A stretch of DNA of 64,000 nt, taken from Myxococcota bacterium. Its GTDB lineage: Bacteria; Myxococcota_A; UBA796; CAJQPC01. Under the pieces are notes generated by a model. That model worked only from the letters and a program-made list of their open reading frames with translations, ran no database searches and was not told where the DNA came from. Positions 1-64,000 of this stretch are shown here, one piece after another. The stretch's first letter is position 1. Each line of letters begins with the position of its first letter. The stretch is taken from assembly GCA_036229005.1 (NCBI GenBank), contig JAZAMN010000022.1:6572-70571 (forward strand), written 5' to 3'. The position numbers and the translations under genes were made by a program.

Positions 1-430
1 CGCCCACGGCGCTGAGCAGGCCCTGGTCGTCCTGCTCCAGGCGGGTGAGCCCCAGGGCGCCGCGGCTGCACTCAAAGTGGGTGACCAGCCAGAGGGCGTC
101 GGGGTGCTGGATCAGCGCGTTGAAGTCGGCCTCGTTGCAGAACTCCGTGAAGGGGTCCCGGTTGGCCATCAGGGCGCTGCCGTCGGGGTGGGTCAGCGCG
201 CCAAAGCCCTGCTCACCCACGGCCCGCAGAGGGTGCCAGCCGGTGTTGGGGGTGGCCCACTCGGCGGCGTCGGGGTGTACCGCGGCGGCAGCGACCTCCA
301 GCTCGGGCAGCGCGCTCAGGTCCAGACCTTGGAACTGCAGGGCGGCGCGGGCCTTGGGGGCGGGCGCGGGCTCCGGCTCCGGGGTGGGCGCGGGCTTGGG
401 GCAGGCAAGGAAGAGCAGCAGGGAGATCAT
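1..430 (-). CDS. lipoprotein of unknown function, truncated by the window edge (N-terminal ~143 codons present)
   Basis: Minus-strand ATG at 430..428. It reads MISLLLFLACPKPAPTPEPEPAPAPKARAALQF... with lipobox LFLAC. The frame stays open to position 1, so it is absent from the ORF track (no stop in the window). Confidence 0.6.
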   Translation of the reverse strand, partial: MISLLLFLACPKPAPTPEPEPAPAPKARAALQFQGLDLSALPELEVAAAAVHPDAAEWATPNTGWHPLRAVGEQGFGALTHPDGSALMANRDPFTEFCNEADFNALIQHPDALWLVTHFECSRGALGLTRLEQDDQGLLSAVG

Positions 431-531
431 CGGGACACCTCGGTTCACCTCGCTCTCACTATCTCGCGCAGAGATCTCTGTAGACCCCGGCGCCAGCGAG
501 GTGCGGCGCGGTGTCTCTGGGGTGCGATCCC

Positions 532-3500
532 CTACTCTCGCCAGTCCAAGAGGTTCCGGCGCCACAGGGTGCGCGTGACCTTGGCCTGGGCGCGCAGGGG
601 CACCTGGACCTGGCCGCTGCTGGTCACCAGTCCGCGTCCCCGGAGCACCTGCAGAGAGCCGCGCACGGCGGCCGGGGGCATGTTGTTGACCATGCCCAGC
701 TCGGCCTCGCTCAGGCTGTTCTGCATGCGGACGGCGGAGAGCACAAAGAGCTCGGCCTGGCCAAGGTCCTTGGCCAGATCCTCGGCGACGGCGCTGCCCA
801 TGCGCACCTGGACGTGGCCGTCGTCCACCACGCGGAGGGACTCGACCCAGAGGCGCAGGGCCACCGCGGGGTTGCCCAGGGAGGCCTCGCCCAGCACGCG
901 GAAGAAGGCGACGGTGGCCCGCTCCAGCTCGCCGTCCTGGTCACCGGAGAGCGCGCCGCCGCGGACCAGCGCCGTGAAGTCGACCTGGTAGCCGGCGGCC
1001 TGGGTGCGGGAGACGACCAGCTTGCGGAGCTGGGACTCGGTCATCTGCGGGACCTCGACCACGTGGTGGAAGAGGTGGACCTTGAGCAGGCGCTCCAGGC
1101 GGGAGAGGTAGGCCCAGGCGGGCAGGTGGAAGCAGACGACCCAGAAGTGCTGGTCGCCCATGCGGCCCACGACCTCGAAGAGGGCGCGCATGCCCTCGAA
1201 GCCGCCGACCTTGCGCAGGAAGGCGCGCTCGCCGGCTTCGATGATGAACACGGTCTTGGGGCGGTCCTTGAGGCGGGCCTCCAGGGTCTCCAGGTCCACG
1301 CACTCGCCCAGCTCCAGGGAGTCGGCGAGCCAGCAGACCAGGTCGCGCTCACTGAGGATGCGCCGCTCGATGGCCATGCGCCGCAGCCCCAGGCCCCGAC
1401 TGGCGAGTTCCTTGGCGACGCTCTCCAGCCAGGTCCCGTGCCCGGCGCCGCGGTCCCCGACCAGAGCCATGGTGCCCTGCGCTTCGTCCCGCTCCCAGGC
1501 GCCCAGGGCCTTGTAGAAGATCTCGTCCAGCTCGGGGCGGGGGACGGGCTCGGGGTCGGCGGGCTCCAGGATGGCGGCGCGCAGGGACTCGGGGACCGGA
1601 CGCAGCTCGGCCTCGGCCTCGGGCTTGTCCGACATGGAGTAGCGGTAGAACACGTTGAGGGCGCGGCCCAGGGCGCTGCCCTCGGTGGCCTTGGACTGGA
1701 GCAGGCCCCAGAGAGCGGCGGAGCCCAGCAGCAGCAGATCGGCCGTGGCGCGGATCCAGCGGGTCAGGGTGGGCTGGGCGGGCTCGGAGGTGAGGAAGGC
1801 GCGGATGCGGTCGTCGCCCCCCTGCCGCCGCAGCATGGAGCGCAGGGTCGGCTCCCAGGCGTGCAGCAGGACCAGCACGAGCACGATCAGCGCCGCGGTG
1901 AAGCCCATCATCGTCAGGCGGTGGAGGGCGTCTGCCTTGAGCAGGTCCAGGGTCAGGAAGCCGACGAACTGGCGCAGGATCCCCCACCCCGCCAGCAGGC
2001 GCAGGGTGCGCTCGCCCAGGGTGAAGCCGGCCTCGGAGACGTGGGCCAGCGCCGGGCGGTTGGCCGGGTTGCGGGCGACCAGCAGGTGGTAGAGGCGCAC
2101 CAGGAAGCGCAGCAGCAGGAACTGCCACCAGCCCAGCATCAGCAGGGCGGCCTCGGGGAAGAAGGCCTCCATGGGGCGCAGCAGAGCGCCGACCACGAGC
2201 AGGTCCAGCAGGGCGCGGGAGGCCGAGGCCAGGGGGAGCTGGAGCCGCTCGGTGGCCTGGCGCTCGACCCGGTGCTGCTCGCGGGCGCGCAGGTCGATGA
2301 CCCGCTGGGTGATGGTCGGGAGCCGGTCCCGCAGCCAGCGCCAGATCAGCACAAAGAGGCCAAAGCGCAGCAGCCCCCAGGCCAGCGTGCCCCAGAAGGA
2401 GAGGCTGCGGAGGTTCTCCCGCAGGTGCCCCAGGCGGCTGTCGCTGGTGCTGACCAGGCGCGGGACGACGACCTTGAACTCCAGGCGCAGCTCGTCGACC
2501 AGGGCGGCGCGGTCGTTGGCGCGCTCGGCGGCGCTGATCTCCCCCCGCAGCTCCCGCCGCTCGGCCTTGGCCTGCTCCAGCAGCTCCACGACCTGGGTCT
2601 GGTGCTCGAAGGCGCGGGTCTCTTCGAGGCTGGCGATGGTCTCCATGGCCTGGAGGACCTCGTCCCAGGTCTTGAGCCGCTCGGTGACCTTGGCGCGCTC
2701 GGGCCCCTCGGCCATCTCCTGCACGCGCTCGCGATCCAGCTCGAGCTGAGCCCGGCTGCCCTCGACCTGACGCCGGATGGCGGCCGCGATCTCCTGGCGG
2801 TCGGTGACGGAGTCCGCCGCGGAGATTGCGGCCCTGCGCAGCAGCCCGACCTGGCCCCGGAGCTCGGCGTAGGCCTGGTCGATGGCCTCCTGGCGGTCCC
2901 CGGCCAGCGCGCTCTTGGCGCGGGCCTGGACCACGTCGCTCTTGGCCTCGGTCAGGTCGGTGCGCAGGCCGCTGAGCAGCTCGGCGGCGGCATCACTGTG
3001 CTCCTCCAGCTTGTCGTTGTCGCTGGTGGCGCGGTCGTGATCGTCCGCGACCGAGGTGAGCACCTGAGCCACCCAGCGCGCCTGCTGGTCGGTGGCAGCG
3101 GAGCGGGCCTCGTCGGCCTCCCGGCGCGCCTGGTTGTCGGCGTCCAGGGCCTTGAGGGTCTCAGCGTCCTGGGCCTGCTGGGCCTCGGCGGCCTCCAGCG
3201 AGCGCTGGTAGGCGTCCTGCAGCCGGGCGAGCTCCAGGCTGTCCAGGGCGGCCCAGGCCTGGGAGACGGGTTCCTCGGTGCGCTGCGCCAGCCTGTCCTC
3301 GACGGCGCCGATCTGTGCCTCCAGGTCGGCGGGGGCCGCGATGTCCAGCGGTGGGGACGCCTGCATCGAAGCGCGCTGATCCTCGATCCACCCCAGCAGA
3401 GGCTCCTGCACCGACCCATCCGAGAGGGGCAGCAGCAGGCTGAGGCGCTGGGCGGCGAAGGGGGCGCGGACGGGGTCCTGGAGGGCGGAGGCGTCCAGCT

Positions 3501-4131
3501 CCAGCGAAGCGCCGGGGAGCACCGCCAGGCCGACGATGCGGTCCCCCAGCTTGGCGTAGGCGGCCCGCTCGGCGTCCAGAGCAGCGAGAGAGGCGGCGAG
3601 GGCGGGCTGGTCCGCAGCATCCGCCTGGGCCCACCGCTCGGCCTGGACTGCACGCGCCATCTCCAGGGACTCGATGGCATCGGCGAGGTGCGACCGGGTC
3701 AGGGCGGGGTGCTGCTCCAACAGGGCCTGGACGGAGAGCAGGAGGCGGCGCTCGGCGGCGTCGGCGCTCTCTTCGGCGTCCAGGGCCCGGGTGCGGGCGG
3801 CGCTGAGCTGACGCTGGGTGCGGGCGTCGAGCTCGCCCAGGGGCGCGCGGGCCTCCACGGCGCGCAGACGGGCCGCCTGGTCCAGGCGGGAGAGCTGCCC
3901 GGCCAGCCACGCGGGGTCCAGCCAGTCTCCGCCGGAGAGCTCGGGAAACGCGGCCTCCACCGGTGCCTTTCCAGCGTAGAAGCGCTGTGCGGCGCTGCTG
4001 CGGGCCTTGGCGGTGGCGGCGCGGGCAGCGTAGCTGGGCAGATCGCGCTGCTCAGCCAGGGCCTGATCGAGGCCTTGGGCTGCCAGCGGGGGCGACGCCA
4101 ACGTGAAGATCAGGAGGAGGATTTGGATCAT
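532..4131 (-). CDS. large membrane protein: signal peptide, ~530-aa coiled-coil region, multi-TM block, C-terminal ORC/Cdc6-like P-loop domain with degenerate Walker A, and a winged-helix-like tail
   Basis: 1199-aa ORF. N-terminus is MIQILLLIFTLASPPLAAQG. A long A/E/R/Q/L-rich heptad-like stretch follows. Hydrophobic helices lie around aa 570-800 (e.g. FWGTLAWGLLRFGLFVLIW, LLMLGWWQFLLLRFLV, MMGFTAALIVLVLVLL). The motif MALVGDRGAGHGTW sits where GxxGxGK[ST] is expected, followed by a Walker-B-like TVFIIEAGE. The tail ELFVLSAVRMQNSLSEAELG...LQVLRGRGLV resembles a wHTH. Confidence 0.75.
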   Translation of the reverse strand: MIQILLLIFTLASPPLAAQGLDQALAEQRDLPSYAARAATAKARSSAAQRFYAGKAPVEAAFPELSGGDWLDPAWLAGQLSRLDQAARLRAVEARAPLGELDARTQRQLSAARTRALDAEESADAAERRLLLSVQALLEQHPALTRSHLADAIESLEMARAVQAERWAQADAADQPALAASLAALDAERAAYAKLGDRIVGLAVLPGASLELDASALQDPVRAPFAAQRLSLLLPLSDGSVQEPLLGWIEDQRASMQASPPLDIAAPADLEAQIGAVEDRLAQRTEEPVSQAWAALDSLELARLQDAYQRSLEAAEAQQAQDAETLKALDADNQARREADEARSAATDQQARWVAQVLTSVADDHDRATSDNDKLEEHSDAAAELLSGLRTDLTEAKSDVVQARAKSALAGDRQEAIDQAYAELRGQVGLLRRAAISAADSVTDRQEIAAAIRRQVEGSRAQLELDRERVQEMAEGPERAKVTERLKTWDEVLQAMETIASLEETRAFEHQTQVVELLEQAKAERRELRGEISAAERANDRAALVDELRLEFKVVVPRLVSTSDSRLGHLRENLRSLSFWGTLAWGLLRFGLFVLIWRWLRDRLPTITQRVIDLRAREQHRVERQATERLQLPLASASRALLDLLVVGALLRPMEAFFPEAALLMLGWWQFLLLRFLVRLYHLLVARNPANRPALAHVSEAGFTLGERTLRLLAGWGILRQFVGFLTLDLLKADALHRLTMMGFTAALIVLVLVLLHAWEPTLRSMLRRQGGDDRIRAFLTSEPAQPTLTRWIRATADLLLLGSAALWGLLQSKATEGSALGRALNVFYRYSMSDKPEAEAELRPVPESLRAAILEPADPEPVPRPELDEIFYKALGAWERDEAQGTMALVGDRGAGHGTWLESVAKELASRGLGLRRMAIERRILSERDLVCWLADSLELGECVDLETLEARLKDRPKTVFIIEAGERAFLRKVGGFEGMRALFEVVGRMGDQHFWVVCFHLPAWAYLSRLERLLKVHLFHHVVEVPQMTESQLRKLVVSRTQAAGYQVDFTALVRGGALSGDQDGELERATVAFFRVLGEASLGNPAVALRLWVESLRVVDDGHVQVRMGSAVAEDLAKDLGQAELFVLSAVRMQNSLSEAELGMVNNMPPAAVRGSLQVLRGRGLVTSSGQVQVPLRAQAKVTRTLWRRNLLDWRE

Positions 4132-4220
4132 TCTGGCGAGAGCGTATCTCGACTGAGCTGCTGCGCGCTCACAGGTGCTTGACGCGGGTTAGCTGGGCAA
4201 CCCAATTCAAAGGAGCGCTT

Positions 4221-4775
4221 GTGGCCCATCCCTGGCATGACCTGCCCAACAACCCCGACACCGCGGGGGACTACTTCAACGTCGTCATCGAGATCCCGCG
4301 GGGATCCAAGGTCAAGTACGAGCTGGACAAGCCCAGCGGGTTGCTGCGCGTGGACCGCGTGCTCTACAGCTCGGTCATCTACCCGGCCAACTACGGCTTC
4401 CTGCCCCGCACCTACTGCGGTGACCACGATCCCCTGGACGTGCTGGTGCTCGGCTACGAGTCCGTGCAGCCCGGCGCCATCATGCAGACCCGCGCCATCG
4501 GGGTCATGCGTATGGAGGACGAGGGCGAGCCCGACGACAAGATCATCGCGGTGCACGTGAACGACCCCGCGTTCTGCGACTACACCGACATCCACCAGCT
4601 CCCCGTGCACCTCTTCAAGGAGATCCAGCGCTTCTTCGAGGACTACAAGCAGCTCGAGCACAAGACCGTCAAGGTGAACAGCTGGGGCGGCAACGAGGAG
4701 GCTCTGGCCTGCGTGAAGGAGGCCATGGCCTTCTACCGCGCCGAGGAGCACAAGCTCCGCGGCTGGGGCGACTGA
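4221..4775 (+). CDS. ppa: inorganic pyrophosphatase (family I)
   Basis: Motifs VIEIPRGSKVKYE, YPANYGFLPRT, DGDPLDVLVL-like (GDHDPLDVLVL) and DDKIIAV. The likely start is GTG 4221, preceded by AAAGGAG at 4209-4215. The track ORF begins earlier, at 4179. Confidence 0.9.
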   Translation: MAHPWHDLPNNPDTAGDYFNVVIEIPRGSKVKYELDKPSGLLRVDRVLYSSVIYPANYGFLPRTYCGDHDPLDVLVLGYESVQPGAIMQTRAIGVMRMEDEGEPDDKIIAVHVNDPAFCDYTDIHQLPVHLFKEIQRFFEDYKQLEHKTVKVNSWGGNEEALACVKEAMAFYRAEEHKLRGWGD

Positions 4776-4912
4776 GTCCGCCGTGAGGCAGCCGCCCAGG
4801 GTGGCTGCCTCACCTCAGCGGCCTGAGGCGGGCTGGTGGTCAGGACGATCCGCCCCCAAACCCGCCTCAAGGCTCGCCACCCGCGTCCGACTCCCCTCCC
4901 CGAGGAGAGCTC

Positions 4913-6100
4913 GTGGGACGCCTGCCGACGCGCACGCTGCTGAACAACACCCTGGGCTTCGCCCTGGCCTTCGCGGCCTGGGTGGCGCTGGGTCCTGCTG
5001 CGCGCAGCGTGGGGGCGGAGCTGGGCCTGAGCCCCGGGGCCACCGAGTGGCTGCGGGCGACGCCCATGCTCACAGGCTCGGTCCTGCGCATCCCCATCGG
5101 GGTGCTCGCGGACCGGCTCGGCGCCCGCCGCACCTTCTCGGCGCTGCTGCTCGCGGGCGCGGGGGGCGCGCTGGTCCTGGCCAGCGCACAGGGTACGGTC
5201 GCCGCCTTCTCCGGCGCGCTGATCCTGGGCCTTGTGGGCACGACCTTTGTGGTCGGGGTGCAGGCCGTGAGCGCCCAGACTCCGGGCCCCCTGCGCGGCA
5301 CGGCGCTGGGGCTCTTCGGCGCCGGCAACCTGGGCACCGCCCTGACCACGATGGGGCTGCCCTGGGTGCTGGAGGCGTGGGGCTGGCGCCCGGCGATGGT
5401 GGGCTACGCGGCGGTCCTGGGGCTGAGCGCGGTGGGCTACTGGGCCGCCGCGGGCGACAGCGATGCGGACAAGCCCCGGGTGACCTCGTCTGCGGGCTCA
5501 GCGCTCAAGCCGCTCGCGCACCCGGATGCCTGGCGGTTGTCCCTGGCGTATGCAGCGAGCTTTGGCGGCTTCCTCTGCCTCTCCCTGACCCTGACGGACT
5601 GGTACGCGGATCTGGGGCGCGAGCTCAAGGCCGCGGGCACCCTGGCGACGGTGTTCACCTTCACCGCCTCTCTGGCGCGCATCCCGGGGGGTTGGGTGGC
5701 GGACCGCTGGCCCACCCGTCCCTGGCTGCGCATCTCGCTCGCGGTGGCGGGGCTGCTGGTGCTCCCCACGCTGCTGCGCTGGCCCCTGGGGATCGCGGTC
5801 CCGGCGCTCTTTGCGGCGGCCCTGAGCATGGGCGTGGCCATGACGGCGACCTTCCGCGCGATCCCGGAGCGCTTCCCCACGCAGGTGGGCGCGGTCGGGG
5901 GATTGGTCGGGGCGCTGGGTGGACTGGGGGGCTTCTTCCTGCCTCCCCTTGGGGCCGCGCTGGAGACCGCGACCGCCTGGCAGGGCGTGCGATTCCTGCC
6001 GCTGGTCCTGCTCGGGCTCGTGGCCGCAGCCCTGGCCCCGAGAACGCGCCGCGCCGCGGCGGACGATGTGAATGAGCCAAGCCTTCGGAGGGCGGCATGA
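4913..6100 (+). CDS. MFS transporter, nitrate/nitrite porter (NarK/NNP)-like
   Basis: 395 aa, about 12 hydrophobic helices. MFS loop motif [13 protein letters not shown]. Two nitrate-signature-like glycine motifs: [11 protein letters not shown] and [19 protein letters not shown] start. Confidence 0.75.
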
Positions 6101-7617
6101 ATGAGGTCTCCTACCAGGAAGCCCTGAACCTGGCCGGGCGTCAGCGGATGCTCAACCAGCGCGCCATCAAGGAGGCGCTGGCCTGCAAGCTGGGACAGAC
6201 CCTGGACCCCCAGTCGACCCTGACGCTGCTGGAGCAGAGCGGGCGCGCGCTCCAGATGGGCGGTGAAGCCCAGGGCGCCTCGGGGAGCCTCCACCTCCCG
6301 AAGCCACCCACCGACGCGCTGTTCGGGGCGATGGAGCAGGCCAACCGCGCCTACACCGAGCTGCGCAAGCTGCTGGAGGGCTTCCTGGCCGACCAGGTCC
6401 CGCTGCCGGCGCTGCTCAGCCACGGCGATCAGGTGCACACCAAGGCCAACCGCGTGTGCACCCTCTACGCCAACGCCATCGACGAGCTGCTGGCCCGGCA
6501 GACCCGGGAGTCCCAGCGGATCCTGGAGGCCTGCCAACGCGGCGAGCTGGACTTCCGCGGCGAGACTCTGGGGCTGGCGCCGAGCGTGCGCGGGCCCATC
6601 GAGTCCACCAACGCCGTGCTCGATGCGGTGCTGGCCCCCATCCCCCAGGCGCTGGAGGTGCTGGCCAAGGTGGGCCAGGGCGACCTGCGCGAGCGCATCG
6701 ACACCAGCGAATACGTGGGCGACCACGCCCGCCTGGCCCAGGGCGTGAACCAGAGCGTGGAGACCCTGAACGACCTGCTCTGGGACCTGCGTCCGGTGAG
6801 CGAGGAGGTCGCGGACCAGGCCCACACCCTGCAGGCCACCGCTCTGCATCTGGCCACCAGCACCCAGCAGCAGGGCGGGTCCATCGAGGAGGTCGACAGC
6901 CTGCTCAAGCGCCTGGTCAGCGGCCTGGATGAGCACGCCCAGGTGGCCGACAAGGCCGCGGAGCTGGCGACCACCAGCGACGAGACCCTGCGGGGCTCCA
7001 GCGAACACCTGAGCGACTTCCTGGGCTCCATCCAGAGCCTGGAGGAGGGCGTCGAGCGCATCGCGAACTTCTTGACGGTCATCGACGACATCGCCTTCCA
7101 GACCGACCTGCTCGCTCTGAACGCGGCGGTGGAGGCGGCGCGGGCGGGGAACCACGGCAACGGGTTCGCGGTGGTCGCGCAGGAGGTCCGCGCGCTTGCG
7201 CTGCGCAGCTCCAAGGCCAGCTCACAGATGGAGGAGGTCGTGTCGTTGCTGGACCGGAACATGTCGCGGGCCGAGTCCCTGGCCAACACCACAGCGCGGG
7301 AGCTCCAGGAGGTCTCGGCGGCCTCGGCGCGGCTGGGGACGCACTCCCACACCCTGGCCCAGGCCAGCAAGCAACAGGTCGAGGAGATCCGACGCACCCA
7401 GGCGGCGATGTCGGAGCTGAGGACCACCAGTGAAGACGGCCAGCGCGCCGCCCGCCAGGTCGCCGGGGCCTCCAAGCAGCTCAGCGCCGGGGCCCAGCGC
7501 CTCCAGCAGCTCCAGGGCCGCTTCGAGCTCGCCCCGCAGACAGCGCAGCCGGTGCACGGCTTCGACCCCGAGCTGGTGGCCAAGGTCCGGGAGTGGCTGG
7601 AGCGGGGAGCCGCCTGA
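6097..7617 (+). CDS. soluble methyl-accepting chemotaxis protein with an N-terminal PilJ/NarX-type (nitrate-sensor-like) helical domain
   Basis: N-terminal [20 protein letters not shown] matches the P-box-like motif of PilJ/NarX/NarQ sensor domains. HAMP-like [12 protein letters not shown] signalling hairpin [41 protein letters not shown] see no TM helix. The ATG overlaps the upstream stop (ATGA at 6097-6100). Confidence 0.85.
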
Positions 7618-7647
7618 GCGCATATGCTCCCTCCAACTGGAGGACGA

Positions 7648-8082
7648 ATGCTCTTGCTGCTGCTGGCCTGCAGCGCCGACTGGGAGCCCGCGGTGGACCC
7701 GCTGCAGGTCCTGGCCTGGGCCCCGACCGTCGACGCGCCGGGCACCATCGACACCCCCCTGCACCTGAGCTTCAACGCGCGCCTGGATAGCCAGACGCTG
7801 GACAGCATCGCGCTGCTGAACGCCCAAGAGCAGGTGGTCCCCGCCGACATCTCCGCAGAGGGCCTGCGCCCGACGCTCTGGGTGGAGCCCGAGCGCTCCT
7901 TGCAGCCCGGCGCCACCTACACCCTGGTCCTGGACGTGGGCCTGGAGGGCGTGGGCGGGCAGCTCCTGGGCGGTCCGGTCCAGGTCCCCTTCGCCACCCT
8001 GGGCCCCGACGACGCGCCCGAGGACACCGGTGAGCCCGGCGACACCAGCGAGCCCGCGGACACCGGCGACACGGGCGATTAG
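7648..8082 (+). CDS. small lipoprotein with an Ig-like (SbsA/Big_5-like) domain and an acidic tail
   Basis: MLLLLLACSADW lipobox, with GGAGGA 5 nt upstream of ATG 7648. The pattern VLAWAPTVDAPG...LHLSFNARLDSQTL...ATYTLVLD is typical of bacterial Ig-like domains. Confidence 0.65.
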   Translation: MLLLLLACSADWEPAVDPLQVLAWAPTVDAPGTIDTPLHLSFNARLDSQTLDSIALLNAQEQVVPADISAEGLRPTLWVEPERSLQPGATYTLVLDVGLEGVGGQLLGGPVQVPFATLGPDDAPEDTGEPGDTSEPADTGDTGD

Positions 8083-8132
8083 CCCCGCTGCCCGCTGCTC
8101 CTCCCGCGCCCTCGGCGGTTAGACTGTGCGCG

Positions 8133-9416
8133 ATGTGGCCCTTCACCCGCAGCGCCTCCGCCCAGGACGCACCGCCCGCCGACGCTCCCGCCGAGGCTCC
8201 CGCTGAAGCCCCTGTGGATGGAGCGCCCGCCGACGGACTCCCGCCGGATGCGCAAGCCCCAGAGGGAGTGGATCCCGGCGCTGCGGACACGGTCGACCCC
8301 ACCTCGCTTGGGGACGGTGGCCTCCTGACCCCTGATGGACTGCTGGGCACTGGCGAGGTGCAGTCGCCCGCTCCGGACACCGAGGAGCCGGTCTTCCAGA
8401 CCTCCGACACCCTGCTGGAGGACACCAGCCGGCTCGCGGAGCGCCTGACCCACATCCCCGAGGGCGAGTCCGCGCTGGAGGCTGGGCAGTCCACCCTCTC
8501 GGGCTTCCTGGAGCTGCACCTGTTCACCATCGGACAGGTGGAGATCACGCCGGGTCGCCTGCTGCTGGCCGGCCTGACCCTGGCGGCCACCTTCGGGCTG
8601 TCCAAGATCATCCGCCGCACCACGCGCCGGGCCTTCCACATGCGCGGCGTCACGGACGCTGGCCGGATCGGCGTCACCAACCGCCTGATCCACTACGTGA
8701 TCCTGCTGATCGGCTTCTCCCTGTCGCTGGAGGCCATGGGGATCCACCTCAGCGCCCTGTTCGCGGCCGGCGCCATCTTCGCGGTGGGCATCGGCTTCGC
8801 GATGCAGAACATCGTCCAGAACTTCGTCTCGGGCGTGATCCTGCTGCTGGAGCGCTCGATCAAGCCCGAGGACGTGCTGGAGATCGACGGCCAGATCGTG
8901 CGCGTCGAGCAGATGGGCATCCGCGCCACGGTGGTCCGCACCCGCGACGAAGAAGAGCTGATCGTCCCCAACGGCGTGCTGGTCCAGAACTCGGTGAAGA
9001 ACTTCACCAAGCGGGACCGGCTCTACCGCGTGCGCGCGTCGGTGGGGGTGGCCTACGGCTCGGACATGACCCGGGTCGAGGAGGCCCTTTTGGAGGCCGG
9101 CCACGCCATGCCCGGCCGCGACGACAGCCGCGTGCCCCAGGTGCTGCTGATCGGCTTCGGCAACAACACCGTGGACTGGGAGTTGTCGGTGTGGACCCAG
9201 GATCCCTGGCGGATGCTGGTGACCCGCTCGGAGCTCAACAAGCGGATCTGGAAGGCCTTCAAGGTCTACGGCATCGAGATCGCCTTCCCCCAGGTGGACC
9301 TGCACCTGGACGACGCGGTGGTGGACGCGATCGCAGGCCGCGTGCGGGTGGCGTCCAAGCCCCAGGAGGACCGGGAGACCGAGGCCGGCGAGAAGGCCGA
9401 GAGCTCCGAGGGCTGA
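8133..9416 (+). CDS. mechanosensitive ion channel, MscS family
   Basis: TM3/beta-domain signature AAGAIFAVGIGFAMQNIVQNFVSGVILLLERSIKPEDVLEIDGQIVRVEQMGIRATVVRTRDEEELIVPN. The N-terminus is an acidic/proline-rich low-complexity region. Confidence 0.9.
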   Translation: MWPFTRSASAQDAPPADAPAEAPAEAPVDGAPADGLPPDAQAPEGVDPGAADTVDPTSLGDGGLLTPDGLLGTGEVQSPAPDTEEPVFQTSDTLLEDTSRLAERLTHIPEGESALEAGQSTLSGFLELHLFTIGQVEITPGRLLLAGLTLAATFGLSKIIRRTTRRAFHMRGVTDAGRIGVTNRLIHYVILLIGFSLSLEAMGIHLSALFAAGAIFAVGIGFAMQNIVQNFVSGVILLLERSIKPEDVLEIDGQIVRVEQMGIRATVVRTRDEEELIVPNGVLVQNSVKNFTKRDRLYRVRASVGVAYGSDMTRVEEALLEAGHAMPGRDDSRVPQVLLIGFGNNTVDWELSVWTQDPWRMLVTRSELNKRIWKAFKVYGIEIAFPQVDLHLDDAVVDAIAGRVRVASKPQEDRETEAGEKAESSEG

Positions 9417-10286
9417 GTGCTGCTGCTCGCTGTCCTCGCCTGCGCCGCAGAGCTCGAGCCGGTGTCGGGCTGGCCAGAGGCCGGGTGTGTGAGCCAACAC
9501 GCTCCGGTGACGGGACACAGCCTCGTCAGCTCCCAGACCGGGACCCTGGAGGGGCTGCAGGTGGGGCTGCTTGTGCCCATGGAGCCGGGCTGCTACCCGG
9601 CCGTGGTGATGGTGCCTCCGGGGATCGAGGCCGGGGTGGGCGCGCTGGACGAGTCCCCGGCGATGCACCTGGCGGCGTCGGGGGTGGTCGTGGCGGCCTA
9701 CGACCCCAGCGGGCGGGGGCTGAGCGCAGGGGTGGAGGACTACGGCGGGCCGGCGCACCGGGAGGATCTGGCGCAGGTGCTGCGGGTGGTGGCTGCGCGC
9801 GAGGATGTGGACCCCAGCCGCGTCTGGGTCTTGTCCCGGAGCTACGGAGTGGGCGTGTCGGCGGCCACACTCGCGGGGCTCACCCCCCAGGCTGCTGGGC
9901 TCATCGACCTGGAGGGACCGGCGCGGCTGCCCGAGGACCTGGAGCACGTGGACGACCAGGCCCGCCAGACGCTGGAGTCCGCGGCGACGGGGCCGGACTG
10001 GTACACGGAGCGCAGCGCGGCGGAGCACATTGGGCGGGTGCCGGGGCACTACCTGCGCATCCAGGCGCTCGCGGACCACGCCACCGGGGAGTGGCTGGGG
10101 CACGCGCTGACGCTGCTGAACGCGGCGTGGCAGGGGGAGGCCGCCAGCGTGAGGCTCAACGGGCAAGGGGGCGGGCCCTGGGAGTACGAGCAGGTGCAGG
10201 CGCAGGCGCTGGAGGGGCGGGTGAAGCTGGATGACGAGCGGGTGCACGCGCTGCTGCTGCAGGCGCTCTCCCAGGGGATAGACTGA
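9417..10286 (+). CDS. alpha/beta-hydrolase-like lipoprotein
   Basis: MLLLAVLACA lipobox. A nucleophile-elbow-like VLSRSYGVG sits after a beta-strand. The GTG start abuts the mscS stop (TGAGTG). Confidence 0.55.
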   Translation: MLLLAVLACAAELEPVSGWPEAGCVSQHAPVTGHSLVSSQTGTLEGLQVGLLVPMEPGCYPAVVMVPPGIEAGVGALDESPAMHLAASGVVVAAYDPSGRGLSAGVEDYGGPAHREDLAQVLRVVAAREDVDPSRVWVLSRSYGVGVSAATLAGLTPQAAGLIDLEGPARLPEDLEHVDDQARQTLESAATGPDWYTERSAAEHIGRVPGHYLRIQALADHATGEWLGHALTLLNAAWQGEAASVRLNGQGGGPWEYEQVQAQALEGRVKLDDERVHALLLQALSQGID

Positions 10287-10301
10287 AGGCAGGAGACCCC
10301 C

Positions 10302-10706
10302 ATGAAGCGACTCTCGATCCTGGCCCTCGGCGCGCTGGCCGCCTGCACGGCGACCCCCTCGGACACCAGCGAGCAGCCCGGCGTGGCGGTGCTGACCATG
10401 AACTACAGCTTCGAGGGCTTCGTGCCCCAAGCCACGGACTGCCAGACCGCCTACGCCGAGAGCCTGTACGTGGATCTGGAGCACAGCTCCGGCGAGACCC
10501 GGCTGCTGCCCCGCCCCTGCGAGAACGCCGCCATCGTGCTGGACGACCTGCAGACCGGGGCGTGGATCCTGGAGCTGCGCACGGTCTCCGACCCCGAGAC
10601 GCACACCGGAATCTGGGCGACCACGCCGGTCACCGACCTGAGCCTCGCGGACGGCGACAACAGCGTGGACCTGGTGCTGACCTGCCAGAGCAACTGCGGG
10701 GAGTAG
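10302..10706 (+). CDS. lipoprotein of unknown function
   Basis: MKRLSILALGALAACTATP lipobox. 134 aa with protein-like composition. Same strand and close spacing with the two genes upstream. Confidence 0.6.
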   Translation: MKRLSILALGALAACTATPSDTSEQPGVAVLTMNYSFEGFVPQATDCQTAYAESLYVDLEHSSGETRLLPRPCENAAIVLDDLQTGAWILELRTVSDPETHTGIWATTPVTDLSLADGDNSVDLVLTCQSNCGE

Positions 10707-10721
10707 CCCTGGCGGGCCGGG

Positions 10722-11603
10722 TCACGGGGTGTGGTAGAAGTTCCCGGTGGAGCTGGGGTAGATGAACGCCGTGGTGCCCGCCGGCGGCGTCCCCATGTAG
10801 CAGTTGGCCCCATCGTAGCTGCCGTAGGCGCAGTAGGGGCTGGTGGTGATGTACAGGTTGCCGTCCTGGAGGAACCCGGTGGTCCCCTCGGGGATCGCGC
10901 CCAGGTAGCAGTTGGCGCCGTCGAAGACTCCGTAGGGGCACGCCCCCGCCACATTGGTCGTGGTGTACAGACCGCCCCGCCAGATGAAGCCCTTGCTCCC
11001 CTTGGGGACACTGGCGACGAGGCAGTTGGCGCCGTCGTAGCTCCCCATCAGGCAGACCTCCTGGGGGAAGAGGTAGTAGTTGTTGGCCCAGACAAAGCCC
11101 TCCTCCCCTGCCGGGACGGCATCGATGTAGCAGTTCGCGTTGTCGTACCAAGGCTGGATCGTGGCGCCGTCGTAGACCATGGACTCGCCGCAAGGCAGCG
11201 GGGGATCCAAGGTGAGCTCAGTCTCGTTGGGGCAGCCCACGCAGACCAGGCCGTTGACCTCGAACTCGGGGAGGCCCCCACTGTGGCCGGTGTAGTACAG
11301 GTAGTACTGGAAGGTCATCCCCGAGACCTGCGAGTCGCTGAGGTCGATGAGCACGTGGAGCTCGTCCGGCGGGGTGGCAAAGTCGGTCTGGACCTGGGTG
11401 AACCAGGCGTAGCCCGAGGGGGTGACATCACAGGCGACGCTGGACACAGTGGGGACAGCGCCAATGCCGGTGCCCGTCCAGGAATCGATCTGGACGCACT
11501 CCATAGCCGCAGCTCGGCCGGAAGCCGCCGCTGCGCCGAAGAAGGCGACGCCAAAAGCCGCCACAGTGAATGCCTTGGCGAGAGAGAGAGAAGGGGTTCG
11601 CAT
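10722..11603 (-). CDS. secreted protein with 4-5 tandem ~34-aa Cys-containing repeats ([YF]DGANC[YL]...P.G..GF)
   Basis: ATG 11603 follows GGGAG. Signal peptide MRTPSLSLAKAFTVAAFGVAFFGAAAASGRAAA. Repeats are WYDNANCYIDAVPAGEEGFVW, SYDGANCLVASVPKGSKGFIW, VFDGANCYLGAIPEGTTGFLQ and SYDGANCYMGTPPAGTTAFIY. The track ORF starts earlier, at 11669. Confidence 0.7.
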   Translation of the reverse strand: MRTPSLSLAKAFTVAAFGVAFFGAAAASGRAAAMECVQIDSWTGTGIGAVPTVSSVACDVTPSGYAWFTQVQTDFATPPDELHVLIDLSDSQVSGMTFQYYLYYTGHSGGLPEFEVNGLVCVGCPNETELTLDPPLPCGESMVYDGATIQPWYDNANCYIDAVPAGEEGFVWANNYYLFPQEVCLMGSYDGANCLVASVPKGSKGFIWRGGLYTTTNVAGACPYGVFDGANCYLGAIPEGTTGFLQDGNLYITTSPYCAYGSYDGANCYMGTPPAGTTAFIYPSSTGNFYHTP

Positions 11604-11722
11604 CGAGAGCTCCCAAACGGGTCCGAGATGTGGATCCCGCGCCCCAGAACGACCCGCGCGACCCGCCATCAGACTGGTGCGTTCCCTGGCGACTCGACTC
11701 CCCCAGATCTCTTACCGCCGGG

Positions 11723-12547
11723 TCAGTGACCGTTCACCAGTGGCGTGACCCGCTCGCGCAGGTGCTTGGGCAACCGGGCATCCAAGGCGGCCACGATCTC
11801 GCGCGCCCGGTAGCGCCCGGAGAAGTGCGTGAGCAGGATGGACTCGTTCTCGAAGAGCTCGGCCCGCTCGACGACCTCGTCCAGGTGGATGTGCCCCTTG
11901 GAGCGGCACTGCTCGACCGTGACCTGGTCGTCCACGAAGGTGACCTCCATGACCAGGACCTTGGCCTTGCGCACGACCTCTTCACGCTCGACGACCTCGA
12001 TGAGGCTGTCGCCGGTGAAGGCCAGCACGGGGTACTCCAGGGTCTCGGTGACCTGGGTCCCCGACAGGCGCAGGTCCCGGATCTGGTGACCGCTCAGCCC
12101 CTGGAACTCGGCCTTGAGCTTGCGCTTGGTGCTCCAGATCCCGTAGCCCTGGCAGGGCACCCGGTGCACCGAGCGGAAGGGCCGGGCCACGTGGCCGTTG
12201 CGCAGGGGGATCTCATCGCCGGGCCCCGCCACGATCAGCTTGTGGGCCAGGCGGCTGCGGTCCAGGCGGCGATAGGCCTTGAAGAGCGCTTTGAAGGCGT
12301 CTTCGTTCTCGGGGCCGATCACGTAGGTGGGCGGCTCCAGGCCCATCAGCCCGCGGGTGGCGGCGTGGTAGCAGACGCCCCCCACGTGATCCATGTGGCC
12401 GTGGGTGATCAGCACCGTGTCTTGCAGCACCGCGCTCCGCGGGCAGCGGCCGATGTCCAGGCAGGCCTTGAGCCCCGGGAGCTGGATGCAGGTCTCCAGT
12501 CCGCCCACGCTGGTGGCGTCGATGGCGATGCCGGAGAGCTGGAGCAT
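11723..12547 (-). CDS. MBL-fold metallo-hydrolase, RNase Z/ElaC-like
   Basis: HxHxDH motif (LITHGHMDHVGG). 274 aa with later His/Asp ligand positions (TGDS, LTHFS). Confidence 0.75.
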   Translation of the reverse strand: MLQLSGIAIDATSVGGLETCIQLPGLKACLDIGRCPRSAVLQDTVLITHGHMDHVGGVCYHAATRGLMGLEPPTYVIGPENEDAFKALFKAYRRLDRSRLAHKLIVAGPGDEIPLRNGHVARPFRSVHRVPCQGYGIWSTKRKLKAEFQGLSGHQIRDLRLSGTQVTETLEYPVLAFTGDSLIEVVEREEVVRKAKVLVMEVTFVDDQVTVEQCRSKGHIHLDEVVERAELFENESILLTHFSGRYRAREIVAALDARLPKHLRERVTPLVNGH

Positions 12548-12634
12548 GCGGTGGATCCTGGGTCAAGGAGACGGGGGCCCCCCATTTAGCCCCTGACAAG
12601 ATGTTAGGACAGGGGCCCGTTTGGAGTCCCTCAC

Positions 12635-14323
12635 ATGTACAAGCGCTTTCTCGTGCTCGGCGGCGCCGGTCTGGTCGGTACCCAGGTGGTCCGGCACCTC
12701 TGCCGCACCATGAACCCGGAGACCATCACGGTCGCGTCCCTGCGCCGCGAAGAGGCCGTCAGCGCCTGCGAAGCCTTCGAGCGCGAGTTCCCCGAGGGCG
12801 TCTCCTTCGTCCCCGCCTGGGGCAACCTCTTCGTCTCGGAAGAGCTGGCCAACAGCGACCGCGGCGCCCTGCTCTGCGACCCCGTCAAGCGCGCGGCCCT
12901 GATGCGCGCCGTGTACGGCGATTTTGACGCTGCCTACGAAGAGAACCAGCTCGTCACCATCATCCGCGGCCACAGGCCCCAGGTGATCGTGGACGCGGTG
13001 AACACCGCCACGGGCTTCTCGTACATGGACATTTTCGACGGCGCCGCCAAGGTCCAGGACTGGATCGGCGAGGCCGGGTTCAACCCCGAGGGCACCCAGG
13101 ACCTGGAGGCCTTCCTGCTCTCCCAGTCGGTCCCCCAGCTCATCCGCCACGTGCGCTTTGTGCACCGCTCCACCATCGAGGTGGGGGTCAAGGTCTACGT
13201 CAAGGTCGGCACCACCGGCACCGGCGGCATGGGCATGAACATCCCCTACACCCACTCCGAGGACCGGCCCTCCAAGAAGCTGCTGGCCAAGACCGAGGCC
13301 GCGTTCGGCCACACCGGCCTGCTCTTCCTGCTGGCCCGCACCCCCGACGCCCCCATCGTCAAGGAGGTCAAGCCGGCGGCCATGATCGGCTACCGCGCGG
13401 TCAAGGTGAAGCAGGTCTCGGACAAGCACGGGAACCGCGATCTGGTCGCACCCCAGGCCACACCGCTCAGCGAGCTGGCCACCCTGGAGCTCCGTCAGGA
13501 CGCCGGCCGATACGAGGTCACCGGTGCGCTGGACGTGGCGGTGGTCGACACCGGCGAGAACGGCGTGTTCACCCGCGGGGAGTTCTCGGCCATCACCGCC
13601 CTGGGCCAGATGGAGTACGTGACGCCGGAGGAGATCGCCGCCCTCGTGGTCCGCGAGATCCGCGGCGCCACCACCGGCCGCGACATCATCTCCGCGCTGG
13701 ACGGCGCGGTGCTGGACCCCAGCTACAAGGCCGGTCTGGTGCGCGGCGTGGCCCTGCAGGATCTGGAGGCGGTCGAGACCGCCAGCCTGATGGACAACAC
13801 CGGCGTGCCCAGCATCGCCCTGGGCCGCCTGGGCCCACCCGAGCTCTCCAAGCTGCTGTTCGAGGGCGCCCTGCTGCGCCACGTCTACGGCACCCTGGAG
13901 GCCCTGGCCAACGACACCGCGGACGCCAAGGCCGCCGCCGAGCGCCTGCAGGACGCCCTGGAGCCCACCCAGGTGGGCACCCTGGCCCCCTCCATCGGCA
14001 TCCCCGTGCTGCTGGCCGACGGCGACACCCTGCTGCGCGGCCCCCGCATCAACGTGCCCGAGGTCCTGGGCCACCGCACCCAGGTCGACCTGGACGACGA
14101 GCACGTGGACACCTGGGCCGCCAAGGGCTGGGTGGACCTGCGCGCCCGCAACCTGGACCGCTGGCGCGACCGCGCCCGCCGCATGATCCAGGCCCGCACC
14201 GACCTGCGCGTCGCCGGCTCCGCCGCGGCCACCATCCAGTCCTACATGAGCAACCGCTTCGAGATCGGCGAGGTGGTGGCCTGGGTGTTCAACAATGAGA
14301 TGGGTGGGCACCGGGTAAAGTAG
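12635..14323 (+). CDS. NAD(P)-binding Rossmann-fold protein of unknown function (562 aa)
   Basis: N-terminal FLVLGGAGLVGTQVV glycine-rich dinucleotide-binding motif. Long protein-like sequence with a Gly-rich KVGTTGTGGMGMNIPYTHSE segment. I do not recognise the family. Confidence 0.75.
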   Translation: MYKRFLVLGGAGLVGTQVVRHLCRTMNPETITVASLRREEAVSACEAFEREFPEGVSFVPAWGNLFVSEELANSDRGALLCDPVKRAALMRAVYGDFDAAYEENQLVTIIRGHRPQVIVDAVNTATGFSYMDIFDGAAKVQDWIGEAGFNPEGTQDLEAFLLSQSVPQLIRHVRFVHRSTIEVGVKVYVKVGTTGTGGMGMNIPYTHSEDRPSKKLLAKTEAAFGHTGLLFLLARTPDAPIVKEVKPAAMIGYRAVKVKQVSDKHGNRDLVAPQATPLSELATLELRQDAGRYEVTGALDVAVVDTGENGVFTRGEFSAITALGQMEYVTPEEIAALVVREIRGATTGRDIISALDGAVLDPSYKAGLVRGVALQDLEAVETASLMDNTGVPSIALGRLGPPELSKLLFEGALLRHVYGTLEALANDTADAKAAAERLQDALEPTQVGTLAPSIGIPVLLADGDTLLRGPRINVPEVLGHRTQVDLDDEHVDTWAAKGWVDLRARNLDRWRDRARRMIQARTDLRVAGSAAATIQSYMSNRFEIGEVVAWVFNNEMGGHRVK

Positions 14324-14331
14324 CTGCCCTG

Positions 14332-14745
14332 ATGCTCTCCCTTGTTCTGCCCCTGCTCCTTGCCTGCAGAAGCCCCGAAGACACCGCGAGCGAAGGCTGC
14401 TCTTCCCCTGAAGTGGCCCGCACGAACTGGGCCCTTGGGCAGTGTCAGTGGTACGCGTGCTTCTATGGGGAGGGCGAGATGTTCGAGGGAGAGTCCTTTG
14501 ACCAGGAGCGCTGCATCCAGGACGAGCTGGTGCGTTTCGACCGGCTCTCGGAAGGCCTCTGCGTCGATGTCTGTGCGGTAGACGACATCAACGAGCGCTT
14601 CCTTGGCTACCACAGCGAGCTGGGTTGCGATCACCTGCCTGGCCCCAAGAGCTACGGCTTCTACGCCTGCGAAGAGACGCCCCCCTCCGAGCGCGAGGGC
14701 TACGAGGACTACATGGAGTGCGCGTGCTCGGGGTGCTGCGTGTGA
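14332..14745 (+). CDS. Cys-rich lipoprotein, paralog 1 (137 aa, ends CACSGCCV)
   Basis: MLSLVLPLLLACRSPED lipobox. 13 further Cys. Starts 8 nt after the upstream stop. Confidence 0.7.
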   Translation: MLSLVLPLLLACRSPEDTASEGCSSPEVARTNWALGQCQWYACFYGEGEMFEGESFDQERCIQDELVRFDRLSEGLCVDVCAVDDINERFLGYHSELGCDHLPGPKSYGFYACEETPPSEREGYEDYMECACSGCCV

Positions 14746-14803
14746 TGGGATTGGGGCTCCTGAGTCTGCCCATCACAGGCAAGGTCTTCTGCGAGGAGAC
14801 CTG

Positions 14804-15205
14804 ATGCTCTCCCTTGTCCTGCCCCTGCTCTTTGCCTGCAGAAGCCCCGAAGACACCGCAAGCGACGGCTGCTCTTCACCGGAGATGGCCCGCACGAACT
14901 GGGCCCTTGGGCAGTGTCAGTGGTACGAATGCCACTATGACCAGGACGGCGTGGCATTCGACCAAGAGCGCTGCATCGAAGACGAGCTCTTCAGCTACGA
15001 TCACTTGGCCGAAGGCCTCTGCATCGACACCTGCACGGTAGACGACATCAACGAACGCTTCCTTGGCTACCACGGAGAGCTGGGCTGCGATCACCGGCCA
15101 GGCCCCAGCAGCTACGGCTTCTACGCCTGCGAGGAGACGCCCCCCTCCAAGCGAGACGGCTACGAGGAGTACATGGAGTGCGAGTGCACGGGCTGCTGCG
15201 TGTGA
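14804..15205 (+). CDS. Cys-rich lipoprotein, paralog 2 (133 aa, ends CECTGCCV)
   Basis: MLSLVLPLLFACRSPED. Collinear with paralog 1, with all Cys positions conserved. The track ORF 14603..15205 includes a spurious 5' extension. Confidence 0.7.
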   Translation: MLSLVLPLLFACRSPEDTASDGCSSPEMARTNWALGQCQWYECHYDQDGVAFDQERCIEDELFSYDHLAEGLCIDTCTVDDINERFLGYHGELGCDHRPGPSSYGFYACEETPPSKRDGYEEYMECECTGCCV

Positions 15206-15362
15206 TGGGATGGGTGTGTAGGCCCCTGTAGTGCTTCACACCGACCGCAAACCGAGAAAACCGGATCCACCGAATCGAGTCGTCCTGCTCCCGGCTGCTC
15301 CGCGACGAGCGCAGGACAAGCCCAGCCTGACCTCGCTGGTGGAGGGGGTGCACAGAGTGAGA

Positions 15363-15388
15363 AAGCCCCCGGGGTGACCCGGGGGCTT
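15363..15388 (-). terminator. stem-loop terminator candidate between convergent genes
   Basis: Perfect 11-bp stem AAGCCCCCGGG / CCCGGGGGCTT with loop GTGA. On the minus strand it is followed by TTTCTC, 40 nt downstream of the Fe-S gene stop. Confidence 0.55.
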
Positions 15389-15427
15389 GCTTGTGCTCAG
15401 AGGCTCAAAAGGTGAGCCAACCAGCTC

Positions 15428-17371
15428 CTATTTGGCCGGAGCCGGCTCCTCCTCCTTCTCCTCGGACTTGGGGGCGCCGCCCTCCAGGCGCTCGAGGAGG
15501 ATGGTGGCGATGTCGTCGACCTGGGTCTTCTCGTCCTTGGCGACGGCCAGCATGCGGTGGCAGCCGGAGCAGCCGGTGACGATGCGGTCCTTCTTGGTGT
15601 CCTCCATGATCTGCGCGAAGCGGTTCTTGGAGACCTTGGCGGGGCTGTCCCACAGGAAGCCGCCGCCGCCGCCGCCGCAGCAGCTCGGGACGTCGGGGTC
15701 CTTGCCGGCGGTCAGGCCGGTGACGCCCGCGGTGGACAACAGACCGTCGAAGATGGCGGTCTCGTCGTTGTGGATGGTCTTGCAGGGGTGGTGGACAGCG
15801 ACGGTCTCGGCGCTGGCATTGACCTTGAGCTTGCCCTGGGCGACCAGGTCGGTGAGCAGCTTGATGTGGCTCATGACGCCGGTGAAGGGGGCCTTGCCCA
15901 TCTGCTCGGCGGCGGCCGAGAGCTGCACGGAGACGTTGTCCTTGCAGTGGGGGCAGATGGTGAGGATCTTCTTGCTGTGGTCCTCCTCGAAGACGTCGGA
16001 GAGCTCTTCCACCTTCTCGATCTTGTAGAAGGGCCAGTCCTCGAAGACGCCGCCGCCGTGCAGCAGGCCCTCGCCCCAGCAGGTCTCGTCCTCGAGCACG
16101 CCGTACTTGACGCCGGCAGCCTCGAGCAGGCGGGCGGTGGCGACCACGACGGGGCGGACGTCCGGGCTGTAGGAGCCCTGGCAGCCCAGGATGAAGAGGA
16201 TGTCGTGCTCTTCGGCGTCGTAGAAGGGGATGTTGTTGGCCTCGATGAACTCGTTCCGGTCATCCGAGTCCGCGGCGAAGATGTTGCCGGTGCTGGAGAC
16301 AGGGCTGGCGCCGGTGTCCTTGAGGGCGCGGGGCGGGTAGTGCCCGGCGGCGGTCATGCGGCTGCGGATCTCCAGGCCAGCGCGGCTGGGGCGGTTGCCC
16401 ACGGGGCAGACGTTGTCGCAGGCGCGGCACTGGGTGCAGGTGGACAGGATGTCGGGGGGCACCAGCTCGACGAAGGCCTCCTCGCCGACCTCCGGGTCGC
16501 GGAAGGAGAGGACGAAGTGGTCGCGGGGCGCCAGGCCGGCCTCAGCCGAGGGGCAGGCGTCGTTGCAGCGGCCACACTCGATGCAGGCGGCGGGGTCGAA
16601 CAGCGTGTGGAAGGAGTAGTCCATCACGCCGTTGGGCATGCCGACGCGGGCCAGCTCGGCCTCGAAGTAGTCGTCGTCGGCGTCCTCGTCGCTCATGTCC
16701 AGGTCGGAGCCGGGGATGAAGCGGTCGGAGGGCAGCTCGGTCATGTGCTTGAGCACGACGTTGACCGGGCCGACAACCAGGTGGAAGTGCTTGCCGTAGG
16801 CGATCAGGCTGGGGAAGCCGCACAGGATGAGGGTGTGGATCCACCAGTTGACCATGGCCCCGGTGTTGTCCAGGTTGTCCATGCCGGGGACGTAGCGCTC
16901 GACCAGGTAGGTGATCATCAGGCTGCCGATGAGCAGCAGGACGATGCCCGACTCCAGCATGTGGGTGAGCTGGTTGCGCATGACGGTGTAGCGGCGGATG
17001 GCCAGCGCGATGACGCCCGAGAGGACGGCCACGGCGAAGAAGTCCAGCACGTAGTCGAAGGGGCCCAGGTGGATGGGCTCCGACAGGTTGAGCAGACCGT
17101 TGAGGATGTGGGTCACGCTCTTGGTGCCGAACATCACGAAGCCGTAGAAGACGGCAAAGTGGAAGATGCCGGCGCCGGGGCGGTTGGCGATGACCTTCTT
17201 CTGGGAGATGACCTCCCAGATGCCGGTCCAGAGGCCGGCCTGGTTGACGATCTTGATCTCACCGCGCTTGGGCCAGACGTGCTTGAGGCGACGGGTCCAG
17301 GCGATGTAGCCAGCGCTGGAGGCGCCAGCGACGATGGCCAGGACGATGAGGACGGCTTGAATGATGGCCAT
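15428..17371 (-). CDS. membrane-anchored (Fe-S)-binding oxidoreductase, HdrD/DsrK-like CCG-domain protein fused to a DsrM/NarI-like TM domain (EtfD-like architecture)
   Basis: N-terminal ~5 TM helices with conserved His (FHFAVFYGF, YGKHFHLVVGP). Two ferredoxin-type clusters CIECGRCNDACP and CTQCRACDNVCP. CCG motifs (PSCCGGGGGGF, TGCSGCH). ATG 17371 is preferred over the TTG at 17413 used by the track. Confidence 0.85.
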   Translation of the reverse strand: MAIIQAVLIVLAIVAGASSAGYIAWTRRLKHVWPKRGEIKIVNQAGLWTGIWEVISQKKVIANRPGAGIFHFAVFYGFVMFGTKSVTHILNGLLNLSEPIHLGPFDYVLDFFAVAVLSGVIALAIRRYTVMRNQLTHMLESGIVLLLIGSLMITYLVERYVPGMDNLDNTGAMVNWWIHTLILCGFPSLIAYGKHFHLVVGPVNVVLKHMTELPSDRFIPGSDLDMSDEDADDDYFEAELARVGMPNGVMDYSFHTLFDPAACIECGRCNDACPSAEAGLAPRDHFVLSFRDPEVGEEAFVELVPPDILSTCTQCRACDNVCPVGNRPSRAGLEIRSRMTAAGHYPPRALKDTGASPVSSTGNIFAADSDDRNEFIEANNIPFYDAEEHDILFILGCQGSYSPDVRPVVVATARLLEAAGVKYGVLEDETCWGEGLLHGGGVFEDWPFYKIEKVEELSDVFEEDHSKKILTICPHCKDNVSVQLSAAAEQMGKAPFTGVMSHIKLLTDLVAQGKLKVNASAETVAVHHPCKTIHNDETAIFDGLLSTAGVTGLTAGKDPDVPSCCGGGGGGFLWDSPAKVSKNRFAQIMEDTKKDRIVTGCSGCHRMLAVAKDEKTQVDDIATILLERLEGGAPKSEEKEEEPAPAK

Positions 17372-17498
17372 GATCTCTTCCAGTTGGGAGGCAGCCCGCA
17401 GCGGGGCACTCAAACTGAATGGTGATTCAGTAGGACTCGGATCGCGCCCTTATCCCATTGGGCCGAAAAGGCCCATGCCATCGTATTGATAGCCGTTT

Positions 17499-17990
17499 TC
17501 AAGAGCCGCTCTCCCCCATCCTGGGCCCGTACACGGGCAGCCCTCCGGCGTTCAGACGGTCGAACACCAGGCTGGTCTCCAGGTGGGCGACCTCTTCGCG
17601 GGTGGTGAGCTGATCCAGGGCGAGATCCCGCAGGTGGTGAGCGTCCCGGACGGCCACATGCAGCACGAAGTCGGCCTTGCCGGAGATGTGGAAGGCCTGC
17701 ACGACCTCGGCGAGCCGGCCCACGTGCTCCATGAAGGCGTCGAGCTGGTCCCGGCTGTGCTGGCGGAGCTGCACAAGCACCAGGGCCTGGAGACCGACCT
17801 GCGCGGCGTCGGGATCGAGCTCGGCGTGGAAGCCGGCCAGCGCGCCCTCGTCCACCAGGCGACGCACCCGTCCAAGGCAGGTGGAGGGGGCCAGGCCCAC
17901 CCGCGCGGCCAGCTCCTTGTTGGAGAGGCGGGCGTCGTCGCGGAGCTGGCGGAGGATCTCGAAGTCGATTCGATCCAGGGGCGTATTCAT
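17499..17990 (-). CDS. Lrp/AsnC family transcriptional regulator
   Basis: MNTPLDRIDFEILRQLRDDARLSNKELAARVGLAPSTCLGRVRRLVDEG (HTH) followed by a RAM/ACT-like domain. This is only the last 163 codons of track ORF 17499..19316; the rest is antisense junk. Confidence 0.9.
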   Translation of the reverse strand: MNTPLDRIDFEILRQLRDDARLSNKELAARVGLAPSTCLGRVRRLVDEGALAGFHAELDPDAAQVGLQALVLVQLRQHSRDQLDAFMEHVGRLAEVVQAFHISGKADFVLHVAVRDAHHLRDLALDQLTTREEVAHLETSLVFDRLNAGGLPVYGPRMGESGS

Positions 17991-18077
17991 GGGCAAATTC
18001 CGAAGACTATTCGATTGAAGCGCGAGCCAGTTGAATCTACGCTCAAAGTATAGCCACTCTGCCGAAGGAGATTGGAA

Positions 18078-19268
18078 ATGTCTTGGGATACCCTGGCTGT
18101 CCACGCGGGCCGCGCCGACCTCAAGTCCCTGGGGGTGCACGCCCCTCCCCTGGATCTGTCCACGACCTACCCCGTGCCGGACCGCGCCGAGGGCACCGCC
18201 TCCCTGGAGGCCCTCGCCATGGGCGAGGCCAAGGCCGACAACCCCGTCTACGCCCGGCTGCACAACCCCACCGTGGCGCGCTTCGAGGAGGGCCTGGCCG
18301 CGCTGGAGGGTGCGGACGCCGCGGTCGCCTTCGCCAGCGGCATGGCCGCGATCACCGCGATGCTCATGGCCTTCTCCCAGAAGGGGAAGCACCTGGTGGC
18401 GGTGCGCCCCCTGTACGGGGGCACGGATCACCTCCTCAACGCCGGGCTCCTGGGCATGGAGGTGAGCTGGGTGCGGCCCGATCAGGTGCGCGAGGCCATC
18501 CGTCCCGACACCGCCCTGGTGCTGGTGGAGACCCCGGCGAACCCCACCCTGGCGCTGGTCGACATCCGCGACGTGGTGGCCCAGGCCGGCGAGGTCCCGG
18601 TGTGCGTGGACTCGACCTTCGCCACCCCGGTGCTGCAGCGCCCCATGGAGCTGGGCGCGGCCCTGGTCGTGCACTCCGCCACCAAGTTCCTGGGGGGCCA
18701 CGGCGACGTGCTGGCCGGGGTGGTCGCCTGCTCCGAAGAGCACGCCGCCCTGCTGCGCCAGATCCGCGTGATCACCGGCGCCGTGCTGCACCCCCTGGCC
18801 GGCTACCTGCTGCATCGGGGCCTGCAGACCCTGGCGGTGCGCGTGCGTCAGGCCCAGCAGAACGCCCAGGCCCTGGCCGAGCGGCTGGCGGGGCACCCCA
18901 TGGTCCAGGCCGTGCGCTACCCCGGGCTCCCCGGCCAGGATCCCCGCGGCCTGATCGGCACGCACCCCGGCGCCCAGATGCGCGGCCCCGGCGCCATCCT
19001 GGCCTTCGAGCTGCAGAGCCTCGCCCACGCCGACCAAGTGATGCGGCGGGTGCGCCTGCTGACCCCGGCGGTGAGCCTGGGCAGCACGGACAGCCTGATC
19101 CAGCACCCCGCCGGCCTGACCCACCGCGTGATCGGCGAGGAGGCCCAGGCCGAGGGCGGGATCACCGCCGGAATGATGCGCATCTCCGTGGGCCTGGAGG
19201 ACCCGGAGGACCTCTGGCGCGACCTGGTGCAGGCCATCGAGGGCGAGCGCCTGGCGGCCGCCAAGTAG
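18078..19268 (+). CDS. PLP-dependent Cys/Met-metabolism enzyme (methionine gamma-lyase / cystathionine gamma-synthase family)
   Basis: PLP-lysine motif VVHSATKFLGGHGD plus YARLHNPT and ETPANPTL. AAGGAG lies 7 nt upstream of ATG 18078. Divergent from the Lrp regulator. Confidence 0.9.
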   Translation: MSWDTLAVHAGRADLKSLGVHAPPLDLSTTYPVPDRAEGTASLEALAMGEAKADNPVYARLHNPTVARFEEGLAALEGADAAVAFASGMAAITAMLMAFSQKGKHLVAVRPLYGGTDHLLNAGLLGMEVSWVRPDQVREAIRPDTALVLVETPANPTLALVDIRDVVAQAGEVPVCVDSTFATPVLQRPMELGAALVVHSATKFLGGHGDVLAGVVACSEEHAALLRQIRVITGAVLHPLAGYLLHRGLQTLAVRVRQAQQNAQALAERLAGHPMVQAVRYPGLPGQDPRGLIGTHPGAQMRGPGAILAFELQSLAHADQVMRRVRLLTPAVSLGSTDSLIQHPAGLTHRVIGEEAQAEGGITAGMMRISVGLEDPEDLWRDLVQAIEGERLAAAK

Positions 19269-19335
19269 CGGCCCATCGGATGGAGAGCAGCCGGCCCCCC
19301 GGGGCCCTGTTGGCACCCGGACTCGGGGGGGACGG

Positions 19336-19680
19336 CTACAGGAGTCCGCCCCACTGCTGCTCGGTGTAGGCGCTGCAGGTGGCCTCGTCTGCGGAGAGAT
19401 CAGCGAGGCGTTCGCTGCACATGGATTCGGTGCGGTGGGCCGCAGAGGGGTCTCCGGCCGAGATCTCCTCCTCCTCCAACACCAGCAGCTCCCAGGTCCA
19501 GACCTCGCAGGAGGCCTGGAAGTCCTGGCCGTCGCTGTAGCCGGCGTCCTCCCAGCCCAGGCCCCAGTCCTCCAGGCAGGCGCCGTAGAGGCTCTGGGCC
19601 TCCGCGCACATCTGCAGGCAGGGCTCGGGGGCCTGGTCGGGGTGGGCCGCGCAGGCCAGCAGCGACAGCCAGATCGGCAT
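19336..19680 (-). CDS. small Cys-rich lipoprotein (114 aa)
   Basis: MPIWLSLLACAAHPDQ lipobox and 7 Cys. The ATG shares one nt with the upstream stop (TGATG at 19682-19678). Confidence 0.6.
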   Translation of the reverse strand: MPIWLSLLACAAHPDQAPEPCLQMCAEAQSLYGACLEDWGLGWEDAGYSDGQDFQASCEVWTWELLVLEEEEISAGDPSAAHRTESMCSERLADLSADEATCSAYTEQQWGGLL

Positions 19681-20834
19681 CAGTAGAAGGCCATGGAGCT
19701 GATGCCCAGGGTGGAGCTGATGTAGCCCCCCTCAGCGGTCAGGTCAGAGCAGCTGTTGATGTCCACGAGCATGGCGCCGCCGGCCACGCTGTTGGTCCAG
19801 TCGTAGCCCACGGAGATCCAGGCCTCGCCCTTGTTGTTGAGCCAGGGGCCGGAGCTGTAGGGCAGCTCGCCGCCGAGCTGGGTCATGGTCTCGGCGTCAG
19901 CGTCCAGGCAGTAGATCTCGGTGCCGTAGCTGGGGGTGTAGACGGTCATCAGGGCCTTGCCGGCGTCGTTCATGACCATGCCGCCGATGTCGCCGGAGAC
20001 GTCGGACTCGGTCACGATGGGCTCGGAGAGCAGGCCCTCGGAGAGGCTGAGGGTGCGCAGGTCGCCGTCGGGGCTGCCGTACATGCCGGTCTGGACGAAC
20101 ACCACGTCGCTGTCCTGGGGGTGGGCGCTGATGCGGGGGTTGACGCCCACCTCGTGGCTGCCGACGATGGCCTCGGTGGCGCAGTCGATCTCCAGGACCT
20201 GGCCGGGGCCGGCGCTGGCGAAGGTCTCCTGGTCCAGGATCTGGAGGGCAAGGATCAGGCGGTCGCCGTCCTTGATCATCGCGGCGGCTTCAGGCAGGCC
20301 GTCGGCGTCGGCGTAGGCGCTCAGGTCGATGGCGCCCGCGGGGTTGCCCTCGGCGGAGAAGATGGCGACCTTGTCCACGCCGTACTGGCTGACGAAGATC
20401 TTGTCGTCGCAGAAGTAGGCGGCCTGGGGGTTGGAGCCCTCGGCCAGGGAGATCTCCTGGGGGTTGGACCAGTCGCCGATGTCGTAGATGCGCAGGTAGT
20501 CGAAGCCGTAGCGGCCGAGCTGCAGGACCTTGCCCTGGTCCACGGTGACCCAGGCGTCAGAGGCGATGTCGGCCACGTCGGTGGCGTTGCGGCTGTCCAG
20601 CGCGAAGGTGGTCAGGGCGCCCACCGAGTAGTCGGTGGTGGTGGCGATGGCCATGGTGTGCTCGGGGTCGGCGTCCGCGTCGGAGTCGGAGTCGGCGTCC
20701 GAGTCGGCGTCGGCGTCGGCGTCGGCGTCGGTGTCGGCGTCAGCCTCTTCGGTGTCGCCGGTCTCCTCCAGATCGGCGGCGGGGGGGCAGCCCAGCAGGA
20801 CGGCGAGGGACAGGGACAGGGCGGTGAGGGTCAT
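19680..20834 (-). CDS. surface lipoprotein with an acidic D/A/S/T linker and a probable beta-propeller body, btuB-linked
   Basis: MTLTALSLSLAVLLGCPP lipobox, then ETGDTEEADADTDADADADADSDADSDSDADADPEH, then ~330 aa of beta-rich sequence. The ATG overlaps the btuB stop (ATGA 20831-20834). The track ORF 19680..21716 has a spurious N-terminal extension. Confidence 0.75.
   Translation of the reverse strand: MTLTALSLSLAVLLGCPPAADLEETGDTEEADADTDADADADADSDADSDSDADADPEHTMAIATTTDYSVGALTTFALDSRNATDVADIASDAWVTVDQGKVLQLGRYGFDYLRIYDIGDWSNPQEISLAEGSNPQAAYFCDDKIFVSQYGVDKVAIFSAEGNPAGAIDLSAYADADGLPEAAAMIKDGDRLILALQILDQETFASAGPGQVLEIDCATEAIVGSHEVGVNPRISAHPQDSDVVFVQTGMYGSPDGDLRTLSLSEGLLSEPIVTESDVSGDIGGMVMNDAGKALMTVYTPSYGTEIYCLDADAETMTQLGGELPYSSGPWLNNKGEAWISVGYDWTNSVAGGAMLVDINSCSDLTAEGGYISSTLGISSMAFY
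20667..20745 (-). repeat. imperfect hexanucleotide tract (GTCGGC/GTCGGA)n encoding the (DA/DS)n linker
   Basis: Plus-strand 20703-20726 is four perfect consecutive GTCGGC units, flanked by single-base variants. Confidence 0.85.
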
Positions 20835-22864
20835 GGGGTCTCCGGAGAGGGCGACCAGCGCAGGGTCAACAGGACCGTGCGGCCGGGCAGCGGATAGCCG
20901 ACAAAGTCGGTGAGTGGTTGAAGGATCAGGTTGTCGTCCTGGGGATCCAGGACGTTGCGGGCCACGGCCTCGACGCGCTGATCGCGCAGGTTGAGGACCG
21001 AGAGCTCCAGGGAGGGGAGCGCCGGCTTGGGCTGCACCCGCAGGAACACGCCGTGCAGGCTGCGGGGGGGCACCAGGTACCAGTTCGTGCGGTCCCAGTA
21101 GGACTGGGCGCTGTAGCTCCAGGTGTGCCCCAGGCGGACGCGCTCGCCCCAGTGCACCGAGCTGACCTGGGAGAGCTCCCAGAGGGGGATGCGGGGGAGC
21201 TGGTTGTCGGCCACGGCCGGGTCGGCGGTGAGGTTCACGCTCAGGGTGCGGGTCAGGTTGGACTGCAGCGAGACCCAGCCATGGAGCTCGGCGCTCAGGG
21301 CGGCCTCGACCCCCTGCACCCACGCGCGGCCGACGTTGTGGGCCACCAGGGTCTTCTGCGAGTTCTGGCTCCAGGTGATCAGGTTCTCGCTGTTCCGCCA
21401 GTAGTGCCCCAGCTCCAGGCTGCCCTGGATGCCCCAGCTCTGGGGGCTCTGCAGGCGCGCGCCCACGTCGGCCTGCCAGCCGGACTCGGGGGAGAGATCG
21501 GGGTTGCCCACGAGCACGCCGCGGTCCCCGTAGAGCTCTCCAAAGTCGGGGGGGCGCAGATAGCGGCCCGCGCTGGCCTTGAGGATCACCCCCTGGACCG
21601 GCAGGGCAGCCACCCCGATCCGGGGGGTGAACGCCGCCAGCGAGGACACACTGGCGCTGTCCACCCACAGCCCCTGCAGCACGGGGGAGACCCGCAGGCG
21701 CTCCTTGAGCAGCCACAGGTCAGCGGAGGCGGCGGCCCCGGTGGTCCAGCGCAGGTGCTGTTCGGCCTTGGCGCCGGGGTCCATCAGGTCCTGCGCGCTG
21801 GCCTGGTCCAAGCGGCCCCACGCGGTCCCCCGCAGGATCACGCTGGGGCTGGGCGCCCAGGCCACGCTCGCCAGAGTGCCGAGCTGCTGGGTGCTGGTGC
21901 GCTGCTCCCGGGCGCCGAGCACGATCTCCCCCAGGGGGTCATCCAGGGTCTCGACGCGGAGCTGGTGCCAGGCGCGGGCGGAGAGGCTGAGCTGCCCTGT
22001 CCCTGCCTGGGCCTGCAGCCCGACCAGGTTCCGGCGGCTGTCCAGGCGGGTCTGGTAGGAGCGGGCGCCGCTGTGGCCCGCCAGCCCCTCCTCCCGGAGC
22101 ATGGGGGCCCAGAGCAGGCTGAGCTCGGCGGGGCCGACGGGGCGCTCCAGGCGCAGCAGGCCGGAGATCTGGTCGCTGTCGTTGTTCTGGCGGACCTGGA
22201 GGCGGTCGTCCATCAGCGTGTAGCGGGTGCCGCCGTCGTCGAAGTAGGAGAAGTCCCCGTCGGAGTGGAAGGCCTCCCCCAGCACGAGCACGCGGGTCTG
22301 ACCGAGCTGCCCGGCGTGGGAGGCGCCGGCCTTGCGGTATCCAAAGCTGCCCACGCTGCCGTGGACCTGGGTGCCGCGGGCGTCTCCAGGGACCAGGTTG
22401 ACCACGCCGCCGATGGGGGCCGCGCCGAGCTGGGGAGGCGGGTTGCCGCGGTAGATCTCCACCCGCTCGAAGCTGTGCAGCGGCAGCTCGCTGAGGTTGA
22501 CCGCCGCGCTGCCGTCGGGGTTCAGCGGGATCCCGTCCAGGTGGATCTGCACCTGGCGGCTGCTGGAGCCCCGGATGCTGACGGTGGCGTAGTCCCCCAG
22601 GCCGCCCAGGCGGTTGACGGTGGTGCCCGAGGCGCTGTCCACGACCTGCGCGACGTCCCAGCTCGAGGGCAGGCGCTCGTCGACCTGGATGACGGTGACG
22701 GGGGCGGCGCTGCGCTGGGGATCGGCCTGCTCGCTGCGTTCACCGTGGACCTCGATGACGCCGCCGGCCTCCCCTCCCCCATCGGACGCAGCCCCATCGG
22801 ACGCACCGGTGTCTTCCTGGGCGAGCGCCAGGGAGAGCAGCAGGATGGGCGAGATGGGGGACAT
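20831..22864 (-). CDS. btuB: TonB-dependent outer-membrane receptor, BtuB-like
   Basis: Signal peptide MSPISPILLLSLALAQ. Plug-domain motifs VTVIQVDE, TVNRLGGLGDYATVSIRGSSSRQVQIHLDGIPLN and FERVEIYRG. ~600-aa barrel. Directly preceded by a cobalamin riboswitch. Confidence 0.85.
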   Translation of the reverse strand: MSPISPILLLSLALAQEDTGASDGAASDGGGEAGGVIEVHGERSEQADPQRSAAPVTVIQVDERLPSSWDVAQVVDSASGTTVNRLGGLGDYATVSIRGSSSRQVQIHLDGIPLNPDGSAAVNLSELPLHSFERVEIYRGNPPPQLGAAPIGGVVNLVPGDARGTQVHGSVGSFGYRKAGASHAGQLGQTRVLVLGEAFHSDGDFSYFDDGGTRYTLMDDRLQVRQNNDSDQISGLLRLERPVGPAELSLLWAPMLREEGLAGHSGARSYQTRLDSRRNLVGLQAQAGTGQLSLSARAWHQLRVETLDDPLGEIVLGAREQRTSTQQLGTLASVAWAPSPSVILRGTAWGRLDQASAQDLMDPGAKAEQHLRWTTGAAASADLWLLKERLRVSPVLQGLWVDSASVSSLAAFTPRIGVAALPVQGVILKASAGRYLRPPDFGELYGDRGVLVGNPDLSPESGWQADVGARLQSPQSWGIQGSLELGHYWRNSENLITWSQNSQKTLVAHNVGRAWVQGVEAALSAELHGWVSLQSNLTRTLSVNLTADPAVADNQLPRIPLWELSQVSSVHWGERVRLGHTWSYSAQSYWDRTNWYLVPPRSLHGVFLRVQPKPALPSLELSVLNLRDQRVEAVARNVLDPQDDNLILQPLTDFVGYPLPGRTVLLTLRWSPSPETP

Positions 22865-22954
22865 GTCCGGCCGGGGTCGGGGGGCACAGACAGAGGTCCA
22901 CCAAGGCGGTGGTTCCTGAGCCTGTCTGCATCCCCGCAGGCAAGTTCGTGGACG

Positions 22955-23160
22955 CACGCGCAGGCCGGTCTCCTGGCTCCTGGACCCTTGGGCTGGCCTT
23001 CCCGGAGCGCGCTCCAGTGGCAGTCAGCCAAGTCGCTCCCCGGGGGGAGCCGTCCAGTCACAGTGGCGGGGGCCGCGTCGGTTTCACACCGACTTCCCGT
23101 TTCACCCAGAGCGGACTCCGGGCACCTGCGCGTGGTTCAGACGTCAAAGAAGGTGGGCGT
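22955..23160 (-). promoter_or_regulatory. cobalamin (B12) riboswitch upstream of btuB
   Basis: The minus strand reads ...CAGGTGCCCGGAGTCCGCTCTGGGTGAAACGGGAAGTCGGTGTGAAACCGACGCGGCCCCCGCCACTGTGA...CAGGAGCCAGGAGACCGGCCTGC. This is the conserved GGGAAG..GGTG.GAA...GCGG.CCCGCCACTG core plus a B12 box (AGCCAGGAGACCGGCC). Confidence 0.88.
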
Positions 23161-23196
23161 TGTACCCCCCGACGGCCCCGATGGCAAGTACATCGG

Positions 23197-24225
23197 CTAG
23201 GGATCCGCGGGGCCCAGGCACGCCAGCAGGCGGTCGCCCTGCGCGGGGGTCTGCGGGCTGATCCGGATGTGCTCAGGCAGACCAAAGGACACGCAACTCC
23301 GGACCACAACCCCTTGGGCCAGCAGGCGCTCAAAGCAGGCCTGGGCACCCGGGGTGCGCACGAGGAAATAGGGCGCGTGACCGCCCTGCACCGCCCAGCC
23401 CAGGTCCGCGATGGCGCCCATCAGGCGCTCCCGCTCCCGCCAGACGGCCGCGATCCCAGGGGCGTAGAGCTGGGGGTGGGAGACCGCGACGGTGGCGGCG
23501 GCCTGGGCCAGGGCGTTGACCCCCCAAGGCAGCAGGAGCGCGCGCACGGCGGCCAGAAAGCCCGGGTCCCCGACGGCGTATCCGACCCGCAGCCCGGCCA
23601 GCGCGTGGTCCTTGGTGAGCGAGCGGAGCACCAGCCGCCCAGGGCGCCAGGCGGGCGCCGGCGGGGGCTGCAGGAAGCCCATGTAGGCCTCGTCGATCAG
23701 CAGCGGGGCGATCCCCTGGAGCTGGGCCAGGATGTCCTCGCTGGTGAGCCGACCTGTGGGGTTGTTGGGGTTGCACACCACGATGAGCTGCGGTGAGCTG
23801 GCCCGCACCCGAGCGGGCAGATCCGCTCCCTCCTGGACCTGGACGGGCTCGGCCCCCGCCTGGAGCACGGCGGCCCGGTATTCGCCGAAGGTGGGCCCGA
23901 CGATGGCCACGCGGTCCCCGGGGCCCACGCAGGCCCGGACGGCGGCGTAGAGCAGCTCGATGGAGCCGTTGCCCACCAGGAGCTGGGCTTGAGGGAGTCC
24001 GGTGTGCGCGCTGAGGGCGGCGAGCAGGCCGGTGCAGTGGGGGTCGGGGTAGGCGCGCACGTCGCAGGCGGCGAGGGCCCGCAGCACGGGCTGCGGCGTC
24101 GGGATGGGCAGCAGGGTGGCCGAGAAGTCGATCAGGGCGTCGGGGTCCAGGCCGCGCGCGGCGAGCTGGCGCTTGCCTCCGTGGGGCACGGGCTGCAGGC
24201 GACGCACCCAGGGCTTGGGGATCAT
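23197..24225 (-). CDS. cobD: threonine-phosphate decarboxylase (class I/II aminotransferase fold)
   Basis: NPNNPTG and SLTKDHALAGLRVGY (PLP-Lys) motifs. 342 aa. The ATG overlaps the cbiZ stop (ATGA 24222-24225). Cob-operon context. Confidence 0.75.
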   Translation of the reverse strand: MIPKPWVRRLQPVPHGGKRQLAARGLDPDALIDFSATLLPIPTPQPVLRALAACDVRAYPDPHCTGLLAALSAHTGLPQAQLLVGNGSIELLYAAVRACVGPGDRVAIVGPTFGEYRAAVLQAGAEPVQVQEGADLPARVRASSPQLIVVCNPNNPTGRLTSEDILAQLQGIAPLLIDEAYMGFLQPPPAPAWRPGRLVLRSLTKDHALAGLRVGYAVGDPGFLAAVRALLLPWGVNALAQAAATVAVSHPQLYAPGIAAVWRERERLMGAIADLGWAVQGGHAPYFLVRTPGAQACFERLLAQGVVVRSCVSFGLPEHIRISPQTPAQGDRLLACLGPADP

Positions 24226-24881
24226 GGGGACTCCAGGCAGGCGCGCCCGCCAGCGCGCACGGCATCCAGCACGCAGCGGCCCACCGCGCTGCCGATGGCG
24301 GTGTGTTTTCCGGCGAACGCAAGGGGGGCGGCGCCGGTGAGGGGCGCGGCGACCACGACGCAGTCGGTCCCGGTGCCGGTGGCGCGGTCTCCGGAGCGGA
24401 CGCTGGCCACGCCCAGCTCGTGTACGGCCAAGGTGCGGGCCTCGACGGCCAGGCTCAAGACCTCCAGCAGCGCGGCGGCGCTCAGAGGCTGGCCCACCTG
24501 GACCAGGAGGTTGATGGTCCCGGCCACAGGCGCCAACCCCGGGGGATCCCCGATCCGGAGCCGGTTGCCCAGCCCCACGGTGGCCACGCACTCCGCGGCG
24601 GCGCGCTCCCCCTGGTGCTCCAGCTCGGCCCGGCAGTGGACCACCCGCGAGACGGAGGCCGAGGTCAGCAGCCCCACGGCCTCCGGTCGCCCACAGCCGC
24701 TCAGAGCCCCGCGCAGCAGCGCGCCCGCGTCCACATCCAGGCCCAGATCGCCGTCGCGCACCTGCCGCCAGACCACGGCCTGGGCCTCCCGCAGGCCGCC
24801 GCCCTCCAGCGCCCAGCTCAGGACCCGGTGGGGCGCGCCCAGGTCGACCGCCAAGATCGGCGGGCGCAGGCTCAGCTCCAC
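24222..24881 (-). CDS. cbiZ: adenosylcobinamide amidohydrolase
   Basis: CbiZ-like motifs GTINLLV, ATGTGTDCVVV and AGKHTAIGSAVG. The proposed GTG 24881 overlaps the cbiB 3' end by 10 nt, so the start is uncertain. Confidence 0.65.
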   Translation of the reverse strand: MELSLRPPILAVDLGAPHRVLSWALEGGGLREAQAVVWRQVRDGDLGLDVDAGALLRGALSGCGRPEAVGLLTSASVSRVVHCRAELEHQGERAAAECVATVGLGNRLRIGDPPGLAPVAGTINLLVQVGQPLSAAALLEVLSLAVEARTLAVHELGVASVRSGDRATGTGTDCVVVAAPLTGAAPLAFAGKHTAIGSAVGRCVLDAVRAGGRACLESP

Positions 24882-25789
24882 AGCGCCCCCAGGACGGCAG
24901 CCGTCAGGCCCCCATGGAGCAGCATCGCCCGCTGGGAGAGGGTGCAGGCCAGCCTCAGATCCGCCGCACCGCAGGCCCGCCCCGGGGCGCCCAGGGTGTA
25001 GTGCCCCGGCTTGTCCAGGCGCACCCCGAGCAGCCCGGCCATCGTCGCCATCGGCCACCCCGCGTTGGGGCTGGAGGTGACCCGGCGGTCGCGCCAGAGG
25101 GTCCGGAGCCCCCCACGCACCGAGGCCTGGGGCACGCTCAAGCCCACCAGCAAGAGCCACAGCGCGGTCAACCGCGCCGGGAGCAGGTTCAGCAGGTCGT
25201 CCAGGCGGGCGGCGGGCTTGCCCAGCCACTCGTAGCGGGGGGTGCGGTAGCCGATCATCGCGTCCAGGGTGTTCACGCAGCGGTAGGCCAGCAGCGCGGG
25301 CAGGCCGAGCTCCAGGGGGCTCCCCAGCACCAGCCAACACAGGGGCGCGACCAGGCTGTCCGAGGCGTTCTCCGCGATGCTCTCCGTCGCCGCCGCCGCG
25401 AGCTGGGGGGCCGTCAGCGCCTGCGGATCCCGACTGCACAGCCAGGACAGTCCGCCCCGAGCGGCCTCCAGGTCCCCCGCCTCCAGCGCGTCCGCCACCC
25501 GGTGCCCCGCCGACACCAGCCCCCACCACGAGAAGCCCGAGGTCAGCAGCCAGAGCGCCAGGACCGGTCCCGCCCAAGGCACCCGCTCCAAGAGCCCCAG
25601 CGCGGAGAAGGCCAGCGGGAGCCCCAGCGCCATCGCCGTGCCGTGGAGCAGCGCGCCGACCCGCCCCGCAGGCGCCCGCTCCCGGAGCCAGCCGACGGCG
25701 TTGCCCATCCACACCACCGGGTGGACCTTGAGGGGGGGCTCACCCACCCGATCCAAGGCCAGCGCCCCGAGCAGCAAGAGCCCGCTCAC
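24872..25789 (-). CDS. cbiB: adenosylcobinamide-phosphate synthase
   Basis: HPVVWMGN, ENASDSLVAPL and NAGWPMATMAGLLGVRL motifs, with multiple TM helices. The GTG overlaps the cobS stop (GTGA 25786-25789). Confidence 0.85.
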   Translation of the reverse strand: MSGLLLLGALALDRVGEPPLKVHPVVWMGNAVGWLRERAPAGRVGALLHGTAMALGLPLAFSALGLLERVPWAGPVLALWLLTSGFSWWGLVSAGHRVADALEAGDLEAARGGLSWLCSRDPQALTAPQLAAAATESIAENASDSLVAPLCWLVLGSPLELGLPALLAYRCVNTLDAMIGYRTPRYEWLGKPAARLDDLLNLLPARLTALWLLLVGLSVPQASVRGGLRTLWRDRRVTSSPNAGWPMATMAGLLGVRLDKPGHYTLGAPGRACGAADLRLACTLSQRAMLLHGGLTAAVLGALWS

Positions 25790-26529
25790 AGCAGGCCGAA
25801 CCCCGCCAGCACCAGCAGCTCCGTGCCCACGCAGGCGGCCCCCAACAGGTCCCCGGTGATCCCCCCCAGGCGCCGCCGGAACCACAGGCCCAGCAGGAGG
25901 GTGAGGATCCCGGCGCCCAGCAACAGCAGCCCACCCATGGGCCCCAACAGCGCGCCGCACAGCCCGACAACCACCCCAAAAGCGAGGACAGACCGTCCCC
26001 ACCCCAGCCCCGGCACCATGCGGTCGGCCAGGCCCTTGTTCTCCTGCCGGGCGTAGGGCAGCGCGGCCATGAGCAGCAGGGTGGACCAGCGGCCCAGGGC
26101 GTGGGCGAGCAGCAGCGCGGGCAGCCACTGGGCGGGCTCCAGGGCGCGCAGGGCCTCCAGGCGCAGGGCGAAGGCCACGACCACCGCGACCACCCCGTAG
26201 GCCCCCACCCGGCTGTCCCGGAAGATACGCAGGGCGCTCTCCCGATCCCGCCCGCCGCCCAGGCCATCGGCGGTGTCGGCCAGGCCGTCTTCGTGCAGCG
26301 CGCCCGTGAGCAGCGGACCGAGCGAAAGCACGCCCAGCGCCACGCTCAACCCCGGCGACAGGCCCAGGGTGTGCAGGCCCAGCGCAGCGCCGCCCAGGGC
26401 GGCCCCGATCCCCGCGCCCACCACCGGGAACCAGGGCGTGGCGCGGGCCAGGTCGTCCTCGCGGTAGTCGCGGGGCCACCCCAGGGGGATGCGCGTCAGG
26501 AAGGTGATGGCGGTGGCCAGGCCTCTCAT
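25786..26529 (-). CDS. cobS: adenosylcobinamide-GDP ribazoletransferase (cobalamin synthase)
   Basis: FLTRIP and LTGALHEDGLADTADG motifs. 247-aa polytopic membrane protein. Confidence 0.9.
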   Translation of the reverse strand: MRGLATAITFLTRIPLGWPRDYREDDLARATPWFPVVGAGIGAALGGAALGLHTLGLSPGLSVALGVLSLGPLLTGALHEDGLADTADGLGGGRDRESALRIFRDSRVGAYGVVAVVVAFALRLEALRALEPAQWLPALLLAHALGRWSTLLLMAALPYARQENKGLADRMVPGLGWGRSVLAFGVVVGLCGALLGPMGGLLLLGAGILTLLLGLWFRRRLGGITGDLLGAACVGTELLVLAGFGLL

Positions 26530-26536
26530 GCGGGGC

Positions 26537-27571
26537 TCACTCCGGGGGCGGTCCGGCGGCGGCCAGGACCTCCTGGAGGGTGGCCATCTCCGACATCACG
26601 GCGCAGGCGGAGCGCAGCATGGGCAGGCAGAGGGCGGCGCCGCTGGCCTCGCCGAGGCGCAAGCCCCAGTCCAGCAGGGCCTCGCCGGCGCCCAGAGCCT
26701 CCAAGATGGCCCGGTGGCCAGGCTCAGCGGAGGCGGTGGCCGGTCGAATGAAGCGGGCCAGGGATCCCCTCCCCTTCACCGCGCAGAGCGCCGCAGCGCC
26801 CACGATGAAGCCGTCCAACAACACGGGGATGCCCCGCTCGGCGGCTCCTTCGATGCAGCCGGCGATCGCGGCGAGCTCCAAGCCCCCCAGATCGGCCATC
26901 GCGGCCCAGGGGTCGCTGGGGCCATCGCGGTCCAGGGCGGCCTGCACGACGGCGACCTTGTGGGCGACACCCGCCGGGTCCAGGCCCGTCCCGGGGCCCA
27001 CCATCTCCTGCGCGGAGCGGCCCAGCAGGCGGGCGGAGAGCGCAGCGGCGGGGGTGGTGTTGCCGATGCCCATCTCGCCGAGGGCGAGCACCTGGATCCC
27101 GTCCCGGGCGGCCCGCTCGGCGGCGTCCACACCGGCCTGTCGCGCGGCCTGGAGCTGCTCGGGGGTCAGCGCGGGGCCCAGCATCAGGTCGGCGCTGCCC
27201 CGGGCCACCTTGGCGTTCACCACGGACACGCCGGGGGCGGGCGCAGGCAGCACGTCCAGGCCGGCCACGCCCACGTCCACGACCTCCAGCTCCGCGCCCG
27301 CCTGGCGCGCCAGAACGGACACCGCCGCCTTGCCCGCCGCGAAGGTGTGCACCATCGCCACGGTCACCGCCTGCGGGTAGGGACTCACGCCCTGCGCCAC
27401 CACGCCGTGATCGCCGGCGAACACGACCACGCGGGCCTTGTCGGCCTGGGGCATCGGGGTGTCCTGACACTCGGCCAGCCACAGGGCCAGCGCCTCCAGC
27501 CGCCCCAGGCTGCCGGGGGGCTTGGCCAGGGAATCCAGGTGGGCCTGCGCGGCCTCCACGCTCTCGCTCAT
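26537..27571 (-). CDS. cobT: nicotinate-nucleotide--dimethylbenzimidazole phosphoribosyltransferase
   Basis: LAKPPGSLGRLE, FAGDHGV, GEMGIGNTT and LDGFI motifs. Confidence 0.9.
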   Translation of the reverse strand: MSESVEAAQAHLDSLAKPPGSLGRLEALALWLAECQDTPMPQADKARVVVFAGDHGVVAQGVSPYPQAVTVAMVHTFAAGKAAVSVLARQAGAELEVVDVGVAGLDVLPAPAPGVSVVNAKVARGSADLMLGPALTPEQLQAARQAGVDAAERAARDGIQVLALGEMGIGNTTPAAALSARLLGRSAQEMVGPGTGLDPAGVAHKVAVVQAALDRDGPSDPWAAMADLGGLELAAIAGCIEGAAERGIPVLLDGFIVGAAALCAVKGRGSLARFIRPATASAEPGHRAILEALGAGEALLDWGLRLGEASGAALCLPMLRSACAVMSEMATLQEVLAAAGPPPE

Positions 27572-28077
27572 CGCGTCTCCTTCAGGGTGAGGACCTGCCC
27601 CAGAGCCACCAGCTCCACGCGGTCACAGAGTTCAGCCAGGCGCTGGCCCAGGAAGCCGGCCTCATCGCGGAAGCGGCGCGCCAGGGGGTTCAGGGGGACG
27701 ATGCCCAGCCCGACCTCGTTGGTGACCAGGATGACGGGGTTGGGCGCAGCCTGCAGCGCATCGGCCAGAGCGGTGAAGTCGGCATCCAGCGGGCCCTCCT
27801 TCCGCTCGTGCAGCAGGTTCGAGACCCAGAGCGTCAGGCAGTCCAGGAGCACGACCTTGCCGGGCTGGTGCAGGTGGGGGGCCACGTCGATGGGGGCCTC
27901 GATGGTGGTCCAGCCGGCGCCGCGGTCCGCCTGGTGTCGGGCGATGCGGTCGGTCATCTCGGCGTCGAAGGCCTGTCCGGTCGCCAGGTAGACGCGCTCG
28001 GGGGCCAAAGACTCGGCCAGGGCCTGGGCGCGGCGGCTCTTCCCGCTGCGGGCGCCGCCGGTGATGAGGGCCTTCAT
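27568..28077 (-). CDS. cobU: bifunctional adenosylcobinamide kinase / adenosylcobinamide-phosphate guanylyltransferase
   Basis: P-loop ITGGARSGKS, plus LLDCLTLW and VTNEVGLGIVP motifs. The ATG overlaps the upstream stop (ATGA 28074-28077). Confidence 0.9.
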   Translation of the reverse strand: MKALITGGARSGKSRRAQALAESLAPERVYLATGQAFDAEMTDRIARHQADRGAGWTTIEAPIDVAPHLHQPGKVVLLDCLTLWVSNLLHERKEGPLDADFTALADALQAAPNPVILVTNEVGLGIVPLNPLARRFRDEAGFLGQRLAELCDRVELVALGQVLTLKETR

Positions 28078-28742
28078 GGGGTGCCTCCAAGGGGCAGGGC
28101 GTGGGCCGTCTGCAGGGGACTCAGGGGCACGCGCGCGTCCCACTCCACCCGCTCGATGCGGTCGAAGGACAGGGGAATGGGGGGCAGCGCGCGCAGCGCG
28201 GAGAGCGCCTGGACGATGGGCCCGGTGGGGGTGGCCGGGTGGAAGAGCCCCACGGTGACGTGCGGCGCGTAGGGCGAGAAGCGCAGGTCCCGAGAGCCCT
28301 GGGAGAGGCGGGCTCTGAGGCCCTCCAGAGCGCCTTCGGCGTCGTCCACCTCCAGGACCGCGCAGCCCTCGAAGCAGCTCGCCGATCCCACCCGCAAGCG
28401 AGGACAGGCTGCCCCGCTCAGGGCCTGGGCCTGCGCCGCGAGCTGGCCGGCGTCCACGCTGTCCTCCACCCACCCGGGGGGCAAGGGCTCGGCGCTGGGG
28501 CCGTCCACGAAGCCGGCTACCCACACGGTGATGTGCAGGTCGCTGCTGGGTAGCGGGCGCAGCCACGGAGACAGCGCCTGGGCCACCTGCCGGACGCGCC
28601 GAACCGCCTCGGATGCGCCCACCCGCAGCACCCACGCGGAATAGCGCGCGCGCCCCCGCAGCCAGGCCTGTCGGCCACCCGGCGGGGGATCTGCGGTGTG
28701 GGGCAGCGCGCAGAAGCGCGCCCAGGCGGCCGGCCAGTCCAT
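28074..28742 (-). CDS. 2H phosphoesterase superfamily (LigT/CPDase-like) protein embedded in the cobalamin operon
   Basis: Two H-h-T-h motifs about 95 aa apart (SDLHITVWVAG and APHVTVGLF). 222 aa. Start and stop both overlap neighbouring cob genes (TGATG at 28744-28740; ATGA at 28074-28077), which supports this being the translated frame. Confidence 0.65.
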   Translation of the reverse strand: MDWPAAWARFCALPHTADPPPGGRQAWLRGRARYSAWVLRVGASEAVRRVRQVAQALSPWLRPLPSSDLHITVWVAGFVDGPSAEPLPPGWVEDSVDAGQLAAQAQALSGAACPRLRVGSASCFEGCAVLEVDDAEGALEGLRARLSQGSRDLRFSPYAPHVTVGLFHPATPTGPIVQALSALRALPPIPLSFDRIERVEWDARVPLSPLQTAHALPLGGTP

Positions 28743-29344
28743 CAGAACTCGACGCCCTTGCGCGCCCGGATGCCGGCGTCGAAGGCGTGCTTGACCAGGG
28801 TGTGCTCGGTGACGGTGTCGGCGGCGTCGATCACGGCCTGGGGCGCGTTGCGGCCGGTGACCACGATGGAGACGTGCTCGGGCTTGTTGCGGAGCACCTG
28901 GGCGACCTCGTCGGCGTCCAGGTAGTCGTAGCGCAGGGCGATGTTCAGCTCGTCCAGCACCACCACGTCGTGGGCGCCGCCCTGGATGAACTCCTTGGCC
29001 ATCGCCCAGCCCCGCTCAGCCGCGGCGATGTCCTTGGCGCGGTCCTGGGTGTTCCAGGTGAAGCCCTCGCCGGAGACCACGTGGGTGATCTCGGGGAAGC
29101 GCTTGAGGGCGGCCTGCTCGCCGGTCTTCCAGGTGCCCTTGATGAACTGGACGACGGCCACCTGCTGGCCGTGCCCGGCGGCGCGGATTGCCACCCCAAA
29201 GCCAGCGGTGGACTTGCCCTTTCCGTCACCGGTGTGGACGATCACCACGCCGCGCTTGATGTCCTTGGAGCGCGCCTTGGCGTCCTGCTCGGCCTTGAGG
29301 GCGGCCATGGCGGCCTTGTGCTCTTGTTCGGTGGGCTGGCTCAT
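28742..29344 (-). CDS. cobO: cob(I)yrinic acid a,c-diamide adenosyltransferase (CobA/CobO/BtuR type)
   Basis: HTGDGKGKSTAGFG P-loop, plus VVQFIKG and LDELN motifs. Confidence 0.9.
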   Translation of the reverse strand: MSQPTEQEHKAAMAALKAEQDAKARSKDIKRGVVIVHTGDGKGKSTAGFGVAIRAAGHGQQVAVVQFIKGTWKTGEQAALKRFPEITHVVSGEGFTWNTQDRAKDIAAAERGWAMAKEFIQGGAHDVVVLDELNIALRYDYLDADEVAQVLRNKPEHVSIVVTGRNAPQAVIDAADTVTEHTLVKHAFDAGIRARKGVEF

Positions 29345-30291
29345 TGGGGGCTCCGGGGGTGGACACGGGGTTGCAGCTCCTGGGCGGTCTTGAGCACGCC
29401 CAGGCCGGGGTCATTGGGGTAGCTGGGGGGCAGCTCGACGATCCGCCCGCCTTCGTGGCAGGCGCGGAGCTGCTCCAGGATGGAGTGCCGGCAGATGGTC
29501 GGGGTGCTGCCGCTGGGGGCCAGGATCAGGGGGGGATCCAGGGCCAGCAGGTCCTCGGCGCTGTAGCGGGGCCACATCTGGTGGCCGGCGTCCGCCGCCA
29601 CGTCGTGGATGCCGCTCAGGCGCAGCATGTCGCCGTAGCTGGTGCCTTGGGTGCCGCCGTACCAGGCGTCCCCAATGACGCTCAAGTAGATGCCGTCGAT
29701 GCGCTGGTCGGGCGGAACGGCCAGCTCCAGGGCGCGCTCCTGCAGGTCCAGGCTGCGCAGCAGGGCGTCTCCGCGGGCCGGGGCGCCGACGAGCTGGGAG
29801 AGCAGGCGGATGTCCTCGCGGGTGGACTCCAGACCGTACATGCCGCCCAGGTCGAAGGTGGGGATGCCCTCCTCCTCCAAGCGGGCGAGCAGCGCAGCGT
29901 CCACAAAGTTGGAGACGATCACCAGGTCGGGCTGGGCGCGGAGGATGGCCTCCAGGCGGTTGTTCTGTCCGATGGGGATCTGGGCGGAGAAGCGCCAGCC
30001 CTCGGAGTTGCCGGCGACGTTGGCCTCGGTGATGGCCACGAGCCGGCTGGGCTCCACCAGCTCCAGCAGCAGGTGGTCGGCGACCATGTGCAGGGAGACG
30101 ATGCGCTGGTAGTCGGCCACGGGGACGGCGATCCCGCGGCCATCCACGACCTCGGTGAGCGCGGCGGTGCTCTGGGCGGTGGACACGGAACCGGTGACCT
30201 CGGCGGCGGGCGGCGCAGCCCACATGGCCCCGGCCACCGAGCCCGCCAGAGCGGTGAGGAGCAGAGCCCCGTTGAGCAGCTCAGCCTTCAC
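29341..30291 (-). CDS. btuF: ABC-transporter periplasmic binding protein, BtuF/FecB class
   Basis: Signal sequence, then RIVSL...VAIT...PDLVIVSNF and PPLILAP patterns typical of cluster-8 binding proteins. Coupled by ATGA overlaps on both sides. Confidence 0.7.
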   Translation of the reverse strand: MKAELLNGALLLTALAGSVAGAMWAAPPAAEVTGSVSTAQSTAALTEVVDGRGIAVPVADYQRIVSLHMVADHLLLELVEPSRLVAITEANVAGNSEGWRFSAQIPIGQNNRLEAILRAQPDLVIVSNFVDAALLARLEEEGIPTFDLGGMYGLESTREDIRLLSQLVGAPARGDALLRSLDLQERALELAVPPDQRIDGIYLSVIGDAWYGGTQGTSYGDMLRLSGIHDVAADAGHQMWPRYSAEDLLALDPPLILAPSGSTPTICRHSILEQLRACHEGGRIVELPPSYPNDPGLGVLKTAQELQPRVHPRSPQ

Positions 30292-31028
30292 TCCCCCTCC
30301 CCGGGCAGCGACCAGGACGGGGCCTGGCCGGGGTGCATCTGGACGCCGTAGACCTGCAGGATGGGCTCGGGGGCGACGATCCCGGAGACCGGTCCGAAGG
30401 CGTGGACGCGGCCCTCGTGCAGGAGCACGGCGTCGTCGGCGTGGCGCTGGGCCTCGGCGAGATCGTGGAGGACGGAGACCACCAGGTGGCCCTGGTCGGC
30501 GAGCTCCCGCAGCACGCGGTGGATGGCGAGGGCGTGGCCCAGGTCCAGGGCGGAGGTGGCTTCGTCCAACAGCAGGGTGGTGGCGCCGACGGCCAGGGCG
30601 CGGGCCAGCAAGACGCGCTGCCGCTCGCCGCCGGAGAGCTGGGTGAAGGGGCGCTCCGCCAGGGCGGTGATCGAGACGCGCTCCATGGCCTGGTCCACCT
30701 GCTTGCGGCCGCCGCCGCCGTGGACGAAGCGGCCCAGGGCGACCACCTCGCGCACGGAGAGGGGGGCGTTGAGCAGGCTGCGCTGGGGCACGTAGGCGAC
30801 GCGGCGGGCGCGCTCGGGGGGCGACAGGGCGCCCAGCTCCTGGCCGTCCAGGGTGATGCGGCCCTGGCTGGGGAGCAGGCCCAGGATGGCCTTGAGCAGG
30901 GTGCTCTTGCCGACGCCGTTGGGGCCCAGCAGGGCGGTGATCCGGCCGCGCTCCAGGCGCAGGTCCACGCCGTCAAAGACCTGGTGGTCGCGGTGTCCGG
31001 CGCGCAGGCCGTGGAGCTCCAGGCTCAT
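30288..31028 (-). CDS. btuD: ABC transporter ATP-binding protein, BtuD/FecE class
   Basis: Walker A GPNGVGKST, signature LSGGERQR and Walker B LLLDEATSALD. Only the C-terminal 246 codons of track ORF 30288..32183 are real. Confidence 0.9.
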   Translation of the reverse strand: MSLELHGLRAGHRDHQVFDGVDLRLERGRITALLGPNGVGKSTLLKAILGLLPSQGRITLDGQELGALSPPERARRVAYVPQRSLLNAPLSVREVVALGRFVHGGGGRKQVDQAMERVSITALAERPFTQLSGGERQRVLLARALAVGATTLLLDEATSALDLGHALAIHRVLRELADQGHLVVSVLHDLAEAQRHADDAVLLHEGRVHAFGPVSGIVAPEPILQVYGVQMHPGQAPSWSLPGEGE

Positions 31029-32026
31029 CCCAGCCTCCCCTGGCGGGCGGCGCGGGCCAGCAGGAAGAGGAACACGGGGGCGCCGACCAGGCCGGTGACG
31101 ACGCCCAGGGGGAGCGCGCCGGTGGTGGGGGCCAGGCGGACGATGAGGTCGGCCCAGAGGACGAACGCGGCGCCCCCGACGGCGGCGGCGGGGAGCAGGC
31201 GGCGGTGGCCGGCGCCCAGGAAGGGACGGAGGCCGTGGGGGACGACCAACCCGACGAAGCTGAGGCCGCCCCCGATGGCGACGGCGGCGGCGGTGAGGGT
31301 GGCGGTCCAGACGATGACCCAGCGGCGCACGCGGGGGACGTTGACGCCCAGAGAGGCGGCCTCGTCTTCGCCGGCCAGCAGCACGTCCAGGTGGCGGGAC
31401 CAGCCCATGCCCGCGGCGAGTCCGGCGGCGACCAGGGGGAAGGCCAGCGCGACGTGCCGAGCGCCCTTGGTGTCGATGCCGCCCAGGGTGAAGGCGACCA
31501 CGGCGCGGCCCAGCTCCCAGTTGTCCTGGGCGATGCTCATCATCAGGCCGCCCACGCTCAGGAAGAGGCTGCTGAGGATGAAGCCGGTGAGCAGGGTGGC
31601 CACCATGCCGGGGTTGCGCCCGCTGACCAGCAGCAGGAGCATCAGCGCGCCCCAAGCGCCCAGCAGGCACCCCAGGGGCAGCAGCAGCTCGGGGGGCAGG
31701 AAGCCCGGCAGCACGGCGGCCAGCAGGCCCTCCCACGCGACCATCACCAGCATGCCACCCAGGCTCGCGCCGGCGGTCGTGCCCAGGATCGAGGGGCTGG
31801 CCAAGGGGTTCCGGAACAGGCCCTGCACCAGCACGCCGCCCACAGCCAGGGCCGCCCCCGCCAGGCAGGCGTTGAGCACGCGCCAGAGCCGCAGGCGGAA
31901 CAGGGTCTGCTCCAGCGCGCCCTGCTCCTGGCCGGAGCCCAGCCACAGCGCCAGGCCCACCCCGCCAAAGAACAGGAGCAGGAGCACGGTCCAGACGCCC
32001 AGGACGCCGCGGGGAGGAGCGCTCAA
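31025..32026 (-). CDS. btuC: FecCD-family ABC permease, BtuC-like
   Basis: 333 aa, ~9-10 TM helices, with NPLASPSILG and GxxxFVGLVVPH motifs. Confidence 0.88.
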   Translation of the reverse strand: MSAPPRGVLGVWTVLLLLFFGGVGLALWLGSGQEQGALEQTLFRLRLWRVLNACLAGAALAVGGVLVQGLFRNPLASPSILGTTAGASLGGMLVMVAWEGLLAAVLPGFLPPELLLPLGCLLGAWGALMLLLLVSGRNPGMVATLLTGFILSSLFLSVGGLMMSIAQDNWELGRAVVAFTLGGIDTKGARHVALAFPLVAAGLAAGMGWSRHLDVLLAGEDEAASLGVNVPRVRRWVIVWTATLTAAAVAIGGGLSFVGLVVPHGLRPFLGAGHRRLLPAAAVGGAAFVLWADLIVRLAPTTGALPLGVVTGLVGAPVFLFLLARAARQGRLG

Positions 32027-32089
32027 GGGTGCAGGGGGAGTGGGGGGCCAAGGGGCCCAGAGAGTCGCCGCATCCTTCCCTCCGAAGGA

Positions 32090-32300
32090 CTGGGGTGATC
32101 GCAGAGGCCGGTCTCCTCGCTCCCGCTGATGAGTCTCGGGGACTCCTCGCGCCGCGCCTTCCCAGGGGAGTCCCCAGTGGCATGTGCGGTGCGATTCAGC
32201 GGTCAGAGTGGCGGGGGCCGCGCCGGTTCGCGGAGGCCCCCAGGGGGGCGCGCGTCCGGACTTCCCGTTTCATCCCCGAAGGGACACCTCTGCTGGGTCA
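32090..32300 (-). promoter_or_regulatory. cobalamin (B12) riboswitch upstream of the btuC-...-cobD operon
   Basis: The minus strand reads CAGAGGTGTCCCTTCGGGGATGAAACGGGAAGTCCGG...AACCGGCGCGGCCCCCGCCACTCTGACC...GGGAGCGAGGAGACCGGCCTCTGC, with a B12 box (AGCGAGGAGACCGGCC). Confidence 0.88.
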
Positions 32301-32349
32301 ATGAACTGGCGCCTGTCCTAGCGTGCGCTCCCCCCCCTCGCAAGCGCGC

Positions 32350-32931
32350 TCAGAAGCTCATCACCCCCACGTTGACCGCCGCGTAGGGCGCCTCCAGCCG
32401 CACCAGGGGCCCATCTTCGTTGAACAGCGAGGGCACCATGCCCAGCTCCGGCGCGATGAAGAGCTCCCGCTCCCCCACCCGCTTGCGGAACTCCAGGCCC
32501 ATGCCGACCTCGCCCACCGGGACCACCATGTTGGTGCCACCCTCCGGCGTGCCGTACACAAAGCCGGCGCTCAGGTGCAGGTAGGCGCCCCGGCTCTGCG
32601 ACTGCTCAAAGCGCATGTTGTAGTCGATCACCGGCCCCCAGGCGTAGGGCGGCGGGTCGTCCCCAGCCAGGCTGCCGGTGGGGATGTCGTGCATGTAGAC
32701 CGCGCGCAGGCCCAGCGTCTGCCCGTCGCCGATGTCCAGGCCCAGGCCGATGCTGGCCGCCGGGATGTCGCCCTTGGCCCCGAAGGGCACCGCGAAGGCG
32801 CCGCGCGTCAGCACGTAGAAGGGGCGCTCCTCGGGGGTTTGGGGGCTGGTGACCTCGCTGGCGGGCGGGGGTGCAGAGGGCTCCGGCGGGGACTGGGCCA
32901 GAGCGGTGGGGATCAGGATGGCGAACAGCAT
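32350..32931 (-). CDS. small outer-membrane beta-barrel-like protein, paralog B (ends ...VGVMSF)
   Basis: Signal peptide MLFAILIPTALAQ, a P-rich linker, alternating beta-strand pattern and a C-terminal Phe. The start abuts the upstream stop. Confidence 0.6.
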   Translation of the reverse strand: MLFAILIPTALAQSPPEPSAPPPASEVTSPQTPEERPFYVLTRGAFAVPFGAKGDIPAASIGLGLDIGDGQTLGLRAVYMHDIPTGSLAGDDPPPYAWGPVIDYNMRFEQSQSRGAYLHLSAGFVYGTPEGGTNMVVPVGEVGMGLEFRKRVGERELFIAPELGMVPSLFNEDGPLVRLEAPYAAVNVGVMSF

Positions 32932-33480
32932 TCAGCCCCCCTTCTTGGGGTCGAAGATCATGCCGACCGTGATGCTGGTGTAGGGCGCCTTGGCCCCCGG
33001 CACGACCCCCATCTCCGGGGAGATGAAGAGGCGGTCCCCCGAGTCCAGCTCCCGCACGGCCCGGGCGCCGAAGCCCGCCTCCAGGATGGGCAGGACGATG
33101 TTCTCCTTGCCGTCCTCGGCCGCGTAGACAAAGCCCAGGGACAGGCAGGGGTAGAAGTTGACGTTGCGCCCCGGGTTCAGGTGGAACTGGTAGTCCAGCA
33201 CCGGGCCCCAGGCCTGCTCCACGTCGCGCTGGTTGCCCGAGATGGGGTTGGCCGGCGGGTTGACCATGTAGATGGCGCGCAGGCCGAAGGTGTGGCCGTT
33301 CTCCAGCTCGACCCCCATGGCGACCCCGGCGGTGGGGACCTGCCCCAAGCCTCCGCTGGGCACCGCGACCGAGGCGCGCGTGGCCATGTAGGTGGGCCGC
33401 GGCGGCGGGGCGTCCGGGGCGTCCGGGGTGTCGGCCGCGCTGGCGGTCTGGAGGGAGGCGAGGAGGATGGTGGTGAACAT
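32932..33480 (-). CDS. small outer-membrane beta-barrel-like protein, paralog A
   Basis: MFTTILLASLQTASA signal peptide. Collinear similarity with paralog B (e.g. FGLRAIYMVNPP vs LGLRAVYMHDIP; LFISPEMGVVPG vs LFIAPELGMVPS). AGGAG lies 6 nt upstream. Confidence 0.6.
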   Translation of the reverse strand: MFTTILLASLQTASAADTPDAPDAPPPRPTYMATRASVAVPSGGLGQVPTAGVAMGVELENGHTFGLRAIYMVNPPANPISGNQRDVEQAWGPVLDYQFHLNPGRNVNFYPCLSLGFVYAAEDGKENIVLPILEAGFGARAVRELDSGDRLFISPEMGVVPGAKAPYTSITVGMIFDPKKGG

Positions 33481-33596
33481 GGAATCTCCTGGTTCACCCC
33501 TTTGGAGTGCAGGGCCCGTGCCACCAACTCAAGTACCTGATTTCACAGGCGAGGACAGGCTGACCGTCTCGGCAGGCGGGCCGGCTGCGTCTCCTG

Positions 33597-33614
33597 CTGA
33601 CGCGGGCGCGTCAG
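33597..33614. promoter_or_regulatory. perfect palindrome CTGACGCG-GG-CGCGTCAG
   Basis: 8-bp arms with a 2-bp centre, in the divergent intergenic region just left of the 31-bp array. Confidence 0.5.
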
Positions 33615-33626
33615 GACGGTGCGGGG

Positions 33627-33750
33627 GGCATCCAACCCTGAACGCCCGCGGGATCCGGGCATCCCACCCTGAACGCCCGCGGGATCCGGGCATCCCACCT
33701 TGAACGCCCGCGGGATCCGGGCATCCCACCTTGAACGCCCGCCACTGGGC
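33627..33750 (+). repeat. left block: 4 tandem copies of a 31-bp unit GGCATCC(C/A)ACC(C/T)TGAACGCCCGCGGGATCCG
   Basis: Copies start at 33627, 33658, 33689 and 33720, exactly 31 bp apart. The fourth diverges after 33742. Confidence 0.95.
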
Positions 33751-33757
33751 TCCAGAC

Positions 33758-33912
33758 CGGGCGTTGAACCCCAGATGCCCCCGCAGACCGGGCGTTCGAC
33801 CCCAGATGCCCCGAACACGCGGGCGTTCGACCCCGGATGCCCCGAACACGCGGGCGTTCGACCCCGTATGCCCCCGCAGTCCGGGCGTTCGACCCCCGAT
33901 GCTACCTTCCCT
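33758..33912 (-). repeat. right block: 5 tandem copies of the related unit in inverted orientation (CGGGCGTTCGACCCCAGATGCCCCGAACACG)
   Basis: Copies start at 33758, 33789, 33820, 33851 and 33882, exactly 31 bp apart. The reverse complement shares the GGGCATC and GAACGCCCG cores with the left unit. Confidence 0.95.
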
Positions 33913-33928
33913 CCGCAAGGGAGCCCCC

Positions 33929-36328
33929 ATGGCAGACGACGCACTCCCCCCCGAGCTTGGCCGCTACGCCGTCCAGGACCTGCTGGGCTCCGGCGGAATG
34001 GGGCTGGTCTACCGCGTTCAGGACCCTCGCCTGGGGCGCGATGTGGCCGCCAAGGTCCTGCGCCCCGAGCACGCCGACAGCCCCGAGCGGGCGCGCTTTG
34101 TGGCCGAGGCGCAGATCACCGCGCAGCTCCGCCACCCCTCCATCGTCTCCGTCCACGAGCTCGGCGAGCTGGCCGACGGCCGCGCCTACTTCACCATGGA
34201 GGAGATCGAGGGCCGCACCATGGAGCAGACCCTGGAGCAGCTCCACCAGGCCAGCGACGCCGGCCACTGGGGCCGAAGCGAGGACGGCTGGACCTTCTCC
34301 CGGCTGATCGAGGCCTTCCGCCGCACCTGCGAGGCCGTGGCCTATGCCCACAGCCGCCGCGTGGTGCACCGGGACCTCAAACCCAGCAACGTGATGCTGG
34401 GCCGCTTCGGCGAGGTGCTGGTCATGGACTGGGGCCTGGCCAAGGTGCTGGACGAACAGGCCCCCGAGCCCCTGCGCACCGGGCGCAGCGATGAGAGCGC
34501 CCCCAGCACCGACACCCGGGCCGGCGCCCTGATGGGCACCCCCGCGTTCATGTCCCCCGAGCAGGCCCGCGGCGACTGGGCCCGGGTGGGCACCGCCAGC
34601 GACGTGTACGCCCTGGGCGCCATCCTCTACAACATCCTGCGCGGCCAGCCCCCCTACCTGGGCGACACCGGCAGCGTGATCGCCGCCCTGCTCCAGGGCG
34701 AGCTGGAGCCCCCCGACGCCCCCAGCGAGCACAGCCGCGGGCCCGTCCCCGCCGACCTGGCCGAGATCTGCCTGCGCGCGATGGCCCCCGACCCTCAGGC
34801 TCGCCACGCCGACGCCGCCGAGCTGGCCGCCGACGTCGCCGCCTGGCTGGACGGCTCCCGCCGCCGCGACACCGCCCGCACCCTGGTCCAGGAGGCCGCC
34901 CAGCACAACGAGGAGGCCGCCGAGCTCCACCAGCAGGCCGAGCGCCTGCGCACCGAGGCCTTCCGCCGCCTGGAGCACGTCGCCGAGCACGACCCCGTCG
35001 AGCTCAAGCTGGCCGGCTGGGCCCTGGAGGACCGCGCCCGCCGCCTGGAGCTGCAGGCCAACCTGGTCGCCCTGGAGGGCACCCGTACCCTGCAGACCGC
35101 GCTCTCCCTGGCGCCCGACCTGCCCGAAGCCCACGCCGGGCTGGCCAACTACTACCGCACCCGCCACGCCCGGGCCGAGGCCGAGCGCGACCCCGACGAG
35201 GCCGCGCTGTGGGAGGTCCTGCTCCGCGACCACGACCGCGGCGAGCACCGCGACTACCTGGAGGGCACCGGCGCCCTCACCCTGGTCACCGACCCGCCCA
35301 ACGCCCAGGCCGTGCTCTACCGCTTCGTCGAGCAGGACCGCCGCCTGGTCCCCGAGCGCGTCCGCTCCCTGGGCCGCACTCCCATCCACAAGCTCCCGCT
35401 GCAGGCCGGCGACTACCTGGTGTCCCTGCGGCGCCCCGGGTACGCCGAGCTGCGCTACCCCGTGTCCATCGGCCGCCTGGAGCACTGGGACGGCGTGCCC
35501 CCCGGCGCCACCCGCCCCGCCCCCATCACCCTGCTGCGCGAGGGCGTCCTGGACGACGACGAGCGCTACATCCCCGGAGGGTGGTTCCAGGCAGGCGGCG
35601 ACCCCGGCGCCCCCCACGCCCTCAGCGGCCAGCGCATCTGGGTCGACGACCGCGTCTTCAAGCGCTTCCCCGTGCGCAACCGGGAGTACCTCGCCTTCCT
35701 CAACGATCTCGTGGATCAGGGGCAGCCCGAGCTGGCCAAGCGGTATGGACCGCGCTTTGAGGGCTTTTTGCTCCTCAACCGCTCCCTGGACGGCCACTAC
35801 ACGCTGCGCACCGACATGACGCTCTTCTCCCAGCACCCCGACGCGCCCGTGGTCATGATCGACTGGCACGGGGCCAAGGCCTACGCCGACTGGGAGGCCG
35901 AGCGCACCGGCCTGCCCTGGGATCTGCCCGAGGAGATCGCCTGGGAGAAGGCCGCCCGCGGCGTCGACGGCCGCATCTACCCCTGGGGGAACTACCTGGA
36001 CCCCACCTGGTGCAACGTCCGCGACAGCCAGGTGGGCGCGCCGGGCCTGGCCCAGGTCTCCGAGCACCCCGTCGACGAGAGCGTCTACGGCCTGCGCGGC
36101 ATGGGCGGCAACACGATGGACTGGTGCCGGGACAGCTTCCGCGCCTCGGGCCCCCCCATCGCGGACGGGCGTTACACCCTGCTGGACAACCAGACCGGCC
36201 CCCGGGCCATCCGCGGCGGCCACTGGTACTCCGTGGACCAGCTCTCCCGCTGCGCCCACCGCTTCCGCCTGGAGCCCCAGATGCGCGCCTACATGATCGG
36301 ATTCCGCCTGGCGCGCACCCTGAACTGA
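33929..36328 (+). CDS. Ser/Thr protein kinase with a coiled-coil middle and a C-terminal FGE-sulfatase (SUMF1-like) domain
   Basis: Kinase motifs GSGGMGLVYR, VAAKVL, HRDLKPSNVM, DWGLA and GTPAFMSPEQ. C-terminal domain motifs RFPVRNREYLAFL, DWHGAKAYADW, LPEEIAWEKAARG, RGGHWY and GFRLAR. ATG 33929 is in frame with track ORF 33731..36328. Confidence 0.9.
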   Translation: MADDALPPELGRYAVQDLLGSGGMGLVYRVQDPRLGRDVAAKVLRPEHADSPERARFVAEAQITAQLRHPSIVSVHELGELADGRAYFTMEEIEGRTMEQTLEQLHQASDAGHWGRSEDGWTFSRLIEAFRRTCEAVAYAHSRRVVHRDLKPSNVMLGRFGEVLVMDWGLAKVLDEQAPEPLRTGRSDESAPSTDTRAGALMGTPAFMSPEQARGDWARVGTASDVYALGAILYNILRGQPPYLGDTGSVIAALLQGELEPPDAPSEHSRGPVPADLAEICLRAMAPDPQARHADAAELAADVAAWLDGSRRRDTARTLVQEAAQHNEEAAELHQQAERLRTEAFRRLEHVAEHDPVELKLAGWALEDRARRLELQANLVALEGTRTLQTALSLAPDLPEAHAGLANYYRTRHARAEAERDPDEAALWEVLLRDHDRGEHRDYLEGTGALTLVTDPPNAQAVLYRFVEQDRRLVPERVRSLGRTPIHKLPLQAGDYLVSLRRPGYAELRYPVSIGRLEHWDGVPPGATRPAPITLLREGVLDDDERYIPGGWFQAGGDPGAPHALSGQRIWVDDRVFKRFPVRNREYLAFLNDLVDQGQPELAKRYGPRFEGFLLLNRSLDGHYTLRTDMTLFSQHPDAPVVMIDWHGAKAYADWEAERTGLPWDLPEEIAWEKAARGVDGRIYPWGNYLDPTWCNVRDSQVGAPGLAQVSEHPVDESVYGLRGMGGNTMDWCRDSFRASGPPIADGRYTLLDNQTGPRAIRGGHWYSVDQLSRCAHRFRLEPQMRAYMIGFRLARTLN

Positions 36329-36367
36329 GCAAGCCCGGCGTTCAACGCCGAGACTCCGCGAGCCCAA

Positions 36368-37147
36368 TCAGATCGCGGAGACCCCCGCCCCCAGCACCGG
36401 GTTCAGGTTGACGAACCACCCCGGCTCACAGCGGATCTGCCGGGCGTCCACCTGGAAGTTCTCCGGGTCGGGGTGGGTCCCCTGCACCGTGTACTCGCCG
36501 GGCGCGACGTTCATCCACAGCACCCCGCCGTCCCGGCTCGAGGCCGTCAGCGTGGGGTCGGGCGCGACCTGCTCGTTGAAGTAGATGGGGAAGCTGCCGT
36601 GGGTGTCCGGAACCAACTCCATCACCACGCCGGGCTCTCCGTGGGGGCGCAGCGCGTAGAACTGCTCCCAGGTCTCCATCGCCGCGATCTCGGGCACAGT
36701 GATGGTGTTCACGACCACGCAGCCCTCGGGGTCCCGCGAGAGCCCTGCGTCCGCGAGCCGCGACTCCATCAGGCCAAAGACCTCTACCGGGACCGCCTGC
36801 AGGTACATGCGCGGCTCGTCCTGCTCAAGGGTGAAGGTCGCGTGCCGCGCCGTGATGTAGCCGTCCAGCGCGATCACCGGCGTGAAGGGCACCCCCGCGG
36901 GCACCTGCGCGCTCCAGCTCCCGTCCGCCGCCGACTGGGTCTGCACCCCCACCCCCTCCAGGGTCACCGTCGCACCCTCCATCAGGCGGCGGTCGATGAA
37001 CCTGAAGACCAGCCCATCCACCCGCACCATCTCCACCGGCTGGGTGTCCGGGACACTGTCAGCACCGGTCTCCACCAGCGAGGTCACCCTGTCCGTGTCC
37101 GGCGCGTGCGCCCGCCAGCACGCCAACAGCGAGAGCAGCAGCGTCAC
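36368..37147 (-). CDS. lipoprotein with a carboxypeptidase-regulatory-like beta-sandwich region
   Basis: MTLLLSLLACW lipobox. GATVTLEGVGVQTQSAADGSWSAQVPAG resembles CarboxypepD_reg. The GTG overlaps the EBP stop (GTGA 37144-37147). Confidence 0.65.
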   Translation of the reverse strand: MTLLLSLLACWRAHAPDTDRVTSLVETGADSVPDTQPVEMVRVDGLVFRFIDRRLMEGATVTLEGVGVQTQSAADGSWSAQVPAGVPFTPVIALDGYITARHATFTLEQDEPRMYLQAVPVEVFGLMESRLADAGLSRDPEGCVVVNTITVPEIAAMETWEQFYALRPHGEPGVVMELVPDTHGSFPIYFNEQVAPDPTLTASSRDGGVLWMNVAPGEYTVQGTHPDPENFQVDARQIRCEPGWFVNLNPVLGAGVSAI

Positions 37148-38805
37148 GACAGCAGCTCCGCGGGCAGCGCCACGCCCAGCGCCTGGGCCATCTGCTCGGC
37201 CTCCTGCAGCGCCGCCTTGTAGTCGCGGGTGTGGTTGCGCCCCTGCACCGTCTTCTCCCGGCCAAAGTACAGATAGGCCTCCTTCACCCCGCCCTGGCGG
37301 CGCGCCGCCTCGGCCAGCACAAAGGCCCGCAGCGCCCGGGCGTGCTCCAGCTCCCGCTCGCCGCGCTCCATGGCGTCCAGCATGCGCTCCGCCGTGCGCT
37401 GGAGCAAGGGGATCAGCCTGTCCTCGCCGATGGACGGGGTCGCTGCCGGGCGCTCCAGGCCCAGCGCCCTCTGGACGGCGGACCCATCAATGACCAGCTC
37501 CGCAGATCCGCTCCTCCCCAAGAGCGCGACCGCGTAGGCCCGCCGCAGGACGTTGTCGAGTTGCCGCAGGTTCCCCGGCCACCGCGCCCCCTGGAGCACC
37601 GTGATGGCCTCCTGGGAGAGGGAGACGCTGCCCTGGGCTCCGGCCTCCTGGTGGCGACGCTGCACCATGAAGCCGCCCCAGGCGCCGATCTCGTCGCGGC
37701 GCTCGTCCAGGGAGGGCAGGTGCACCGGCAGCACCTGGATCCGGTAGTAGAGGTCCTCGCGGAAGCGCCCCTCGGCCACCGCCTGCGCCAGGTCCTGGTT
37801 GGTCCCGACCAGAAAGCGCAGATCCGCCTGTCGGTCGCCCCCGCTGTCCCCCAGTCGCCGCCAGGAGCGGGTCTCCAGGAGCTGCAGCAGGCCGGCCTGG
37901 GCGCTCAGGGAGAGCTTGTCGATCTCGTCCAGGAACAGGGTGCCGCCCTCGGCCCGCTCCACCGCGCCCTTGCGGTCCTGGTGGGCCCCCGTGAAGGCCC
38001 CGCGGCGCCAGCCAAAGAGCTCGGCGAGCTGCATGTCCTCCGGCACCGACAGCAGGTCCAGGTGTTCGAAGGGTTGCCCCGCGCGGGGGGAGTGCGCGTG
38101 GCACCAACGCGCCAGGCGGGACTTGCCCGTGCCCGTGGCGCCGGAGATCAGGATGGTCTCGTTGACCCGCGCGAAGGTCTCCAGCAGGTCCATGATCGGC
38201 GCCAGCGCCCTCCCGACCACCGGCAGCAGATCGTCGTCGCGGGGGGCCTCGGTGCGCTCCGGGGGCAGGCCGACCAGGAAGGGCGTGCAGAGGTCCGCGA
38301 TCAGCGAGAGCGCGGGGATCTGGTCCTCCCAGAACCCTGCTTCACCCGTCGCTTCGAGACACTGGGCCTCCACCGTGATCATGCCGTGCAGGCTGCCCTG
38401 GGGTCCGCGCAGCGGGAGCGCCAGTACGTGGGAGGCGTCGCGCGCGATGTGCCGGTGGATGGTCTCCTTGGAGGCCTGGGCGTTTAGCCCCTCGATCCGC
38501 CCCAGGCGCACGTCCAGGCTGACCGGCTCCCCCACCCGCTGGAGCTGGGCCCACGCGCTCAGGCTCGGCGCCATCTCTCCCTGGGCCTGGTGGGGAGGGA
38601 GGGCCAGGTGGCGCAATCCAGCGTAGCCCCCACCGCCTGGCCTCAAATGCACGGCCCCACGCACCAGCTCCGCTCTGGGGTCCAGCGAGGACAGGCTGGC
38701 CTCGAGCACGGCCCGCAGGCAGAGGTCGGCGGCGGCCTCGAAGCTGGGGGCGGCACGGAGCGCGGTGAGCAGCGCGGCGGGGGACGTTGGCGGGGCTATG
38801 GACAC
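37144..38805 (-). CDS. sigma-54-dependent transcriptional activator (GAF-like N-terminus + AAA+ domain)
   Basis: Walker A SGATGTGKS, GAFTGA loop (RRGAFTGA), Walker B GTLFLDEI, plus RFREDLYYR and WPGNLRQL. The GTG start is uncertain because the SD GGGAGG abuts it. Confidence 0.88.
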   Translation of the reverse strand: MSIAPPTSPAALLTALRAAPSFEAAADLCLRAVLEASLSSLDPRAELVRGAVHLRPGGGGYAGLRHLALPPHQAQGEMAPSLSAWAQLQRVGEPVSLDVRLGRIEGLNAQASKETIHRHIARDASHVLALPLRGPQGSLHGMITVEAQCLEATGEAGFWEDQIPALSLIADLCTPFLVGLPPERTEAPRDDDLLPVVGRALAPIMDLLETFARVNETILISGATGTGKSRLARWCHAHSPRAGQPFEHLDLLSVPEDMQLAELFGWRRGAFTGAHQDRKGAVERAEGGTLFLDEIDKLSLSAQAGLLQLLETRSWRRLGDSGGDRQADLRFLVGTNQDLAQAVAEGRFREDLYYRIQVLPVHLPSLDERRDEIGAWGGFMVQRRHQEAGAQGSVSLSQEAITVLQGARWPGNLRQLDNVLRRAYAVALLGRSGSAELVIDGSAVQRALGLERPAATPSIGEDRLIPLLQRTAERMLDAMERGERELEHARALRAFVLAEAARRQGGVKEAYLYFGREKTVQGRNHTRDYKAALQEAEQMAQALGVALPAELLS

Positions 38806-38991
38806 CTCCCTAGGCTACCGCGATTCAGCCCCCAAGGGTGGATCCGGCGCTTTCCCCGGCGCTCTCCCAAAAAGCGGGTGGCAGAGAGCAGCTTGTAAGC
38901 GATAGGACCGCGGAGACGTTGTGGTGGCGCGCCGGAGCAACATCCTCCCGCGCCGAGACAGAACAACCGTCCGACCCATCTGGAGTTCCCC

Positions 38992-39342
38992 ATGAAGATC
39001 CGTCACGTCCTCTTCGCTACCGTCCTCGGCGGCCTGGCCCTCGCTTGCTCCGGCGGCGAGTCCACCCCTGAGCCCCCCTCCGAGAAGGCCGACGCCAAGG
39101 CTCTCTGCGCCGCCTTCCTCTCCGAGGATGCTGGCGACGACGACGCCTCCATCGACGCTTCCGTGGCCGGCGCCACCGTGACCACCGAGTGGGGCAAGAA
39201 GATGCAGACCGACCTGCAGGCCGGCGACGGCCCCTCCACCGAGGTCCAGAAGGCCTTCGTGGACAAGATCAAGGAGACCAAGGCCTCCGAGGAGTCCCTG
39301 GACTGCTCCCTGATCGAGAGCTTCTGGGGCCTGGAGCTCTGA
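38992..39342 (+). CDS. small lipoprotein of unknown function
   Basis: MKIRHVLFATVLGGLALACSGG lipobox. 116 aa with normal composition. Confidence 0.65.
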   Translation: MKIRHVLFATVLGGLALACSGGESTPEPPSEKADAKALCAAFLSEDAGDDDASIDASVAGATVTTEWGKKMQTDLQAGDGPSTEVQKAFVDKIKETKASEESLDCSLIESFWGLEL

Positions 39343-39385
39343 TCGCTCCCCCCGCCTGAGGGCCTCCCCGGGGGCCCGCACCCAG

Positions 39386-39410
39386 CAGGGACCTTCGGGT
39401 CCCTGTTGTC
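39386..39410 (+). terminator. stem-loop terminator candidate
   Basis: CAGGGACC-TTCG-GGTCCCTG followed by TTGTC, 44 nt after the lipoprotein stop. Confidence 0.45.
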
Positions 39411-39458
39411 GCTCTGGGGACGCGCCAGTTTGACCTCGCTGGCGGGCGCGGCTCTGCT

Positions 39459-42400
39459 ATGGTCCGCGCGAAAGGGAGCGTTGTGGTGGGAATCTCAGGT
39501 CTGCTGCCTGTCGTCTTGGGCTGCAGCCCCTCCCCAGAGACCCAAAGGGACTCCCGCGCGACCGTCCGGCAGAAGGATCTGGCGGACACCCAGGTCACCC
39601 TGCAGCCCACCGCGAGCGCCGCAAGCGACCGCTTCGGACGGGCCCTGGCCAGCGGGGACTTCAACGACGACAGCTACCCGGATCTGGTGGTCTCGGCGCC
39701 GGGACTGGGCAGCGGCGGGCTGCTCTACCTCTACGAGGGCACGGTCTCGGGCCTGGACCTGGTCACCGAGCACACCTTCTCCACCACGGGCTCGATCGGC
39801 CTGGGCTACGGCCTCTCCGCTGGCGGCGACGTGAACGGTGACGGCGTCGAGGATCTGGCGGCCACCGAGACAGGCGACAGCACACAGGAGCAGGTCTACC
39901 TCTTCCTGGGCTCCACCACCGCGGGGCTGGTCGCGGATCAGGCGATCCAACCTTCGGACTGGGTGTACGGGGACAGCTTCAAGGTGCCCGCCCTGGGCGC
40001 GGACCTGGACGGAGACGGCTACGGAGACCTGGCGGTGGGCGCCCTCACGGCGGACGCGACCTACACCGACCAGGGCGCGGTCTACGTGTACTACGGCAGC
40101 GCGACAGGGGTCGTCGCCGCCAGCGAGCTCAAGCTGACCGACCAGGCCAATCCCTGGACCAGCGCCTACTACGGGACCGCCGTGGCGATGGGCCCCGACT
40201 CGGACGGGGACGGCTACGACGAGCTCTACGTGGGCCGACCCTGGCTCGGCACCTCGGCGGTCTACATCTACAACGGCAGCACCACCGGGGTCAGCGCCAG
40301 CAGCTACGCGTCCCTGACCGGCAACGGGACCGCCGTCTCCCACGGCGGCTCCATCTCCTTCGCGGACATCGACGGGGACGGGCTCACCGACCTGCTGGTC
40401 GGGGATCAGAACGCCGGGAGCTACGGGTCCGTGGGCGGCGGCGGGCAGATCTACACCTACTTTGGCAGCGCCACGGGGTACTCGGACACCAACCACCAGA
40501 CCGCGGGCTCCTGCTACTACCGCTGCGACTACGCCGAGCACATCGCGGGGCTGGGAGACGTCGACGGGGACGGCTACGGCGACGCCCTCGCGTCCTACCT
40601 GTCCACCTCGATCGGCTCGTCGGGCTCCACGGCACCCAGCTTCTACCTGCACTACGGGACCGCCACCGGCCTGGCGCAGTCGGGCACCCTGCTGGACACC
40701 TCGGGCGGCAGCTTCGGCAACGCCTGGGCCAGCGAGGACTTTGACGGGGACGGCCTGATGGACCCGGCCCTGGGCTGGTTCGGGCAGGCCTCGTGGAGCG
40801 CCACGGATCCGGGCTGGGTGAACCTCTACACCGGCAGCAACCGCACCTGGTACCCGGACCTGGACGGCGACGGCTACGGCGACGAGAGCGCGGGCGTGGA
40901 GAGCGCGACGCCGCCCTCCGGCTACATCGAGGACGGCACGGACTGCGATGACAGCGACGCCACGACCTACCCCGGCGCCACCGAGGTCGTCGCCGACGGG
41001 GTGGACAACAACTGCGACGGCTACGAGAAGTGCAAGGAGGACCGCGACCAGGACGGCTACGCCGAGTACCGGGGGGAGGTCACCTCCTCCGACCTGGACT
41101 GCACGGACCCCGGAGAGGGCGACAGCAGCATGCCCCGCACCGACTGCGACGACGGGGACGCCAGCATCAACCCGGGGGCGACCGATCATCCCGCGGACGG
41201 CATCGATCAGGACTGCGATGGCCAGGAGCTCTGCTACGAGGACCTGGACGGCGACGGCTTCGGGACCGACGCCGGTACCACCCTGAGCTCCGCCGATCTG
41301 GACTGCGAAGACAGCGGCGAGTCCGGCACCGACGACGACTGCGACGACAGCGACGCCAGCATCCACCCGGACGCGACCGAGGGCTTCGCCGACGGCGTGG
41401 ACCAGGACTGCGACGGGATCGAGTTCTGCTACACCGACGCCGACGGGGACGGCCACAGCGCCCTGCTGGAGAGCAGCGACGACGACTGCGACGACGCGGG
41501 GGAGTCCTACACGGCCAGCGGCAGCTTGGACTGCGACGACAGCGACGCCAGCGTGTACCCGGGCGCGGCCGAGACCGTTGGCGACGGGATCGACCAGGAC
41601 TGCGACGACGCGGACGCCTGCTATGTCGACCTGGACGGCGACGGCTACGGGGACGGGCTGGTGGACAGCAACTCCGCGGCCTGCTCGGACAGCGGCGAGG
41701 CGCTGGTGGACGGCGACTGTGATGACGCCGACGCCAGCGTGAACCCCGGCGCGACCGAGGCCGCCGCGGACGGGGTCGACCAGGACTGCGATGGCTTCGA
41801 GCTGTGCTACCTGGACAGCGACGGGGACGGCTACGCAGCGGGGGACACCGTGGCGGACAGCGATCTGGCCTGCGGGAGCGCCGGCAGCGCCACCGTCGCG
41901 GACCAGGACTGCGACGACAGCGACGCCGCCGTGAACCCGGCCGCCGCGGAGATCGCCGGCGATGGGGTCGACCAGGACTGCGACGGCACCGAGGACTGCT
42001 ACGACGACGCCGACGGGGACGGGGTCGCCGGCAGCACCCTGATCCAGGCCGAGGATCTGAGCTGCGGGGCCTACAGCACCACCGCCGGGGCCGACTGCGA
42101 CGACAGCGACAGCGACGCCTTCCCCGGGGCCACCGAGGCGGTCGCCGACGGCGTGGACCAGGACTGCGACGGCGGCGACACCTGCTACGCGGACGGCGAC
42201 GGCGACGGCTTCGTGGACGGCACGGTGACCAGCGCGGATCTGGACTGCACCGACAGCGGAGAGGCCGCCAGCAGCTCCACCACCGACTGCGACGACGCCG
42301 ACGCCTCGGTGTACCCCGGCGCCCCCGAGGCGGTGGGAGACGGCGTGGACTCCGACTGCGACAGCGCCGAGCTCTGCTACGTGGACGCGGACGGCGACGG

Positions 42401-43529
42401 CTACCGCGTGAGCGACACGGTCTCGGACGCCGCGCTGGACTGCAGCAGCGCCGGGAGCGCGGACGCCGCGGCCCCTGACGGGGACTGCGATGACCTCGCC
42501 GCCGCCATCCACCCTGGCGCTACGGAGGTCCTCGCCGATGGGACGGACTCCGACTGCGATGGGCTGGAGCTCTGCTGGGTGGACGATGATGGGGACGGAT
42601 TCCAGGCGGGCGATCAGACCCTCTCGGCCTCCCTGGACTGCAGCGACGCAGGGATCGCCGGGAGCGCCGCGGGCGCCGGAGACTGCGACGACACGGACCC
42701 CGCCATCCACCCGGGCGCCACCGAGGGCATCGGGGACGGCGTGGACTCGGACTGCGACGGCGGCGAGCTCTGCTACGTGGACGCCGACAGCGACGGCTAC
42801 CACGACGGGATCACCGCGGCGGGCCCCTTGGGCTGCGGCGATGCGGGCCTGCTCAGCGGCAGCGCGCCAGGGGACGACTGCGACGACAGCGACCCCGCCT
42901 TCCACCCCGGCGCCGACGAGTCGGACTGCACCGATCCCAACGACTACAACTGCGATGGCTCGGTCCAGTACGCCGACGACGACAGCGACGGCTGGCCCGC
43001 CTGCACCGAGTGCGACGACCAGGATCCCGACGTCCACCCCGACGCCGACGAGCTCTGCGACGGGATCGACAACGACTGCGATGGCACCGTCGACAACGAC
43101 GACGCCCTGGACGCCGGGGTCTGGTACGAGGACGGGGACGGGGATGGCTTCGGGCTGGACGGGTACACCACCCAGGCCTGCTTGGTGCCCTCCGGCTACT
43201 CCGAGCTGCCTGGCGACTGCGAGGACACCGACTCCACGATCCACCCTGACGCCCTCGAGATCTGCGGCGACGGCGTGGACAACGACTGCGACGGTGCGGG
43301 GGGCCCCGACGACGACGAGGACGGCGACACCCTGAGCTGGACCCAGGAGCAGGACCTGGGCACCGACCCCTGCGACCCCGACACGGACGACGACGGACGC
43401 AGCGACGCCGACGACAGGCGGCCGGTGGGCTGTGAAGGCTGCGCCAGCTCGGGATCCGGCGCGCCAGGGGGCTGGATGGCCGGCGTGGTGCTGCTCGGCG
43501 TGCTGCTCAGACGCCGCCGCCGGGCCTGA
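39459..43529 (+). CDS. giant surface protein: lipoprotein signal, FG-GAP/VCBS-type repeats, ~18-20 Cys-rich MopE-type putative metal-binding repeats, TSP3-like Asp motifs and a MYXO-CTERM-like tail
   Basis: Signal GLLPVVLGCSP. FG-GAP-like repeats (GDFNDDSYPDLVVSAPG, GDVNGDGVEDLA, DLDGDGYGDLAVGA...). Repeated DCDD.D..[IV][HNY]PGA.E...DG[VI]D.DCDG.E.CY.D.DGDG units span aa ~470-1290. The C-terminus is GCEGCASSGSGAPGGWMAGVVLLGVLLRRRRRA. Confidence 0.9.
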   Translation: MVRAKGSVVVGISGLLPVVLGCSPSPETQRDSRATVRQKDLADTQVTLQPTASAASDRFGRALASGDFNDDSYPDLVVSAPGLGSGGLLYLYEGTVSGLDLVTEHTFSTTGSIGLGYGLSAGGDVNGDGVEDLAATETGDSTQEQVYLFLGSTTAGLVADQAIQPSDWVYGDSFKVPALGADLDGDGYGDLAVGALTADATYTDQGAVYVYYGSATGVVAASELKLTDQANPWTSAYYGTAVAMGPDSDGDGYDELYVGRPWLGTSAVYIYNGSTTGVSASSYASLTGNGTAVSHGGSISFADIDGDGLTDLLVGDQNAGSYGSVGGGGQIYTYFGSATGYSDTNHQTAGSCYYRCDYAEHIAGLGDVDGDGYGDALASYLSTSIGSSGSTAPSFYLHYGTATGLAQSGTLLDTSGGSFGNAWASEDFDGDGLMDPALGWFGQASWSATDPGWVNLYTGSNRTWYPDLDGDGYGDESAGVESATPPSGYIEDGTDCDDSDATTYPGATEVVADGVDNNCDGYEKCKEDRDQDGYAEYRGEVTSSDLDCTDPGEGDSSMPRTDCDDGDASINPGATDHPADGIDQDCDGQELCYEDLDGDGFGTDAGTTLSSADLDCEDSGESGTDDDCDDSDASIHPDATEGFADGVDQDCDGIEFCYTDADGDGHSALLESSDDDCDDAGESYTASGSLDCDDSDASVYPGAAETVGDGIDQDCDDADACYVDLDGDGYGDGLVDSNSAACSDSGEALVDGDCDDADASVNPGATEAAADGVDQDCDGFELCYLDSDGDGYAAGDTVADSDLACGSAGSATVADQDCDDSDAAVNPAAAEIAGDGVDQDCDGTEDCYDDADGDGVAGSTLIQAEDLSCGAYSTTAGADCDDSDSDAFPGATEAVADGVDQDCDGGDTCYADGDGDGFVDGTVTSADLDCTDSGEAASSSTTDCDDADASVYPGAPEAVGDGVDSDCDSAELCYVDADGDGYRVSDTVSDAALDCSSAGSADAAAPDGDCDDLAAAIHPGATEVLADGTDSDCDGLELCWVDDDGDGFQAGDQTLSASLDCSDAGIAGSAAGAGDCDDTDPAIHPGATEGIGDGVDSDCDGGELCYVDADSDGYHDGITAAGPLGCGDAGLLSGSAPGDDCDDSDPAFHPGADESDCTDPNDYNCDGSVQYADDDSDGWPACTECDDQDPDVHPDADELCDGIDNDCDGTVDNDDALDAGVWYEDGDGDGFGLDGYTTQACLVPSGYSELPGDCEDTDSTIHPDALEICGDGVDNDCDGAGGPDDDEDGDTLSWTQEQDLGTDPCDPDTDDDGRSDADDRRPVGCEGCASSGSGAPGGWMAGVVLLGVLLRRRRRA
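40850..43330 (+). repeat. intragenic array of ~140-150-bp coding repeats (MopE-type Cys repeats)
   Basis: gactgcgacgac...gaccaggactgcgacgg recurs at DNA level throughout this span. Confidence 0.85.
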
Positions 43530-43634
43530 GTCCCGCGCACCTCTGCAACGCAGCACTGCCTATGGAAGCCCACCCTCAAACCCGTTAGGGACCGCTCCCG
43601 CCGCAGGCACGCAGCGGACCCGCCCGGAGGCACC

Positions 43635-44558
43635 ATGGCAGGCCGCAAGCCGCCTTGGCTCAAGGTCAAGTTCCCCTCAGGCGAGCGCCAGGCTCGCTTC
43701 GCGCGCATCAAGAGCCGGGCCCGCGAGCTCAAGCTCCACACCGTGTGCGAAGAGGCCCAGTGCCCCAACCAGGGCGAGTGCTGGGGCGGAGGCACCGCCA
43801 CCTTCATGGTGATGGGCGACATCTGCACCCGCGGCTGCCGCTTCTGCGCCGTGAACACCCGCCGCAACGGCCCCCCTCTGGACCCCGACGAGCCCGCCAA
43901 CGTCGCCTCCGCCATCGCCGAGATGCAGCTTGACTACGTGGTCCTCACCAGCGTCAACCGCGACGACCTGGACGACCAGGGCGCCGGGCACTTCGCCGCC
44001 TGCATCGAGGCCATCCACACGGCCGCCCCCGACACCATGGTCGAGGTCCTCACCCCCGACTTCCGGGGCCGCATGGACCTGGTGGATCTGGTGCTGAACG
44101 CGCGCCCCACCGTCTACGCGCACAACATCGAGACCATCGAGCGCCTGCAGCGCCCCGTGCGCGACCCCCGGGCCAACTACAAGCAGTCCATGGACGTGCT
44201 GGCCCGGGTCAAGGAGCACGATCCCCGGAACTTCTCCAAGTCCTCCATCCAGGTGGGCCTGGGCGAGAAGGAGGCCGAGGTCCTCCAGACCATGCAGGAT
44301 CTGCGCGACGTCGGGGTGGACTTCCTCACCCTGGGGCAGTACCTGCAGCCCACGCAGAAGCACCTCAAGGTCGACGAGTTCATCCCCCCACAGGTCTTTG
44401 ACTGGTACGCCGAGCGCGGCCGGGAGATGGGCTTCAAGTACGTGGCCTCCGGTCCCCTGGTCCGGTCCAGCTACAAGGCGGGCGAGTTCTTCATCCGCGA
44501 GTTCATCGAAAAGCAGCAGCAGGACCCCACCGCATGGCAGAAGCCGCTGGCGCGCTGA
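43635..44558 (+). CDS. lipA: lipoyl synthase
   Basis: CEEAQCPNQGECW and radical-SAM CTRGCRFCAV motifs. 307 aa. Confidence 0.93.
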   Translation: MAGRKPPWLKVKFPSGERQARFARIKSRARELKLHTVCEEAQCPNQGECWGGGTATFMVMGDICTRGCRFCAVNTRRNGPPLDPDEPANVASAIAEMQLDYVVLTSVNRDDLDDQGAGHFAACIEAIHTAAPDTMVEVLTPDFRGRMDLVDLVLNARPTVYAHNIETIERLQRPVRDPRANYKQSMDVLARVKEHDPRNFSKSSIQVGLGEKEAEVLQTMQDLRDVGVDFLTLGQYLQPTQKHLKVDEFIPPQVFDWYAERGREMGFKYVASGPLVRSSYKAGEFFIREFIEKQQQDPTAWQKPLAR

Positions 44559-45427
44559 GCGTCGCCGACTCCATCCGTCAGACCCTCCACGCGGCCATGA
44601 CCGCCGACCCCAGCGTGCTGGTGTTGGGCGAGTCCGTGGGCGCTCTGGGCGGCGTCTTCCGCACCACCACCGGGCTTCAGGCCGAGTTTGGGGAGCAGCG
44701 GGTCGTGCAGACCCCTCTCTCCGAGTCTGCAACCCTCGGGCTGGCCCTGGGCCTCGCCATGGGCGGAAAGCGTCCCGTCGTCGAGGTCGTCACGGGCGCC
44801 GCCGCGGCCTTCTCCCAGCTCGGTGAGCTCGCGACCCTCCACGGGGCCGAGTTCCCCCTCCCCGTCGTCCTGCGCGTGCCCCTGGGCGCCCTGCCCGGCG
44901 GCGGCCACACGGTCGACATGGTCGGCACCCTGGTCGGCATGCCCGGCATCCAGGTCCTGGCCCCCAGCCACCCTGCCGACGCCGCGGCCATGCTCCAGCA
45001 GGCCCTGGACTCCCAGCGCCCCACCGTGCTCATCGAGTCCATCCCCTGCTACGCGGAGCGGGCGAGCAAGCCGGCTGGTGCCCCCGGAAAGGCCGTGGTG
45101 CACCGCTCTGGCCGGGACCTCACCCTGCTCAGCTTCGGCGCCGCCGTCTCCACCTGCGAGGACATCGCGGCCAGCTCCGAGCACGATCTGGGCGTGGTCG
45201 ACCTCCGCAGCCTGAGCCCCCTGGACACCGAGACCCTGGCCGCCGAGCTCCGCCGCTCCGGCCGGGCCATCCTGGTGCACCCCAGCCTGGTGGACGACAC
45301 CCTGTCCCGGAACCTCCTGGCCCAGGTCACCCAGGCCGCCTTCCTCTACCTGGAGTCGCCCCCGACGGCCGTCACCGCGGATCCCGCGGCGCTGTCCCAG
45401 GCCATCTCCGCATCCCTGCGTTTCTAA
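44534..45427 (+). CDS. divergent 2-oxoacid dehydrogenase E1 beta-subunit-like protein
   Basis: Collinear with E1-beta/transketolase Pyr and C-terminal domains (VLGESVGALGGVFRTTTGLQAEFGEQRVVQTPLSE; PGIQVLAPSHPADAAAML; DLRSLSPLD), but several normally conserved segments are altered or shortened. The annotated ATG overlaps lipA by 25 nt, so the start is uncertain. Confidence 0.7.
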   Translation: MAEAAGALSVADSIRQTLHAAMTADPSVLVLGESVGALGGVFRTTTGLQAEFGEQRVVQTPLSESATLGLALGLAMGGKRPVVEVVTGAAAAFSQLGELATLHGAEFPLPVVLRVPLGALPGGGHTVDMVGTLVGMPGIQVLAPSHPADAAAMLQQALDSQRPTVLIESIPCYAERASKPAGAPGKAVVHRSGRDLTLLSFGAAVSTCEDIAASSEHDLGVVDLRSLSPLDTETLAAELRRSGRAILVHPSLVDDTLSRNLLAQVTQAAFLYLESPPTAVTADPAALSQAISASLRF

Positions 45428-45436
45428 GGAGTCTGC

Positions 45437-46699
45437 GTGTACACCTTCGAGCTTCCTGAGATCGGCGAAGGCGTCGTCGAGGGCGAGATCGTCCAGTGGC
45501 TGGTGCAGCCCGGCGACGTGATCGCCGTGGACCAGCCCGTCTGCGAGATCATGACCGACAAGGCCACCGTCGAGATCTCCTCGCCGGTGGGCGGCCGCAT
45601 CCAGAGCCTCCACGGGGAGCCCGGTGATGTGGTGAAGGTCCACACCCCGCTGGCCGAGATCGACGACGGCGCCGCTGGAGCCGCCCCCGCAGCCCCTGCG
45701 CCCGCCCCGGCCCCCAAGGCGGCTGCCCCCGCTCCCGCAGCCCCCGCGCCCAAGGCCGCCCCGGCTCCTGCAGCGCAGGCTACCGCTCCCGCGGCCCCCG
45801 CCCCCACCTCCACCGGCAAGTCCGTCGCCACCCCCGCCGTGCGTCGCCGGGCCCGCGAGATGGGCGTGGACCTGGCCCAGGTCCCCGGCTCCGGCAAGGG
45901 TGGCCGCGTCCTGCACCAGGACCTGGACGGCTTCAACGCCGGCGCCGAGGCCGTCGCTCCCGTGGCCTTGCCCCAGTCCAAGGCCGTCGCAACCGGCGCC
46001 GAAGAGCACATCAAGATCATCGGCCTGCGCCGCAAGATCGCCGAGCAGATGGTGCGCGCCAAGCAGACCGCCCCCCACTTCACCTACGTCGAGGAGATCG
46101 ACGTCACGGAGCTGTGGGCCCTGCGCAAGAAGCTCAAGGGCAAGGCCGCCGAGCGCGGCGTGAAGCTCACCTTCCTGCCCTTCTTCATGAAGGCCCTCAC
46201 CCAGGTGTTCAAGGAATTCCCCAACCTGAACGCCAACGTGATCGAGGACCCCTTCACCCTGGTGGTCAAGGGCGACGTCAACATCGGCATCGCCACCGAC
46301 ACCCCCCAGGGTCTGTTCGTGCCCGTCGTGCACAACGTCGAGCAGAAGAGCATCCTGGAGATCGCCGCCGAGCTGGGCGCGCTGACCGAGCGCGTGCGCA
46401 ACGGCAAGGGCACCCAGGCCGACTTCTCCGGCGGCACCTTCACCATCACCTCCGTCGGCAACATCGGCGGCGTGCTGGCCACCCCCATCCTGAACATCCC
46501 GGAGGTCGCCATCCTGGGCGTCAACCAGATCAAGGATCGGGCCGTGGTGATCGACGGTGAGATCAAGGTCCGCAAGATGGTCTACTTCTCGCCCAGCTTC
46601 GACCACCGCATCATCGACGGCGCCGTGGCGGCCCGCTTCACCTCGGCCCTCAAGGCCCTGCTGGAGAGCCCCGAGTCCATGCTGCTGGAGCTGGTCTGA
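45437..46699 (+). CDS. dihydrolipoamide acyltransferase (E2)
   Basis: Lipoyl domain (EIMTDKATVEISSP), Ala/Pro linker, E3-binding domain (ATPAVRRRAREMGVDLAQVPGSG) and catalytic domain with SFDHRIIDG. Confidence 0.92.
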   Translation: MYTFELPEIGEGVVEGEIVQWLVQPGDVIAVDQPVCEIMTDKATVEISSPVGGRIQSLHGEPGDVVKVHTPLAEIDDGAAGAAPAAPAPAPAPKAAAPAPAAPAPKAAPAPAAQATAPAAPAPTSTGKSVATPAVRRRAREMGVDLAQVPGSGKGGRVLHQDLDGFNAGAEAVAPVALPQSKAVATGAEEHIKIIGLRRKIAEQMVRAKQTAPHFTYVEEIDVTELWALRKKLKGKAAERGVKLTFLPFFMKALTQVFKEFPNLNANVIEDPFTLVVKGDVNIGIATDTPQGLFVPVVHNVEQKSILEIAAELGALTERVRNGKGTQADFSGGTFTITSVGNIGGVLATPILNIPEVAILGVNQIKDRAVVIDGEIKVRKMVYFSPSFDHRIIDGAVAARFTSALKALLESPESMLLELV

Positions 46700-47382
46700 T
46701 GAGCATGCGCCAGGCCCTCAGTCAGGTCCGCGATGCTGGCCAGGCCCTCGCCGAGACCGGCGCGCTGGCCACCCCGGTCCAGGGCCTGGAGGCCGTCATC
46801 GTGGGCGGCTTCTCCGGCATGTCCTCCAAGGACTGGATCGTGCCGGGCCTGCGCGAGCGCGCTGGCGCCGTCCTGCGCGGCTGCTCCGTCGAGCGCCTCC
46901 AGGCCCCCCACGCCGGCGCCCGCCCCTACCGCATCGCCCCGGTGTCCGCCGACCCCGCCGCCCGCATGCTGCACGCCTGCGGCCTGGCCATGGCCATGCG
47001 CGACCAGGACCTCTCGGTCCTCTGCTTCGTCGGCCAGGGCAGCGCCTCCTACGGCGCCTTCCACGAGGCCATGAACATGGCCGTCCTGCACCGCCTGCCC
47101 GTGGTCTTCCTGGCCCACCACTGGGACCTGGACGACCCCGAGAGCCCCCTGAGCCCCCAGGTCGCCGGGTCCATGCAGGGCCTCGCCCTGGCTCACGGAC
47201 TGCGCCCCCACTCGGTGGACGGCGGCCTCGTGACCGAGGTGCTCAGCGCCGTCGCCGAGGCCCGCGCCCACAGCGGCCCCTCCTTCATCGAGGCCCGCTT
47301 GCTCCGCGGCGAGGACCCCCTGCGCCGCGCCTACGACGAGCTCACCGAGAACGAGCCCGCCGCCTCCAACCAGCTTTCCTGA
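46699..47382 (+). CDS. short, degenerate E1 alpha-subunit-like protein (TPP-motif ligands substituted)
   Basis: 227 aa, aligning with the C-terminal two-thirds of E1-alpha. The TPP motif GDG-X27-NN reads GQGSASYGAFHEAMNMAVLHRLPVVFLAHH (D->Q, NN->HH). SVDGG...GPSFIEA is conserved. The start shares a base with the E2 stop. Confidence 0.65.
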   Translation: MSMRQALSQVRDAGQALAETGALATPVQGLEAVIVGGFSGMSSKDWIVPGLRERAGAVLRGCSVERLQAPHAGARPYRIAPVSADPAARMLHACGLAMAMRDQDLSVLCFVGQGSASYGAFHEAMNMAVLHRLPVVFLAHHWDLDDPESPLSPQVAGSMQGLALAHGLRPHSVDGGLVTEVLSAVAEARAHSGPSFIEARLLRGEDPLRRAYDELTENEPAASNQLS

Positions 47383-47415
47383 ATCCCCCCCGAAATTCGC
47401 CCAACGGAGTTCCTC

Positions 47416-48836
<1,421 letters not shown>

Positions 48837-48840
<4 letters not shown>

Positions 48841-49451
48841 TCGCAGAGACCGATGGCGCCCGCGGGCGCTTCATCGTCATCGAGGGCCTGGACGGCAGCG
48901 GCGGCACCACCCAGGTGCGGCTGCTGTCCCAGGCCCTCGCCGCGACGGCCACACGCGAGCCCACCGATGGCCCCATCGGCAAGCTCATCCGGCAGTCTCT
49001 GGCCGAGCCCATGCTCCTGGGCGACGGGGTGCTCCCCTACCTGTTCGCGGCGGACCGCAAGGACCACCTCGAGCGCCTCATCGAGCCCAAGCTCGCCGCC
49101 GGCGTGGACGTGGTCAGCGACCGCTACCTGCACAGCTCCCTGGCCTACCAGTCCCTGGCCATGCCCTTCGAGCAGGTATTCGCCTTGAACGCCGACTTTC
49201 GAGCGCCAGACCTCTGCGTGATGCTGGAGCTCCCCGTGGCCCAGTGCCTGGAGCGCATCGAGGCCCGCGGCCAGGCCCGCGACCGCTTCGAGACCGAGAA
49301 GCAGCTCGTCGCCATCTCCGAGCAGTACGAGCGCGTGCTGGCCCACCTGGAGGCCCGCGGCGATCGCATCCTGCGCTTGGACGCCAGCCAGAGCATCAAG
49401 GCCCTGCACAAGCAGATCCTGGACGCCGTCCAGTCTCTCAAGGGGGGCTGA
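48837..49451 (+). CDS. thymidylate-kinase-like protein with a non-canonical P-loop (GLDGSGGTT, Lys->Gly)
   Basis: Tmk-fold pattern FIVIEGLDGSGGTTQ, SDRYLHSSLAYQ (DRY motif) and a LID-like ARGQARDRFE. The GTG overlaps the lpd stop (GTGA). Confidence 0.75.
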
Positions 49452-49454
49452 GCG

Positions 49455-50072
49455 GTGCGCGTGGTGGACCTGGGTCGGCAGCCCTACCGTCAGACATGGG
49501 AGCTGCAGAAGCAGGTTCTCGCGGAGCGCATCCAGGGCGCCGGCGAGGACACCCTGCTGCTGGTCGAGCACGAGCCCGTGTTCACCCTGGGCCGCGCCCG
49601 CTCCAGCCTGCAGCACGTGTTGGATCCCGGGGACGCCGAGGTCATCCAGATCGAGCGCGGCGGCGACGTCACCTGGCACGGCCCCGGCCAGCTCGTGGTC
49701 TACCCCATCGTGGCCCTGCCCCCGGGCCGCCAGGACCTGCACCGGCACCTGAGCGATCTGGAGCAGGCCGTCATCGACACCTGCGCGGACTTTGGCCTGG
49801 AGACCGGCCGCAACGAGCGGAACACCGGGGTGTGGGTCGGCGACCGCAAGCTCGCCAGCATCGGGATCCACTGCCGCCGCTGGGTGACCTGGCACGGGCT
49901 GGCCCTGAACGTGGCCCCGGACATGGCCTGGTTCGACCGCATCGTGGCCTGCGGGCTGGAGGGCGTACGCATGACCTCGCTGGCGGAGCAGTTGTCGTCG
50001 GGGTGTCCGGACATGCATCAGGTCAAGGGGTGCATCGTGACGCACCTGCAGCGCCTGCTCCCCTCTCCTTGA
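49455..50072 (+). CDS. lipB: lipoyl(octanoyl) transferase
   Basis: VEHEPVFTLG, RGGDVTWHGPGQLVVYPI and KLASIGI...TWHGLALNV motifs. Confidence 0.92.
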   Translation: MRVVDLGRQPYRQTWELQKQVLAERIQGAGEDTLLLVEHEPVFTLGRARSSLQHVLDPGDAEVIQIERGGDVTWHGPGQLVVYPIVALPPGRQDLHRHLSDLEQAVIDTCADFGLETGRNERNTGVWVGDRKLASIGIHCRRWVTWHGLALNVAPDMAWFDRIVACGLEGVRMTSLAEQLSSGCPDMHQVKGCIVTHLQRLLPSP

Positions 50073-50120
50073 CTGGGCCTCTCAGGGGGCTATTTCTGGC
50101 CCCCCGCAGGAGACCCTCAG

Positions 50121-51455
50121 ATGCTGGACCCCAAGTTCGTCGAGAACAACCCGGAGCAGGTTCGCGCCGCTCTGGAGCGCCGCAACGCCACCGAGAAGCA
50201 GCTCGCCGCCTTCGAGGCTGTCGCTGAGCTCAACGAGCGCCGCCGGTCCCTGATCCAGAAGGCGGAAGAGGGCCGCGCCACCCGCAACCAGCTCAGCCCC
50301 CAGATCGGGCAGCTCATGAAGGCCGGCAAGCGGGACGAGGCCACCGCCCTCAAGGCCCAGGTCAAGGAGGCCAGCGAGGCCACCAAGGCCGCCGAGGAGG
50401 CTCTGGAGGCCCTGGAGACCGAGCGCACCCAGCACCTGCTGGAGATCCCCAACCTGGTCGACGCGCGGGTCCCCGCCGGCAAGGGCGAGGAGGACAACGA
50501 GCAGGTGCGCACCTGGGGCACCCCCCGCGAGCTGGACTTCGAGGCCAAGACCCACGACCAGCTCGGCGAGGAGCTGGACATCCTGGACTTCGAGCGGGCC
50601 AGCAAGCTCTCGGGCACGCGCTTCGCGGTCTACAAGGGCCTGGGCGCCCGCCTGGAGCGCGCCCTGGTCAACTTCTTCCTGGACATGCACACCCGGGACC
50701 ACGGCTACACCGAGCTGATGGTGCCCTACATGGTGCGCAGCTCGGCGCTCTACGGCACCGGCCAGCTCCCCAAGTTCGAGGAGGACCTCTTCAAGCTCAA
50801 GCAGCAGCTCGCGGGTGAGGACGCCTACCTGATCCCCACCGCCGAGGTCCCTGTGACCAACCTCCACCGCGAGGAGATCCTGGAGGAGGAGGAGCTGCCC
50901 AAGGCCTACGTCGCGTTCACCCCCTGCTTCCGCTCGGAGGCCGGCAGCTACGGCCGCGACACCAAGGGCCTGATCCGCCAGCACCAGTTCCACAAGGTCG
51001 AGCTGGTGCGGGTCAGCAGCGCAGAAGACAGCGACGCCCAGCACGAGCTGCTCACCCAGCACGCCGAGGCTTGTCTGCAGGCCCTGGGGCTGCCCTACCG
51101 CGTGATGCGGCTCTGCGGCGGCGACATCAGCTTCAACGCCCGCCACTGCTACGACCTGGAGGTCTGGCTGCCCGGTCAGAAGGCCTACCGGGAGATCAGC
51201 AGCTGCTCCACCTTCGGCGACTTCCAGGCGCGCCGGATGGGCCTGCGATACCGGCCCGCGCCGGTCCAGGACGCCAAGGGCAAGCTCAAGAAGCAGAAGC
51301 CCCAGCTTGCTCACACGATCAACGGATCGGGTCTGGCGGTTGGCCGCACCGTGGTGGCGATCCTTGAGAATTATCAGCAGCCTGACGGCACAATCGCGAT
51401 CCCGGATGCACTTCAGAGCTACATGGGCCTTGCCACCATCCCTGCACCCCATTAA
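50121..51455 (+). CDS. serS: seryl-tRNA synthetase
   Basis: N-terminal coiled-coil arm. Class II motifs ([25 protein letters not shown]; [18 protein letters not shown]). Confidence 0.95.
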
Positions 51456-51474
51456 AAGGCTGGGGCCTCGCCGA

Positions 51475-51559
51475 GGAGGTGTGGCCGAGCGGTTGAAGGC
51501 ACCGGTCTTGAAAACCGGCAACCCTTCGGGGTTCGTGGGTTCGAATCCCACCGCCTCCG
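51475..51559 (+). tRNA. tRNA-Ser (anticodon UGA)
   Basis: GGAGGTG acceptor pairs with CGCCTCC. Anticodon arm CCGGT-CTTGAAA-ACCGG. Long variable arm. T-arm GTGGG-TTCGAAT-CCCAC. 85 nt, with no encoded CCA. Confidence 0.9.
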
Positions 51560-51615
51560 CTTCCCCCGTCTCGGGGACCAAGATCTTTTAAAGCGCTGAC
51601 TGCAGATGCCTGTTT

Positions 51616-51708
51616 GGAGGCGTGACCGAGTGGCTGAAGGTGCTTGATTGCTAATCAAGTGTACGGTCAAAAGCTGTACCGAGGGTTCGAATCCCTCCGC
51701 CTCCGCCA
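51616..51708 (+). tRNA. tRNA-Ser (anticodon GCU), CCA encoded
   Basis: GGAGGCG acceptor. Anticodon arm CTTGA-TTGCTAA-TCAAG. Long variable arm. T-arm GAGGG-TTCGAAT-CCCTC, then CGCCTCC-G-CCA. Confidence 0.9.
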
Positions 51709-51757
51709 CCTTGGCTCCAACCGGTTATACCGGCTTCCGCATCGCAGAAGGCCATAC

Positions 51758-51831
51758 GCACCCATAGCTCAATTGGATAGAGCGTCGGACTACGGATCCG
51801 AAGGTTAGGGGTTCGACTCCTCTTGGGTGTA
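51758..51831 (+). tRNA. tRNA-Arg (anticodon ACG)
   Basis: GCACCCA acceptor. D-arm GCTC-AATTGGATA-GAGC. Anticodon arm TCGGA-CTACGGA-TCCGA. T-arm AGGGG-TTCGACT-CCTCT. The 3' acceptor strand TGGGTGT gives a G1-U72 wobble. Confidence 0.85.
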
Positions 51832-51835
51832 CTTC

Positions 51836-51875
51836 AAAACCCCCTGGCAGAAATGCCAGGGGGTTTTTTCTTTTT
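51836..51875 (+). terminator. rho-independent terminator after the tRNA cluster
   Basis: 14-bp stem AAAACCCCCTGGCA / TGCCAGGGGGTTTT, GAAA loop, then a TTTTTTCTTTTT tail. Confidence 0.9.
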
Positions 51876-52107
51876 GGGGTTTGGGATCCGGGGGATGGGA
51901 TTCGTTCTGCGAAAGGCCCGGTACTCGCTTTGGGGATTCAGGCTGCACGGGCTTCCGGGCGTCGTCTGACCGCACCCGGCCCCACGGGTCTGTGGGGCCG
52001 CTCTGCGGCTACTCGTGCGTTGGCCGCCAGTTCCCCTTGCGCTGTCCGGACAGCCGGGCACAAGGTCCTTTGCAAGAGTCAATCCCGCGTGCCCCCAGCC
52101 ACAGCAC

Positions 52108-52647
52108 TCAGAGTCGCTTCCGGACCTCCATCAGCGCGAACCCCAACAGATTCAGCCCCTTCCACAGCCGGGGATTGTCAGCCCCCTCCGCGGATCTCTC
52201 CAGCCCGATGCCCCAAATCCGGTCTTGCGGGCTGGCTTCCACCAACACCCGGGTTTGGGTATTCCGCAAGAACTCGCCGAGCTCCGGGTTCTGCTTGAAC
52301 TTGGCCTCGTTCCCCCGGACAACGATGTCGAACCTGGCGCGCCGCCAAGCCTCCTCGTTGAACCCGCGAACCTCTCGCCCGAGCCGCTTGGCCGCACCAG
52401 GGCTCCGCGCCTCCACGATGCGCGCGGCCATGCTCTCGTCCGAGAACAGCCTTGCCTTCTCGGCCATCATGAAGTGCTCCGCCGTCCGGTAGTGCACCCC
52501 GTCAACAACGAAGGGAGCCCCGTACCATTGGCTGAGACACTCGGCCCCGACACTGTCCCGCGTGCTCGTGTGCCCCCAGAAGAACAAGTACTTGACGTGC
52601 TCGCCCTTCGATACGGCGGCCACCAGCTCTTCAACAGTCCCGTACAT
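52108..52647 (-). CDS. NADAR (YbiA/DUF1768) family protein
   Basis: YLFFWGH...LSQWY...F..DG..Y.TAEH.MMAEKA..F and PQDRIWGIG patterns typical of NADAR/YbiA. ATG 52647; the track ORF has a spurious extension to 52791. Confidence 0.8.
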   Translation of the reverse strand: MYGTVEELVAAVSKGEHVKYLFFWGHTSTRDSVGAECLSQWYGAPFVVDGVHYRTAEHFMMAEKARLFSDESMAARIVEARSPGAAKRLGREVRGFNEEAWRRARFDIVVRGNEAKFKQNPELGEFLRNTQTRVLVEASPQDRIWGIGLERSAEGADNPRLWKGLNLLGFALMEVRKRL

Positions 52648-53511
52648 ATGCCAACCCACCCGATGCGATTCACGTCTCGAGCATAGCGGGTTCCCGAAGA
52701 CAGCGCTCCTGCCCTGCTGTTGACCAGCCAAGGCCCGCACTTCTGATGTTCTCCCCGCTTTGGCTGCAAGGGGCGGGGAACCGGCGGCCAACGCTCGGCC
52801 CTGAAGGGCCGGCCCTCCACCGGGTCCAACTCACCGCCTTCAACCGACACCCGGGCGCCGCAGTCATCCTGCCCTTGCCCCGGCCCGCCGGCCACCACTC
52901 GCTCGCACAACAAGCCCTCCCCTTCGTCCGGCACCCCGGCTCGGTTCGTGCTCCCGCCCTCCGGCTTCCGGCCCTCACCTGGTCGGCAGGGGGCCGGGCG
53001 CCTCCGCTGCGCTTCGGCACGTCGCATACCGCAAAACGCTGGTCGAAAACGCCCCGCCCACGAGCACCGGCCACCTCCACGCGGAGAGATTCTCGACCCA
53101 CCACGCGGTGCAAAGCACTCCCCTCGCTTTTCCACCCAAGTCACACCGCCTCGTGCTCCGGTCACCTTTCGGCGTGGAATGGGTGGGCGCAACTCGGGCA
53201 CCCACTCACTGTGCGGCGCTGAACCCGCCAGTTTGGCGGGCGCAGCGCCTCGCCGGAGCGGGCCATTCGCAGAACGGGCGGTAAACGCCATTGGACCGCG
53301 ACGACCGGTTCTCGGGCCTCCAGCCCCGGAAGCTCTGGAAGCGGCCCAACGGCGTCTACCGCTGGACGGTCCCCGCGTTGCGTCTATGCTCAGCCAAACG
53401 CCGCAAGCGCCCGCGCCATCGGCCTCCTTGGGGCGAAACTGCGGTGTCTTTTCTGCGCAGTGTTTCTTTGGCGCGCTGCCTCTTCCCCGGAGTGTCCCCT
53501 CCGCGCGCCTC

Positions 53512-53919
53512 TCAGTCCCAGAGCGCCCAGACCGTCGGAACGCCAGCGCCGACAGCCTCCTCCGCGAAGCCCCGCAGCGCCTCCAGCGCAGCAACATCCA
53601 CCAGCGGCCCCTGCTCCACGCCAAGGAAGCACCGTACGGTCGAGAGCAGCTCCAGCGCGGGTCTCTCGACCTCGCCGCCTGCGTCCTCCCAGCCACGGCA
53701 TTCGTTGGCTTCTCGGATCAGCCCGGGAAGCTCCGGGTAGGTCCCCGCCTTGAAGGCCTGTTGAACCACCGGGCCCGAGGCGAAGGCGAAGACCTCCCGA
53801 TTCATCTCGAAGACCACCTCTTCCCCGCCAGGGTGGTGGAAGCGGAAGCGTATCGAGCCGCCGCACAGGGCCCCGCAGACGGGGCAGGGCTCGGTGTGGT
53901 CAAGGCGTCGGAGCTTCAT
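53512..53919 (-). CDS. hypothetical protein with an N-terminal CPVC..C Zn-ribbon-like motif, last gene of the csoR operon
   Basis: GGGAGGGGGG precedes ATG 53919, 23 nt after the permease stop. 135 aa with protein-like composition (MKLRRLDHTEPCPVCGALCGGSIRF...). Confidence 0.55.
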   Translation of the reverse strand: MKLRRLDHTEPCPVCGALCGGSIRFRFHHPGGEEVVFEMNREVFAFASGPVVQQAFKAGTYPELPGLIREANECRGWEDAGGEVERPALELLSTVRCFLGVEQGPLVDVAALEALRGFAEEAVGAGVPTVWALWD

Positions 53920-53942
53920 GTCCCCCCTCCCGGTCGTGGGCT

Positions 53943-55349
53943 TCAGACCGTCTCGCCGGGCTTGAACCCCGCCTCGACCACTTTGGCGCGCACGGACTCC
54001 AGGTCCAGCACGCCCTGGACGTGGACGATCCCCGACTCCAGGTCGATGTCGACGGCCTCGACGCCCTCCAGCTCGCGGAGGCGGCCCTCCACCTTGCGGG
54101 CGCAGCCCTTGCAGGTCATGCCGCCGACCTCCAGGTCCAGGCTGGGGCTGAGCACCTGGGCGCCGAAGCCAGCCTCCTGGATGGTCGCGACCACGCGCTC
54201 CTGCAGGTCCGCCCCGCTGCCGTTGACGCTCACCCGGCCGGACTCCAGGTCCACCGTGAAGGCGTCCACACCCTCCAGCTCGCTCAGCCGGCCCTCGACT
54301 TTGCGCACACAGCCCCCGCAGGTCATGCCGGACACCCTCAGGTCCAGAGCGGTGGACTCAGAGAGCTCGGGCTGCTGACGACGCGCCCACCAGAGCCGCA
54401 GATCCTGCAGCGCGAACCAGGCGACCATGGCGATCAGCAGCCCGCCCATGGCCTGCGCGAAGGGGCCCAGGTGCTCGTGGCCGCCGTGCTTGAGGGCCTC
54501 GACGGGGATCACGCCGTCAAAGAGCAGCCCAAAGCCGATGGAGCCGACCACGATGGTGCCCAGGTAGATGGCCAGCGGGCGCTTGCCCAGGGTGCGGTAG
54601 ACGGCGCCCAGGGTGGCCACGTTCGTGGCGGGGCCGGCCATCAGGAAGACCAGCGCGGCGCCCGTGGGCAGGCCCGCACCGACCAACGCAGCGGCGATGG
54701 GCACCGAGGCGGTCGCACAGACGTAGAGCGGCAGCGACACGAGCAGCGCCGCGGCCATCGCCAGCAGTCCGCCGCCCGCCTGGAGCCCGGTCAGCGCGTC
54801 GGGGGGCACGAACACGGTCAGCGCCGCGGACGCCAGCACGCCCACGCTCAGCCAGCCCCAGATGTTCTGGATCATCTCGATGCCGTGCTCGAACATCTGC
54901 TTGGGGGTGGGACGGGGGCCCGCCTCGGGCTCGGGCTGGACGTGCTGCTCGGCGCTCAGGCCGTCGGTCAGGAAGCCGCCCACCAGGCCGGTGACAGCGG
55001 CCGCGGCCACCTTGAACAGCGCGAAGGGCCAGCCCAGGAAGCTGGCGGCCACCAGCGTGGAGTCCACGCCGGTCTGGGGGGTGGAGATCAGGAAGCCCAC
55101 GGCGGCGCCGTCGCTGGCCCCGTCCTTCTTGAGGCCCAGGCCGGCCGGGATGACGCCGCAGGAGCACAGGGGCAGCGGGACGCCCAGGGCGACGGCCTTG
55201 AGCACGCCCGCGCGGCCGCTCAGGTGGCGCTTGACGAAGCCGGGGGGCAGCAACCCGTGGAGCAGGGCGGAGATGCCCGCGCCCAGCAGGAGCCAGGGGG
55301 CGAGCTCGGCTGTGATCTCCCACACGGCGCGCAGGTATTCGGTGATCAT
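53943..55349 (-). CDS. metal (Cu/Zn-type) efflux permease (DUF318/ArsP-like, SO_0444-like) fused to two C-terminal HMA domains
   Basis: ~8 TM helices with the CSCG motif (PLPLCSCGVIPAG). Two heavy-metal-associated domains with GMTCGGC and GMTCKGC. Confidence 0.85.
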   Translation of the reverse strand: MITEYLRAVWEITAELAPWLLLGAGISALLHGLLPPGFVKRHLSGRAGVLKAVALGVPLPLCSCGVIPAGLGLKKDGASDGAAVGFLISTPQTGVDSTLVAASFLGWPFALFKVAAAAVTGLVGGFLTDGLSAEQHVQPEPEAGPRPTPKQMFEHGIEMIQNIWGWLSVGVLASAALTVFVPPDALTGLQAGGGLLAMAAALLVSLPLYVCATASVPIAAALVGAGLPTGAALVFLMAGPATNVATLGAVYRTLGKRPLAIYLGTIVVGSIGFGLLFDGVIPVEALKHGGHEHLGPFAQAMGGLLIAMVAWFALQDLRLWWARRQQPELSESTALDLRVSGMTCGGCVRKVEGRLSELEGVDAFTVDLESGRVSVNGSGADLQERVVATIQEAGFGAQVLSPSLDLEVGGMTCKGCARKVEGRLRELEGVEAVDIDLESGIVHVQGVLDLESVRAKVVEAGFKPGETV

Positions 55350-55630
55350 CGGGTGCCTCCAAAGCGGGCGAGCAGGTCGGAGAGCTCGCTCAGGGTCTGC
55401 TCACGGGTGTTCTCGTCGCCGGACTGCAGGGCGCTGGCGACGCAGTGACGGACGTGCTCTTCGAGCATGATCTGGCCCGCGCGGCCCAGCCCACCGCGGA
55501 CGGCTGAGAGCTGGACCAGCACCTCGGGGCAGTACCGGTCCTCCTCGACCATGCGGCGGACGCCGGCGAGCTGTCCCTCCAGGCGCCGCAGGCGGGCCAG
55601 GAGCTTCTTCTTCTGTTGTGCGTCCTTCAT
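55346..55630 (-). CDS. csoR: CsoR/RcnR/FrmR-family metal-sensing repressor
   Basis: LARLRRLEGQLAGVRRMVEEDRYCPEVLVQLSAV....HVRHC, carrying the C-H-C ligand pattern. ATG 55630. The stop overlaps the permease start (ATGA). Confidence 0.88.
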   Translation of the reverse strand: MKDAQQKKKLLARLRRLEGQLAGVRRMVEEDRYCPEVLVQLSAVRGGLGRAGQIMLEEHVRHCVASALQSGDENTREQTLSELSDLLARFGGTR

Positions 55631-55641
55631 CCGGGTCTCCT

Positions 55642-55692
55642 GATACCCCCTGGGGGTATCTTTCCTGCACCCAGTATACCCCCAGGGGGTAT
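55642..55692. promoter_or_regulatory. two CsoR-type operator palindromes
   Basis: GATACCCCC-T-GGGGGTATC (55642-55660) and ATACCCCC-A-GGGGGTAT (55676-55692), 12-62 bp upstream of csoR. Confidence 0.8.
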
Positions 55693-55762
55693 GAGTTGCA
55701 CCCTGTGCGATGATCGTTTTTTGGAGCGCGATCCCTCGCGGGTCCAATGCGCAGGAGGGCCG

Positions 55763-57352
55763 ATGTTGCTGTGGTGGGTGTTGGCTTGCGGGCGGGTGAC
55801 CTCGCCGATGGAGACGGGTGTAGAGGACTCCGAGGCGGAGACCGGGGACAGCGGTGGGGACGGGATCTGCTCACCGGATCACAGCCTCACCTCGACCCAG
55901 ACCCGGACGAGCACGGCGATCGTGCAGGGAGAGGAAGCGGGGGCTGGGCTGGCTTTTCTGGCGATCCCCTTCACCGAGCCGCCTCTGGGAGCGCTCCGGC
56001 TGGCGCCTCCGCAGCCCTACGCCTGCCGCGACGGCGAGGTCATCTCGGCGCAGACCTTCGGCCCCACCTGTCCGCAGCTCGACGACGAGGGCGCGCTCAC
56101 GGGCAGCGAGGACTGCCTGCAGCTCAACGTGTTCACGCCGGACACCGCGCTGAGCGGCGCGCGCCCCGTGATGGTGTTCATCCACGGTGGCGGGATGGTG
56201 CAAGGAAGCGCCAGCCGCGAGGAGAACGGGGTGGCCCTCTTTGACGGGGCGCTGCTGGCGGAGCGCACGGGGGCGATCGTGGTGACGCTCCAGTACCGGC
56301 TGGGGGCGCTGGGCTTCCTGAACCACCCGGAGCTGCGGGCTGTGGGGCTGGGCGGGAACCTGGGCACGCAGGACCAGCTCCAGGGGCTGGCGTGGGTGCA
56401 GGAGAACGCGGCGGCCTTTGGCGGAGACCCGGCGCAGGTGATGGTCTTTGGGGAGAGCGCGGGGGCGCTGAGCATCTGCGGGCTCTACACCAGCCCCTAC
56501 GCCGAGGGGCTCTTCTCGGCGGCGGTCATCCAGTCCGGGGGCTGTCAGACGGCCACCTTGGCGGAGGCGGAGGCCGAGGGGGAGGCCTACGCTGCGGAGC
56601 TGGGCTGTGAGGACGCGGCGTGCCTGCAGGAGGCCCCGCTGGAGGACCTGGTGGCGCTGAGCACTGCGCCCATCTCGGAGCTGGGCGTGCCGGGGACCGG
56701 GGGCTTCGGGCTGAGCATTGATGGGGACGTCCTGCCCCAGGACCCCTGGGATGCCCTGGCGGCGGGCGAGCACGTCGGGGTGCCGCTGATCGTGGGCCAC
56801 AACCGCGAGGAGACGGGCAGCTACAGCCCCACCCTGAGCGAGGCCGAGTACGAGACCCTGCTCAAGGGGCTCTTCCTGACCCGCTGGGAGGAGGCGGCGG
56901 CCCTCTGGTCGGTGGAGGAGTACGGCAGCGCCCGCAGCGCCTGGATCGCGCTGAGCACCGACGCCTCCTTTGGCTGCCCCGCCCAGCGCATGGCCGACCT
57001 GGTGAGCGAGAGCGGCACGCCTGCCTACCGCTACCTGTTCACCCACACCCCCGATACCGCCCTGTCCCGCGTTCGCGGCGCCTACCACGGCCTGGAGCTG
57101 CTCTACCTCTTCCAGCGGCTGGAGCCCATGGAAGCCGCCGGGCTCTACGAGGGCAACACCGACGACGAGGCCGTGGAGGCGCTGATGCGCACCCTCTGGC
57201 TGGCGCACGCGCAGGGCGAGGACCTGCAGGCTGACGGCGTCGCCTGGCCCGTGACCGACGACACGCAGCCCTACCTGGAGCTGGCGGCCGAGCCGGCGGT
57301 GGGGACCGGGTGGCATGCGGAGGGGTGTGGGTTTCTGGGGGAGGTGTTCTGA
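55763..57352 (+). CDS. carboxylesterase type B family lipoprotein
   Basis: MLLWWVLACG lipobox preceded by AGGAGGG. EDCLQLNVFTP, VFIHGGG and the nucleophile elbow FGESAGA. Confidence 0.88.
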   Translation: MLLWWVLACGRVTSPMETGVEDSEAETGDSGGDGICSPDHSLTSTQTRTSTAIVQGEEAGAGLAFLAIPFTEPPLGALRLAPPQPYACRDGEVISAQTFGPTCPQLDDEGALTGSEDCLQLNVFTPDTALSGARPVMVFIHGGGMVQGSASREENGVALFDGALLAERTGAIVVTLQYRLGALGFLNHPELRAVGLGGNLGTQDQLQGLAWVQENAAAFGGDPAQVMVFGESAGALSICGLYTSPYAEGLFSAAVIQSGGCQTATLAEAEAEGEAYAAELGCEDAACLQEAPLEDLVALSTAPISELGVPGTGGFGLSIDGDVLPQDPWDALAAGEHVGVPLIVGHNREETGSYSPTLSEAEYETLLKGLFLTRWEEAAALWSVEEYGSARSAWIALSTDASFGCPAQRMADLVSESGTPAYRYLFTHTPDTALSRVRGAYHGLELLYLFQRLEPMEAAGLYEGNTDDEAVEALMRTLWLAHAQGEDLQADGVAWPVTDDTQPYLELAAEPAVGTGWHAEGCGFLGEVF

Positions 57353-57359
57353 GGGGGGC

Positions 57360-57629
57360 TCAGAGCGATTCCAGCGCGAGAGAGAGCTTGTCGGCGAGGC
57401 TCCAGCGCAGGCCGGCGGAGTAGAGGCTCCCTGCGAGGCTGGGGCGGCGGAAGACGGTGATGACGGCGCGGCCATCGTGGACCACCACGACGCCACGCAG
57501 GTGGACACGGACCTGACCGGGCTTGGCCCGCAGGGGTTCGCCGGAGGCCACGCAGGCGCGGACCTCGGCCAGGGAGATGTTGCGCTCGTGCATTCGCTGG
57601 CGGGCGTGGAGGGAGAGAGACAGGGACAT
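57360..57629 (-). CDS. DUF4258-like small protein (putative toxin-fold)
   Basis: LSLHARQRMHERNISLAEV pattern. 89 aa. Confidence 0.55.
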   Translation of the reverse strand: MSLSLSLHARQRMHERNISLAEVRACVASGEPLRAKPGQVRVHLRGVVVVHDGRAVITVFRRPSLAGSLYSAGLRWSLADKLSLALESL

Positions 57630-57684
57630 CGGCGGGCTCCGGGGACAGGGGGAGAACGCGGGGACCGAAGCCCCCGCAGCGAGC

Positions 57685-57885
57685 TCAGCGCTTGCCGCCG
57701 CCGCCCTTGGTGCTGCCCTTTCCGGACTTGGCGCCCCCCTTTCCAGGCTTGGCGCCTCCCTTTCCGCTGTTGCTGGCCGCGGCCTTCGACGCGCGCGCCT
57801 TGAACCCGGAGTTCTTGCCGCTCTTGTCGGCGTGGCTCTGGATCCGGCTCGCGGCGGGCTGGGTCATCGGGGTCTTCTTGCTCAT
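57685..57885 (-). CDS. small basic Gly/Lys-rich protein (SMP/KGG-like)
   Basis: MSKKTPMTQPAASRIQSHADKSGKNSG..., then GKGGAKPGKGGAKSGKGSTKGGGGKR. 66 aa. Confidence 0.5.
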   Translation of the reverse strand: MSKKTPMTQPAASRIQSHADKSGKNSGFKARASKAAASNSGKGGAKPGKGGAKSGKGSTKGGGGKR

Positions 57886-58056
57886 GTGGACTCTCCAGTT
57901 GGGGTTCTGTCAGCGAGCTGACACCCTTGGAATCACACGGGCCAAAGCTGGGTTTTCATTGTTTCCCAGAACAGCGGAGGGTCCCCCTCGAACGCCGACT
58001 CCAGACAAGACAGCCACCCCGGAGGCTGGCTGCGCTCGCCTGGACGGGGGGCCGGG

Positions 58057-58656
58057 TCAGGTGTCTCTGGGGTCCAGCCGAAGGGCCCCCAGCACCTCTG
58101 CGCTCCCCTGCCCTCCCAAGGCTTCCTGCAGGAGCGCAATGGCCGGAGCGGCAGACTGGTCCGGGGTCCTCAGTGCCCACAGCGTGCTGCGCTCCCCTGG
58201 CTGAGGGAGCTCGCGCTCAAAGGACTGCCCGGCATTCAAGCGTTGATGGCCCAAGCGCTGCACGCGGCCGCCATCATCGGTCACGATCAGGTGGTAGTGC
58301 CCGGGCTGAGGAGCTGTCACCACGGCCATTGGGCCAGGGTCTGACTCCAGGAGTTGGAGCAGCTCCACGGGCGCCGCCTCGTCGCTCGCCAGGGCGAAGG
58401 TCCCGGCGGGGGCGTCCAGGAGCACAGCGCGCCCCTGCTCCAGCAGGGTCTGCCAACCCGCGACGAAGCTCGCCCAAGGCGCTCCCCGGGCTGCGAGCCC
58501 AGCGTCACGGCGTGCGTCTCGCTCCGCTTGCAGGATCCCATCCAGGAGCAGGGGAAGCTGGGGGTCCCGGCAGCGGATCATCCACTCGGTGACGCGGCGG
58601 CGCTCAGGGGCCGGGAGCTCTCCCCGGACCCACTGAACGAGGGTCTGTTCGGTCAT
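58057..58656 (-). CDS. hypothetical protein, N-terminus reminiscent of anti-sigma factors
   Basis: MTEQTLVQWVRGELPAPERRRVTEWMIRC resembles the LxxYLDGELxxxERxxVExHL pattern but lacks the Zn ligands. The ATG overlaps the upstream stop by 4 nt. Confidence 0.55.
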   Translation of the reverse strand: MTEQTLVQWVRGELPAPERRRVTEWMIRCRDPQLPLLLDGILQAERDARRDAGLAARGAPWASFVAGWQTLLEQGRAVLLDAPAGTFALASDEAAPVELLQLLESDPGPMAVVTAPQPGHYHLIVTDDGGRVQRLGHQRLNAGQSFERELPQPGERSTLWALRTPDQSAAPAIALLQEALGGQGSAEVLGALRLDPRDT

Positions 58657-59246
58657 TTGGTCATCCCATAGCTCTGGCTGCGCTCGAGCTTGAGCACGTC
58701 GCAGGCGGTTGTAGTGACTGCAGGCTTGAGCAGCCGGAAGACCAGCTCCCCGAGCACCTGCTGCTGATCCAAGGCGTCCATCTCCTCACAGAGGGTGAGG
58801 ACGGCCTCTTCGGCGCCGGAGCGGGCCAGGGCCTTGAGCAGACGGGGCCCCCCGAAGCCTTTGACACCTGGGGCCTTGGCCGCGGCCTTGCTCCACGCGT
58901 AGGGCGGGACGTTGTCCGGGAAGGGTGTGAAGTACACCACCTTGAGCGCCTCCCGCTGCCTGCTGTCGCTGAGCTTGGGCAGCACCTGCTTCCAGATCAC
59001 AGCGTGCCGGAAGACCGCCAGGCTGCGGTACTTGCTCCGAGAGGGGCGACCCAGGGCCAGGTAGCGACGCGAAGGCTCGAAGGGCATGGCCATCTCCGTC
59101 CGCGCCAGCTCGGCCCTCGCCCGCTGGGTGGCTGCCAGCCAGAGCGGACTCATCTCCATGCAGCTCTGGTCCACGACCTGCTCCAAGGCCGCCGCCAGCT
59201 CACTGACGAGCTGCTGGTCCTCTTCTTCGCTGAGTCTGAACGGCAT
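58653..59246 (-). CDS. hypothetical protein (197 aa)
   Basis: Protein-like composition. LPKLSDSRQREALKVVYF faintly resembles sigma-70 region 4. Coupled to the downstream gene. Confidence 0.55.
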   Translation of the reverse strand: MPFRLSEEEDQQLVSELAAALEQVVDQSCMEMSPLWLAATQRARAELARTEMAMPFEPSRRYLALGRPSRSKYRSLAVFRHAVIWKQVLPKLSDSRQREALKVVYFTPFPDNVPPYAWSKAAAKAPGVKGFGGPRLLKALARSGAEEAVLTLCEEMDALDQQQVLGELVFRLLKPAVTTTACDVLKLERSQSYGMTK

Positions 59247-59303
59247 GTCGCCCCTTTAGGCCGAGTCCTGGCCCGGCTGATCCGTGTTTCCCAGAACGCG
59301 CCC

Positions 59304-61007
59304 TCAGGTGGCCACACACTGCCCCGTCAGCGCCAGCCAGACGTAGGCCTGGTAGGCCCGGACCTCCCCGCCCTCACTGCTCACCTGCAGCGCATTGCGG
59401 AGCTCCTTGGGGTTGGCCTTGGGGCACAGGTACAGCAGGCTCGCCGCGATCCCGGAGACATAGGGGGCGGCCAGCGAGGTCCCCGACAGGCTGCCGTAGC
59501 CGCCCCCCACCTGGGTGGTGCAGATGGCCTCTCCGGGCGCCTTGAGGTCCGGCCCAGCGCCGTTGAACCCGCTGCTGTTCCCGAGCCGGTTCGTCGAAGC
59601 GACGCTCAACACTGTCCCGTGGCGGGCCGGCCAGTGCCGCGCGCCCGACTTGTTGCCAGCGGCCGCCACCACCAGCACCCCCTCCTGCTCGGCGTACTCC
59701 AGCGCCTCGACCACCACCTGGGGCGTGGTGCCCACCCCAGCCAAGGACAGGTTGATGACCTGGGCTCCCTCGTCGACAGCGTCGGTGATGGCATCGGCGA
59801 CCTCCCAGCTCGGCGTCCGACGCTCGCTCAGCGCAAAGTCCAGCAGCTCGATGCGCTGCCCGCTGTGGTTTGGGCTGCTCACGCCGATGTAGTTGTGGCT
59901 CTTTGCGGCCAGCACGCCGGCGACGCCTGTTCCGTGAACCGACCCCCGCCCGTACCCGCCTCGCACCACCCCCTTCAGGTCGGGGTGGGAGGCGTCGATG
60001 CCCAGATCCACGACGGCCACCAAGGTCTCCGGCCTGCGCACCAGGGGCCGGAGCTTCGCCAGCTCCAGCAGCTCGGTGCGCTCCAGGCCGTATTGATGCT
60101 GCGAATAGGGGTCGTTTGTGAGCCTGCGACCGGGCACCGGGCTCGCGCACCGGCTCGCAGCCTCGGCCTCGGGGACCTGGGCCATCGACACAGGCTCCAC
60201 CCAGTCGACGTTCTCCCAGTCGTCCTCAAGCAGCTCCTGCGCCCTGGCCCGGTCGGCGTAGGACACGGAGAGCACAAACTGGCGGTTGAGGCCGGTCCGG
60301 TCGTGCGGGACGTAGTCGTCGTGGACCCGCTCGGGTTTCAGCGCCAGCAGCCGGTCGTCCAGCTCTGTGAGGGAGTCGTCTGGGCCCAGCTCGAAGACCA
60401 GCTCCGCGCTGCCTGGGTCGAGGGGGGTGACGGGCTCCTCCCAGTCCAACCAGAACATCAGCGCGAAAGGAGACGCGGAGAGCGCGACCCAACCGGGGAT
60501 GGGTGTGGGGAAGTCTGGTCGGGCGACCGCGGCCAGGTGTCGAGTGGCGCGGGAGAAGCGGCGGAGCGTCCAGGAGCCGAGCAGCAGCCGGAGAAAGAGG
60601 GCGGTGTAGAAGGCCAGGAGCAGGATGGCCAATCCCATCGCGAGGGTGAACACCAGCACAGCCTCTTCCGGAGACGCCTGCTCGAGGCCATCGAAGAGAA
60701 ACGCCTCCGGGTCTCGAATCAAACCGGCACAGGTCACGATCAACGCCGCGCCCGCCATGAGGAAGAAGAACCCCAGCCCCCGAGTGAAGCGCTCCGGGCG
60801 CATGGGGACCGGCTCCGCGGCACGCTTGAGCACCCCCGTCAAGGTCTCGATGGCCCGGTTCAAGCGGAGCCACTCAAAGACCATGAGCACGATGAAGCTC
60901 AGCATGCCCGAGAAGATGACGGTCCCTTCCAGGTCTGTCCCATCCTGGACGAGCCAGAGGAACCACCCCACAAACAACGCGCCAAGCTGCAGGGCGCGCA
61001 CAATCAT
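59304..61007 (-). CDS. membrane-anchored subtilisin-like (S8) serine protease
   Basis: N-terminal ~4-5 TM helices (ALQLGALFVGWFLWLV, MLSFIVLMVFEWL, GLGFFFLMAGAALIVTCAG, VLVFTLAMGLAILLLAFYTALFL). Catalytic triad motifs VAVVDLGID, HGTGVAGVLAA and GTSLAAPYVSG. ATG 61007. Confidence 0.85.
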   Translation of the reverse strand: MIVRALQLGALFVGWFLWLVQDGTDLEGTVIFSGMLSFIVLMVFEWLRLNRAIETLTGVLKRAAEPVPMRPERFTRGLGFFFLMAGAALIVTCAGLIRDPEAFLFDGLEQASPEEAVLVFTLAMGLAILLLAFYTALFLRLLLGSWTLRRFSRATRHLAAVARPDFPTPIPGWVALSASPFALMFWLDWEEPVTPLDPGSAELVFELGPDDSLTELDDRLLALKPERVHDDYVPHDRTGLNRQFVLSVSYADRARAQELLEDDWENVDWVEPVSMAQVPEAEAASRCASPVPGRRLTNDPYSQHQYGLERTELLELAKLRPLVRRPETLVAVVDLGIDASHPDLKGVVRGGYGRGSVHGTGVAGVLAAKSHNYIGVSSPNHSGQRIELLDFALSERRTPSWEVADAITDAVDEGAQVINLSLAGVGTTPQVVVEALEYAEQEGVLVVAAAGNKSGARHWPARHGTVLSVASTNRLGNSSGFNGAGPDLKAPGEAICTTQVGGGYGSLSGTSLAAPYVSGIAASLLYLCPKANPKELRNALQVSSEGGEVRAYQAYVWLALTGQCVAT

Positions 61008-61099
61008 GCTTCGAAGCACACTCTTCCCGAGTCGAGCGCGAATCCTACGGGCAGGCGCGTCCCTGCGTCGATTACAGCGCCCTACAGCCGCGGGCGGCC

Positions 61100-61606
61100 C
61101 TACTCCAGCACCAAACACGCCCCCTGCAGCGCCGCCAGCTCGTCCATCCACACCTGACGCGTCTGGGCGTTGGGGTCGGCCTCGTAGGCAGCCTGGGCTT
61201 CGGCGGCGACCTGGGCGGCGATCTGGATGGCCTCCCGCGCGGGATCGGGCAGAGGCTCGGGCTCACTGCCCTGGGCGACGGGCTCGACGCCGGAGGGCTC
61301 CTGGATGTCCTCGCACACGCGCTGGGGCGTGGGGTTGCGCTGGTCTCCAGGCTCCAGGATGCGTTGCTGTTGCTCATGCCCGGCGGCGGTGGCGTAGGCC
61401 ATCTGGACGCCCACTCCGGGCAGGGCGCAGTCCTGCTCAGGGCTCCAGGCGTACTGGGGCTCGCGCTCGGCGCAGACGCGGTGCACCTCGGCGGCGTAGG
61501 CCCGCACGCGGGCATCCTCCTGGGTCTCCACCGAAGCCTCCGAGAGGGGCTCTGGATCAGGAGTCGGGGTCGAAGCGCAGGCGAGCAGGAGCATCCACAT
61601 GCACAC
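61100..61606 (-). CDS. lipoprotein of unknown function
   Basis: MCMWMLLLACASTPTPDPEP lipobox. 168 aa. Confidence 0.6.
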   Translation of the reverse strand: MCMWMLLLACASTPTPDPEPLSEASVETQEDARVRAYAAEVHRVCAEREPQYAWSPEQDCALPGVGVQMAYATAAGHEQQQRILEPGDQRNPTPQRVCEDIQEPSGVEPVAQGSEPEPLPDPAREAIQIAAQVAAEAQAAYEADPNAQTRQVWMDELAALQGACLVLE

Positions 61607-61622
61607 AGGATAAACGCGCGGG

Positions 61623-62630
61623 GTGAGACTCCCCTACCAAGATCCCGTGGACCTGATCTGGCTCGGCACACTGCGTGAGCTGGGCTGGCGCGTGGAGCGC
61701 AGCGACGAGGTCTTTGCGAGCTGGGACGGGCAGGGGCTGCTGCGGATCTCCTCGCCGGCGGGCTTCGATCCCGACGACTGCCTGGCGCAGATGTGTTTCC
61801 ACGAGGTGTGCCACGCGCTGGTGCAGGGCCCAGAGAACCTCTCCCGACCCGACTTCGGGATGGAGAACATCGACGATCGGGATCTGGTGGCCGAGTGGGG
61901 CTGCCACCGCCTCCAGGCGGCGCTGCTGGATCCCCACGGGCTGCGCTGGGTGCTCGCTCCCACCACGGACCACCGGCCCTACTACGAGGCCCTGCCGGCG
62001 CGCCCCCTGGCCCCCTGCGACGACCCCGCGCTGCCTCTGGCCCTGGCTGGCTACAAGCGCGCCATGGAGGGCCCCTGGGCCGAGGCGATCCAGGCCGCCC
62101 TGCAGGCCACCGCCGAGATCGGCCGCCAGGCCCGCCGCTACGCCCCCGAGAGCCTCTGGGCGCAGACCCTGGAGCGCCACCCCACCGGCTTGCCGCCCGC
62201 CCCTGAGCCCCGCCCCTGCACCGGCTGCGCGTGGTCCCGCGATGGGCAGTGCCTGGTGGCCGAGACCGCGCACCCCGAGCGGGGCTGCGGCTACTGGGAG
62301 CCTCGCCTGGGCATGGAGGACTGCGCGGACTGCGGGGCCTGCTGTCGGCAGGGCTTCGACGTGGTGGACCTGGAGCCGGACAGCCCCCTGCTGGAGAGCC
62401 ACACAAGTTGGGTGGAGGACCGCGGCTTCGGCCCACAGCTCCCCCGCCCCGGTGGCTTCTGCGTGGGCCTGGAGGACACCCAGGCGCCCTTTCGCTGCAG
62501 CGTGTATTCGCGGCGTCCCAAGGCCTGCCGGGATCTGGCGCCGGGATCGGAGGGGTGCCTGGCGGCCCGGGAGCGCTGCGGCGTGGCGCGGACGGAGCTG
62601 CCGCGGCCGAGGGTGCGGGAGCTGGGCTGA
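61623..62630 (+). CDS. fusion of an HExxH-motif domain and a YkgJ-type (CxxCxxCC) cysteine-cluster domain
   Basis: QMCFHEVCHAL (HExxH). C-terminal CADCGACCRQGF....GGFCVGL....RCSVYSRRPKACRDL matches the UPF0153/YkgJ pattern. The GTG start lies only 16 bp from the divergent lipoprotein start. Confidence 0.7.
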   Translation: MRLPYQDPVDLIWLGTLRELGWRVERSDEVFASWDGQGLLRISSPAGFDPDDCLAQMCFHEVCHALVQGPENLSRPDFGMENIDDRDLVAEWGCHRLQAALLDPHGLRWVLAPTTDHRPYYEALPARPLAPCDDPALPLALAGYKRAMEGPWAEAIQAALQATAEIGRQARRYAPESLWAQTLERHPTGLPPAPEPRPCTGCAWSRDGQCLVAETAHPERGCGYWEPRLGMEDCADCGACCRQGFDVVDLEPDSPLLESHTSWVEDRGFGPQLPRPGGFCVGLEDTQAPFRCSVYSRRPKACRDLAPGSEGCLAARERCGVARTELPRPRVRELG

Positions 62631-62754
62631 CCGCTGGGCGTCAACACTGCCCCGAGACAGCGTTCGCTTGAGCTGGGGAGCCCGTGCCCGCCCAGCGAGG
62701 CCCCGCGGCCGTGACAGTCCTGGTGCAGCCGACCTGCGAGACCGCCCAGGAAGG

Positions 62755-62847
62755 CCTCGCCAAGGCGGCTACGGGGTCTGAGTGAGCGCCCAACCGAGGC
62801 CACGGCCCCCCAATGAGCGGCGTTCTGAGGCTACGCCTGCTCGGTGA
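62755..62847 (-). repeat. left block of a second 31-bp repeat array: 3 copies in inverted orientation
   Basis: Units at 62755, 62786 and 62817, each ending (A/G/C)(A/G)TGA. For example, GCGCCCAACCGAGGCCACGGCCCCCCAATGA matches the reverse complement of the right-block unit at 23/31 positions. Confidence 0.8.
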
Positions 62848-62942
62848 GCGATTCGGCCACCGATCTGGCCCTGCGGGGCCCCAAATGCCCCCCATACGGG
62901 CCCGGATCGGGCTGAATCGGGCTGGATCGGTGGACAAATCGA

Positions 62943-63062
62943 TCACTGGTGGGCCGTAGCCTCCAGCGAGCGCTCACTGGTATGCCGTAGCCTCCGGCGG
63001 GCGCTCATTGGCGTGGCGTAGCCTCCGGCGCGCGCTCATTGGCAGGGCGTAGCCGCCACGCC
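62943..63062 (+). repeat. right block of the second 31-bp repeat array: 3.9 direct copies of TCA(C/T)TGG..G.CGTAGCCTCC.GCG.GCGC
   Basis: Units start at 62943, 62974, 63005 and 63036, exactly 31 bp apart. The block ends ~10 bp from the stop of the minus-strand gene at 63073. Confidence 0.92.
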
Positions 63063-63072
63063 ACCCACAACC

Positions 63073-64000
63073 CTACTCCACCCAAATCACCGAGCCGACC
63101 GCCCACCCCAGCGTGTCCTCGACGGTGGCCTGAAGCCAGGAGGGGTCCCCGGGCAGCAGGATGTCGCGCGGTGTGCACGGCCCCTCCCAGGCCAGCTCGC
63201 CGTCTGCCCAGACCTGGACCCCATCGGCCGCCCCCTGACACTCCAGGCGCACGGAGCGGCCCTCCAGGCTCAACCCGCCCGGCTCCACCCAGACAAGCGG
63301 CCCGCTCGACGCCACGCTCTGCCCGATGAACAGCGCCTTCTCGAAGGCCACCGCGCCCGGGAGCTCGAAATCCACGACCCGCAGCCAGGTGTAGGGGCCT
63401 ACGGCGGACACGCGCTCGTCCTGGGCGGCCAAGGCCCGAAGCCAGGCGGCGTCCTCGACCCCGTTGACCCGCAGCGCGGTGGGCATGGGCTCCCAGCCAG
63501 ACACGGGGCCCGCGCCCTCCATCCACGCCACATCGACGACCGCCAGGCGCTGCGCCTTGAGGGGCTCCATCGCGACGTGCAGGAGCAGCTCGGGGGTCTC
63601 GATGCCGGCCCACTCCACCGCGCCGTGGCCCGGGTTCTTGCTGCGGCTCCAGCCCCAGCTCCAGACTTGGCCCAGGGGGCTCTCCAGGCGGCTGCCGGCC
63701 CGGACGCGCAACACCTCGGCGACCCAGTCGGTGGTGTAGGGGCGCGCGATCTCGTCGCGGGGGGTGTGCACCACGAACTGCACGCCCAGACCGGCGGCGA
63801 GGCTGAGATCGTCCATGGGCTCCGTGCGGGACAGGGCGCTGGGCCAGGCCTCGCGGTCGAGCTGTGCCAGGCGCCAGTCCCCAGGCGCGATGCGGCGCTC
63901 CAGCACGATGGGCTCGTCGGGGGCGTCCTGTCCGGCGTAGACCGACAGCTCCAGAGGCGCGAACATGGGCCCCGCGTCCACGGTGACGGCGTGCTCCCCG
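63073..64000 (-). CDS. hypothetical protein, N-terminus beyond the window edge
   Basis: Protein-like 302-aa ORF. The frame stays open upstream of the GTG at 63981 to the window end (..GEHAVTVDAGPMF..), so it is probably 5'-truncated here. Confidence 0.6.
   Translation of the reverse strand, partial: GEHAVTVDAGPMFAPLELSVYAGQDAPDEPIVLERRIAPGDWRLAQLDREAWPSALSRTEPMDDLSLAAGLGVQFVVHTPRDEIARPYTTDWVAEVLRVRAGSRLESPLGQVWSWGWSRSKNPGHGAVEWAGIETPELLLHVAMEPLKAQRLAVVDVAWMEGAGPVSGWEPMPTALRVNGVEDAAWLRALAAQDERVSAVGPYTWLRVVDFELPGAVAFEKALFIGQSVASSGPLVWVEPGGLSLEGRSVRLECQGAADGVQVWADGELAWEGPCTPRDILLPGDPSWLQATVEDTLGWAVGSVIWVE

Follow-up and report, generated by a model that had tools for sequence, protein, structure and literature searches.

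The window, by which we mean the whole 64-kb stretch of Myxococcota DNA analyzed here, contains a divergent gene pair whose control region holds an inverted array of 31-bp repeats (family 1). The features of this region are as follows:

32932..33480, minus strand: gene for a 182-aa secreted protein with no Pfam family
33508..33523, minus strand: sigma-54 type promoter of the 182-aa gene, TGGCAC-GGGCC-CTGCA
33585..33614: conserved operator (predicted), CTGCGTC (33585-33591) plus the 18-bp palindrome CTGACGCG-GG-CGCGTCAG (33597-33614)
33626..33741, plus strand: left arm, family 1, four head-to-tail 31-bp units starting at 33626, 33657, 33688, and 33719
33742..33757: unique centre of 16 bp, CCACTGGGCTCCAGAC, between the arms
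33758..33902, minus strand: right arm, family 1, five inverted units starting at 33758, 33789, 33820, 33851, and 33882
33903..33928, plus strand: ancestral kinase-proximal segment, from alignment with relatives
33929..36328, plus strand: gene for a Ser/Thr protein kinase fused to an FGE-sulfatase domain (Pfam)

The surroundings of the array are housekeeping genes. The 182-aa gene, called "OMP-like" in an earlier reading made from the letters of the DNA (hereafter the sequence-only reading), leads a unit of two genes that lies upstream of a cobalamin riboswitch, and the kinase gene adjoins a sigma-54 activator and a sigma-54-dependent operon. An AsnC/Lrp-type gene occurs elsewhere in the window (about 17499-17990), and no lineage-specific DNA-binding gene was found among the flanking genes examined. 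The promoter of the 182-aa gene is the sole match to TGGCAC-N6-TGCA in the window (0.18 expected), and its -24 and -12 elements are retained in all relatives compared. About 84 bp upstream of the -24 element lie CTGCGTC and the palindrome, which together are likely the binding site of an enhancer-binding protein. On the kinase side, we found a -10-like box (TACCTT, 33903-33908; TAGACT or TACACT in relatives) and a ribosome-binding site (AAGGGAG, 33917-33923) that is predicted to lie within a small hairpin. A scan of 33300-34100 for sigma-70 promoters and terminators gave no match. The repeat units were also considered as sigma-54 promoters, given that GGGCAT-N5-CTTGA resembles TGGCAC-N5-TTGCA; this was rejected because the units lack the essential GC and point the wrong way.

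Each left-arm unit consists of GGGCATC, a 7-nt spacer, the box GAACGCCCG, and an 8-nt spacer. On the plus strand, right-arm units read CGGGCGTTC, a 7-nt spacer, GATGCCC, and an 8-nt spacer, the last of which exists in the unrelated versions GTCTGCGG, CGTGTTCG, and GACTGCGG (box strand). The inverted array described in the sequence-only reading is real, and its unit starts and exact 31-bp steps were borne out by Tandem Repeats Finder (33626-33742, period 31, 3.8 copies, 97% matches; 33753-33902, period 31, 4.8 copies, 87% matches) and by counting the core GGGCATC-N7-GAACGCCCG. This core has nine matches with up to two mismatches (four on the plus and five on the minus strand), a number never reached in shuffles (mean 0.23). 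The count of four left copies also holds, except that the fourth is cut short after its second box, GAACGCCCG, so that the centre measures 16 bp and not the 7 bp proposed. Within the centre is a small dyad, CTGG-GCT-CCAG, placed at the tip of a long hairpin by predicted folds. The arms are 71-76% complementary, with the best unit pairs agreeing at 21-23 of 31 positions (21-22 had been estimated), and the coordinates given for the palindrome and for the 26-nt gap before the kinase ATG (33929) were correct. The outer ends of the array are symmetric (GGGCATC.../...GATGC), and the arms, as inverted copies, constitute terminal inverted repeats. We agree that the array is non-coding and that it is not a CRISPR: the units are contiguous, the variable segments are only 7 and 8 nt long, unique spacers are absent, and no Cas domain was found in the flanking genes or in the other main ORFs of the window (gene calls of the assembly L001 cover 22.9-43.4 kb).

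The array is present in three independent assemblies (the window, L001, and L002) and thus is not an assembly artefact. L001 and L002 share 98.2-99.1% identity with the window over 20 kb. Their left arm has five units, compared with four in the window, and also carries 5-9 substitutions, such that the substitution rate of this arm is elevated; transitions account for six of the seven variable positions in the left-arm units of the three strains. We infer that the whole-unit change arose by slippage or unequal recombination. In contrast to nearby non-coding DNA, which differs by 2-8% among the strains, the stretch 33742-33928 (centre, right arm, and kinase-proximal segment) has no differences. 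The family-1 boxes are conserved over the spacers between the arms (P about 2e-4), and the same pattern is seen among the strains, where 1 of 16 box positions varies versus 6 of 15 spacer positions (P = 0.03).

The whole array region is predicted to fold as a long interrupted hairpin (RNA z = -6.5), in which the boxes would form paired stems from arm to arm and the spacers unpaired internal loops. The sequence-only reading had drawn attention to short hairpins between adjacent units. These are nothing special, as three-unit stretches of single arms, from both this array and the second one described below, fold no better than shuffles on either strand (z -0.6 to +1.3; for the two arms of this array, z -0.2 to +1.3).

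Five orthologous loci in related Myxococcota (L004, L006, L012, L143, and L144) lack the array. All keep the divergent pair of the kinase and 182-aa genes, the sigma-54 promoter, the palindrome, and the -10-like box, and in their spacers of ~160 bp the palindrome is followed by 11-12 nt and then TA(G/C)ACT. In the window, 278 bp are lodged exactly between the palindrome plus 11 nt and TACCTT. The flanking sequence was neither duplicated nor lost: the junction is clean compared with the relatives, and no target-site duplication was found in the flanks (...GGTGCGG and TACCTTC...). Ends of the DDE type (TG...CA plus a 5-bp duplication) were also looked for and not found. The family-1 units are not homologous to the ancestral sequence on either side, which, together with the intact flanks, indicates that the array is foreign DNA that did not grow from local sequence. 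Judged from these alignments, in which the empty sites come from distant relatives, the array entered a conserved control region recently, and the operator is ancestral and lies outside the inserted segment. The palindrome, treated as a side feature in the sequence-only reading, is accordingly a conserved regulatory element in five relatives. A sigma-54 upstream activating site is expected to be conserved with its promoter in orthologues, about 80-150 bp upstream, and it is the palindrome (33597-33614), not the array, that has these properties.

The array is not alone in the window. Lag 31 is the only non-triplet periodicity among lags 20-49, and it occurs in exactly four blocks, i.e., two arms at each of two loci. 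The second locus is:

62764..63057: family-2 foldback array, the second in the window, flanked by convergent genes that end at 62630 and 63073

Its left arm has three degenerate inverted units (62764-62850), its right arm has 3.7 direct units (62943-63057), and the centre is partly palindromic and contains a 10-bp repeat. The arms are 31-bp phased and 70% complementary. The unit boxes are CGCTCAYTG and CGTAGCC, the units all contain GTAG, and the boxes are again conserved (clustering P = 0.00025); a palindrome in one unit is absent from the others. Both outer ends are CGTAGCCGCC (written GGCGGCTACG.../...CGTAGCCGCC as inverted ends). The search for a target duplication gave nothing beyond a questionable CGCCA repeat, displaced by one base from each end, and a protein search with the adjacent ORF (63073-63999) gave no match. 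Family-2 boxes and the terminal CGTAGCCGCC were found again on a different scaffold (L147:37-122) from the same sample as L001, in a stretch that was read without the left half of the array. With 71.5% GC and a tetranucleotide correlation of r = 0.995 to the window, this scaffold almost certainly belongs to the same genome. The array there lies upstream of an unrelated gene.

Units of the two families have no significant similarity (best 16/31, P = 0.32). They nevertheless share the same layout (9-nt box, spacer, 7-nt box, and spacer), unit length, polarity, and overall size, and the 7-nt box is outermost at each arm end in both. Family 2 is thus found at two loci. For the family-1 unit, no further copy was found in the window, in about 22.6 kb of another scaffold apparently of the same genome, or in about 100 kb from related species. 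With one family-2 array between convergent gene ends and the same box family recurring on another scaffold, the class shows no promoter preference. Together with the absence of the array from the five orthologous loci, this speaks against the proposal that it is a UAS- or iteron-like control element of the kinase and the OMP-like gene. What may stand of that proposal is phased multi-site protein binding, which fits the two short conserved boxes and free spacers. The sequence-only reading had named a known dispersed family without positional preference as the finding that would tell against it; the present results come close to this, but the family here is not among the known ones.

The sequence-only reading did not recognize the array as a described element, in agreement with our searches. 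In Rfam 15, the best matches had E-values of about 8-10, far below the gathering score, and none lay in the array at the gathering threshold. Searches of plasmid and phage collections with blastn gave no similarity to the array. In JGI metagenomes, the family-1 tandem pattern had no match, and the family-2 junction pattern had one chance match in low-GC coding DNA. Viral contigs contained 14 single chance matches to the single-unit pattern and none to either tandem pattern. In the genome collection, the single-unit pattern (16 specified bases) hit at least 116 stretches, which among the matches listed were single chance matches in unrelated phyla. A tRNA-derived origin was considered given the D-loop-like GCTCACTGG and was rejected, as neither ARAGORN nor Rfam gave a match in the arrays. 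The literature searched contains no description of 31-bp inverted tandem arrays, bacterial foldback elements, or Myxococcota REPs.

The recent insertion, and the presence of three or more similar elements in this marine myxobacterial genome, this array included, suggest that the array is probably a new small foldback repeat element and not an ancestral gene switch. In the specific form that we tentatively favor, at a probability close to but short of even, the array would be one copy of a species-specific class of foldback repeats of about 280-300 bp, and its boxes would be phased protein-docking sites. Such an element would comprise two inverted arms, each a head-to-tail run of 31-bp units in which a 9-nt box and a 7-nt box are set apart by free spacers. 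In both families, the boxes are kept and the spacers drift, so that the former are probably docking sites for a sequence-specific protein, one for every three helical turns. The dispersal of the elements regardless of gene orientation makes a recombinase, transposase, or other element-specific factor that acts on multi-site ends a more likely partner than a regulator of the kinase; such multi-site assembly is known from the ends of IS607-family, Mu, Tn7, and hAT elements and from eukaryotic Foldback elements. For the host, the side effects would be that the core promoter of the kinase now lies 278-309 bp from the ancestral operator and that hairpin-prone sequence sits inside the divergent control region.

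Some observations tell against the element reading. Among the flanking genes and main ORFs of the window, none was recognized as a transposase, recombinase, or RAYT, the family-1 locus lacks a target-site duplication, and the family-1 unit occurs at one locus only in the sequence covered. Because the two families have no significant similarity, a single mobilizing protein would have to give way to two. As a structural alternative to docking, the boxes may be hairpin stems and the spacers loops, which may mutate faster. A broader generalization is possible but rather doubtful, namely, that these arrays represent an undescribed class of bacterial foldback elements: ~300-bp non-coding palindromes with tandem 31-bp arms, two boxes in a fixed order (9-nt box, spacer, 7-nt box, spacer, with the 7-nt box outermost), and several families per genome. 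Their movement or maintenance would depend on a protein whose protomers each measure out three helical turns, such as a new multi-site transposase or recombinase or a DNA-wrapping chromatin protein.

Among the other explanations, a host regulatory array, the view taken in the sequence-only reading, is unlikely but the most probable. Here, the 9 or 10 phased boxes would bind an oligomeric host regulator (e.g., of the Lrp/AsnC type or another wrapping protein) on one DNA face, set the expression of the kinase and/or the sigma-54-dependent operon, and tune the response by copy number. The conserved boxes with free spacers, the identity of the kinase-proximal arm in three strains against 2-8% divergence in neighboring non-coding DNA, and the AsnC/Lrp-type gene in the window are all consistent with this. 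The 31-bp unit corresponds to three helical turns, and operator sites of the Lrp family, which are 13-15-bp dyads, are spaced by two or three turns, and the DNA is wrapped (PMC2995911). However, the five orthologous loci lack the array while keeping the rest of the control region, and arrays of like architecture are found elsewhere, one between convergent gene ends and one in front of an unrelated gene. Moreover, the boxes bear no relation to the conserved palindrome, a clear dyad of the kind used by Lrp dimers is not seen in the units, and a lineage-specific DNA-binding gene is missing from the neighborhood.

A neutral palindromic minisatellite is a weaker candidate that we regard as quite unlikely. 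Slippage would have duplicated 31 bp and template switching at a small dyad would have inverted the copy, after which the array would drift with neither function nor mobility, its conserved boxes being stems protected in a transient foldback. The left arm has the head-to-tail units and the copy-number polymorphism (4 vs 5) that define a bacterial minisatellite or VNTR, and its raised substitution rate, the predominance of transitions, and the predicted match of boxes to paired segments and spacers to internal loops all suit such an origin. In random bacterial DNA, non-triplet tandem arrays are also found, though rarely (about 8 loci per 1.07 Mb). Yet the lack of homology between units and flanking ancestral sequence means that no seed in situ is visible, and two unrelated box families would have to share unit length, layout, polarity, and overall size. 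Family 2, with its terminal sequence, also turns up at another site in the genome, which local slippage cannot yield.

We consider it improbable that the arrays are REP/BIME-type clusters, i.e., repetitive extragenic palindromes multiplied in tandem and mobilized by a RAYT (Y1) transposase. This explanation can draw on the GTAG in each family-2 unit and on the extragenic, dispersed nature of the family, and GTAG REPs are known as head-tail tandems and in larger clusters, often between convergent genes (PMC3733652). But GTAG is missing from family-1 units except by chance at a junction, the arms of both families fold like shuffles (z about 0), and the other family-2 units lack the palindrome seen in one of them. 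No family-1 unit was found elsewhere in the window, and no RAYT gene was seen there.

It is very improbable that the array functions as a structured RNA, transcribed in the kinase leader or independently, with the long hairpin serving, e.g., as a stability or processing element. The predicted fold would support this, and a promoter does not fit between the last unit and the kinase ribosome-binding site, such that part of the array may be transcribed. Nevertheless, the fold is a trivial result of inverted arms, the spacers stay unpaired without compensatory changes, Rfam gave no match, relatives lack the array, and a like architecture is found in non-leader contexts. A CsrA sponge was ruled out, as GGA motifs are not conserved in the right arm. 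Finally, we give almost no credence to tandem alternative-sigma promoters, in which GAAC (9-nt box) and CATC (7-nt box), 16 nt apart at every unit junction of both arms, would act as ECF -35 and -10 elements: although we take GAAC-N16-CATC to resemble the ECF consensus, each arm would fire toward the centre across the other arm, the motif is missing from family 2, and no sigma-70-type match was found.

If the class is real, it would add a new architecture to the REP/BIME, MITE, ERIC, and BOX small bacterial repeats, and the exact 31-bp ruler common to unrelated sequences would point to a protein that reads three helical turns per subunit. As the insertion would part a conserved operator from the core promoter of the kinase, the strains with 4 and 5 units may provide a natural experiment in the rewiring of a signaling module. 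For annotation, the locus calls for caution: a striking phased array in a promoter region need not be a regulatory site, whereas the plain 18-bp palindrome next to it is conserved.

The array can be compared with several known systems. Plasmid iterons and the centromere repeats F sopC and R1 parC are tandem protein-binding units, sometimes in two blocks, with a rep or par gene adjacent and in a plasmid context; iteron periods are typically 11 or 17-22 bp, and F sopC units are longer. The array shares with them the tandem units, presumed to bind protein, and the two blocks, but plasmid and phage iterons go with a replication initiator and a mobile replicon, whereas the array lies in a housekeeping context. 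The pap regulatory region has two sets of sites, and Lrp sites are usually AT-rich and conserved with the regulated gene. Lrp arrays resemble our array in their three-turn spacing, which the exact 31 bp matches, and in their location in a divergent control region. They differ in being built of dyad sites, as the boxes are inverted copies only at GGGC/GCCC with no consistent dyad common to the arms, and in that our array is missing in relatives and belongs to a class that is not promoter-specific. GTAG REPs and BIMEs are, like the arrays, extragenic, dispersed, species-restricted, and sometimes head-to-tail (PMC3733652). However, REPs form a stable stem-loop per unit, which units of both families lack, family 1 has no GTAG or CGTC tag at the unit end, and BIMEs mostly alternate in orientation and do not form two inverted blocks.

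The "BrickBuilt" MITE of Porphyromonas gingivalis reportedly has one direct 23-bp array between ordinary terminal inverted repeats. In that element the tandem array lies between the inverted repeats, whereas here the arms themselves are tandem arrays. BrickBuilt is likewise small, non-coding, and intergenic and combines inverted repeats with a copy-number-variable tandem repeat (PMC4596501). As for MITEs in general, both families have terminal inverted repeats; a target-site duplication is absent at the array, with only the offset CGCCA at the family-2 locus. The IS607 family shows multi-site, phased protein assembly on ends that have neither terminal inverted repeats nor target duplications (PMC6188088). 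Like the array, the ends of IS607, Mu, Tn7, and hAT elements contain several directly repeated, helically phased motifs that are inverted between the two ends. In Mu, Tn7, and hAT/Hermes, these are several phased repeats bound by the transposase. The motifs of all four are about 10-22 bp apart in a gene-carrying element, whereas those of the array recur every 31 bp, with two boxes per unit and nothing between the ends. Eukaryotic Foldback (FB) elements have long inverted arms of short tandem subrepeats, unequal or variable in length, with a short loop, and are mostly non-coding. They are kilobase-sized and have a known partner transposase, whereas the array is bacterial, measures 280-300 bp, has a strict two-box 31-bp unit, and is only presumably mobile. 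The two nevertheless share inverted arms of tandem subrepeats that are unequal and variable, a short central loop, and a lack of coding capacity.

Tandem Repeats Finder delimits two adjacent period-31 arrays between the 182-aa gene and the Ser/Thr kinase gene: a left one at 33626-33742 (3.8 copies, 97% matches) and a right one at 33753-33902 (4.8 copies, 87% matches). Each of the four left units runs GGGCATC, 7 nt of spacer, GAACGCCCG, and 8 nt of spacer; the five right units carry both of these boxes on the opposite strand. This repeat finding and the unit register bear out the two inverted blocks of four and five copies described in the sequence-only reading. The unique centre, previously given as 7 bp, is actually 16 bp (33742-33757), with the fourth left unit ending after its second box. 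The boxes of this array (family 1) are the 9-nt CGGGCGTTC and the 7-nt GATGCCC, and the bipartite core has nine matches at two or fewer mismatches vs. 0.23 expected. The arms are 71-76% complementary to each other, and an arm-to-arm hairpin is predicted (DNA z = -7.6; RNA z = -6.5), with boxes as paired stems and spacers as internal loops; the short intra-arm hairpins proposed earlier fold no better than chance. The array was found in three independent assemblies. From the comparisons below, it is very probably a foldback array inserted in this lineage specifically, and one of a class.

The window has a GC content of 71%, and the 182-aa protein is annotated at NCBI as from a Myxococcota MAG. 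Features of the window:
left of the array, - strand: genes for the 182-aa and 193-aa proteins, no Pfam family for either
32089-32306, - strand: cobalamin riboswitch after these two genes, then a btuCDF-like transporter and cobalamin salvage genes (btuCDF/cob run)
33508-33523, - strand: sigma-54 promoter TGGCAC-N5-CTGCA of the 182-aa gene, conserved in five related loci
right of the array, + strand: Ser/Thr kinase with an FGE-sulfatase domain
right of the kinase, - strand: CarboxypepD_reg protein and sigma-54 enhancer-binding protein
62764-63057, 294 bp: second foldback array, 3 inverted and 3.7 direct units, boxes CGCTCAYTG and CGTAGCC
The remainder is housekeeping (pyruvate-dehydrogenase-type genes, seryl-tRNA synthetase, tRNAs, and others), and no transposase or integrase was seen in the window. 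A second cobalamin riboswitch (22946-23144, - strand) precedes a TonB-dependent receptor. ARAGORN called a 97-nt tRNA-His at 20621-20717, which is probably a false positive because Rfam makes no call there and it overlaps a TCGGCG hexamer repeat (20662-20741).

Homologues of the 182-aa protein form 11 clusters (61-69% identity), and five homologue loci (L004, L006, L012, L143, and L144) cover the intergenic region. The divergent kinase gene is kept in four of the five, namely every contig long enough to show it, and the nearby sigma-54 activator gene is also kept in L004 and L006. The spacer of these five relatives is only ~160 bp and contains no 31-bp repeat. In the alignment, relatives and window share the small gene's ribosome-binding site and the sigma-54 promoter TGGCAC-N5-(C/G)TGCA, whose match in the window is the sole one in 64 kb. 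They also share the motif GCGTC-N9-GACGC-N3/4-GCGTC (33585-33614) ~84 bp upstream of the -24 element, the expected position of an enhancer-binding protein. The palindrome noted earlier as a separate flanking feature is present, but its conservation in all five relatives identifies it as the conserved control element rather than a side feature. Together with the promoter and the activator and kinase genes, it appears to form a conserved activator/kinase/sigma-54 operon module. A TA(G/C)ACT box lies 11-12 nt beyond the palindrome motif in relatives, with TACCTT (33903-33908) as its equivalent in the window. A small hairpin across the kinase ribosome-binding site is likewise conserved and may control translation; in the window (33911-33923), GGGAG pairs with CUCC over a GCAAG loop, and relatives have an equivalent over GGAG.

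The 278-bp insert (33625-33902) lies exactly between the palindrome's 11 nt and the TACCTT box. No duplication or deletion was found at its junctions in the alignment of window and relatives, and the 31-bp units bear no resemblance to the flanks. These clean junctions and dissimilar units show the array to be foreign DNA, acquired once this lineage had diverged from its known relatives. The earlier iteron- or UAS-like interpretation does not hold: an upstream activating sequence of the sigma-54 promoter is ruled out because the array is absent where that promoter is conserved, and an iteron set by the lack of an initiator gene and the chromosomal context. Plasmid or phage origin is also rejected, as nothing similar was found in plasmid, phage, and viral searches. 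A CRISPR array, already discounted in the sequence-only reading, is ruled out by the absence of spacers and cas genes.

Two close strains, represented by ENA marine metagenome scaffolds (L001 and L002), match the window at 98.2-99.1% identity across 20 kb. Their left arms have five units vs. four in the window and differ from it at 5-9 positions per ~120-150 bp; by comparison, the 549-bp small gene shows 1-3 changes, and the kinase gene 3-7 over its first 1000 bp. No differences among the three occur over the 187 bp spanning the centre, right arm, and kinase leader. Given these differences, the left arm is quickly expanding, contracting, and mutating, in contrast to a static right arm. That the kinase-proximal arm does not vary may mean that it has acquired a function in expressing the kinase, or the arm may simply belong to a haplotype block. 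Just upstream of the -24 element, L002 departs from both the window and L001 in a patch of ~10 substituted positions (L002 9930-9960; window 33520-33550) in DNA that is otherwise 98-99% identical.

Tandem Repeats Finder also found a 31-bp array at 62943-63058 with a unit unrelated to family 1. An inverted-repeat search showed that 62764-62850 is 70% complementary to 62971-63057 and contains three degenerate units, on the other strand and exactly in phase at 31 bp. This family-2 element lies between two convergent genes, on the stop-codon side of each, and has CGTAGCCGCC at both outer ends. One base outside each end is a possible CGCCA direct repeat (62758-62762 and 63059-63063). In a whole-window autocorrelation at non-triplet lags 20-49, the only matches were at lag 31, corresponding to the four arms of the two loci. 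The same scan found no non-triplet periodicity in ~70 kb from relatives, and 1.07 Mb of unrelated bacterial and viral DNA contained eight such loci with various periods, never 31. Longer repeats also occur in the window: a 460-bp tandem duplication at 14328-15211 (1.9 copies, 83% identical), probably two paralogous small genes because its unit begins like a lipoprotein signal peptide, and coding 198-bp repeats at 42285-42804 (2.6 copies, 70%), in which GAC/GGC codons abound, within a giant FG-GAP/MopE-type protein gene (39360-43529).

A paralogous kinase locus from the same sample as L001 but on a different scaffold (L147; ENA ERZ23498654 scaffold_42) apparently belongs to the window's genome, with a GC content of 71.5% and a tetranucleotide correlation of 0.995 with the window, as close as L001 itself. 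At 37-122, the very edge of the locus examined and the only part of the element covered, it has three 31-bp units with family-2 boxes (CGCTCAYTG, N6, C(C/G)GTAGCC, N8), ~150 bp upstream of a 305-aa gene; the last unit ends in CGTAGCCGCC, like the family-2 outer ends. The two families lack significant sequence similarity and share a grammar of 9-nt box, 6-7-nt spacer, 7-nt box, and 8-9-nt spacer totalling 31, with the 7-nt box outermost at every arm end. No family-1 copy was seen beyond 33626-33902 in ~87 kb of genome covered. Next to the family-2 element is an ORF with a strong coding signal (63073-63999, - strand; GC3 0.94), for which a search of 5.8 billion proteins gave no homologue at E <= 1e-20, even in the sister strains. 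Strain variation may affect the window's right part: in sample ERZ23498711, a separate 4-kb contig (L146) rather than the 201-kb scaffold carries the genes for the S8 peptidase and the 197-aa and 199-aa proteins (window ~57200-61300), with a DUF4258 gene beside them.

Matching positions between the family-1 arms fall in two unbroken runs of 7 and 9 (P about 2e-4 under random placement of equal mismatch number), and the right arm has unrelated versions of the 8-nt spacer between constant boxes. Variation among 14 left-arm units from three strains affects 6 of 15 spacer positions vs. 1 of 16 box positions (P = 0.03), and transitions account for six of these seven. Conservation in family 2 is similarly clustered in two boxes (P = 0.00025; 10 units). 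The boxes are therefore under some constraint, for which protein recognition is the obvious candidate; alternatively, hairpin loops (spacers) might simply mutate faster than stems (boxes).

The best fit to the clean insertion, symmetric ends, similar size, species restriction, and conserved phased boxes, and also to the dispersal to divergent, convergent, and upstream contexts, is a small non-autonomous foldback element with arms as protein docking-site arrays. We hold this tentatively, and infer the binding protein's identity and the mobility. That a host regulator instead wraps the array, with Lrp-like spacing of sites (PMC2995911), is unlikely. An AsnC/Lrp-type regulator gene, of a class that binds sites three helical turns apart, lies at ~17499-17990 (- strand), paired divergently with a Cys/Met PLP enzyme gene, an arrangement shared by L004; nothing ties it to the arrays. 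A neutral minisatellite formed in situ is rather less likely again. A REP/RAYT cluster is improbable, kept in view because family 2 has GTAG and GTAG REPs do occur in tandem clusters (PMC3733652); a strict REP cluster is rejected, as the units lack stable hairpins and family 1 lacks GTAG. A structured RNA is very improbable, and a known RNA family is ruled out by the lack of an Rfam match. Tandem ECF-type promoters are hardly credible.

Under the foldback-element reading, a protein would assemble on the docking sites at both ends. Once inserted, the arms behave as a minisatellite, and the host's kinase core promoter has been shifted 278-309 bp from its ancestral operator. Assembly on docking arrays at element ends is a principle also seen in Mu, Tn7, hAT, and eukaryotic Foldback elements. 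The multi-site end assembly proposed here is also that of the IS607 family, in which protein assembles at both ends without terminal inverted repeats, and target duplications are absent there as in the array (PMC6188088).

Follow-up and report, generated by a model that had tools for sequence, protein, structure and literature searches.

Five composite repeat elements, all of them intergenic, are present in ~86 kb of sequence from one lineage of an uncultured myxobacterium of high G+C content, which is known from metagenome assemblies only. Each element consists of two inverted arms, built of three to six head-to-tail units of exactly 31 bp, and of a centre—the one place within the element where arm orientation changes—and measures ~240–310 bp in total. 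The elements belong to two families, A and B, whose consensus sequences are not significantly similar, yet period and layout are common to both. Two of the five lie in the window, that is, the whole stretch of 64,000 nucleotides that was analysed (G+C content 70.9%): one at 62.8 kb (family B) and one at 33.6 kb (family A). An initial annotation of the window had argued that two loci sharing a 31-bp inverted-block geometry point to a mechanism or a function rather than to chance, and three more loci just outside the window, distributed over the two families, bear this out.

We propose that these are foldback elements that are mobile but non-autonomous; their units would be bipartite sites, in helical phase, for recognition by a protein, and their arms would grow and shrink by slippage—a reading to which we give about an even chance of being right. 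Protein binding, mobility in trans and slippage are what we infer; anatomy, multiple loci, two families, copy-number variation, absence in relatives and the conservation of boxes versus linkers are read directly from the sequences.

Anatomy of the two elements in the window

The element at 62.8 kb occupies window positions 62764–63057, where two inverted arms of tandem 31-bp units enclose a 92-bp centre between convergent genes, as initially observed. TRF reports the right block (62943–63058) with a period of 31, 3.7 copies, 84% matches and a score of 127. The unit sequences of its direct copies are exactly those first given, and units 1–3 are mutually 25–27/31 identical. For the left block, reverse-complement copies are confirmed at all three stated starts (62755, 62786 and 62817); their identity to the right units, however, is 17–23/31 and not 19–23/31 as first stated, where unrelated 31-mers at the composition of the window would reach ~9–10/31 by chance. 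The 31-mer at 62848 is no fourth left copy (7–11/31 identity). Also the block gap of 95 bp and the 10-bp repeat inside it (62904–62930, 2.7 copies by TRF) were found as described. Palindromes at every unit junction, GAGCGCTC or GCGCGCGC, had been reported as well; they occur at two of the three junctions, but the third reads GGGCGCTC.

The left arm (62764–62850, minus strand) is made of reverse-complement units. Its outer end GGCGGCTAC (62764–62772) is a terminal piece, followed by two full 31-bp units with GGCCAC/GGCTAC boxes at 62798–62803 and 62829–62834 and by an inner part-unit that ends GGTGAGCG at 62843–62850. The centre (62851–62942, 92 bp, without strand) is bounded by the inverted pair CCACCGATC (62857–62865) and GATCGGTGG (62925–62933), and its 10-bp × 2.7 repeat at 62904–62930 is GGATCGGGCT. 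The right arm (62943–63057, plus strand) begins with an inner part-unit and continues with three full units, whose GTAGCC starts lie at 62956, 62987 and 63018, before the terminal piece GTAGCCGCC at its outer end (63049–63057). From the centre outwards, both arms follow one order: GATCGGTGG, six variable bases, CG(C/A)TCAC, the units (N8-GTAGCC-N9-CGCTCAYT) and then GTAGCCGCC. With up to two mismatches, GTAGCC-N9-CGCTCAYT-N8-GTAGCC has five matches in the window—three on the plus and two on the minus strand—all of them at 62.8 kb, and this two-unit family-B pattern has none in 100 shuffles.

The flanking genes are indeed convergent. On the plus strand, 61623–62630 encodes a YkgJ-type CxxCxxCC cysteine-cluster protein of 335 aa, and 133 bp separate its stop from the left arm; on the minus strand, a gene without Pfam match runs from 63073 to past 64000 (63073–64000 in the window, cut by the window end) and encodes 637 aa in L001, a strain 98% identical. 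Between the right arm and this second gene, a candidate degenerate outermost part of the arm (63058–63082, plus strand) reaches the stop codon of the minus-strand gene (CTA, 63073–63075). The 12-mer CCCTACTCCACC at 63071–63082 also adjoins the right arm of another family-B element, B2 (L001 18902–18913), and relatives without the element have other ends for these genes, namely CTCTAA and GTTGATTGA. As judged from such sequence comparison, 63058–63082 possibly belongs to the element. At two elements, neighbouring genes appear to take their last codons and stop from the element.

The first description of the 33.6-kb locus also holds: two inverted blocks of period 31 lie at 33626–33742 (3.8 copies) and 33753–33902 (4.8 copies). 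The left arm (33626–33741, plus strand) consists of four units GGCATC-N7-GAACGCCCG-N9, the centre (33742–33757) of 16 bp, CCACTGGGCTCCAGAC, and the right arm (33758–33903, minus strand) of five reverse-complement units. Between the end of this arm and the start codon of a downstream Ser/Thr kinase-FGE gene (33929–36328) lie 25 nt. In a scan of periods 10–79, period 31 occurs in the window only at these two loci, at 33.6 and 62.8 kb, and all other periodic stretches fall within predicted coding ORFs.

Five loci, strain differences and relatives

The ~86 kb read from this lineage are the window plus 16.1 kb rightward and 5.8 kb leftward. L001 (ENA ERZ23498654, scaffold_66), which was reached via the flanking protein, extends past the window end, and L017 is a further stretch of the same contig. 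Family B (GTAGCC-N9-CGCTCAYT-N8) occupies three loci: the one at window 62.8 kb, B2 (L001 18630–18895) and B3 (L017 2060–2325). Family A (GGCATC-N7-GAACGCCCG-N9) occupies two: the one at window 33.6 kb and A2 (L001 16809–17050). Four of the five are clustered within ~16 kb, and the evidence is computational and stems from one lineage. The gene settings comprise convergent, divergent and co-directional neighbours, which are functionally unrelated.

The three B elements can be aligned over both arms and the edges of the non-repetitive centre; hereby, the left arm at 62.8 kb aligns with the left arms of the other two, and the centre edges are conserved in all three, its middle being variable. With whole-element profiles (nhmmer), all three are full-length matches at E ≤ 1e-66, the one at 62764–63029 with E = 6.9e-76. 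The elements begin and end with GGCGGCTAC...GTAGCCGCC in family B and with GGCATC...GATGCC in family A. The same profiles found no degenerate or solo copies outside the five loci in 23 sequences; in the window there are no solo units, every unit being inside a composite element. Expected chance matches amount to 0 for the two-unit B pattern and to 0.4 for the one-unit A pattern.

Beyond this lineage, the exact two-unit pattern of family B has two isolated chance matches in 185,579 species genomes (Bryobacteraceae and Waterburya) and four in the JGI metagenomes, none of them an array. The two-unit patterns of both families have no match in viral contigs, and neither window element has a blastn match in plasmids. 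In the literature, 31-bp arrays of such kind were not found described for Myxococcota. For the flanking proteins, the best named homologues are from Myxococcota: Nannocystaceae, Paraliomyxa, Sorangium, Polyangiaceae, Kofleriaceae and Sandaracinaceae. Alphaproteobacteria is the label on some of the records from metagenome-assembled genomes.

Strains that are 98–99% identical differ by whole units at both window loci, by +2 and by +1. In L001, the right arm at 62.8 kb is longer by two copies of an interior unit (5.6 versus 3.7 copies), and the intergenic length there is 504 bp versus 442 bp in the window. The left arm at 33.6 kb has five units, plus several substitutions, in a third strain (L013, ENA ERZ23498711, 98–99% identical) versus four in the window. 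The short-read contigs L002 and L014 terminate within elements, which is expected because the repeat is multi-copy; the elements break short-read assemblies of the lineage.

The initial annotation had suggested comparing orthologous intergenic regions, and had expected neither further 31-bp arrays in the genome nor any repeat in close relatives if the locus were a random slippage product. That refutation fails: further 31-bp arrays are present, and strains 98–99% identical keep them with a change in unit number. In more distant relatives, the same sites are without them. The relatives L003, L010, L012, L015, L016 and L018 (~83 kb non-redundant, 57–79% protein identity) contain neither a 31-bp array nor a box pair, where ~4.8 elements would be expected at the density of the element lineage (P(0) ~0.008). 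In L018, the convergent pair of a 623-aa protein and YkgJ is 37 bp apart versus 442–504 bp in the element lineage, and the gap from NifU to the radical-SAM gene is 177 bp versus 346 bp with B2. The upstream region of the kinase gene measures 160–161 bp in L015 and L016 versus 448–479 bp in the element lineage. Here, sequence agreement extends to GCGGG on the one flank and resumes at TA(G/C) on the other, and the array lies within GCGGG/TAGAC, at the slash. At this sole mappable junction—kinase upstream region against L015 and L016, which are divergent outgroups—no target-site duplication is visible, the flanks being GCGGGG and TACC. An IS630/Tc1-type TA target duplication was rejected for the kinase site as the left flank is without TA, and GTAG as a general insertion target is not supported, since it is present at some junctions only.

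The absence in relatives together with several loci per family speaks for spread in the lineage and not for isolated slippage. Compared at three sites with outgroups of 65–79% protein identity, the sequences argue for a gain in this lineage rather than a loss in the relatives.

Pfam searches with ~40 ORFs of the window and with 10 unknown genes next to elements returned no transposase, recombinase, Cas or partition protein. A CRISPR array was rejected because the units abut without spacers and no Cas is among the Pfam matches, and an iteron- or centromere-like array because no rep, par or partition gene adjoins any of the five loci.

Unit make-up, proposed working and rival explanations

Every unit bears two boxes, ~15–16 bp apart from centre to centre. 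Family B has GTAGCC and CGCTCAYT, family A GGCATC and GAACGCCCG. In family B, units from different arms and loci are 97% identical at 14 of the 31 positions and 43% identical at the remaining 17; in family A, the corresponding values are 96% at 13 positions and 43% at the remaining 18. A linker identity of 43% is about the expectation from base composition alone. Indels that change the N9/N8 or N7/N9 spacing were found in none of the units compared. What is conserved are boxes at a fixed spacing and not stems. Units are homogenised locally, within arms: their identity is 23–25/31 within an arm, 19–20/31 between the arms of one element and ~21/31 between loci. Similarity between the two arms of an element does not exceed that between arms of different elements, so that there is no sign of selection for arm-to-arm pairing. 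A common ancestry of A and B units was rejected as no rotation or orientation gives significant similarity (p = 0.25). That two unrelated sequences bear one period and one geometry in the same genome points to a physical ruler, and a shared period would follow if its length is dictated by helical phasing or by the footprint of a protein.

As mobile, non-autonomous foldback elements, these systems might work as follows. A sequence-specific DNA-binding protein would recognise the 31-bp unit as a bipartite site, and the distance of ~15–16 bp between box centres would suit a two-domain or dimeric binder. The 31-bp period corresponds to three helical turns, so that consecutive sites might face the same side of the helix; such phasing would also explain one period in two unrelated sequences. 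The whole element, centre included, would be copied in trans to new intergenic sites. The protein acting on it, most probably a transposase or recombinase with its gene elsewhere, would work in the manner of those at multi-site transposon ends and at eukaryotic foldback elements; in the foldback-like transposon Galileo, the tandem repeats in the inverted ends carry extra transposase-binding sites (PMC4079207). After insertion, replication slippage or unequal recombination might alter the length of an arm and homogenise the units in it. The mobilising protein is hypothetical: no candidate gene—transposase, recombinase or HUH/RAYT—was found by Pfam and gene tables in the window or ~22 kb beyond, which counts against a mobile element. 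So do the lack of a visible target-site duplication at the mappable junction, the difference of copies at different loci at nearly all linker positions, and the small and clustered sample of the genome. A recent transposition burst is not seen among these copies, and the near-total linker divergence would mean that the insertions are old, or that local turnover is fast, or that the arrays were re-grown from a few founder units.

The opposite view, that the arrays arose independently by local slippage and resemble each other by chance, can hardly be right. Whole-unit gain and loss between strains does show slippage or unequal exchange acting, but three B loci have in common the 14 box positions and the non-repetitive edges of the centre, and two loci the A boxes, with 0 (B) and 0.4 (A) matches expected by chance; families with multiple loci already contradict it. 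Alternatively, the arrays might be immobile and serve the host, an oligomeric regulator or nucleoid protein on each unit wrapping or bridging the DNA and, thus, controlling the neighbours or the chromosome structure. We regard this as unlikely, even though boxes and exact spacing are strictly kept versus near-random linkers, the 31-bp period of about three helical turns resembles the spacing of Lrp sites, and two unrelated sequence families bear the same period. Also, the 33.6-kb element, 25 nt from a start codon, takes the position of a GGTAGACT motif that is conserved in the relatives. Such a role fits poorly with sites whose neighbouring genes are functionally unrelated and may be convergent, divergent or co-directional, with relatives whose same genes do without arrays and with a unit number that differs freely between strains; no regulator gene linked to the elements was found by Pfam, and the B centre was copied along with the arms, which suggests a spread of whole elements.

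Folding bears on two further explanations. As DNA, the 62.8-kb element folds with z = −6.1 against dinucleotide shuffles. Whole elements as RNA reach z = −4.96 to −7.9 on either strand in four of the five, A2 giving −2.2 and −3.5. If a read-through transcript formed a long imperfect hairpin, this might stop transcription, protect 3' ends or be cut by a double-strand RNase, and REPs are known to stabilise upstream mRNA (PMC3733652). The 62.8-kb locus, between convergent gene ends, would lend itself to such a role. By mirror symmetry, each convergent 3' UTR would carry same-sense copies. The other loci, however, lie in divergent or co-directional regions, so that a 3'-UTR role cannot be general—and one element lies in a divergent promoter region, which excludes a role at 3' ends there. 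Scans of both window loci gave no sigma-70 promoter and no intrinsic terminator with its G+C-rich stem and T-run. With Rfam, a whole-window scan at the gathering threshold gave nothing at the two loci, and 62600–63120 had no match even at E ≤ 1. Since, moreover, arm identity is no higher within than between elements, pairing is not specifically maintained, and the conserved positions are sequence boxes and not pairing partners; an RNA-level role is, hence, very doubtful. The whole-element fold (z of about −5 to −8 in four of five) would also suit members of the REP/REPIN–RAYT group, with GTAG-headed palindromes as units and arms forming a REPIN-like single-stranded hairpin that a single-copy RAYT (Y1/HUH) cuts and copies. 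The heads of family-B units are GTAG in 11 of 13 and GTGG and CTAG in one each, and resemble the GT(A/G)G head typical of REPs (PMC2817692, PMC3733652); in some units the palindrome CCAGCGAGCGCTCACTGG directly follows GTAG. The elements are extragenic with inverted arms, and the absence of a target duplication is as with HUH enzymes. On the unit level, however, single family-B arms fold no better than dinucleotide shuffles (z −1.4 to +0.6), and segments flanking CGCTCA show no higher complementarity within the same unit than between units (p = 0.73). The unit-level palindrome is, thus, not a conserved, covarying feature, and on both counts a unit-level REP hairpin was rejected for family B. 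Family A has no GTAG or CGTC head, and its unit stem of only 4–5 bp, GCCCG/CGGGC, is made from the invariant boxes. Units within an arm stand head-to-tail, an arrangement reported to be rare for REPs (PMC3733652), no solo units occur in the window, and no RAYT gene is present in the ~86 kb of the lineage; we consider such membership quite unlikely.

Comparison with known systems

Bacterial intergenic repeats such as REP, BIME, MITE, BOX and MIRU are used for strain typing and shape transcription, mRNA decay and genome rearrangement. The elements described here might alter gene expression as well, since one copy lies right on the sequence upstream of a Ser/Thr kinase gene and two appear to provide the ends of genes. 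No long-standing open question hangs on the finding. Dispersed intergenic repeats are already known as a kind; the elements fit no named family.

Like REP, REPIN and BIME sequences, the elements are short, rich in G+C, lineage-specific and extragenic, with inverted units around a spacer that is sometimes conserved and, in family B, a GTAG head. In some genomes, REPs form clusters or are reiterated in tandem (PMC3733652, PMC3116915, PMC2817692). On the contrary, the 31-bp units are not conserved palindromes, GTAG is missing from family A, and neither solo units nor, in ~86 kb, a RAYT were found. The REPs of BIMEs alternate, whereas the units here run head-to-tail at a fixed 31 bp in each arm. 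With MITEs they share a small, non-coding body of ~240–310 bp, terminal inverted repeats and dispersal, here over five loci, but not the target-site duplication, which is not visible at the one junction that could be mapped.

Pneumococcal BOX elements are built as boxA-(boxB)n-boxC. BrickBuilt of Porphyromonas gingivalis carries 23-nt tandem units between a leader and a tail with short inverted ends (PMC4596501). Both resemble the present elements in being dispersed, intergenic, species-restricted and non-coding, and in holding a tandem module inside, with copy numbers that differ among loci and strains. They differ in that theirs is a single array of one orientation between unique ends, whereas here the arrays are the inverted arms and the centre is unique, and in that two sequence families with one period exist here.

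The MIRU-type minisatellites of mycobacteria, which belong to the variable-number tandem repeats (VNTRs), are arrays of one orientation with units of 46–101 bp, and some copies touch stop or start codons. Tandem units of tens of base pairs at several intergenic loci and whole-unit strain variation are found here likewise, and some of our copies likewise appear to touch flanking stop or start codons; MIRUs, however, are without an inverted second arm or a centre. The elements are ready VNTR markers for strain tracking in metagenomes. The layout remains unusual, as the inverted arms are themselves minisatellites of a fixed 31-bp unit.

Phased binding arrays are a further point of reference: Lrp sites lie about three helical turns apart at pap and ilvIH, and of the plasmid centromeres, parC consists of two direct-repeat blocks and sopC of 12 × 43 bp. 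In those, repeated sites stand in helical phase, sometimes in two blocks, with one protein subunit per unit. They belong, however, to one operon or replicon beside the gene of the binding protein and are not copied to many intergenic sites.

Long inverted ends made of tandem sub-repeats, a middle domain and a variable repeat number are shared with the foldback transposons Drosophila FB, Galileo and Tetris, and the ends of FB include 31-bp repeats. Those transposons are eukaryotic and kilobase-sized, produce target-site duplications and, in some copies, encode a transposase—unlike the elements described here. The likeness is one of architecture and presumed working, not of descent. More tentatively, and with a good deal more doubt than confidence, one might see in these elements a bacterial counterpart of eukaryotic foldback transposons: their ends would be expandable arrays of 31-bp bipartite sites, at least two unrelated families would be served by hypothetical paralogous proteins of the same footprint, and array length might tune mobility or the expression of neighbours. 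Among REP/REPIN/BIME, BrickBuilt/BOX, MIRU and foldback elements, none shows this combination: inverted arms of head-to-tail 31-bp bipartite units, a conserved centre, no solo units and two unrelated families with one period.

Gene ends beside the family-B right arms

Family B is one family of the intergenic foldback elements with inverted arms of tandem 31-bp units. Two of its elements each have a minus-strand gene next to the right arm, and both of these genes end in the same way, with GTGGAGTAG followed by GG (..VE*). Both gene ends lie within a common 12-mer, CCCTACTCCACC, at 63071-63082 of the window and at 18902-18913 of L001, a contig of a 98% identical strain. In an element-free relative, the orthologues of these two genes terminate with CTCTAA (..WL*) and GTTGATTGA (..VD*). 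The last codons and the stop of the adjoining genes may have been supplanted by the family-B element. The third element, B3 (L017 2060-2325), does not show a GTGGAGTAG-type gene end, unlike the other two.

In the 65–67% relatives, a methyltransferase gene is situated between the CxxCxxCC gene ykgJ (window 61623-62630, plus strand) and the convergent gene (L003 11010-11696; L012 5867-6553). It is absent from this junction in the window lineage and in the element-free relative L018—hence, this site has seen more than one round of remodelling.

Other repeats, RNA elements, and strain differences

Further tandem repeats are found in the window. Between predicted genes at 14328-15211, a 460-bp unit is tandemly duplicated (TRF: 1.9 copies, 83% matches, score 1282); in its consensus it resembles the beginning of a lipoprotein-type gene. 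The hexamer TCGGCG is repeated 13 times at 20662-20741; this is probably a coding dipeptide repeat, as the matching place in a 79% relative bears a similar 6-bp periodic stretch (L015 2106-2287). An FG-GAP/MopE-motif protein of 1389 amino acids with 12 Cu-binding_MopE repeats is encoded at 39360-43529, and its gene carries a 198-bp coding tandem repeat (42285-42804) together with many GACGGC-type short repeats.

Two cobalamin riboswitches, both on the minus strand, lie at 22946-23144 (106 bits) and 32089-32306 (80 bits). They are located 5' of, respectively, a TonB-dependent receptor gene and a row of FecCD/ABC transporter and cobalamin-salvage genes (CobS, CobT-like, CobU, and CobO). A cluster of three tRNA genes (51475-51831) immediately follows seryl-tRNA synthetase. 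In a noncoding stretch downstream of this cluster, a 110-bp insertion/deletion (53010-53120) distinguishes the window from L001 and the short-read contig L002, and no repeat was seen at its edges. A 3.7-kb stretch of the window (57357-61100), in which unknown small ORFs accompany an S8 subtilase gene, is absent from L001, where its flanks abut.

The family-A site upstream of the kinase gene

A perfect 7-bp stem, CTGACGC-GGGC-GCGTCAG (33597-33614), sits just beyond the left-arm edge of the family-A array at 33.6 kb. The element-free L015 and L016 retain related sequence (GACGCG..GCGTCA), so the stem is part of the host's intergenic DNA rather than of the element. The array itself is placed exactly at the position of a conserved GGTAGACTG motif, where the window bears TACCTT instead. 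This motif is found 5 to 21 nt 5' of the start codons of the Ser/Thr kinase-FGE gene (window 33929-36328) in relatives and of the radical-SAM gene (L015 6105-6113; L016 944-952; L018 6635-6643; L017 about 9990)—and looks like the -10 box of short-leader or leaderless mRNAs.
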